Assembly (NCBI GenBank): GCA_003990765.1
Contig: RBNJ01000054.1
Location: 1 to 46,357, forward strand
Origin: Jimgerdemannia flammicorona
Taxonomy: Eukaryota
Reading direction: 5' to 3'
Length of the DNA stretch: 46,357 nucleotides
The translations under genes and the position numbers were made by a program. This document shows positions 1 through 46,357 of the stretch, piece after piece. How positions within the stretch are numbered: the first letter of the stretch is position 1; each line of letters starts with the position of its first letter. Under the pieces are notes generated by a model. It was not told where the DNA came from. It was given only the letters and a program-made list of their open reading frames with translations, and ran no database searches.

Positions 1-790
1 CCCCTGCCGAAGGACGACCCACCCACCCACCACCCTAATTCTCCCCTCACTCTTCTTGCAGATACATTCTACCATCGATCCCTTCCTTCCCCTTCATGAA
101 CTTGACTGTAGCCACCCCCTTCACCTCCTGTGCCACCAGCCCCAGGATCATCCTCGCAGTCACTGCCAAGCCTCGGAAACACAATGTGACCGCGAATTCC
201 GACCTCGACTTTTTGAGTAACGGTGCCGACACCATGCCCGTCACTCCATCAGCCAGGTCCCCGGGCCTCGTGCCCTCCTTCTGACCAGATCTGCCAACCA
301 CCGTCACATCTGGATTTTTTTTCCAGATTCCCCGTCACAGCCCCATCAGCAGTCACATCTCCAACCCCTACTCCCCCTCCCCCCATGCCGACTGAGGCTC
401 CCATGGGGGATCCTCCCTGCCCTCCTCCTGAACCTGGCATCGCCTTCCCCAGTCCCAACCAACCATCCAGCCCTGCGGCCATCTTCCCCATCCTGACCTT
501 GTCGGCAAAGGTTGCCCTCCCCCCACCTCTCTGCCTCAGTCCACCTCTCCCTCCACCTCCAGCGCCACTGTCCACCACAGATGGCCCCGGCATCCCCAAA
601 CCATCTCCTCATTTCCTCCCAACCTGCTGCCAGTCGAAGGCACGGCTGCCCCCCTGGCCGCCCTGCCCACCAGTTTGCTTGTTGCTCGCCATGTTGATAG
701 TAGCTTTTCATCAAAAACTTCGCAGAAAGTGTTGTCCAAATCTTGTGTCACCTGAATGTTACCGGTGAAAGGTGTTCGGTAGTATATAGT
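1..790 (-). mobile_element. 5' end (5' UTR + ORF1 N-terminus) of an L1/Tx1-like LINE, running off the window's left edge
   Basis: The minus-strand frame from ATG 692 reads MASNKQTGGQGGQGGSRAFDWQQVGRK*GDGLGMPG...RATFADKVR...VTADGAVTGNLEK, matching 43342-43677 (RASFTDKVK...VTADGSMMGNLEK). ORF 47..307 (EFAVTLCFRGLAVTARMILGLVAQEVKG) matches 40714..40905 (EFQITLYFQSLRVMAKLVLGLLAQEIKG), which lies upstream of endonuclease/RT domains. The 5' UTR 'taacattcaggtgacacaa' matches 43204 'taacattcagattacacaa'. It has one in-frame stop and a frameshift near the T run at 315-322. Confidence 0.8.
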
Positions 791-1690
791 GAGTCTATAA
801 AAATACTAGGCAACTTACTCAAGATTTTAAATATTATAACCATATCTACTATTAATTAATTATATATTATTAAGAATTTAAAACTCTAACTTAATCTTAA
901 TTTCTCAATATCTTAAATAAATTTTAATATATCAATTATTTGTAATAATCAATAAAATTAATGAGTATATTATTTATTAATATTTTTGCTATTATAATTA
1001 TATTATATTTAAATTCCTATTTATAAGCTATTACTTTCAAATTTAAATATTACTCAATATATATTATAAATATCTAAATTGTCTTATTAAATTAATATTA
1101 TTAGTTAAAAATATTTCATTATAATATATATAAAGTTTTTTTTATAAATTACTTTATTTTATAATATAATTTACTATAATGATTATATTTAATAATAAAA
1201 TAATATTTTATATAATATTAAAATAATTTATTAAAAATCTAAAAAAACTTAATATTAAATAACTAGAATTCTAATTTATTAAATTTTCTAATATAAATCT
1301 AATTAAATGTATTTAAATTTATCTTAGATATATTATTTATTATTAAATAATTTGAATACATATTTTATAAAATAAAATTTTCAATAACTTATTAAGAGTT
1401 TATTATATTATATAAGTTTTAATAGATATTAATAATTAATCTACTTGATATTAAATAGTTATTATTATATCTTTTGTAATTAATCTATTTAATATTAAAA
1501 TAGTTTTTATTTTATTTTTATAAAATTATTATTAAGTTTAATTAATGATATAAAAATAAGTTTATACTTAATAATATTAACTAAATTTAATATACTAAAT
1601 TTTGCATCAGTATAGTATTATTAGTTATTTATATAATTTTAAATAATATTAATTAATTTATAATTTCTTATATATATCAAAATTCTTTTC
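791..1690. other. extremely AT-rich, TpA-rich tract; probably a hypermutated transposon relic
   Basis: Almost no C/G, no CpG seen and no ORFs. Composition resembles the most eroded TE stretches at 23.5-25.7 kb and 38.1-38.4 kb. The parent element is not recognisable. Confidence 0.5.
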
Positions 1691-1734
1691 CTTTTCTATC
1701 ACAGTTCCAAACTCCAAATCACCCCCCTCTCTTC

Positions 1735-2817
1735 TTTATAGTGGCCAGTATATCCAGCCAGCACAGGAGGAGACTAGTGCTATCAGTGGGTGGGCAAGTA
1801 AAGTTTGGAGGATTTGTCTAGCAATTTGTGGCTTATGTTGTGTATACGTCATCAAATTACGTCACTGGAAATCAAGTATACTACAAACATTACAATAGGA
1901 CACAGTACTGATCGGCATTCTCTCCATGGAACCTCCTACTCCCCGTGCATCCTTTTTCTCTCCTCAGGCCCTCCTTCTTTTCATCCTCCTCCTCCTCCTC
2001 TCCCTCCCCCTGCACCCTATTGAAAGGAGGCACGCTGGGCGAAGAAATAGTCTCGCCGTAGACGGGCATGGTCGAGGGAAGAGTTTCGTATCCACTGACT
2101 ATAATTGTTGGTTATTTTCGATCTGTAATGCTTCAAAAATTGGTGATTTTTGTAGCAATTTTAGATCTTTATATATAATTAGCTGATGGAAGGCCTTAAA
2201 TATCAGTCGGATAGACTCGCAGGAGTGTCAGCTCTGACCTCATATTTTACCACTATATTTTCGAATCCTAATATCGGTATATTAAGAGGTAGAATGTGTT
2301 AATTGGTGTTCTGAGCAAGGTTTGTTTTCTTTAGTTAGAATAAAAAATAATGCTGTGTTTGTCGATATTGGCCCTGGTGTGTCGTGAAAATGATTGGTCA
2401 GAGTGATCAGGTGTCAATGATGCTGGATATTATTTGGGTCAACTGAAGGCACTGAACTTGGTAAGTGCCAATGCTTATTTGTTGCATCGACATTTCGGGA
2501 TACCCGTAATTTTGTGGAAGTTAAATATTTTTTGATATTTTAAAAAACAACTTTATTTTGAGTTTCTGGTATCGTGTTGATGTATGTATCATAAGAAATA
2601 TAAGAAATACACAGTACGAGAGAAGCCAGAAAGCTGAGGTTTCCAAACCTAAAGCAGAATCAGAAACAACGAAAGCAGCTTGTGATTGAGGCCCCTCACG
2701 CAAGTTCAGTAGAACAACCCCGAGAAAAGTGGAGATGACACCAGCAACTGCATGAATAAAAATACAAAATAACCCGATCAAGTAAAATCCCGAAAGTTCA
2801 AAGTCATACGTACACCT

Positions 2818-2863
<46 letters not shown>

Positions 2864-2893
2864 ACAAAAAAAAAAAAAAAAAAAAAAAAAAAA

Positions 2894-2937
<44 letters not shown>

Positions 2938-3060
2938 CTGAAATACACATGCAATAGAAAGGTGGAGAAAATAATACAAGGCTCTAGATGGGGTAACCAA
3001 TAGTATGGATCTGCCGACTTTTTTTTGTGGGGGGGAGGGGGGGAGGGGGGGGGAAGGAGT
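1735..3060 (+). repeat. segmental duplicate (direct orientation) of 18150-18260 plus 19050-20090
   Basis: Colinear matches, e.g. 'tctccatggaacctcctactccccgtgcatccttt' (1921) vs 19071, 'ggaaggccttaaatatcagtcgg' (2188) vs 19347, and 'aaaatcccgaaagttcaaagtcatacgta' (2784) vs 19935. Confidence 0.9.
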
Positions 3061-3455
3061 GTCCGGATCCGGCAAGGCGATGTGTTCGAAATAATACCGG
3101 AATCATTACTCTACGAATATTTCTCGGACGAACCGTTTATTGCCAAGCACAAGGACGCCATTCGTAAGTGATGATGGTCCTTTCGTCCAATCGCACACAC
3201 TCATCTCGGAGGCCTTAGCCGCAGACGGTGTCTGCTTTCGCGAGGACATGCACTCTGTGGCACAAGTTATGCCTGTGTCCAGAAACATTGCACCAATATT
3301 TATTTAAGTATATTTTGAACAGTTTTGTTATTGATAAATTTTGCCTCAAGTAGGCAATTTCACGCCACTGGTTCATGTGAAACGAAAACTCATTGCCTAT
3401 CAAATATGAAAAGGGAATGTGTCACGCAAAAGACATGTGTCCAAATCAAGAACGT

Positions 3456-4680
3456 TCACGCGGAATGCATGTGATGGTTAGTGGTAACCAAGGGTCCAAT
3501 GGACTGCTTCTGGCCTCTCCGGCCCGGCATTGCCATTCCGGATTCACGTATACTAGTCAACATTTTCTGGCCTCTCCGGCTCTCTGGCTCGGCATCGTAT
3601 AGGTCTTGTTCCATAGTCAAATGCCTTGAGGTACCGAACTTGCATGCATGGGACGGTGTGACAATCTCCAGGTGAAATTTAGAGATGAACGCGCGCAGGG
3701 CGTTTGTGGCTTCGATTTCTTCAAACAATTCCTTGTACTTGAAATTTTCTAAGTGGAAATTTTCTAAGCGGAAATTGAAGGTCTATTTGTTGCCGCTAAT
3801 CTCCCCTGCTAGCGCCAGGTAACAATTCAGCACCAAGTGCACTTTTCAGTGGCTGCCGTTGAAGCGAAGGGGGCACGCAATCGTAGAAAGTCCCTAGCCA
3901 TAGCCTGCATAAGATACGAGAGGTGGAAAAACTGAGGCACTTTGTAAATTTGTTTTCCTCAAGATGGTGAGACTTATTTTTTCATCTGCGTGGAAACTAT
4001 TGATGAAGACAACATAATCGCCCATCTGTAGCCCCATTGTGAGGGCTATCGGACCTGGCATGGTGTCCCTGTGTGTATGTGAATGAATATATTTGAAGAC
4101 AGAGATCGGTATTTGTATATATATATGTATATCATGAACATTGTGGGGTAGGGGACTTACTAGTCTCTCTCATCTACCAGTTCCTCATGCAACTAAGACA
4201 ATGGAAGCAAATGGTCAGTTGGGGTCAGCAATTTATCTTGCGAACGCTATGGGCTGCTCATACCTTGAGAAGGATACAGAAAGGATTGGAAGGGCGCTCT
4301 TTTCTTGCACCGCTCTGGTTGCCGCTTGGACTAATTTGGGAGTTTCGTCGGTGCCATCATCAACAATGATGAGGCACTTCAATGACAAAAGACACAAACC
4401 CCATGAGTGTTCTGTATGCTTGATGTGTCCGCTGTTTCCAAAGGACGACGGTAGAAATACGCACGGCACTCGCAAAACCGGGCGCGTCGGCGAAACCCAG
4501 ACGCTGGACCTCCTCTTGGAACGTAGGTGTTCCAGAATATGTATTTCTTGGAGCAATAATAGATGCCTTCTTATCGGAAAGTTCCTCGTAGTAATTCCTG
4601 TTGGACGATTGTATAGCTGTAGCAGGCGGAAAACCACTGGTATCGAGGCGTTTTGATGTTGATTCGCCATCTTTCTTCAT
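3456..4680 (-). pseudogene. pseudogenised paralog of the orphan gene at 20393-21295
   Basis: MKKDGESTSKRLDT...EELSDK...EEVQR aligns with MSQEQEKKDGEPSSSRLDT...EELSDK...EKVQR. Later exons DTMPGPIALTMGLQMGDYVVFINS and GTFYD...RFNGSH*KVH...EISGNK*TFNF...LFEEIEAT also align. Two Trp codons are now TGA/TAG, one donor is GTAAG>ATAAG, and there is a 1-nt insertion near 3870. Confidence 0.8.
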
Positions 4681-4810
4681 GTCGGCCCCTGTGTAGTTTT
4701 TCGCTTATATTTGAGGAGCCGTTAAAGGGTCAATGTACAATTAAAAGATGACTTTTGACTCACTTGAAATTGAAGGCTTTTTAGTTTTTATTTTTTTATT
4801 CTATTTTTTA

Positions 4811-5356
4811 TATTTTATATTTTGGTTCATTGCCATTAGTGCAAGATCAGTTCAAGCACACATGTATGACGACCAAACTTAAATCGCTGCGTGTAGTTCA
4901 TTGGTAACCGCCGCACTTCGTCATCTCATCTAATTGGTAATTTACATCGACGTTGCCATTAGTGCTAGATCATACTCAAATCGCTGCATGACGTTCACTG
5001 GTACCGCACTTCGTTATTTCATCTAATTCGTAATTGACGTCGACGTTGCTATTATTTTATTTTTTTATTATATATTTTGGTTCATTACCATTAGTACAAG
5101 ATCAGTTCAAACACACATGTATCACGACCAAACTCAAATCGCTGCGTGACGTTAACTGGTAACCGCCGCACTTCGTCATCTGTAATTGGCATCGGCGTTG
5201 CCGATAATTTATTTTTTATTATATATTTTGGTTCATTGCCATTAGTGCAAGATCAGTTCCGACACATGTATATATATACGACGACCAAATCGCTGCGTGA
5301 CAGTCACTGGGTAACCGTCGCACTTCATCATCTCATCTAATTGGTAATTGATGTCA
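4811..5356. repeat. four diverged tandem units of about 95-170 bp
   Basis: Core 'ccattagtgcaagatcagttc...aaatcgctgcgtgacgttcactggtaaccgccgcacttcgtcatctcatctaattggtaatt' recurs starting near 4811, 4956, 5066 and 5219. Confidence 0.9.
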
Positions 5357-5604
5357 AACCCGCAGATTCATGGCTTTACACGTAATTCAAACAATTGTCA
5401 AGATTTTCTTTGAAGGGTCTTGGCAATGGAATCAGCCGGGTAGAATGTAACGAGTCAGAGTTAACATTCCTGCGAGTCTACTCGACCGATATTTTATGCA
5501 CTAGGTTATTGTTTCATCGTATGAGCTGCGCGTCGCACCTAAAACTACAATTCAAAAATGACTAACAATTGACAATTAAGGCAGATCCGATCGGGATCCA
5601 GAAC

Positions 5605-5860
5605 TCTGCCCCTACGGCGAGACCATTTCCTCACCTTGCGAGAGGACGTACGGAGGAGGAGGAGGAGGAGGAGGAGGAATAGGAGGATACGGCGATGTTG
5701 CTGGCCGAGGGGGAAGCAGGGCCTGAGCAGGAAGGGACATGCGGAGAGTAGGAGAGAACGATGATCAGTGCTGGGAGTTGGCATTCGAGGGCGGAGAGTG
5801 CTGCTCATTCAAGTTCGGGTTTCTGTGGCACGATCGACGAAAGACTGAGCGCGATTGGCT
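5605..5860 (+). repeat. inverted third copy of the short acidic-ORF segment ('B') found at 1900-2075 and 18960-19225
   Basis: 'cctacggcgagaccatttcctcacc'-(GAG)n-'gggcctgagcag...ggagagaacgatgatcagtgct...ttcaagttcgggtttctgtggca' matches the reverse complement of 19005-19210. No intact frame here. Confidence 0.7.
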
Positions 5861-6056
5861 TTAGTTTTGAGGTAATTTTTTATGGCATTACTATTGTGCA
5901 TAAACTCATTGGTTCCTCTCGATCCGACACAAATCACAATGTTCCAATTAAAAGATAGTACATCCCTAATACTCCTACATTTTTTATTTCCGGAACCACC
6001 TGTCTCCCATTCCTATCATAACCACCCATTGTCTGTATGAGATATAAATCAACTGG

Positions 6057-6087
<31 letters not shown>

Positions 6088-6406
6088 TATTTTTCAATAG
6101 CAGTATATCTAAAGCACAATACAATCCATCGCGATCATCCACACCCCTGCTACCCGCAGGACACTACAATGCCCGAAATAAAAACACACACGCGAATCCA
6201 TCAGTATTTCGTGAAAAACACGAATAACCTTCGTCTCTTTTTCTATCCATACCCCGTGTGAGTGGCACAATGTGGTCACCAATACAGTTAAATACAAATG
6301 TAAGGAGAGGGCATATGCACTGGAGAATGGAAGAAATTTTCATGAGGGAGAGGGTTCGAAAGTAAAATACAAAACGTCCTTCGTTCCCCCCTGGATTTTG
6401 GGTTGG

Positions 6407-7523
6407 TTATTTTGAGGCGATCCGTGCCATGTGGGACCGAGAGTCCATTCGGACGATGTGGGTCTGTGCAATGGGAATGAAAATTAAATCGCTAACGGAA
6501 TAAATAAAGAAACCAATGCTCATGCAACTCCCAATCAATAAAACGACCATCCTCCCTGGCGGGATCTCATCGGTGTCCCTTATCTCCACCGACCTACCGA
6601 TGCCAGCGCAAACCACTCCTGCAACATGGAGGTCTCGACCATGACGAGGATGGTGGACTTTCGCCACCTGCGCCATGCTGTGGCGGTCGCACTTTAGCGC
6701 GAACATCGCGAGTCAACAGCCAGCTGCGGAGATTAACGAGATGCAAAGGGTTTGTTCATGGTAATCGTAGAGGCAGAGCATGAATGTTTGGAAGGGCAGG
6801 TCCATAGGGTCGCGCTGGGAGCAAAGTATCAGCGATTCGGAGAAGTAGAAGTCCTGGAGAAGTCGGGATGTATGCGTGAGAATCATGACAAAACAAATTA
6901 AAAAATCATATGATGGACCAAAATCGTAGCAACTCACCCAGTTCACGAAGTTGGCAAGCACGAGTGCGATGGCACGCCACCGGATAAGAACCCCAGCGAC
7001 AAAGCGGCATTGCAGCATTGCTGTCGCATCGCGGAATTTCGACCACGACATAGTAATCGATGCCGGTGCCGACGTGTTCGACGAAGACGCTTGTGCTCGG
7101 GGGGGATTAAAGGCTGCGAAATCATCCATTTGCCGAAGGGTCGCTCTGATTGTCGCCTGGTACGTAGAGTGAGCAAAGGGGGTTAGCGTGCTGATGCTAT
7201 GATCCTGACCCTAGCCGAAACTCCATCCGCGCGCGTTTGAAACACACCCCGACCCACCTACACTCCCACCCGCAACCTACATCTGAAGATGTGACTGAAG
7301 GTCCAGTAGCCACAGCACGACAGAGGGTGTGACAAGGACAGCGGCCTGATAGAAGACGTATTGGATAGAGATTTCCGGGCTAATATAGCAGTAGTTGGAC
7401 TAGGCATGGCGGATCTCGCCCGTGGCGAGTGGGTCGAGCATGAACCAGAGTGGGATCAGCCAGACTAAAAAGGGAGACTTTGATATCGTGGCACTCGAGG
7501 AGGTTGGAAGGGCGGACGGTTTG
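6407..7523 (-). pseudogene. disrupted multi-exon gene resembling the TM4-TM7 half of a fungal 7TM receptor (GprM-like GPCR)
   Basis: Putative exons 7523-7281, 7156-6938, 6853-6598 and 6463-6407 have GT-AG ends and a GCTAAC branch point near 7185. Pieces read QTVRPSNLL.../LVWLIPLWFML..LATGEIRHA*SNYCYISPEISIQYVFYQAAVLVTPSVVLWLL, IRWRAIALVLANFVNWDFYFSE, CLYDYHEQTLCISL and ETSMLQEW, with frameshifts and stops. The family call is from remembered motif order, not a search. Confidence 0.55.
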
Positions 7524-8278
7524 CTATAGGAGGGGTTAAATTTTTTTTTTTTTTAGTGGTTGCTTTTGCGAACAGAGTACGGCGAATGACACGGACGAGG
7601 GTGTAAAAGATTATATCGCAAGCGGGGAGCACGAATCGATCTAGAATGCGAGTATGAATCGATCAACGTCCTGTGCCGAAAGTGAATAATAAAAGACAGA
7701 CCTTGAACCGTCGTCATGCACAGTCTCGTTCACGCCCTCGTTCGCACATATTCCCTACTCGAAATGTCGCTCGGTCGCCGTCGGTTTCGAGTAGAGTTTC
7801 ACTCCGCATATGTTGACCCAGAACGCGTCGGCCCGAGTTTGGGCATTGGTTGAGTTGACTTGCTTTTGAGTTAATAAAAGAGGAAGAATAAATACGTCAG
7901 TCAAATACTATGCGTCGAGGGCTGCTAATCGTACGTCTTGCACAACGGAACTCGTCGCCAACAACTACGATGCTTAGGATTAAACGAGTGAAGTATTGGT
8001 AGGCATCACAGCATACCGTTTGGCTGATCCGTATTTTGGTGTTGCAGGTCGTTGACAAGGAGTTGGTGGCAGGAAAACAGGAAGGTTGGGGACAGCTGAA
8101 TGTTTTGTAAAATTTCGTGGGGAAGCCCAACAAGCGAGGTAGCTGGGAACGAGAGTCAGAGAAATTATTCCAAAGAATGAGGTTGGGAAAGGTGGGAGTT
8201 CGTGGCAAGAGAGTTCGAAGGGGAGAAGAGTTCGAAGGAGGAAAGGGGGAAGAGGGTTTATTCGTGTAGGTGTGGCGT

Positions 8279-9133
8279 TTAGCAGTCAAAACTGGGACTG
8301 TATTTCTTGATGCTGTCATGTGATATTCGCTCAGAGTTCCACTCCCCTATCGCCAGGGCCATGATTTCCAAAGCCGTCTCCAGTACCCCTCCATCATCCA
8401 CCAACCTTTTGACCCCCTGCGTCATATCCTTCAGCACAACACTCAGGCGCTCAACCTCCGAGGCCGTCAAACTCTTCCCACTGGGATCGCAATACTCGTT
8501 CAAAGAAACAAAATACGTTCTCATATATCCAGTCCATTGAGAACAGGCTTGCTATCCATGAGGTACTTGGACAGCTTTGCAATCAAAGCGTGGTCGCCAT
8601 CGTAATAGGGGAAAAGGAGTCCGACTTGGCAAGGAGGCCATGGTGGCAACAACGGTGCTGATGGTTTGGACATCGAGGATCAGGGTCTGGGTGTTCTCGA
8701 CGACCTTGCCGATGGACTTGGCAGCGCCACAGATGGGGTTGAGGATGTCGGCCATCTCCGGGTACTTTGTGGCGAAGGATGGCAATGTCGGTCACGTCAC
8801 GGCGAGGTGCCTCGCCATGGTGACAAAGTTGATAAGCTGGGGGATGGCGAAAGAGAAGACGTCCTTGACAGGAGGTAATGGAACGCGTTGGTTGTGAGCA
8901 TGCAGCCAGAAAAGGCCGCACAGCCTTTGGCGACTGTGTGGGGTGCACAACCAGTAGTGTAGAAGCCGGTCGAAGTTTTTTTGGAGAGTATGGAGGTGTT
9001 CGGTTGTCGTCATGAAGAGGGACGAGGCGAATTCGCCGATGGGGAAGGTGTGATAGGTGTGGTCATAGGAAGTGTCGTTGAGGACAACAGAGGCAGAAGT
9101 ACAGAGCGCGAGGATGGGGAGAATAAACTTCAT
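8279..9133 (-). pseudogene. intronless secreted-protein-like gene broken by two in-frame stops
   Basis: ORFs 8792..9133, 8552..8785 and 8279..8524 share one frame, separated only by TGA (8792-8794) and TAG (8552-8554). The N-terminus MKFILPILALCTSAS looks like a signal peptide. Confidence 0.6.
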
Positions 9134-9421
9134 TATATGGATGTGTTAACTTTCCAGATAGGTGGGGTTATCTTGTAATTATATATCAAAATTCACTTCG
9201 CCTTTTGGATAGTATGATCGCTCGCGTCCAAGGTGGACTGCCTTGGAGCGTTCGCCTCACCCGCCATGAAGTGTATTTCTGAGCCCAGCTCGGACTCTTC
9301 TCTAATACAATCACTGTAGATTTGGTACTATCACCCCATCCTTTGCTCGTCGCATGAGTTGAAGATCTTCCTCGGTATTAAACTTGTCTTCTACATGTAG
9401 ACCATAATTTTTCCGGGAGGA

Positions 9422-9627
9422 AGGGAAAGTACTGAAAAGGAGGGTAGGGTAGGGATATATATGTGCATCATTTAACCTGCAATGATAATTCGTACTACGA
9501 CCTCGCTTTGTGAGGAGCTAATGGGGAAGGTGCTGAAAAGGGGGTAGGGTAGGATATACATATGTGTATCACGTAACCTGCAAAAATAATTCTAACTGCG
9601 ACCTCACTTTGTGAGGAGGCTGATGGG
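9422..9627. repeat. tandem duplication of about 105 bp
   Basis: 'ctgaaaagg...ggtagggtagg...atatgtg.atca..taacctgcaa..ataattc..act.cgacctc.ctttgtgagga.gct.atggg' occurs twice in succession. Confidence 0.85.
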
Positions 9628-10248
9628 CAATGTCAGCCATATATTTGTGTTTATGTATTTTAGTTCACTGATGCCTTCGACTATGGCATTGCCTCCTCGC
9701 ATGTCCAACATTCTTTATGCGTCTTGGGAAGCAATGCGTAAATGTCTCTCACACCCATGGCATATAAGTGAAGATGGTCTCAGATATAACAAATATCATT
9801 GCAATCGAAGAATTATTCAAACATAAGTATTACAGAGATGGAAATGAGAAGAACATGAGAAAAAATAAAAATATGACAGAGGATATGGAATTGACGGAGA
9901 AATGGAAAGAAAGAAATTATGAAAGCCCAACAGAATTCAGAAAACAAATAACACAATAGAATTTGCAAAGGGAATTCACGCAACAATATACTCATGGTTC
10001 GTGTGTTCGATCTGATCTATTAGCTCCTGTACCTTCGGCTATGATATTCCCATAGAAAATGAAGGTACTCATTGTTTATTCTTTCAAAGCCAATAAAGCC
10101 GTTACCAATGAAAATGGACAGTTGGCGACAAATCGTGTCTATGTCATGCATAACCAAAAGAAAAATTTGTACCACGCAGTTTCAGCCCTCCCAAAAACTG
10201 CCTCCTAGACAGCACCCGAAGCTCCTACCAATATCTCCTTCGTCAACG

Positions 10249-11112
10249 TCAACCAGTATTTATGACAGACTCTCTGGTCGTAAGAGATTGGGATGGATAT
10301 AGGAAGTATTGGAAAGGAGAGGAAGTCTTTGGAGGGAGAGGTAGTCTGGAAGGGAAAGGTAGTCTTGGGATGGAGAGGTAATCTTGAGAGGGAGAAGAAG
10401 TTTTGGGATAGAGGAGGTCTTGGGGGGGCGAGGAGATCTTGGTATAACTGATGAAACTAACGTAATTTAGCGCCACCCTGGATGTAGAACAAAAGGAGGG
10501 AGAGAAGAAATTATAACAACACGAAAGAAATCAGAAACGAATAAAACGACAGAATATACACAATTCACTTGGGTTCGATGCAGGGGGATTTCCGTCCATT
10601 AAATCCTTTACAATATATGCAAACCTGGGGTCACCAAAAGCGTAAAATACGGGGTTAATGTTATGGTAAGCCTCACTCTACGTCATCGATTAAAGATGAC
10701 GAACCGTGACTTCGTCGCTCGCCCAGCTTGGAGGCTCCTGAGAGATGTTGTCCTGGCCCATGTCGGATACTCCGGACAACATTTGATTGACCTCTGGGAT
10801 ACCTGCGCGAGGGCTTCAATAATATCCACCTCCAACATGAACCCAGGGCATCGTTCCACCCACGGGGGTCGGGCATCGGTTGATTAACCTCGAAGTCGAG
10901 CCTCGGAAGACATAGAGTAGGTGCATAATGATCTGAGACTGGACATGCTTCCCCAATTGCTTTCCCTTATTCACATACATGAACCTGTGAGATATTGTAG
11001 AATTATCCTCGAAGCAACCTGGGGGACTCGGAGGATTAATGTCTGGGTTGGGCTTCGCTTCCAGGGCGGGCCTCGGTATGGGGGCGAGTGGAGTGTCGTT
11101 GTTGTCGGGCAT
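10249..11112 (-). pseudogene. possible decayed gene of unknown function
   Basis: GC/CpG-rich coding-like segments with a pyrimidine-rich acceptor near 10477. One frame reads LILRVPQVASRIILQYL, weakly F-box-like. No continuous frame could be built. Confidence 0.25.
10310..10442. repeat. degenerate purine-rich minisatellite, about 17-20 bp unit
   Basis: About seven units like 'ggagggagaggtagtctt'. Confidence 0.7.
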
Positions 11113-11505
11113 CTTTGGGGACGGACAGAAGCCTTGGGGGTTGGGAACGAGGATATCGGGGTAGAGGACCGGGGAGGGGAAGTCTAAGGACAGAAAGGCT
11201 GAGGGCGAGGACGCCGGATTAACGTGCTATTGGATTTGTAGTCTTAACGGATTTAATGTCGGACGTCAGTATGGTGATTAACGAGTTGGTTCGGTTTGTT
11301 TTTTTTGCATCTTTGCGTGCGTGTAGATAGAATGTATTGTGAGGGAGATGAAGTAAGAGGAAAACTGGGAATAAAAGAAAAGCTAGGGGGCGGTTTTGTA
11401 ATTGACGTAATTGACACAAGTAATCAATCAGACCCGAGAGCAATGATAGGTAAAAATTGAACAAAGCTATTTTGCAAGGATCTATGCATATTGTGATGTT
11501 TTCCG

Positions 11506-11786
11506 GGAAATTTGTTGTCCGAAGAACTGAAATCTAAAATCTGCCCCCTTTATTATCTTTGATTATTAATATGGTCGTTTGAAAACTAGTACTGTCACAC
11601 ATGTAATAGCGCCACGTTATAAAAAAGCCTCGAGGATGGTGCGGCTTGTATGCGATTTTCACCACCTTAAATTAGATGTAAGCAAAGGAGGTTTCAAAGA
11701 ATTGATCCCTAATAAATCGATAATAAAGGGGCTGTTTGCAACTTGAAAAAGTCAGATTTAGGGCGACGTCTTTGTTAACAAATTCC
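11506..11786. mobile_element. degenerate foldback/MITE-like inverted repeat
   Basis: 'gcccccttttattatctttgattatt' (11543) pairs imperfectly with 'aataaatcgataataaaggggc' (11711). Outer 'ggaaatttgtt' pairs with 'aacaaattcc'. Confidence 0.4.
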
Positions 11787-12407
11787 TTAAGGCGTCTGAG
11801 ATCTACCGTGTGAGCTTTAAAAGCAACCATTATACGCGGAATTCTTGGATACCTCGTTCCGCGGATTTCAATATTTCTAAGAATAATTTTATTGCAGTTA
11901 ACTTATAGCTATTAATTATACATAAATGCCTGACTAATTCTATAAGATATATATTTAAATCCGCTTCGTATGTCGGCGAACATGTTCCACCCAAGCCACA
12001 GGGCCATAGGTCGATCACGCGCCCATTCCCCTCTGCTAACGCATCGTGTCATAACACATCGCTCGCTTCGTCCACCTCAACAACTTCCGCCTGCTCGCAT
12101 ATTCTGGATTCCGTGTCCTAGCGTTCGACCAGAACGGTACGGGGTTGCATTCGATTCTTCGTTTCGGTTCGTGTCGGTCCATGCCCACGAGATTCTCACT
12201 TGAGAAATTTCTTATGATTCGTAGAACGTATAAAAGGAGACCTTTGCCAAGAATATGTCAAATCAAGCGAGGACGGATGATTGCGAGCGGGAAGCAGGTG
12301 AGGGTGAGGTCGTTTCGGAGGGGGCAAGAATTGTTTGTCTTTGTGCGTCATCACCGCTTATAGGTGAAAATAAAACAAGTTCGGGCACCAAATATATCAT
12401 AAGCAAA

Positions 12408-13300
12408 ATGCGCCATATCCCTAATCGCAACTTTACGCGTCCTCACACATCAAATCTCCGTCTCCAAACCTAGAAACCTTCCAGGGTCCCGCTCACCTTA
12501 CCTACTTCCGTACTTACCCCTCCCGCCTCCACCTCCAAGCATATTAACGCCGCTCTGCTCGGACGACGAAGAAGGCGAAGGTGAGATTGGCACGGCGACG
12601 ACGATCTTCGCCAAGGGTAAACTCAAGGCCATTCGGAAGCTGAGGATCCACGCGGGAGCCACCTTCTTGTGATGATGACAAACGACTTGTCGATAACCGC
12701 CGCGCGTTCAGGAACATGCGGCTTGCACCCGATGCGGGCGACCTGTTCGGATCGCCGGGTAAGCGGAGGAAGCATACGCATCTTGTATACCCGGGCGCTA
12801 GGAAGGATAGGGCTGACGAGGGCCCATCGCGCGCAGAAAGGAAAAGGAGGGTCGAACGGCACTGAGTTCGGGAGAGCGAGGAGGAGGAGGAGAAGACCGA
12901 ATTGGGGAAGGAGTCGCACTCTGGACACGAGCTTGAACCGCAGCTGGAGAGGGAGGGAGGCAGGAAAGGGGACCGGTAGGGTCGACGCGCGGGAGGACGA
13001 GTCGCAGCCACCGAATTCAATGTCTGCAACGCCTGTCACATCGGCGCAAGCTGCCGCCTAATCAGGATTTGGAGGTCGCCGGCGATGACGATGATGGGGA
13101 GGGCACATCGGATGCGGAGAGTTCATCTCAGGACGTGAGAGAGTCGTTGGGAAGAAGACAAATGGGACCGAGAGGACAAAAGAGAGTGAAAAAGCTTGGA
13201 GGAAAATGAGGAGGGAGAGACGGGGAGAGTGTGGCAAGTTTTCAGAGTTTGGGGAGTGGAGAGCGGAATGTAATGGAAGGCACAAGGATGGTGTTCACGG
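12408..13300 (+). pseudogene. GC-rich coding-like tract, probably a decayed low-complexity protein gene
   Basis: Purine/CpG-rich, with long charged frames interrupted by TGA/TAG stops. No recognisable domain. Confidence 0.25.
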
Positions 13301-15041
13301 GAACAATTGCGGGAGTGTGGTTTTTGCCTTCTGGCTTCTATCTGGAATGCTTCTATCTGGAATACCTGGTGTAGCATATCTCTGTCGTCTTATCAAAAGT
13401 TGTAATTTTCTCTTTAATCTTTTCTATTTTCGCCACTTTATTATGTTGTTTTTATTTATTTATTTATTTGTATTTTCTTATCCAATGTCAGCCGCATTAT
13501 TTTGGCATGATTGCTCAAATTACAGTTGGTTGTTGCAGCGTCTCCCCTTTTGACAAAACTGTGGTGCTATTGAACTCTTCAAGTCGATTGGTTTCGACTT
13601 TTTGTTTTCAGTATCCAATTCACGTGCCTCGTTGCCAGGATATCTAATTACGTTTTAATTGTAACTCGATATTCCGTGTGTTCCACTCCTTATAAATAGG
13701 AGGACTCTTCCATTTATCCCATTGCATACCTCAATCTGTACTTATGCATATTTGATTACTATCTATAGTTCAGTATTTGCTTGTAAAAAGTCCTGAAATG
13801 AAATTTTTCGATTATGAATCGTTGAAAGCGGACAATCGGTGGACACCATTTTCAAGTTGTGGCCGAGTGTGAGTTGCGCATCAATACTAGTTGGAGGCTT
13901 TTTTGCCGGGAACTACCCTTGCTCTTGTACGAGAGAGCACCAACATCGATAATAAAGGCGACCACAACAATCTGGCGCTGACGTGATAGTCTCAAAGAGG
14001 ACATGTTGGCTACGTTTTAATATATAGCGATTCCGCGCCATTCGGAATCTTTTGGCAGAGGAGGGCCCACGACAATTCGTCGTACCTCTCGTCGTCGGCG
14101 GGGGAGGAAGTCCCCCGACAATTTATACGCCGATTTCCCCACTTACCGCACACTATGCTAACTGACTTATATTGCCTTGTGAGGTGGAAGTGGATGATTA
14201 AGGGGGAGATAATGCAGAAATGGCCGAAGGGGTGGATAAATGATGTGGTGGTATAGGATATTCAGGGTGTTGTTTCCTAAGATGGATGGCAAGACCAGCC
14301 GAGCATGAAACACACGGATAATTGAATGGGACTTTGCTTAAACCATCCTCATCGTAAACTTTCGTCACAAAGACATACACGGGTGATGCTTCGATTTATT
14401 ATGAAGTTTATTTACATACGTACTCAACGACTATGATAAAACATTTACGTGCAACCCTCTTAGCGTTACCTGGAAGCCACCGCGAGGAGGTGGGGTTGCG
14501 TCGGCTTCCATGTACCTTATAAAGCCCTTAAAAACCTACCATCCATCCAGATCACCCTCCTACGCCGGCCCCGACGTCTTGATGCCTCTCCTCCTAGCCG
14601 ACCAAATATAGGCGGGAAACATCCCCTTTGCGGGACGGCTCCACTTGCCCAGGGGAGTACGCCGCAGCATTCGCCACTCGTCCTGTTGACTCCTCCAGCC
14701 CTTGTACATGATCAAGGGCTTCGTGAGGGACGGAGGTGACGCTGTCTCTTCTGGCTCCAGGCCTGCCTTTGACTCACCGGACAGTGCTGGAGGGACGCCA
14801 CAACTCATCCGTATAGGGCAATAGTGCCTCATCCTTCTTGACTCGGTGGTTCAGTTAGACGCAAGTCCTCTACCATAAACAATAACGCAAACAATAACAC
14901 AAACGAAAACAATAACATAAAGGTAAAAATAACACAAGCACGCCAAGGAGCTCCTCCCGAACCGGCCGAGGGATGGAAGCACCACACTAAACCCGTTGAG
15001 AGGAGGGAGGTCCTGTACAAAAAGAATGGGAAGAAGGAAAC

Positions 15042-15073
15042 GTTAGTAAGTTAGTAAGTTAGTAAGTTAGTAA
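15042..15073. repeat. (GTTAGTAA)4 microsatellite
   Basis: Four perfect 8-bp units. Confidence 0.9.
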
Positions 15074-15873
15074 TACGCACCGCTGCGCCGCTATGCCACT
15101 ACGCTGCTACGACCGGGGGTCTATGAAATAATAGAAAAAAGAACGGCACTCCGATCAAATGAGGTGGGTTGTCAACGGTCGACATAAAACACGAACAAAA
15201 AGGATAAGGTGAAGGGAAAGGAAAGGGATGGACGCAGCGACGGTTGGAAGTGCGCGGCGGGCATATCGCCCAACAATCGCGTGACTCGATAACACTGAGG
15301 TCATTGCGTTTCAGAAGTCCCTGCATTTCATGTGCCCACCGTCGAACTGCCCCACTCACTGAATTTCTGGTGACGTACGCTGAAACACGTACGCCAAAGC
15401 ACGACTTACACGTTCTGATGTCGGAAACCTGGTGGGCCGATTTTGACAGTAAGGTAAAAGCCAAAAAAAAAAAAAAAAAAAAAAAAGTGGTCCACCACAT
15501 CACTAATAGCTTATCAGTCTCAACTGCTACTTAAACAAATATATTGTAAAGTGTCCTTTACATAAAATACGAAGACGGGAACCGTAAATTGAAAATAAAG
15601 TGGAGCCCTCTGCATAAAGTACGAAGACGTAAACTGTAAAATGTAAATAAATGTATGTAAAATAGATTGTAACAGATGGGTTTGGCTATTCGCGTTAAAG
15701 CGAAGGAGCCGTTTATTGTACTTAACCACAAGGGATGGGTGGGAGCGATGCGCAAACAGATTAAAATGCTAAGTTACCGGTGTGGTATATGCTTAATTGC
15801 TGAGTTGGACATTACGTGCTGAAACCACTGAATCTGGCGTAGATGTGAAATTGGCGCTAAGCACAGGAAAGTT

Positions 15874-15972
15874 CCGCATGAATGTTCAGCAGTCCGAGCA
15901 GTCCGAGCAGTCCGCATGAATATTAAGCGGGCCGCATGAAGCGGTCCGCATGAATGTTAAGCCGCATGAATA
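15874..15972. repeat. cluster of five CCGCATGAA motifs with AGCAGTCCG repeats
   Basis: Read directly from the sequence. Confidence 0.85.
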
Positions 15973-16234
15973 GCCAACTCCCCACTACCAGCGATCGATG
16001 GTTTAATAAAATGCGAGGGTCAAAACAGATATGCATTGCGCACTTTGGAACTCGTTCATTCTTGAACTTCAATGTGCATGGGCGGTTGGCCATAATTCCA
16101 GTAAAATTTTCATCTATGAATAAATCAAAAAACTCACTCTCTCCAAACTCGCCTACTGTTGATCCCGATCATATCTGGCAAGGCATGACCCATATGCATT
16201 GTATTTGCACTGGAGATTCCTAATGCAAGGAGAC

Positions 16235-16265
<31 letters not shown>

Positions 16266-16367
16266 GACCATCACAATGACACTTTTTCAGCCACAATGAA
16301 GTCGTGACAACAGACAACCACAAAATTTTTTCATTGCTATACATTGGCCGAACAGTCCTCTGGGTAC

Positions 16368-17730
16368 TGTAACGTGCCCGGCTCAATGGAGGCGAATTAC
16401 AAGATTGGGGCTGCTATGTAGTTTGGCTTGAGCCCCCAGTTACTTTGTCAAAAGCAACAAAATGTTCTATGATTCCGTGGTGGTGTTTGGTCAAATCTGG
16501 ATACAGCAGTCGATTTCCTTATTGGGACGGGTTCTAGGGAGTAAGTGGCGATTTGTGTAGCGCAACGATCTCCAAAAGTATGCGATTTCAGGGTGACGAT
16601 CGTGTAACCAAAAGTATATATGAGATTTCTGCGTGTCGATCTCTGTGAGTGGATTTCCTTATGCGATTTCTGAGTGACGATCTTAGTAACACGGCGAATT
16701 TGGTGGTATTCCTCAATAGGCGGCGAGTTGCTTGAATAACTCGGATAACTCGGATGGCGCGGATTCTTCCTGAATCGGCGAGCTTCTTGAATAATAACTC
16801 GGATAACTCGGGCGGCGCGGATTCTCCTGAATCGGTGGACTTCTTGAATGGCGTGGATTCTTCTTGACTGACAAAGTTACGTCGAAGACTGGCTTCGTTT
16901 GCGCGAATGTAAGTTCACTGCGAAGTTGCATCTTATACTAGACTGACTTTGCGGCAAGATGCAGGCAGACTTCTTGAATAAAGCAGACTTCTCTTCTTTG
17001 TATCGGAAAGTGGACCAGAGTGGAAAGTAAGCTCACAATCTCCTAGTAGTGGCTTTAGAGTGGGTGTTTCTCCTAAGTGTTGCAATCCTTTTCCCTCAAA
17101 GTGTGGTAGGCAGGCTTGTCTTTGGCTTTTGAACTTTTCAGACTGAGGTTTATTCACTCTTGTCTCTGGGGTATATTATACAGTTGTGGTTGCTATCTGG
17201 TTGCTATATGGCTAACTATTTCTAGTAATATTTAGCTGTTCTTGTTGGGAATATGAATCTTAAATTCTGGTGCAGCGTATCAGCTAGGAACACTTTGTGC
17301 CCTTATTTGGCTATCTGGGTTATTTATACAAGTTGGTGCAGTAAGGTAGTCCAGGTTGCCTAGTGTACTTGATATGGTATATAGTGACTAATTTGAATGG
17401 TAACTTGGTATATTTTTTTACTGGCTTATCACATCAGTCTCCACTAAAGGATAGTCTACCCCAGGCTGTCCTTTAGTCATCATTTCAATATAAATAGACA
17501 TCTTCTGCATCAGCTCCTATTTCATCATCTTCTTCTTCTTCTTTGGAAAATAATATCTTGACATAATGGATGATGCTCAGATAGATGGCAGGGATCATTC
17601 TTTAGATATCTCCAAGACAGAATTGGGCCTGGGTTAATACTCCTTCATTTTACTTGTAGATGGTATAGAGTCTGTCTGCTGCAATAGTATTCCTTTAGGT
17701 GAGACTGGTGAGATGTCTGGTATAAGTATT
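16368..17730 (-). mobile_element. truncated Ty3/gypsy copy: 3' LTR (16368-17433) plus about 300 bp of adjacent internal sequence
   Basis: 'tgtaacgtgcccggctcaatggaggcgaattacaagattgggg' is the reverse complement of the LTR end at 37540-37581. The other end reads TGTGATAA on the minus strand at 17433, preceded by 'tatcctttagtggagactga' as at 36211-36230. 17434-17730 matches the 3' ORF region 35890-36230. Confidence 0.92.
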
Positions 17731-17940
17731 GTATGGACAAGACCTATACGATGCCGAGCTGGAGAGCCGGAGATATCACAAGCCACCCACTAACCATCAC
17801 ATACATTCCGCGTGTAATGGCGTGAACGATCACTGCGAATTATCAAAGTCGGCGAGTGGCCAGATTATCGTCAATTTCTACTATTTTGATTTTGACACAT
17901 GGCTTATATTTGATAGGCAATGGGTTTTCGTTTCACAGGT
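17731..17940 (+). pseudogene. 3' remnant of another copy of the orphan gene
   Basis: QDLYDAELESRR...TNHHIHSA matches QDLYDAEPESRR...TNHHMHSA of 3456..3728(-). Downstream 'atatttgataggcaatg.gttttcgtttcac' matches 3377-3406 reversed. Confidence 0.75.
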
Positions 17941-18149
17941 ATGAAACGAGCTGTATTATCGGTCATTCATTTATTTGGACAATACCCCCCGATTCACGCC
18001 TTCTCCCGCGCCAAACCCAGCTCTCATCCTCCCTTTTCATCCTGAACCAGTAACGATTGATCAGTCTTATCCTTTTCCTTTACCTTCGCACGCTAAATCT
18101 CTAACCGCCCATTGTTCACGCCCCCCCCCCCCCCCCCCCCCCCCACCCC

Positions 18150-18400
18150 TGTAGTGGCCAGCATGTCCCACCAGTAAAGGAGGAGACTAGCGCTGGCATC
18201 GGTGGGTTGGTAGAGATGAGGGCGAGTGAGTTGAGAGTGGAATTTGGAGGAAGGTTTTGATCGGTTAGGGTTGTATAGCATTTTCTTTCGTTAGTTATTT
18301 CATTTTTCATTCCCTTTGCACGGACGCATATCGTCCTAATAGGGTCTCGGTCCCATGCCACAAGGATTACCTCAAAATAGCCAACCCAAAATCCGCACCA
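18150..18400 (+). pseudogene. 3' remnant of the 7TM-receptor-like gene
   Basis: 'gcgctggcatcggtgggttggtagagatgaggg' and 'ttttcattccctttgcacggacgcatatcgtcc...ctcaaaatagccaacccaaaatcc' match the reverse complement of 6393-6610. Confidence 0.75.
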
Positions 18401-19036
18401 TAGATCTCCATTCGCGCCGAGCGGCCAAAGGGCAATGAGGGATGTTTATATTTTACTTACCAATCCCTCCCTTGTGTAAATTTCTCATATTTTCTTCCAT
18501 TCTCCCTGTTCATTTATCTTCTCGTTCGCGTTTGTATTTAACATATCGATGACTATATTATTTCACGGACCGAATACCTCATCTGTGGTACGGCCAAGAT
18601 GTGGATGATAGCGATGGATTGTGTTTTTTATCCCGAACGTTCCTGTTGACCTATGAGTTATTTCCAGTTTGAACAACAGATGGATACCAAATTGAGATGT
18701 CCACGGAAAATAAAATAAGAGCCAAAGGGAATTTCGGATCTTTGGAGCATCGTTTAGTAGTTTCTAGCCTGCATACCATGAGGAAGAGTGGGACATATGG
18801 CAGAAGGTTAGGAAGAGCTGTTTGATTTGCGGGTTTTGCATTCAATTGGAATGACATTATGATTTGTGATGGATCAATGAGATGCTATATAATAGTAATG
18901 CCATCGCACATACCATAAAAAAAAAAAAGACAAAAATTAAATTAACGCCAACCTTGAGCCATCACGCTAACAGACTCGATCGTCGTACTCACCAAATATA
19001 CAATTCATGCCACAGAATCCAAACTTGAACAATCGC

Positions 19037-19225
19037 TCATAATGCCAACAAACAGCACTGACCGACGTTCTCTCCACGGAACCTCCTACTTCCCGTGCAT
19101 CCTTTCTCCTTACTTCTCTGCTCGGGGCCCTCCTCCTCCCCCTCCTCATCCTCCTCCTGCGCCCTATTGGAAGGAGGTCCGCTGGGCGAAGAAATAGTCT
19201 CGCCATAGGCTGGGGGCGAGGGCAT
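19037..19225 (-). other. short acidic ORF 'B' (62 aa), coding status doubtful
   Basis: MPSPPAYGETISSP...EEDEEGEEEGPE. The YGETISS motif is retained in the 2070(-) and 5610(+) copies, but those frames are broken. Confidence 0.3.
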
Positions 19226-20234
19226 GGCCGAGGGAAGAGTTTTGTGTCCGCTGACTAAAATTGTTGGTTATTTTCGATCTGTAATGCCTCAAGCATTTGT
19301 GATTTTTGTAGCAATTTTGGGTCTTTATTTATAATTAGATCATACTGGAAGGCCTTAAATATCAGTCGGTTAGACTTATAGGAGTGTTAAGTCTGATCTT
19401 ATTATATCTTACCACCATATTACCCAATCGCAATGTCAGTATAGAATGTGTTAATTGGTGTTCTGACCGAAGTTTGTTCTCATATCTTTAGTTAGAATAA
19501 AAAAATGATGCTGTGTTTGTCGATATTAGCCCCAGTGTGTTGCGAAAAGGATTGGTCGGAGTGACCTGGGGTTATTGATGATGGATATTATTTGGGTCAG
19601 CTGGAGGCACTGAACTTGGTGAGTGCCGTTGCTCATTCGTTGCCTCGACTTTTCGGGATACCAGTAATTCAGTTTTACTTATGGCGCTTGTTTTTGTAAC
19701 GTTTCTTTTGTCTCCGGAATTGGAGAATGTTCCCTGGTATGGCGTTGATGCATGCATCGCAAGAAATATAATAAATATGCAGTACGAGAGAAGCCAGAAA
19801 ACTGAGGTCCCCAAAACCTAAAGCAACACAATCCGCGGAACCAGAAACAAAGAAAGCGGCTTGTGATTGAGGTCCCTCACGTGTGGTCAGTAGGACAAAA
19901 ACCAAGAAAAGTGGATAATATAACCTGATCAATTAAAATCCCGAAAGTTCAAAGTCATACGTATATACACATGCCAAAAATAAATGACTCCAATGGAGAA
20001 TCAATTGTGACTTGGAGAAAAATAATTCAAGCCTCTAGATGGTATATACGTATAGTCAGCCGCCTTTTTTTTGTGGGGGGGGAGGGGAACCTATATTCAT
20101 TCACGCACACGCATATTCGTGTGACATCAGAAATCGAACTCAACATTAGTGTGATTTTTACTGCGCCATTTTGTAAAAATCGAAAAGATAAAATAAACTC
20201 GACCAATAACCTTTAAAACGACTGAGTGGAACAA

Positions 20235-20274
<40 letters not shown>

Positions 20275-20392
20275 CCCAGACTTCAAATATGCCATAGTCA
20301 CCATTTGACCGCGTATTGCCCCATTAACCAAACCCCAATCTAAGTCAAAAAAAATAAAAATAAAAAATGAAAAATACTACGCAAGGGTCGAT

Positions 20393-21295
20393 ATGTCGCA
20401 GGAACAGGAGAAGAAAGATGGCGAACCGTCATCAAGCCGTCTCGATACTCGTCTTGTGCCTATACCGTGGCCGAAGAGGTATAACCGGGAAGAGTTATCT
20501 GATAAGATGGGATTCGTTGTTGCTCCAAGGAGTGCACCTCCTGGAACGCCTGTCTTGCAAGAGAAGGTCCAGCGTGTCGATGTGGCTAATATTGCGGGAG
20601 GGGTGAGTGTTTCTTACCCCCTTTATAAATGTATGTCATTGGAAACAGGACTAATAATACGTTTATATAAGAATTCCATCACACAAGAAAAACAAATCAT
20701 GATGATCATGCTCAAGGTATGAACTGCCGATCGCCCTTGCAAGATTTGGTATGCCCCCAACTGACCATATTATTCCGTCTTAGTTATACGAGGAACTTTT
20801 GGATGCGCAATACGAGTAAGCTTGTATCACAATATTCGTGATACATATACATATCGACCTTCCGCTACATCCATACTCATTCGCACGCACACAGTGACAC
20901 CACACCAGGTCCGATAACGCTCCAAATTGGGGTACGGAGGGGCGATTATATTGTCTTCATCAATAGTCTCCATGTACGCGACGAGAAGTAAGTCTCGCCT
21001 TCTAGGAAAGCAAGTTTACAAAGTGCCTTAGTTTATCCACGTCTTTCGCATTTTACCCAGGCCACGGCTCGGCACCTTCTACGATTACGTGACCCTTCGC
21101 TTCAACGGCAGCCGCTGGAAGGTGCACATGGTGATGAATCGCTATCTGGCGCTCGCATGGGAGATTAGCGGGAAGACATGGACTTTCAATTTCCACGAAG
21201 GAAATTTCAAATTTGAGTACAAGGGGTTGTTTAGAGAAATCGAAGCGACAGACGCTCTTCACGCATCCATCTTGGCCTTTCTCCAAAATTCGTAG
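20393..21295 (+). CDS. orphan multi-exon protein, about 204 aa (227 aa if the first intron is retained), unknown function
   Basis: Exons 20393-20602, 20672-20716, 20784-20815, 20895-20987 and 21061-21295 join in frame (615 nt) with GTGAGT/GTATGA/GTAAGC/GTAAGT donors, AG acceptors and CTAAT/CTGAC branch points. The ATG context is conserved in the paralog at 4680. The C-terminal part ...GDYIVFINSLH...GTFYDYVTLRFNGSRWKVHM...WTFNFHEGNFKFEYKGLF is aromatic and probably beta-rich. Confidence 0.7.
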
Positions 21296-22384
21296 ATCTA
21301 ATTTCGACTCAAAGGCATCTGAAAATTACACTCCGCCATTATAAAATTCGTCACACTGTCCTGCCACAGCAGTATGATACAATGACACGTGCACCCAAAT
21401 ATTTGCCTTTTCCAATTTCTATGCCTAACGTTTATTTCAAAAAATCATATGCTGACAAATATCAATTTTGCCTGTATCTTTAAATTCTTTATTCTTTTTA
21501 TAAGTTGACTACCATATGTCCCCTATGCGCACAGTAAAGATAAAAACAAAATTTATACATGCGAAAAATAGGTACCGCATTGGCCAGGTTTCGGGCATAA
21601 TTACGAAGGAACACAGGGGATTGAAATTGCTGTCATCTTGACTTCTCCTGTTTCGAAGAGACTGTGCTCGATTATTGAATCAGATTAGTTTTAGGCCTTA
21701 AAAATTAATTTCTTCGTCTTTGCCCGAGAGCCCCGGCCAGCCAAGTCCCCCAGAAGTTGAAAAGGTTTGATCATGATAGCCAAGACACCAGATAATCAGG
21801 TTTTGGAATCATGGGATGCGACCTCAAGGCACTGACTACTATGCGAATCCTTAACAAGCCCCATACGGCGATACTGATCCATATAAGTTTCAGGTAAACC
21901 TTTCTATTGGACAGTTCGAGAACCCCATTGGTTCGGTGGTTACGTTCCCGTAAGCCACCTCTTTCGGCCTATTAAACCTTGCTATTATTAACTCAAGGAA
22001 ACCATTGTATATCGTAAAATCAGTTCGTATATACCTAAATCTCTCTCCCAAGAAAGCGCCAGACTCTAGATATATTAGAATTAAAGTTTGTCAACGACAA
22101 GGCTAAGTCGTCAGCAAAGTTTCCCCGCCGCAATCAACCACCGTATGTACTATTTAATTTTTCCTCATAGCTTAGTTTGCATGACGCAATTTGGACAAGC
22201 ACAAGCGGCCGTGATGTCACCAGGGGAGGCTGAAAGTGACCAATTGTGCGCGGATTCGTTCAATACTCCAAAGACTAGTCTTTTATTGCTAATGACAAAT
22301 ATTCTTATACAGAAATCTAACAGACCAATACTATAAGCTCTTCCAGCATCACGAAAATTTTTTGGACCTCTCGACTGGCGCATT

Positions 22385-22770
22385 CTGCATCCGGGCCATC
22401 TAATATCTACATCAAGGACATCTGACATCTGCATCTACATCCATATTTAAATTATCTGCATCTGAGCGAAATCCAACATCCGTGGCAGGCATATCTGGTG
22501 AGCATCTGCATCTGATGGACTTCTACCTGCATCCAGCAATCACTTCATTTGCTCACTTCATCTACCTACATCCGGATCTATCTGCATCTGGTGTTCACTT
22601 ATATATCTACCTGCATCCAGCATTCACTTCATTTGGTCACTTCATCCGTCAGTCACTTCATCTACCTGCATCTGGTGATCACTTATGTATCTACCTGCAT
22701 GTGGCGGTCACTTCATCTACCTGCGTCCGGTGATCACTATATTTACCTGCATCCGGCGGTCACTTTTCAT
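22385..22770. repeat. minisatellite of about 24-27 bp
   Basis: Recurrent 'tcacttcatctacctgcatc(c/t)gg' units, preceded by scattered 'catctg/catcc' motifs. Confidence 0.9.
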
Positions 22771-25700
22771 GTTTGACAGGTTGTCTTGCGACACCTCATT
22801 TAAGGAGTTTACCAGTGATAGATCTGACTTTCGGGCCCAGACTAACTTCTAGAAAACGTTAGTATTTAGAGACTTGGAACCCACATTCCATGTTTGGTCC
22901 CCTTCAATACAACATAAGCAATTGTCAGTTACACTAACTAAATGCTGAACTATACTGGAAACACATAGTACTCTTATTAATAAAACATCTCCCATTCCTC
23001 TCTATCACAGTGAAGATTTATTAGACTTATAAATATAGTGTAACCTGCTGGCTCAATAGAGGCAAATTACAAGGTAGAGCAGCTATGCAAATTGGCTTGA
23101 GCTACTAGTTACTTTGTCAAAAAGTAACAAAATGTTCAATAGTTTGTCTCAGAAACTTTTCAAAATTATTACAAATAGGTAGAGTTCATTCTTAAACTTT
23201 TGGCAGAAATCTTCTGGCTTAATCTGATAAGCAGACTAAATCAATATTTTTCTCTGGTGAAGTTCTTCACTTGAACTTAGCAGCAAATATTTTTTATATC
23301 AAAAAGTGAACCAGAGTTAAATTGGATATTAAAGATCACAATCTCCTTAATAGTAACTTTAGAGCTAATATTTCTCCTAAGTGTTGTAATTCTTTTTAGA
23401 TCAAGTCTCTCTTAGCTAAAATATCTCTCAAAGTATATTAGACAGACTTGTCTTATGTTTTTAACTCTGATTTTGGACTGAGGTTTATTCACTTAAATTT
23501 CTAGAATATTTTATTTAAGTATAATTACTATCTGGTTACTATCTGGATAATTATATATTATAGTATATTATAAGGCTAATTTAGAGAAGGTGTGATTTCT
23601 CATTTCTTTAAAAAATAAGTATTCTCTAGGAAACAGATATTCTTTCAAAGAACAGTGTGTTCCAATTGAGTATATCTGATTATTTATATATATAAATTAG
23701 TAGTAAATATAAATAACACTATATATAACTATACTAAGTATTTATTATATATTATTTAGCTATACTGTAGTATTGACTTATTATCATCTTCTACTATTCT
23801 AATATTTATAGATATATATCTTCTATATCTATACTTATACTATCATTCTTTTCTATAGATATATTACTCTATTCTAGGAGCTCTTCTTCTTTCTTAGAGA
23901 ATAAAACTTCAATATAACTGATAATACTTAGTATATAGTCAGATTCACTCTCTGTATATTGTTTAGAGAGAACTGAGCTTATATATATCAGAGCTATAAT
24001 ATTATACTTATAGATTATATAAAGTCTGTCTGTAGTAATAGAATTTTTTTTTTTTTTTTAACAAACTAGTAGTATTTCTGATATAGATTTGTTCTGGGGC
24101 TTAAAGATCTTATAGTTGTTCACTAATAGTATAATAAGTCTACAGTTAATAAATCTGTAGTAGCTATTATTATAAGGTAAGGTTTTCTTAATATATTTAG
24201 ATCTATTAGAGATAGTTCCTATTAACTTTATAGAACTGAGATAGGGGAACTAATAGAGCCTAGAAGGAGCTGAAAACAAGAATCTAGAGATACTAGCCAA
24301 TTTTCTGGATCATGGTATAAATGGGTAATATATTTTGAGATAATTAATATATATATACTGGATTTCTCAAAATATAACTATCTATACTTCTTAATAGATA
24401 CTAATTACTCTAAAATTATATACAAGATAAGTTCTTCTCATTTAGGTTTTATTTTAATTACAAAATTGATATTGACTCTAAACAAGAACTTGATCTTTAA
24501 TTTTGATTTTCTAATTTCTAATTTTAGATTATAGTACTTTTTTCATTTTTTTTTATATTTTAATTATCTGGGCTCAGATCTGATTTCACAATTATTCAGT
24601 CTTATTCAGGAATTCTTTAAGATTTCCTTAATCGGCAGTCCTGGTTTTCTTAGCAAATATTATTTTTAACAGCTTCTATTTAGTTATAGAATTCTGTAAA
24701 GAGATTCATACTACTGAAGTATCTGGTAACCTATAGTTAGTTAAGAAAGTCATCAATTTGAAGTAGAGAGTAGATTCTTTTTCTGTTACTAAGTTGAGAT
24801 TTCTATATTCTATATAAAGTGTCCATTCTTCTTTATTTAATATAATAAGTATAGAGCTGTCTTACAGACTAGTTAAGACCTAATGACTTTATTATTAAAG
24901 AGTTCTTGAATATATTCTTTCTTAAATTCTTTTAGATGATAGAGTATTCTATATTGTTTCTATTAGATGGTTGATATATTTTCTGTATATATACTATAGT
25001 AGTATGATAAATTATATAACAGATTACTATAGTCTATAGTAAAGATATCTCAGTATTTATAAATGAGTTCCTCAAATTGAAATTATTATATAGTGTCAAT
25101 TATTCTCTAATATTGATAGAAGGCTTTATCTTCTCTAAGATCACAGAGTATTCTTTCATTTTTTTCTGTAATTTTCTGTCATTTTCAGATAAGTTCAACT
25201 CATAGACTTCTCTATATATTTAATTAAAATAAAGTACTAGATATTCTACAATGATTTCTTTTAGCAAAATGATATTGTTCCTTGTTCTAGCTTTCATTCA
25301 TTGCTCAAGATTGTACTGAGTTCATCTTATTAGAAAATATATATTCTTCTTTATTAAGATTCTAGAGGTCCTTATTTGGTTTAAAGAAAAGATTTCAGAA
25401 ATCTAATGGTATAATACTTTCAAAGATGCTCTGTTCTCCTAGTTTCAGAATAAGATTTCTATATAGTTTAACTTACTGACAATAGACTTATTAGAGTACA
25501 TTCTTCTTAAGGTAGTTAATATAAAAGAGTATACTTCTTTTCTTTCTGAACTTCCAAATCCTTTATTTTATATTATATCTTAGATTAGCTTAGAGTCTTT
25601 CTATAGATAGGGTATATTAAATTTCAGATAGATTGCTTAGATAATTTTTTTCTTCATAAATTTGAATTTAATTAGAGCTGTTATTCTTTAAGATAAACTT

Positions 25701-25790
25701 AATTACTTTAGTATATTCTGAGTCTATAGCTCTTCCTTCAGTTGTTAATTCTTATTTTATAGGTCTAGATCTTAAAGTTAGCTGGATATA

Positions 25791-26091
25791 GTACTCACAA
25801 CAAATCAAAGGTCCAATTTGATTCAATTTGAAGCCTGATTCAAACCCTCTTTTTGAAATATAATAACTCAATGAATACACATCCAAATTCAATGACTCTT
25901 TACTTGTTAGATTCTTCTTATATAGGGAAATATAACAGGCTAAATATCATTAAATTTGGAGATGTATCTATTGAGTTATTATATTTCAAAAATAGGATTC
26001 AAATTGGACCCTCAATTTAATTCAAATTTGATTTTATTTGAATGACCCTCAATTCAATTCAATTCAAATTGATTTGATTCATTTGGGAGTA
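25791..26091. mobile_element. 300-bp foldback/MITE inserted in the old gypsy dUTPase
   Basis: Termini are 'gtactcacaa...' and '...ttgggagta'. Internal arms 'tttttgaaatataataactcaat' (25850) and 'attgagttattatatttcaaaaa' (25970) pair perfectly. Flanks are ttagctggatata (25778-25790) and ttagttggatgta (26092-26104). Confidence 0.8.
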
Positions 26092-26254
26092 TTAGTTGGA
26101 TGTATATTTCTTCTGAGATTTGTATAATATATAAGTTCTATGCTTATAAGCCTTATACTTCCTAGGTTTAGACCTTTTTATTAGAGATTCTAGCTTCAGC
26201 CTCATCAGCCCAACTCACAATCTCATACCCTCATCCCCTCTCATCTTCATCATC

Positions 26255-26767
26255 ATGAGGCTTTCCAATGCCCTCGTCCTCTTCAACCTTCTGATGATAC
26301 TCACCACTGTTGTTATGTCCATCCCGATCCCTATCCACCACAGTCACAAGGATGGAGCTGCTCTCACACGTAGAGGAGATCCTGCATCTGCCATTCATAA
26401 AGGTGTTGAGAAGAGAGGGAAGAAGTCTCCTCTGTCAAAGGATTGTGATTGTGATGATGATTGTGACTGTGACCATGACTGCGACCATGATTGTGATGAT
26501 GATTGCCACTATGATTGCCACCATGATTGCGACGATGATTGCCACCATGATTGCTACTATGATTGTGATGATGATTGCCACCATGATTGTGATGATGACT
26601 GTGATGACAATTGCCACCACAATTGCCACCACAATTGCGATAACGATTGTGATGATGATTGTAATGACGATTGTGACAATGATTGTGATGATGATTGCAA
26701 TGACAATTGCAATGACAATTACAATGACAATTGCAATGACAATTGCGATGATGATTGTGACCATTGA
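26255..26767 (+). CDS. secreted Cys/Asp/His/Asn-rich repeat protein (retrocopy; possibly already pseudogenising)
   Basis: Hydrophobic signal-like N-terminus, dibasic RR and KR sites, then 27 Cys mostly spaced C-x3-C (CDDD/CHHD/CNDN) on a 12-nt DNA repeat. Confidence 0.75.
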   Translation: MRLSNALVLFNLLMILTTVVMSIPIPIHHSHKDGAALTRRGDPASAIHKGVEKRGKKSPLSKDCDCDDDCDCDHDCDHDCDDDCHYDCHHDCDDDCHHDCYYDCDDDCHHDCDDDCDDNCHHNCHHNCDNDCDDDCNDDCDNDCDDDCNDNCNDNYNDNCNDNCDDDCDH

Positions 26768-26957
26768 TCTTACCCAGCAAACAGTTGTCATGGGTGTGAA
26801 GGTCGATGTTGTGGTATGTTGATGAGACTTTAAAGGGTTTAGTTAATGCAATTTTTCATTGCGACATGTATATTGTATCAATAATGACATTGTACCTACG
26901 AGGTTTTCTTTTTTCTTTTCGAGAGGCAAAAAGCCACTCGTGTTTATAAATTTTGGC

Positions 26958-26963
26958 AATAAA
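26958..26963 (+). terminator. polyadenylation signal AATAAA of the retrocopied mRNA
   Basis: Lies 13 nt upstream of the A31 tail. Confidence 0.8.
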
Positions 26964-26974
26964 TGAAATGAAAG

Positions 26975-27009
<35 letters not shown>

Positions 27010-27389
27010 GAGATTCTAGCTTATATATTTCTTATAGACTTTTGCTGAGAAATGGCTTCTAGATATAATAAGATATTCTGTACTATATCTTTGCTGAGTG
27101 TGAGTTATCCTTTGGCAGAGACATCTGTAGTTATAAGTTATAAGTTTAGATATTGAGATGAGACCATCTTTCTTATCTAGCAAGATCTTAGAGATAGTTG
27201 ATATCTCTTCTTTCAGTAGAGTCAAGGGTATCTATAAAGTTGGTGATATATTCTACCCATTCTTAGTAAGTAATAATTCTGATGAGAACTCAAATATTAT
27301 CTTCTGGATTATATATCTTGAAAGTTCTCCTTATACTACTTCTTTTAAATTTTTACTCTGATATCTTCTTTCTTAAGTATATGTATAGC

Positions 27390-28652
27390 TTAGCTAGATG
27401 ATGTGAACAATCAGCCAGATGATGTGAACATACAGCATAGTAACCAGCAACCATTGCTATGGAAACTGTATAATTAGCAGAAAATACCAGATAGGGTCTG
27501 TTTATCTGTATAGACTCTGTATACCTGCCATAGAGAGCAAATCTATAGTTAGCCACATAGCAACCAGATACATAGCAACCCCAATGTATAAATTACCCCA
27601 GAGACAAGAGTGAATAAACCTTAGTCCGAAATTGAGGCAAAAGACAAGTCTGCCTACCATACTTTGAGAGGAACTCTATAGCTACTACTAGGAGATTATG
27701 AGCTTATTTCCCCACTCTGGTCCACTTTCTGATATAAAGAACAAGTTTATTTTTGATTTGCTTGCCAGATAAGCCTGAAGATTTGCTGCCTAAGTTCAAG
27801 GAAGAACTTTGCACTGTTTCCAAGTTAGAAAGCCTAAAAGAAAGCCACCTTGCTCAAGCCAGTTTCTGATGCAACTTCACAGTGAATCTGTTTGTGTAAA
27901 CGAAGCCAGTCTCTAATGTAACTTTGCCAAGAGACCCTTTCCTAGCCAAGCTGCTGATTCAGGAAGAATCTGCACCATCCGAGTTATTTTCCAGAAGCCT
28001 GCCAATTCCAGAGAATCTGCATCATCTACTGTTTTCAAGTTATTTGCCATATTCCCAGTTGAAGCCACTGATTCAGAAGAATCTTTGCCATCATATTCCC
28101 AGAAGAACTTGCCAACTTAGGAAGAATCTGTGACATCTGAGTTATCTGAGTTACCTGAATTATCCACTGCCAAGTTATTCATTATTCCTAGTAAGCCTGA
28201 GAAGAATCTGCTGCCAGTACAATTTCCAGTACAGAGAATCTGCACTATCCTCTATTCCCAGTGAGCCAAATCAAGCCATCTGCCAGAAATCATATACTTT
28301 TGGAGATCATCGTGCTACACAGAGATCACCTGTCACTCAAGAAGAAGAACCACTAAATTGCTAGACTGTCACACACAGAGATCATCACACTATACAAATT
28401 GTGGCATTCCCAGTTGACCCAAGAAGGAAATCCATTTACACACAAATCGCTATTACACCCAGAGAACCATCCCAATAAGGAAATTGCCAGAATTGCTTGC
28501 AGATATCCAGCTTTTGACTATTATACCACTAAACACCAAGAACCTCAGGAAAAAACATTTTATTGCTTTTTGACAAAGTAACTGGAGGCTCAAGCCAAAC
28601 TACATCAATCCCCAACCTTGTAATTTGCCTCCATTGAGCCAGGCACATTACA
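27390..28652 (+). repeat. 5' LTR (first ~35 bp missing relative to the 3' LTR)
   Basis: Colinear with 36266-37581 and ends ...CATTACA. Contains internal 'gaagaatctg...' subrepeats. Confidence 0.93.
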
Positions 28653-28654
28653 TT

Positions 28655-28671
28655 TGGGGGCTCAACTAGGA
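28655..28671 (+). promoter_or_regulatory. primer-binding site, tRNA-Pro type
   Basis: TGGGGGCTCAACTAGGA two bases after the LTR. It resembles the known tRNA-Pro PBS TGGGGGCTCGTCCGGGA, differing mostly by CpG-type transitions. Confidence 0.75.
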
Positions 28672-28685
28672 AGATTTCAAAATCA

Positions 28686-30400
28686 ATGTAACTTTTCAGC
28701 TCACAAGAACCCACAGTCAAACTGGATATATTTGATATAACACCAACCTCTGCTACTACAGAAGAACCAGTTATCACCAGCATCTGGACAGGAAGAGAAG
28801 TAATTACTTCAAGATTTGCCAATTACCCAGCATCAGAAGGATCCCAATCAGAACCAGAAGGCAGTACAGTCTGAAATCCCCAACCAGATCAACCAGACAA
28901 TACAGGCAGCCCTGCTAGAGATTTTGGAGAACTTGTACAAGAACTAGAAGACCTTATCACATGAACCTGAGACCTTACAGCTAGATGCCCCAGATTAGCC
29001 CCACCAATTTCACCAATAGAACCTTTACTACAACCCCTTGCAGAGCCAGAAGTAGCTCCCACAAGAATACCTAGACCTATTCCACTTCATCCAAGGTCTA
29101 GAACACCATCCTCAAGATACCCAAGCACTCCCATCTCTAGTGATAGCTCAGAAAGTGAATCAGAATCTGAATCTGAACCAGAACTAGAATCAGAAGGAAG
29201 TGATGATGAAATGGCCACCTCATTGCCAACCTTTACAGGATATCTAGAGGAAGACTCCAGAGAATTCCTTGATGGAATCAAAGAAATCACAGTCTTGAGA
29301 AATCTCTCAGATGAAAGAAAAATTGCCATCTATAAAGCTCAGCTCAGAGAACCAGCCAGAGGAATTTTTCATTGAACAGCAAATGACCGAGATTCAAAAC
29401 TAGCAAGACAGATCCAAGCAGCAATGTCTGATGAGCTAGAATATGAGGCCATGGTCCACTGGCTTATCGAAAAGTATGCAGGAAATGAAACCCACTACAA
29501 GGCTCAAGAATCTATCATAGAAATGAAGATGAATTTCAGAGAATCACCCAGAGCCTTCTTTACAAGAATCCAGAAAAGAATGCATGCTGCCAGGTTCAAT
29601 GCCATCAACCAGGATATCATTGGTCCAATGACCTTCATGAATGGAATTCCCCCAAACATTGCCCAGCATGTCTGTACCCTAGACATCAGAAGGTCCAAAG
29701 AGCAAGTAGATGTAGCCCAAGAATTCTTTGATGTCAGACAAGGAACTACCTGGAGTGATCATGATAGAAAAGAAGAGAAAGAAGACATCCTGGTCAAAGC
29801 CTTACAAGGACTCCTTCAAGAACAAGAAAGATTGGAAGAAAGAAGGCCAGCCAAGGAAGGAAAGAAGGACAGAAGCAAAATCCAAGACCTTAGCTCCAAG
29901 TTAGACCAATTGGTTGGACAGATTGAAAAACTCACTACATGCAAGAATTGGGGCTACCAAGACAACAGAGGATACCCACCACAGAGGAGCCAAGGTTACC
30001 TACTAAGAAATAATGGGAATTACCAGCAAGAAGAAAAAAGGTACTCCATCTGAGACAGAGCCCAAGTCCAATGCTTCCATTGTGGACAATTTGGACACTA
30101 TGCCACTGAATGTGACAACAAAAGAAGTGACCAAAGGGACTCAGAACCACCAAACCAGAGGAATGACACTTAGTACAAGAAGACCGAAGCACATCCTGTT
30201 GAAGATTTTGAGGAAGCAAGCAACAGTGAAGACTACAGTGACCTAGATTTGTACTCTACCAAGGTTACCACTTGGAAAACAGTCTACCTAGCATAGAGAA
30301 GGAAGATACCTGTGGGAAGGCCATCCAGGAATATCAGCAGAAGAATTATCCAAGAAGAGGATGAAGAACATAAAGAGGAGCAGGTAGAAACACCCCTCTG
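28686..30400 (+). pseudogene. gag: gag (capsid-like region and CCHC zinc knuckle)
   Basis: One frame from ATG 28686 (followed by TAA) through LPTFTGYLEEDSREFL (about 29223) and ORF 29424..30053 to CFHCGQFGHYATEC at 30072-30113. Confidence 0.88.
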
Positions 30401-30729
30401 AACTCACTCACCTTTTGTTCCTGAGACAAATGAATTGCCACCAGAAGATGAAGAAATGAAACAAGAAGAACAGGAACCTGCTGCTCCAAAGCCTAAAAAA
30501 AAGTATACTCCAAACACCATGCCTAGAGACATTTACAACGAAGCCTGGCAGAAGATTCAAGAAGCCAAGATAGAAGTCCCCCTCCTGCAGTTCTTGCAAC
30601 TGACACCAGCCAGAGTCTGAAACAAATTGCTGAGAACCACCAGGTCTAGCCCTGGCTGAGTCCCAATCCCACAGCAAGAACCAGCTTCCATCCCTGTCCA
30701 AGCAGCCAAAAGACATGTCAGCACCTACC

Positions 30730-31070
30730 TACATGGAGATATTGAAGGACAAAAGGCGAAAATCCTCATAGATACTGGAGCAGCTGTCTGTATCATTGCC
30801 AAACGGTTCCTAGACACCCTTCAATGGCCCATTGATGGACCATCCAACCTCAGCAACATAGTAGCAGATGGAGCCCAAACTCAACCCCTTGGAGAAGTAT
30901 GAAATATCACCATCTCTCTTGGACACATTTAGTTCTCCATCCCCAAAGCTGTTGTCACCAAAGCTGTCACCTATGACATAATTCTTGGCACCAACTGGAT
31001 GAAGGAAATGAATGCAGTTGTTGATATTGGCCAAAAAGTACTCAAGTTTGATTACTGAGGCAAGAAGTAT
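30730..31070 (+). pseudogene. aspartic protease domain of pol
   Basis: ILIDTGAAVCII (Asp at 30771) and YDIILGTNW, in the gag frame. Confidence 0.9.
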
Positions 31071-32399
31071 AGAGTTAAGGTGACCAGCCAGCTACAAGCA
31101 ATCAAAGAAGAAGAAGAAGGTCACTATTCAGAAAAAATATACCAGTAGTGAGGAATCTACCACAGAAGAAGAGGAAGAATATAAAGATGGAAATGATCCC
31201 AGACTCAATCCCCAAATTAACCTGGTGGATGACAGACTAGAAGAAAATGTGTGGGCTAAGAACACTATCCCCATCACCATTGGAGCCATTGCAGGAGAAG
31301 CCAAAGGATATCCTACCTACCTCAAAAGACACAAGTGTCCTGGGCACTCCTCCAAGATCATGAGAACAAGGAAATCACCCAGCACAGCCTGTCCAGAGTG
31401 CAGAAGAAAGAAGAAGAAATGCAGATATGTTCCAGAAACACCTGCAACTGAGGCTGCAGAAGTACAAGCAATTTGGGGTCAAGAATCATCTGAGGAAGAA
31501 GAAACTTCCAACCAAGAAGTTGCTGAGCAAGAAGTACCTGAAGAAGAAGAGGTCCCTGAACTCATTCCCTGGGATGACCCTCACTGGACACTACCTGAAG
31601 ACAATGATCCTTGGAATACAGAAGAAGGATCCAGTACAATCACTATTATTCTCAAGAAAGAAACTCACCAAGAGAAGGCTTTTTGGCTTGGAAGGTGTCC
31701 ATACCAAATGATCTTCCACTCCCCCTGAGACTACTGCTATCAGTGTCACCTGTTGGATCAATAAGAAAGACAGAGACCCCAGAGACCAGAACCCCCAACT
31801 ATACTTATATAGTCAACCACCTTTCAGGAAGTCACTACAAGGGTACAAAGTCGATTTAGAGGACAAAGCTTCTTCACCCAAACAGAAATAGACCCCTTGT
31901 CTACCCTTCCCCTGACTTATGATCAAGATGGATACCATTTTCCAAGATAGCAAGAAATCAATAACTGGGAACACTATTTCAGAGTAATAGGATATTGCAA
32001 CTATAGAAGACACCCAGACTGCCCAGACTGCAGGCATCAGAAGATCCATCTCAGCCATGATGTTGCAGTCTACACCTTGAAGAGAGGAGACAACCAAAGT
32101 CAGATCCAAAAAAGCCAGACCAAAAAACCAGGAAGAAGGACCCTCAAGATCTATGATTGAGGTAAAGACATTCTAGCTCTCATCAGACATGCAACCCACC
32201 AAGGATGGGCAGAAGATGCCACCAACTTCATAGAAGCCCTTGACCCTATAGGCAAAAGGGGAATCAACTATCTCTGAGATCTCTCTACTGGAGCCAGATG
32301 GCCACACCTTAATCTTAGAGCTTGGAGGCTCTCTGCTAGTGGAGCCTCAGCTCTAGGAGAGCCTGAACTCAGCAAGGACATTGTCTAGTATGCCCTGCT

Positions 32400-32793
32400 A
32401 CATCCCAACGCCAAACTTCTGACCAAAGCCCACCTAGAAGATGTAGGATATAATCTTCACAGTCTGGAGGATGAATCAATCAAGCCTGGAAAAATCTTCA
32501 TAATCAGAACTGGATTAGCCATACAGCCACCCCAAGGAGCTTACATCCAATTGACCTCAAGGTCTGGACTTGCCAGACAAGGAATAACTGTAGAAGGAGG
32601 AACCATCAATCCAGGATATACAGGCGAAATCAAGGTTATCCTACACAACAGCAGTGCAGAATGGCACTGAATCATTAGAGGACAGAAGATTGCCCAAGCA
32701 GTCTTCATGAAGGTCAGGACCCCACAAATATAGGAAGTATCTGAACTGACTGAAGGAATAAGGCAAGCCAAAGAATTTGGAAGCTCAGACAAG
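32400..32793 (+). pseudogene. dUTPase domain of pol
   Basis: DVGYNL, RTGLAI, QLTSRSGLA, GGTINPGYTGEIKVIL, GQKIAQ and RQAKEFGSS correspond to trimeric dUTPase motifs I-V. Confidence 0.92.
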
Positions 32794-33249
32794 AAGGAAG
32801 TACATCTCCTTCAAGTCAACCACCTCAAGAAGAATGCTCCCCAACAAGTGTACCGGCAACCAGTCAGGCTACATAAGAATCTTATCCTAGAGCCTGGAGA
32901 ACAAGCTACCTTTGAAATCTTTGCACCACCTGACCCCAGAAATCTTTTCTTCAAACCTAAGGAAGATATTCTCCACCTGGACATAGAGGGACACCCATTC
33001 CCTGACAAGATGAATCCAGTACACTCCAGAGCAACCAACCAAAGTTGGGAAACCATCATCTTGCTGAAAGGAACCATAATAGGATATCTGGTACCTTTTC
33101 TCAACCGAACTCATAGAGAAGTTTATGAACTAAACCTATTGGGAAATGGCAAAAGGTCTCAGAAAAAAGGAAAGGCCCCTCTGCGACCCAGGAGACAGTG
33201 AAGCCTTCCACCAACATTGGAGAAGAATTGTCACCTCAACAATGGCAAC

Positions 33250-34615
33250 AATTAGTAGAACTTCTCAACAAAATATCAAGATATCTTCACCACCGATTAT
33301 GGCAACCTGCCATACAATCCATCATATCACCACAGCATAAATACAGGAAACACAACACCCATCTGGCAGAAACCCTATAGAATACCCCATTACTTGAAAA
33401 CATTTGAGAAGGAGCACATTCAAGAACTCTTAGACAATGGGGGTCATCTGACCCTCTACCAGCCCCTGGGCCAGCTCTATACTTATTGCACCAAAGAAAG
33501 GAGGATGGAGACTCTGCATGGATTACAGGAAACTCAATTCAGTCACCGAAAAGGATGCATATCCTCTGCCCAGAATTGATGACCTCTTAGATCAGTTACA
33601 AGATGCCAGATACTTCAGCAGTATGGACCTCTTTGCAGGATTCCATGAGATCCCCATGGACCCAAAGGACATCCAAAAGACAGCCTTCCTTACTCTAGAA
33701 AAACTGTTTGAGTACCTCTGAATACCCTTTGGACTTTGCAATGCACCCCCCACCTTCCAGAGGATGATGAATTCAGTCTATGCCCCCTTGATCTACCACT
33801 GACTGATTGTATACATGGATGATTTCAACATCTATTTAGCAAATTTTGAAGAATACCTGCACCATCTGGAGGAATTCTTCAAGCTCACCCACAAAAACCA
33901 CTTGAGACTGAATGTAAAGAAATGCTACTTTGGGAAACAGAAACTTGAATTCCTCAGATTCATAGTCTCAAAAGAAGGAACCCATACAGAACCAAAGAAA
34001 ACTGAGAAGATCAACAATTGGCCAGTACCCAAGACTCTAAAAGAAGCATTATCATTTCTGATACTAGTATCCTACTATAGAAGGTTTATCAAGGACTTTG
34101 CCCAAATTGCTGTCCCAATCCAAATCCTTCTTAAGAAAGGAGTACCATTCAAATGGACAGAATCACAAGAAAAAGCTTTCAAAGAACTCAAGAACTGTAT
34201 AACTACAGCACCAATCCTTGTGCACCCCAATCTACAGAGGCCATTCATCTTGTATATAGATGCTTCTAAGGATGGCCTTGGAGCAGTTCTAGCCCAAGAA
34301 GGACCCAATCAATAGTACCATATGATAGCTTATACAAGCAGAGCTACCAATCAGCAGCAGATGAACTATGGTAGCACCAAACAGGAATATCTTGCAGTCA
34401 TATGGGCAGTCAACCTGTTCAAACATTACCTCATCAGAAAAAGATTCACCCTGATCACAGACCATGTAGCCCTCAAATGGTTATTTAACTGTAAGGAACC
34501 TACCAGAATCCTAGCCTGCTGGATCCTTATACTTCAGGATTACAAAATCACCATCATCCACAAAGCAGAGAAAGCTCACAACATTGTTGATGTACTTTCC
34601 CACCAGCCCCAATGA
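33250..34615 (+). pseudogene. reverse transcriptase and RNase H domains of pol
   Basis: DYRKLN, DAYPLPRIDDLLDQL, PFGLCNAPPTFQRMM, YMDD (33812-33823), FILYIDASKDGLGAVLAQ and FTLITDHVALKWL. Confidence 0.96.
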
Positions 34616-34759
34616 ATCAGAAGAAGGGTGTCCTGAGGAACTATACCCTAAAGGAAGCTCCTCAGACCATTAAGGTACAAGCAGATCTCATCTGTATAAA
34701 ACATCAGAAAACCCATTAGGGACAGACAAATACAGAAGACAAGATTCGAAAACTGTACC

Positions 34760-35679
34760 CACATAGGCCCCACCTCAGAACTCAAGTCCGAGACATTATC
34801 CAGAAATGTAATACTTACCAGAAGTACCAAGGAAGGAAGAACTATCAAGCCCCTTTACAACCGATTCCCCCATCCACTCATATCTTTCAGAGATGGGGAG
34901 TAGATGTAATTGGACTCTTACCAATTATACCAAGAAGAAACAAATATATCTTAGTATTTGTGGAATATCTGACTAAATAGCCCAAGGCTTTTCCAATGGA
35001 GATCACAGATGCCATAACTATTGTAGGCCTCCTCCATGGACTCACACTCAGATATAGACCCCCAGAAGAGCTTATCTCTGACCAAGGCACAGAATTCATC
35101 AATAACATAATTACAAATTATGCCTGAATTTACAAGATCCACCTCAAACAAACCACATCATACCACCCTCAGACCACTGGTATGACAGAAAGAATGAATC
35201 AGACAATCAAGAAAGGACTCACCCAAGTCAATTCTACCAATTGGGACCTCTGCTTACCTGAGATCCTATGGGAAATTTGGAACACCCCTGCTGCCTCAAC
35301 CAAACAAAAGCCATTTAAGATGATGTTTGCCAAGAAAATGAGAACTGCTGACCATGAAAACCTCAGAGATCTTCTCAAAAAGGCAGAACAGTTATGTAAT
35401 CAGGCCCGAGGTCAGATTGTCAAAGCTCAAGAAAGACAGAAGAAGTACTATAACCAAAGATAGAAGGATCAGAAGATCAAGATTAGAGATCAAGTACTAG
35501 TTTGGAGAAGCATGATTGAAACAAACTTTGCTGCCAAACTGGAGCCCAAATGGGAAGGACCTTATTTCATACACAACATCAGAGGAACCAGCGTCTATTT
35601 AAGAAGCATGGATGGATGAACCCTGAGAACACCAGTACACATCAATTGTCTCAAACTATATCTCCCCTCTATACTATGA
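34760..35679 (+). pseudogene. integrase with GPY/F C-terminal module
   Basis: WGVDVIGLLP, LISDQGTEF, TSYHPQTTGMTERMNQTIK and KLEPKWEGPYFI. The first half of the HHCC finger appears deleted. No chromodomain seen. Confidence 0.92.
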
Positions 35680-36191
35680 GCTAAAGGATTGATCAACTCC
35701 TCCAGACACTGGTCCTCAGCTCCTTCTAAGCCCTACCGGTTCCCCTACTCCAATTCAGCCAAGCTAATGGAAACCCCCTTCAGAGGATTCAAGCTTACCA
35801 AGAAAATCTTACCTTGGCCAGGTGCCTACTACAAGTCCACCAACTGTAGGCCTATTATGCAATTGGTGAATAATTATAGAACCTTCTAGCCCCAGAACAG
35901 ACCTATATCAGGAACACCACAGTTCTGATCAGGAGAGATACAACTGCTGCAGACAGATTATACACCATTTATAAATGAAATGTCACAGCTCTGATACAGG
36001 CACAGTTCTCCCTGAATGACATTCAAGGAATAAACCCTGTTACCTATCTGAGTATCATCAATTCTGTTGAGATCCTATTCTCTGAAGAAGAAGAAGAACC
36101 CATAGAATGGAGTGACCCTAGTACAGACAATGAAGATGATGGAACCAGTATAGATGCAGAAGCAGCCTATGCCTATTGAGATGATGACTAA
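35676..36191 (+). pseudogene. additional 3' ORF (about 171 codons, acidic C-terminus) between integrase and 3' LTR
   Basis: Single frame from ATG 35676 to TAA 36191 with several internal stops. Homologous sequence is at 17434-17730(-) and 23780-24313(-). Confidence 0.7.
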
Positions 36192-36230
36192 AGAACAGTC
36201 TGGGACAGACTATCCTTCAGTGGGGGCTGA

Positions 36231-37581
36231 TGTGACAAACCAAGATGTACTACCCAAATTATACCTTAGCTAGATGACATGAACAATCAGCCAGATGATG
36301 TGAACACACAGCATAGTAACCAGCAACCATTGCTACAGAAACTGTATAATTAGCAGAACATACCAGATAGGGTCTGTTTACCTGTACAGACTCTGTACAC
36401 CATACAGACTCTGTACACTATACAGGTCCTATACATCATACAGACTCTGTACACCTGCCATAGATAGCAAATCTATAGTTAGCCACATAGCAACCAGATA
36501 GCAACCCCAATGTATAAATTACCCCAGAGACAAGAGTGAATAAACCTCAGTCCGAAATTGAAGCAAAAGACAAGTCTGCCTACCACACTTCGAGAGGAAC
36601 TCTACAGTCACTGCTAGGAGATTGTGAGCTTATTTCCACTCCAGTCCACTTTCTGATACAAAGAATGAGTCCATTTTTGGTTCACTTGCCAGATAAGTCT
36701 GAAGATTTGCCGCCTAAGTTCAAGGAAGAACTTCACTACTGTTTCTAAGTTAGAAAGCCTAAAAGAAAGCTACCTTGCTCAAGCCAGTTTCTGATGCAAC
36801 TTCACAGTGAATCTGTTCATGCAAACGAAGCCAGTCTCTAACGTAACTTTGCCAAGAGACCTTTTCCCAGCCAAGCTGCCAATTCAGGAAGAATCTGCAC
36901 CATCTGAGTTATTTCCCAGAAGCTCACCGATTCCAGAGAATCTGCATCATCCGCTGTTTTCAAGTTATCTGCCATATTCCCAGTTGAAGCTGCCAATTCA
37001 GAAGAATATGTGCCATCGTATTCCCAGAAGAACCCGCCAACTTTGGAAGAATCCACAACATCTGAGTTATCCAAGTTACCCGAATTATCTGCCACCAAGT
37101 TATTTGTTGTTCCTAGTAAGCCCAAGAAGAATCTGCTGTCAGTACAATCCCCAGTATAGAGAATCCACACCATCCTCTATTCCCAGTGAGCCAAATCGAG
37201 CCATCCGCCAGAAATCGCATACTTTTGGAGATTGTCGCACTATACAGAGATCACCTGTCACCCAAGAAGGAGAACCGCTAAATTGCTAGACTGTCACACA
37301 CAGAGATCATCATGCTACACAAATTGTAGTATTCCCAGTTAACCCAAGAAGGAAACCCATTCACACACAAATCGCCGCTACACCCAGAGAACCATCCCAA
37401 TAAGGAAATCGCCAGAATTGCTCGCAGATATCCAGCTTTTGACTATTATACCACTAAACACCAAGGACCTCAGGAATCTTAGAACATTTTGTTGCTTTTT
37501 GACAAATTAACTGGGGGCTCAAGCCAAACTACATCAACCCCCAATCTTGTAATTTGCCTGCATTGAGCAAGGCATGTTACA
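36231..37581 (+). repeat. 3' LTR (TG...CA)
   Basis: Begins TGTGACA after the PPT-like 'agtgggggctga' and ends TGTTACA. Contains an expanded 'atacagactctgtacac' repeat at about 36383-36455. Confidence 0.95.
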
Positions 37582-38100
37582 ATAGCTATATTCTTACTAA
37601 GATAGTTCTTTCCATACTGACAGATTTGGCAACTTGTATGTTTTTTATAATATAGTATTCCATTACTTAGAAGTGTTTCTTTCTCTTATTAACTTTATAC
37701 AATCTTAGAAATTAGTAACTATTTCTATCATAAGTAGCTGGAAGAGTGATAAGAGTATATACTTCAGTATAGATAAAGTATTCTCTTTCATAGGGTTTCT
37801 TTACTAAAATTATAGTTATTTCTTGAAATATAGTTGATTATATGATTATTTCTAAAGATATTAGTTCTAGATACTTCTGTTATTACTATTGATCAATTAT
37901 ATAGCATTGATAGCAGTAGTTTTAGAAAGAATGGAAGACTATCTGAAACTGGTATCTTTCTAGCTAAAAGATACTTTTCTAGTTTGTTTTCTATCTTGAG
38001 ATGATAGCTACTATACTTAGTTCTACTTCAGTATCTAGAGTATATTATCTTTGTTAGACAGAGAGTAAAGAAGAGTACTTTTTATTACTTTAGATAGCAC
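37582..38100 (-). mobile_element. continuation of the old minus-strand gypsy element
   Basis: Reverse complement 'actactgctatcaatgctatataattgatcaatag' (about 37920) matches 31730 'actactgctatcagtgtcacctgttggatcaataag', i.e. the region upstream of what is preserved at 27023-27380. Confidence 0.75.
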
Positions 38101-38356
38101 ATATTTGGATATTGAAATTAGTAATATAATCAAGAGAGATATAGTCATATATAAATAAGCTATATAAGAAATAAATTATCTAGATATAAAATAATAAGAA
38201 TTTCAATACTTCTGCTTAATAAAATAATATATATATATAAGAATATAAGAATATAATAATGTAAAAATATAATAAACCCAGTAATAACTATAGAATAACT
38301 ATAAATATACTAAAAAGATACTATCTATATATACTTAAAATATAAGTAACAATAAG

Positions 38357-40145
38357 TTAACTACTTTAAGAAAAATACACCTCAACAAATATAATAATAA
38401 TTGGTCAAACTCCTCAAGAACCTCATCCTGGAACCAGGAGAGCAGACTGTCTTTAAAATCTTTGTACTAATAGACCCCAGAAACCTGTTTTTAAAACTAA
38501 ATAAATATCTCAAGAACCTTAATTTAGAAGGATATAAGATAAATTCTGTTCTTCTTAAGCAACCAACTAAAGCTAAGACATCTCATTCTATCAAAGAGAA
38601 TTATCATAGACTATCTGATACTCTATCTCAATCAGATATATAGAGAAGTCTATAAATTAAATCTATCTAGAAATTACAAGAGGTCTTAGAAGAAAGAAAG
38701 GCCTCTCTGTAACCCAAGAGAAAGTAAAGTCTTCTATCAATATTGAGAAGAATTAACACCTCAGTAATAGTAGTAACTAGTAGAACTTCTTTATAAATAT
38801 TGGAACATCTTTACATTAGAGTAGAGAAATCTGCCATATAACTCATCATCTACTTTAGTATAAATACAGAAAATATAACTCTTATCTGATAGAAATCTTA
38901 TAGAATACACTACTATCTAAGATGAAATATATTCAGAAACTCTTAGATAATAGAGTTATCCAAATCTCTAAAAGTCTCTGGATTAGCTCTATACTTATTA
39001 TATCTAAGAAAAGAGAATAGAGACTTTGTATAGACTACTGAAAGTTCAACTTAGTAATAGAAAAAGATATCTACCCCTTCTCTAGAATTAATTACCTCCT
39101 TGACCAGCTATAAGATATCAGATATTTCAGTAGTATGGATTTTTGGCAGAATTCTACAAGATCTCCATAGTCTGTAAAGATATTTAGAAAACAGCCTTTA
39201 TTATTTTAGAAATACTATTTGAATACCTCTGAATGCCCTTGGGACCCTGCAATATACTCTTAATCTTTTAGTAGATAATGAACTCAGTCTATACTTTATT
39301 ACTCTACTACTGTCTGATTATCTACATAGAAGATACTAGTATTTATTCAGTCAATTTCAAGGAATATTTACAATACTTAGAAGAGTTCTTTCAATCACTT
39401 CAAAGAACCACCTGAGACTCAATGCTAAGAAGTACTACTTTAGAAAACCAAAACTCAAATTCCCTAAATTTATAGTTTCTATAGATAGAATCTATATAGA
39501 TCCCAGAAGACTAAAAAGATGAATAACTGACCAATACTCAAGACTATGATAAAAACACTATTATTTCTAATACAAATAATCTACAATAAAAGATTTTATT
39601 AAGAATTTTACTCAAATTGATATACTAATCAGAACTCTTTTTAAGAAAGAAGAAAGGAACTATAAGAACTAGTCTTCAAATAACTTAAATGCCTCATTAC
39701 TACAGCAGAAGTCCTTATCTCATAATCTACAGAAGCCATTTATCTTGTACCTAGATACTTCTAAAGATAGCCTCAGAGCAGTCTTAATTCAGAAGGACTA
39801 ACTAGTAGTACTATATAATATGTAGCTTATATATACTAAACTACCAATTAGTAGCAAGTTAACTCTGATAGTACCAAATTAGAATATGTTACATTATATA
39901 GGTACTCACTCTCATTAAGCACTATCTTATAAGAAAAATATTAACTTTGATAACTATTTATACTGCTCTCAAATAGCTATTTAACTATAAAAACCCTTTT
40001 GAAATTCTGGCTCACTAGATCCTTATTCTATAGGAATACAAAATCACTATAATTTACAAAGCAGAGAAAGCTTATAATAATACTGATATCTTTCCTACTA
40101 ACTTTAATAAACCAGAAGTAGAGTATGCCAAGGAACTGTACTCTA
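38357..40145 (+). mobile_element. degenerate internal fragment (RT-RNase H) of the same gypsy family
   Basis: KNLILEPGEQTVFKIF matches 32848 KNLILEPGEQATFEIF, and the region is colinear with 32817-34650. Confidence 0.9.
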
Positions 40146-40149
40146 AATA

Positions 40150-43100
40150 ATATCTTTCTCAGCTATTGCTTGAGTTATACTAAAACTCTACCTATACATA
40201 ATTTTCGTAGTTTTTTAGAGAAATAAACTTAGATTATATCATCAATTTGAATTTCTTAAGAGTATGCTTAGTAGAGTAACCCTAGTATATTTGACTGACA
40301 GTATGTAGAGAGGATTCAATGCTCAGGTGTAGGCCTTTGGAGCTCTTATTCAGATAGATTTAGAGTCTACAGAGGTGAGAGGCCTGGTGCTAGAGGACAG
40401 GAAGCTGGGAGAATGAGCTTTACTAATAAGATCAAGACTGGGGATTAGTCAGTGAGACTGAATAGATGACTACAGAGAGAGAAGGAGAAGGCACAGGCTG
40501 CAAGATCTGGAGAAGATGCTCTGAACAACTAATAGGACTAGTGGAGTAGCAGCTAGAGAGGGGGGTGAGACTGCTGATGGGAAGAAACTGCTAATTTGAA
40601 AAAATCCAGATATAATAGCTGATAGATTGACTGAGCTAAAGAGTGACATAGAAAGGATACTTGGCTGAGAGTATAATGGGTATGATAGCAGAACGTTATT
40701 TAAGAAATTAGTATTGGAATTCCAGATCACACTGTACTTCCAGAGCTTGAGAGTTATGGCAAAATTAGTTCTAGGGCTACTAGCCCAAGAGATAAAAGGG
40801 TTGGCCTCAGTGACGTTTTTAAAGAGACTAGAGAGAATTGAGATGAGCTTTGAGAAAGAGAATTTGATGCTAAAAGTACTAGAGAAGAGAGTGATACATA
40901 GTTGAGAGAGTAATGATTCCTATAGCAAGATATCTGAGCTAAGACCCTTGGATAATTGATGCTGCCAAGGAATATGGAGATATAGTAGATATCACTTTCA
41001 GAGTTTGAGAGGGTACAGCATTCTGTACAGATGATGTGAATGTCTATATGAGGCTGGTAGAAAGGTGAATATGGAGAAAGAGAGAGACTAGCTAGTAGTA
41101 CTAAAGTAGGACCCAGTAGAGTATAAGGTATTGAGAGTGAAAGGGATGCTGGAGGAGAAGGAGGATTTGCTAGAGGTGTTGGATGATCTGGCTAGAGCAG
41201 TAGAGAAGAAGCAGTTAGTATTGAAGGAGTTTGATGCTAGAACTGTGGTAGAGATTGTTAATAATAAGAGAGTATATCTATATAAGAGAGGGCTAAAGAG
41301 AGACAGTGACAGAAGGATTTGTTGGCAGGCTTAGAGAGTGGTCCAAAAGTGGTGAAGAATACTGAGATTACTGGTTCAAGGATCAGTACCTAGTTTGGGA
41401 AGATGAAGACAATACAGAGGAGAGACCTAGAGAGAGATATAGCTTAAGAGTAAAGTATAGTAGCAAAGGATATAGTGGTGACAGATAAGGCTCACATCTA
41501 GTATGAGAATCTAACAATTAGGAGGGGGAATAAGCTGCAAGATATATTAGAGAAGAACTGAGATAAGTTAGTAAAAGCAAGTGCTAAAGAGGGTTGGAGA
41601 ATGGAGAGACAGGAGTTAGACTTAAAGAATGAGAAGATTAGCAGAGAGTAGTAGCTATAGAAGACACTTACAAATATTGCTGCTGATGAGTTGGGAGAGA
41701 GGGGGGTCACTTCTAAGGTATCAGTAAGATATATTATAGAGCTGTCTTGAGAGGAGAGGAGATAGTATACAAGTTGTAAGATGAGTTGATAGTAGCTCTA
41801 TAAAAGTTAGAAGAGTGAGATTGATGAGAATAGGAAAATAGTACTATTGGAAATTACAAATACATATATAGCTTATCTGTGGAGTCCAAAAAAAGGGGTG
41901 GTAAAATAGCAGATAGTGTTTAAGAAGTATTAATTATCTGTAGAGATATAGAACAGAATGGATTATTTGGAGATATTGGTGGCTCTAGATACTCTGTAAG
42001 GAGAGGTGATCAAACTTGATGCTGAGAGTAACTTGAATATGGCTAGTGATATAGTGAGTATGGAATTGTAGAGTAGGAGAATCTTTTATATATATTTATT
42101 TAATATAAATAATACAATTAGGATCTTTTCTCTAAATATCAATGGGTTATGGGAGGTAGTAAGGTATAGGAACATTTTCTCCTAACTAAAAGGGCTGGAT
42201 ACTGATCTATTTTTGTTACAGGATATGAGAAGTAATAAGAACTCTGATATATAGGACTGGAGGTAGGAATGGGGAGAGGTGGTAGTATGGTGAGACAGGG
42301 TAGGTATTCTAGTTTATAGAGAGAAGAGAGATATTGGGGATATTGGAAATTGGGGGGATAGGAAGTGTGGGGAATATGGAGGAAACAAGGTTAGAGCTTA
42401 GTAGTAGTCAGATCATATTACTGCCTGGTGGAGAGAAGAGCCTATTTGGAGTGGATAAATAAACTGAAAGACTTTGGCAAGCTGGTGGAGTCTGGGGTTG
42501 ACTGTTTGGATAGTAATTTTAATATAATCTAAAATGGCAGAATAGACAGAAAGAATGGTAGGAGGGGGTTGTCAGGGAGAAGCAGAGGTCTGGAAAGTTG
42601 GAAAGAGATTAAAAGACTTAATTCTCTAGTGAATATTGGCTGATAGAGGTGGAGAGATTACCAGATATACACACAATGTATAGATGAGCTTGGCTCTAGA
42701 ATTAACTGAGTTCTGACTACTGAGTGCTGGTAGAGTGATGTCTGAGAATTATTAGAGGCTGAATAGTATCTATGGTCTGATCACTGTGGTCTTCTGAAAT
42801 GTAAAAAGTTTAGAGGAAGTAGTGAGGGATCTGGATATTGGTACTTTAACTCTTTCTTGTTGGATGAGCTCTCTTTGTGAGAAGTCTGGATAGTGGATAT
42901 TAGATCCAGGATTTGTATTTAGAGAGAGGTAGGTCTCACTCTTTGGAATAGATTGTGGAGACTAAAGTCTGATGTACAACATTTCTAAAGAGAGGCAGAG
43001 AGACTATAGAGTACCAGAGGTAGAGTTATGTATATACGGTGGGTCTTATGTAGGTTGGAAAGACTGTTGAAGGAATGGACTGGCCTACTTGTTAGAGAAT

Positions 43101-43157
43101 ATAGAGATGATGGATTGAAAGGTTCAGCATAATCAGAAGAAGGAAGAGAAAAAAAAA
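40150..43157 (+). mobile_element. degenerate L1/Tx1-like LINE: ORF1 and AP-endonuclease region, ending in an A-rich tract
   Basis: ORF1 homology to 47..307, endonuclease motifs IRIFSLNINGL (about 42117), DLFLLQD and SDH (42776-42784), and an A run at 43149-43157. Boundaries approximate. Confidence 0.8.
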
Positions 43158-43169
43158 TAAGTTAGTATA

Positions 43170-46100
43170 GGGTAGGAAACTAACTCCTTATATCTTTATC
43201 TGATAACATTCAGATTACACAATCTTCTAACAATACTTACAATATAGTTTTTGGAGAAAAGATACTAGCATTATAGTAACTGATGAGTATTCCAAGGTGC
43301 ATGCTAGGCAGGGGGGCTGTGGTACATTCAACTGACAATATGTGGGGAGGGGCCCCAGCTTGGGGAGAAGCATAAGGGGCCTGCTGGCAGGAGGACATGG
43401 TAGAGGAGGGGGCAGTGCTGGAGGTCAGGGAACAGGGAGGGCAAGCTTTACAGATAAGGTGAAGGGGGGTCAGCAGAGAGCTGGGCTAGAGAGTTGGCTG
43501 AGGAGGGATAAGGCAATAGTAAAGACTACAGGACAGAGGCTTCAAGGGGGAGTCCCTCTGGGGTGCCAGAGTAGTGGGGCTGGTGGTGAATTGGCTGAGG
43601 GGGTGACTGCTGATGGGAGCATGATGGGCAATCTGGAAAAAAATCTAGATAGGACTGCTGATGGTAGACTGAGCTAGGCTAGACTTTTGGAGAATTGGGC
43701 AGATATTTTAGCCCTGGAGGGGGTGGAGGACTGGCAGTTGAGCCAGGTTAGGATGGAGATCAATGAGCTATAACAGGTATTGAGGGAAGAGGAGAAGATA
43801 TGGGTGTAGAGCTTGACTGCCTGATTATGCTGGTAGGGGCTCAAGGAGAGGGAGGGGTCATCTAAATACCTTTTGAGGATTCTGCAGGCAAGGAGGGTGA
43901 GGCAGAGGTGGAAGGGAGTTCTGAATTCAGATAAACTTTAGATAAATAGTATACAGAACATTGTGAGCTCACTTAAGGAGAGGTGGAGAGGTTTGTGGAG
44001 TGAGGAGGAGGATGGGGCAATAGCTACTACTATTGAGAATGCTTTGGAGGATTGGTATCCACCACAAGTAGATAGGTTGGATGGTTTGGAGATGTCAGTT
44101 CAGGAAGAGGAGATTCATTAGATTTATGTTATGACTACACTGGGCATGATTCCTGGTGAGGATGAGCTGCCCTGAAACTTTTAGAAGAGGATGCTAGAAG
44201 TATCTGGGGTATTGGGAGAGATGATGGTGATGTGTGATTTGATACTACAGTTAGAGAGGTGGGTGAGAGAGTATCTGGGGCTGATGGTACTGCTTTACAA
44301 GAAAAAGAGTAAAAGAGAGGACTGGAAGAATTGGTGACCCATTATGCTTCTGGATATAGATAGGAAGTTGGTTACTAAGGTGGTGGTGGTGAGGCTGCAG
44401 AAGATAGCCCAGCAAGTTTTGGATGAGGAGCAGCGAGGGTTTGTAGGGAGCCAGCTCATTAGAGATGGTAAGGCCTGTGTTTATGGCATTATTGAAGGGG
44501 CTTGAGCCTGTGGGCTGGATGGAAGGCTGGTTTTCTTGGATTAGAAAAAAGCCCATGACCATGTTTGGTGTATCTGGCTGGTGAAGGTTCTGGATAGAAT
44601 TGGTATCTCTCAGTGGCTTCAGATGGCAATAATCAGCCTACTGGAAGGGAGTCAAGTGTTGCTTATGTGCAATAAACATAGAGGGGTGGCATTATCTCTA
44701 GGAAGGGGCATACTCCAGGGGGACCCCCTGTCTCTGATTTTGTATACTCTGTCCTTAGAGCCATTAATAGATAGGATTTAGTAGAAGATAGGGGGGTTAT
44801 CTATATTCAGCATTGTCTGGAAGGTTGGAGCCTTTGCAGATGATATAGTAGTTAGTCTGAGATTGATTACTGATATCAAGGATCTCCAGGAAACAGTGGA
44901 GTGGTATGAGGTATACTCTGGGGCTAAACTGAACTAGTACAAGTGTGAAACAATGGTATTAGATAATGGTCTGGTGGGAGGGGATGTCATTGGAACAATC
45001 ATCTCTACTGGAGAGGTGGTAAGATACTTGATCATTTATCTCTCTATATATGAATTAGTCCTGATACATACTTGGTTAGAGTAATGAGTGACCATCTGGG
45101 GAGAGGTCCTAAGAGATTAGGGAGGCCACCATATGTCTTTGGTGGGACACATTGTAATTTTGAATATTTACTGGCTATCAAAGCTATGGTATTTAATATA
45201 TCATCTTGACTTTTCAGCCTGGATAATGAAGAGGCTATTGAAGCTGGCAAAAGATTACATCTGGGCTAGGCAGAGGAGTCAGATAAGCTGGGAAATCTTG
45301 GCATTGCCAGTAACTAGAGGGGGTCTGGGGCTGGTTGACTTCCTGAAGAGGCTACATTATCTGTAAGCATGGTGGCTAAAGAGAGCAGTGGAATTGAGAG
45401 GAGATAGTTAGATTTTCCTGATGATGAAGATCTGAGAGATATAGTACTCACCAAGAGGAGCAACTGGAGATTTACTATCCTTGGTTGGGCTTCTGAATAG
45501 GGGGTGAATGAGATATAAGAGCTTTTGGTGGAGAGTGGTAGATGGGGCTCACTGCATTGGAATCTGCTGGTAGAGAGATGAAGGAGTATTGCCTTGGGGC
45601 TCAGCAATGTCAAGATGAGATTGAGTGTTGCTGAGAGGCACCCCCCTTATAGACTTTGATATTGGTGATGGGGTAGAGTACCAAAAGGGGATGGGACAGA
45701 ATGTATGGCCTAGCAGCTGGCAGATGGCTGGAATTGGAGAGGAGTGGGACTGGAATAGAATCTGACCCTGGAGTACAGTGATAAGACAATAGTTGTTGCC
45801 CAAGTACTGGGTGGTTTAGTAGTACATACTGTGGAGGAATGTTATGCTCAACTTTCACTCAGGCCACCTTGTGGAGAGAGGGAACTTTGATTGTGAGGAG
45901 TGCTATAATGTAGGACAGGAAGGGGGGTTTGTGCAGATGCCAGAATATTAGCTAGGAGAGTGTGAGATACTGAGAGACTTTTGGTTTGTAGTGAGGAAGA
46001 GGCTGGGGGTTGTGTACACAGAGGATGAAGATTGGGGTTGATGAGAGGATCTGAGGGATAGATTGATAGAGGGGATAGAGAGGGAGTGATTGACTTTGGG

Positions 46101-46357
46101 CTGAATATTAGTGTTATGGGTGGAACTAGCAGGTCACTGGCAGTTTGTGTTTGAGGAAGGAAAGTATTTGAGTTTTTGGGAGTGGTTGGTGAGGTGGGAA
46201 GTATTGATGAAGGATGTCTTGACAGGCTGGTGGTTGGGATGGAGTCTGTAGGAAGGTTGGTAGTGCTGTCTGATAGAGAAGATCTGTGGGCAGAGTGGTG
46301 GGAGGGTGGCGATAGTGTTAGACAAGGTGGTCTTTCATTGGGAAGGGGTAGGGGGAA
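43170..46357 (+). mobile_element. second degenerate LINE: 5' UTR and ORF1 start fused to ORF2 (RT domain and C-terminus)
   Basis: ORF1 N-terminus at 43280-43677, then PGEDELP, NW*PIMLL, FLD*KKAHDHV, GILQGDPLS (Q at 44716), FADD (44833-44844) and LPVTRGGLGL. Confidence 0.9.

Follow-up and report, generated by a model that had tools for sequence, protein, structure and literature searches.

The window analysed here, the whole 46,357-bp stretch of Jimgerdemannia flammicorona contig RBNJ01000054.1, contains an insert bounded by two copies of a perfect direct repeat, TAGAGATTCTAGCTT, and laid out from leader to tail as listed in Table 1. The original prediction had described a 15-bp target-site duplication (TSD) around an 811-bp insert made of a 58-nt C-rich leader, an open reading frame (ORF), a 3' UTR, an AATAAA signal and a tail of 31 adenines (A31), and this description holds base for base.

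Table 1. Coordinates of the insert, its parts and the neighbouring transposable elements, numbered from the first base of the window.
Feature	Position	Strand	Description
Gypsy relic hosting the insertion	23290–27383 (outer limits approximate)	−	Old, internally deleted and hypermutated; collinear matches to intact Gypsy
Left TSD copy, TAGAGATTCTAGCTT	26182–26196	+	Exact duplicate of 27008–27022
Insert	26197–27007	+	811 bp between the TSD copies
5' leader (5' UTR)	26197–26254	+	58 nt, C-rich and G-poor (C27 T15 A14 G2)
Intact ORF	26255–26767	+	170 codons plus TGA; signal-peptide-like N-terminus, RR and KR dibasic sites, about 26 (D/H/N/Y)3-C repeats
Predicted signal peptide	26255–26320	+	Residues 1–22, MRLSNALVLFNLLMILTTVVMS, then IPIP; from hydropathy and −3/−1 residues
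12-nt (four-codon) repeat array	26441–26764	+	Asp/His/Asn/Cys-rich body of the ORF; period 12, 23.6 copies, 78% matches
3' UTR	26768–26976	+	209 nt of unique sequence; single copy in the window
AATAAA polyadenylation signal	26958–26963	+	13 nt upstream of the tail
Poly(A) tail	26977–27007	+	Pure, uninterrupted A31; directly abutted by the right TSD copy
Right TSD copy, TAGAGATTCTAGCTT	27008–27022	+	15-mer aligned with the equivalent part of the intact Gypsy
Better preserved Ty3/Gypsy with dUTPase	27384–37581	+	LTRs at 27384–28652 and 36260–37581

A pattern search of the 46,357-bp window placed the 15-mer at these two positions only, and no third match appeared when up to two mismatches were allowed. 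By chance 0.28 matches would be expected, and two or more matches arose in one of 100 shuffles. The repeat cannot be extended at either end, since the preceding base is T at one copy and A at the other and the next base is C and A, respectively. As a measure of background, the next 15-mer is found in identical form 50–9000 bp upstream for 373 of 37,342 positions of the window (1.0%); these upstream copies come mostly from LTRs and tandem arrays.

The A/T runs of the window (at least 10 or at least 12 nt) were then compared for upstream copies of the sequence that follows them, using exact matches and also matches with up to two mismatches in 14 nt. A plausible TSD followed only one of the ten runs, the A31 tail of the insert. 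The other exact upstream match, at the run 2866–2893, was an A-tract matching itself. The remaining poly(A) and poly(T) tracts of the window were rejected as traces of target-primed reverse transcription because they have no TSDs, whether exact or with up to two mismatches. The A-tracts at 2820–2935 belong to a long direct repeat, inside which an A-run has expanded. No second copy of the insert is present in the 46,357-bp window.

The insert interrupts a degenerate Gypsy element

Both flanks of the insert can be traced to a single older element. On the left, positions 25200–25564 are 67% identical to 33128–32770 of the better preserved Gypsy, in reversed orientation; on the right, positions 27152–27332 match 32313–32133 of the same element, again reversed, with 70% identity and collinear with the left match. 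Further minus-oriented fragments of the host relic were recovered at 24568–25544 when 12 pieces of the intact Gypsy were translated and used as tblastn queries, and pieces of the relic LTR lie at 23290–23566. A three-way alignment matched the right flank to the Gypsy reference beginning with the first base of the flank, which indicates that the 15-mer is itself Gypsy-derived. The left flank also includes about 390 bp (approximately 25790–26181) without a counterpart in the Gypsy reference, and much of this stretch is explained by a palindromic insert of about 240 bp (25802–26041) inside the host relic. The collinearity of the two flanks on a single relic and the alignment of the TSD to Gypsy show that the insert interrupts sequence that was there before and represents a true insertion. 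The 811 bp thus break up one continuous older element, of which the empty site is inferable.

The neighbouring element to the right contains protease, dUTPase, reverse transcriptase, RNase H and integrase domains (Pfam), and the repeat segments of its LTRs share 88–95% identity. We rejected this element as the insertion target because 361 bp lie between the TSD and the LTR with which it begins. A third Gypsy copy, a plus-oriented relic at 38356–40117, was found in the same tblastn search with the 12 pieces of intact Gypsy. With three Gypsy copies around the insertion site, the earlier description of this region as a nest of transposable elements is well founded.

The repeat array is genuine coding sequence

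The ORF starts at an ATG with an A at position −3 (context CATCATCATGAGG), and most of its body is the 12-nt repeat array. A repeat of this period leaves five of the six reading frames open, so the length of the ORF alone is weak evidence for coding. The codon structure of the array is more informative. All 108 of its codons are of the form NAY or TGY, with position 2 restricted to A or G and position 3 to T or C, and none of the 108 has a purine at position 3. Across 26 aligned units, bases that depart from the consensus fall at 33 of 104 first positions, three of 104 second positions and 35 of 104 third positions, and this variation among codon positions is highly significant (chi-square, p = 2e-8). 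The variants at position 3 are all synonymous T/C changes; a purine at the same position would alter the residue or create a stop. Cysteine occupies every fourth residue of the array with one exception, a tyrosine, and neither frameshifts nor stops occur. The array is therefore genuine coding sequence, as its codon-position pattern demonstrates, and this pattern is the one expected of a (D/H/N/Y)3-C protein repeat under purifying selection rather than of a neutral minisatellite.

The predicted protein looks secreted and has no detectable homologue

The N-terminus of the ORF product has the features of a signal peptide. The Kyte-Doolittle mean over 11 residues peaks at 2.56 (residues 7–17) and falls below zero from residue 22. 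According to the −3/−1 rule of von Heijne, signal-peptide cleavage sites carry small residues at these positions, and the putative cleavage site here, VMS/IP, has V and S at −3 and −1, respectively. The first 62 residues of the protein are unique sequence, and the RR and KR sites lie downstream of the signal-peptide-like stretch; dibasic sites of this kind can be subject to Kex2-type processing. The product is thus predicted to be secreted, and the original description of a small secreted protein agrees with the hydrophobic N-terminal stretch followed by the putative VMS/IP site. The predicted mature protein of 148 residues would contain 52 D+E, 18 H and 27 C, a composition suggestive of a strongly acidic secreted protein that may bind metal or be rich in disulfides.

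Searches for relatives of the ORF product covered protein collections and metagenome contigs. No Pfam family matched the product, and a word-indexed protein search yielded 739 word-sharing candidates of 93–298 aa, none of them at E ≤ 0.01. Against 1.84 billion representatives, phmmer returned 157 matches at E ≤ 0.001. In the best 150 of these 157, the best stretch lay in the repeat part or started at or beyond residue 25, and the 15 match sequences that we inspected were CxxxC-periodic proteins with unrelated N-termini. We rejected the phmmer matches as homologues, the similarity being compositional or that of a periodic Cys repeat. The exact ORF product is absent from a collection of 15 billion proteins, and the ESM Atlas held no usable neighbour of it. 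In metagenome contigs, six peptide patterns taken from the first 64 residues matched 570 times, with none of the matches confirmed, and one exact 20-mer of the 3' UTR gave no match; both results are weak evidence of absence. The predicted protein has, in these protein and metagenome searches, no detectable homologue, and as a product without detectable relatives it may merit study in itself.

The insert is younger than its surroundings

The host relic shows the marks of extensive decay, with a CpG observed/expected ratio (o/e) of 0.0 and a GC content of 25–29%. Relative to the intact Gypsy, the left flank has 122 G>A or C>T differences vs 28 in the reverse direction over 588 aligned bases, and the right flank has 60 vs 16 over 325 aligned bases. 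The insert, in contrast, retains 15 CpGs and a CpG o/e of 0.45, vs 0.0 in both flanks. Along 23–46 kb of the window, the 1-kb interval that holds the insert has a CpG o/e of 0.42, and 21 of the other 22 intervals have values of 0.0–0.16, the exception being 37–38 kb at 0.37.

The retention of CpGs inside a CpG-free zone of 23 kb indicates that the insert is young and has not shared the decay of its neighbours, with the caveat that the left 23 kb of the window have a normal CpG o/e (0.42–1.27) despite long repeats. It likewise argues that the insert did not originate from a CpG-depleted repeat of the surrounding kind, and a genic source fits the CpG content of the insert better than an old resident repeat family. 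A further bound comes from the ends of the insert: no change is present in 61 positions (30 bases of TSD and 31 of tail), which places divergence since insertion below about 5%. On these observations, the insert is relatively young. It can also serve as an internal time marker, for either the destruction of CpGs preceded its arrival or this process spares low-copy sequence.

Probable origin by target-primed reverse transcription

The junctions of the insert carry the most information on how it arose. A poly(A) tail abutting a 15-bp staggered-cut duplication, together with a complete 5' end and no LTR junctions, points to a LINE enzyme that acted in trans by target priming. The duplication falls within the roughly 7–20 bp, and the 13 nt from AATAAA to the tail within the 10–30 nt, expected of an mRNA copied by this route. 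On balance, we consider it likely that a protein-coding mRNA of the host gave rise to the insert by LINE-type target-primed reverse transcription, which would make the insert a young processed retrocopy. According to this model, a Pol II transcript for a putatively secreted, dibasic-site-bearing Asp/His/Asn/Cys repeat protein would have been polyadenylated 13 nt after AATAAA. The endonuclease/reverse transcriptase of a poly(A)-type LINE, working in trans, would then have nicked the bottom strand of the relic at 5'-CTCTA/ATAAAAAGG-3'; with the nick as primer, the poly(A) tail would have been reverse-transcribed and the RNA copied to its 5' end. A second nick, in the top strand and 15 bp away, would have given rise to the 15-bp duplication. 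The anatomy of the insert leads us to infer a cellular mRNA as its source, along with a parent gene and a LINE as its maker. The copy brought no promoter along, and the transposon DNA in which it resides is free of CpGs; most likely, therefore, it represents a silent processed pseudogene that owes its intact ORF solely to its youth.

The nick site on the top strand reads CCTTTTTAT/TAGAGATTC (TTTTTAT/TAGAGA). It is A/T-rich with a T-rich upstream side, but A's are missing from the start of the TSD. The consensus of the mammalian L1 endonuclease on the top strand is TT/AAAA, which the site does not match. As the fungal enzyme may have a specificity of its own, the departure from the L1 consensus weakens the designation L1-like but not the designation target-primed.

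We also scanned the stop-to-stop ORFs of the window against Pfam, covering all 156 ORFs of at least 75 aa and 223 of the 304 ORFs of 45–74 aa, namely those outside 26.2–37.6 kb. No LINE reverse transcriptase or endonuclease domain was recognisable in the ORFs scanned, and all of the domains found came from the Gypsy element. The sole trace outside Gypsy was a sub-threshold RVT_1 match at 44545–44778 (E = 0.008; 16.4 bits vs a cut-off of 29.6). These results bear on the original prediction of a LINE-type retrocopy of an mRNA in two ways: the target-primed anatomy of a polyadenylated Pol II-type transcript and the genuine coding ORF uphold it, whereas the LINE itself is not recognisable in the window. 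The narrower attribution to an L1/Tx1-like element found no support in the window, and a nick other than TT/AAAA lowers it. The further suggestion that such LINEs may be amplifying small secreted protein genes found no support, there being one copy of the insert in the window. Nor does the lack of introns in the ORF count in favour of a retrocopy, as it could be judged only against a parent gene.

Alternative origins of the insert

The main competitor of a single mRNA retrocopy is that the insert belongs to a family of non-autonomous, LINE-dependent poly(A) retroposons that carries, or was derived from, a repeat-protein gene and moves repeatedly. Its layout of head, minisatellite-like 12-nt core, tail, poly(A) and 15-bp TSD resembles that of SVA-like retroposons. 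The array, however, is codon-structured with a selection-like constraint, and it forms part of a complete mRNA-like frame with ATG, predicted signal peptide, stop and AATAAA. Moreover, the insert has kept its CpGs, unlike every Gypsy copy at 23–46 kb, it is single in the window, and the metagenome scans with one exact 20-mer and six peptide patterns were negative, a weak point in the same direction. We accordingly regard a retroposon family as unlikely, though it is the alternative to which we give the most weight.

Considerably less probable is a functional young retrogene, in which a fortuitous upstream promoter would drive the copy to supply a secreted (D/H/N)3-C repeat protein. An ORF that is fully intact with start, predicted signal peptide and stop, and a poly(A) signal that has been kept, would accord with function, but intactness is expected from youth alone. 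Against function also stand the position of the copy in CpG-free hypermutated Gypsy debris, the mere 58 nt that it carried upstream of the ATG, and the public collection, in which no gene call has the ORF product. Similarly slight is the chance of a broader scenario, in which an active LINE of the poly(A) type acts in trans to copy host mRNAs and the insert is a young, usable retrogene for an unseen class of secreted, possibly metal-binding (D/H/N)3-C proteins. Were the retrogene reading true, retroposition would be one route by which the fungus multiplies genes for secreted proteins. An assembly or library artefact, such as a cDNA-like or chimeric read incorporated in the assembly, is highly improbable: the perfect 15-bp duplication of host Gypsy sequence lies exactly at both ends and the flanks are collinear, features that a chimeric join would not yield.

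Other classes of mobile element were compared with the insert and set aside. It is not a SINE, as ARAGORN detected no tRNA genes in the window and the insert has no Pol III-type head. In Rfam, none of 17 matches came near its gathering score (best 35 bits vs 110), and nearly all were miRNA-like noise on the repeat array. An SVA-like or VNTR-cored non-coding retroposon does not fit a core that is codon-structured and an insert with one copy in the window. Retrocopies mediated by an LTR retrotransposon are expected between LTR-element sequences of the mediating element and with a TSD of 4–6 bp. The insert has poly(A) and a 15-bp TSD at its ends, and the nearest LTR is 361 bp away, which led us to reject this route. 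A Helitron or DNA transposon was rejected by eye, since the ends (CAGCC... and ...A31) are without terminal inverted repeats.

Relation to known retrocopies

The mechanism that we favour, LINE-type retroposition of an mRNA, is textbook and well known in mammals, while such events are rarely documented in fungi. Esnault, Maestre and Heidmann reportedly described the L1-mediated processed pseudogenes of mammals in 2000. The insert resembles these pseudogenes in being a full-length mRNA copy with AATAAA, poly(A), a 15-bp TSD, no promoter and an A/T-rich staggered break, going by the features given in the excerpted source (PMC5470649). It differs from them in its host, an early-diverging fungus, and in a nick at TTTTTAT/TAGAGA instead of TT/AAAA. 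The L1-type route with poly(A) and TSD also operates outside mammals, retrocopies mediated by L1-like elements having been described in dicot plants (PMC4838847, in excerpt). That work was a genome-wide study with parents identified, to judge from the same excerpts, whereas the present case is one copy known from the insert alone (PMC4838847).

Among fungi, the closest precedent in kind is the Ty1-mediated processed pseudogenes of Saccharomyces cerevisiae reported by Derr et al. 1991 (cited in the excerpts of PMC5470649 and PMC7175516). There too, as far as these excerpts go, a fungal cellular mRNA was copied into the genome by the reverse transcriptase of a retrotransposon (PMC5470649, PMC7175516). 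The Ty1 route is described in the excerpted text as mediated by an LTR element, with cytoplasmic cDNA formed by template switching and flanked by Ty/LTR sequence (PMC5470649). The insert studied here, in contrast, is without flanking LTR junctions and has a pure A31 and a 15-bp TSD. Poly(A)-type target-primed retrotransposition is represented in fungi by Zorro3, a LINE of the L1 clade in Candida albicans, for which possible trans-complementation of ORF2 was discussed (PMC1965478, in excerpt). The excerpts of that paper report no retrocopies of cellular mRNAs (PMC1965478).

Retroposition is stated to be hardly studied in fungi, and the fungal cases cited in the excerpted source are the Ty1-mediated events and a retroposition-mediated duplication of the 5S rRNA gene in Aspergillus (PMC5470649). 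The text of a review on retrocopies contains no word starting with 'fung' (PMC5408686). In the open-access literature we found no report of LINE-type mRNA retrocopies in fungi, which is not proof of their absence. If the parent gene is found, the insert would provide a clean, datable case of a protein-coding mRNA retroposed by the LINE-type route in an early-diverging fungus.

Sequence composition across the window

The composition of the window shifts abruptly at approximately 23 kb (23000-46357 vs 1-23000). CpG observed/expected ratios range from 0.42 to 1.27 to the left of this boundary, whereas they fall to 0.0-0.16 in 21 of the 23 windows of 1 kb to its right; the two exceptions are the 1-kb window with the insert, i.e., the polyadenylated mRNA copy (0.42), and the window at 37-38 kb (0.37). 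The two relics of Gypsy elements (23.3-27.4 kb and 38.3-40.1 kb) have a GC content of 25-29% and both show a marked surplus of G>A/C>T changes. Together, the loss of CpG and this surplus to the right of 23 kb resemble RIP-like or methylation-driven decay.

A strong and sustained GC skew (+0.27 to +0.56) was also observed at 40000-46357, where the DNA is CpG-free and the plus strand is C-poor; a cytosine loss so large and strand-asymmetric is unusual. The sole match in this region was a sub-threshold RVT_1 hit on the plus strand (44545-44778; E = 0.008).

Repeats and Gypsy elements

Coordinates of the repeats and of the features of the better preserved Gypsy element are listed below.

Features of the Gypsy elements and repeats in the window
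Feature	Position	Location or orientation	Details
Palindrome, ~240 bp	25802-26041	Within Gypsy relic	Arms 25821-25913 and 25929-26021, 74% complementary
164-codon open frames	27870-28361 and 36795-37286	One per LTR of better preserved Gypsy	
dUTPase domain of Gypsy	32389-32667		Pfam PF00692, E = 7e-15
Direct repeat pair	1722-2935 and 18135-20100	Same orientation	1.1-1.9 kb, 77-89% identical

The palindrome lies ~140 bp to the left of the retrocopy insertion site and is not present in the intact Gypsy copy of the window; a MITE-like or foldback element may have inserted here. In the intact element, the dUTPase domain is placed between the protease and RT, and this part of the element is the counterpart of the retrocopy target in the older relic. 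The 164-codon frames share 80% protein identity (tblastn E = 3e-77), with no Pfam family found for either copy.

In the left part of the window, the copies of the direct repeat are separated by ~17.1 kb, in which no Pfam domains were found among scanned ORFs of at least 45 aa; the pair could represent either a segmental repeat or a large LTR-type element that is non-autonomous. An A24 run (15463-15486) faces a T27 run (16239-16265); the 752 bp that separate them are unique in sequence and rich in CpG, and no target-site duplication was detected for either run. Within copy 1 of the direct repeat, a short A-run has grown to A43+A28+A41 (2820-2935).
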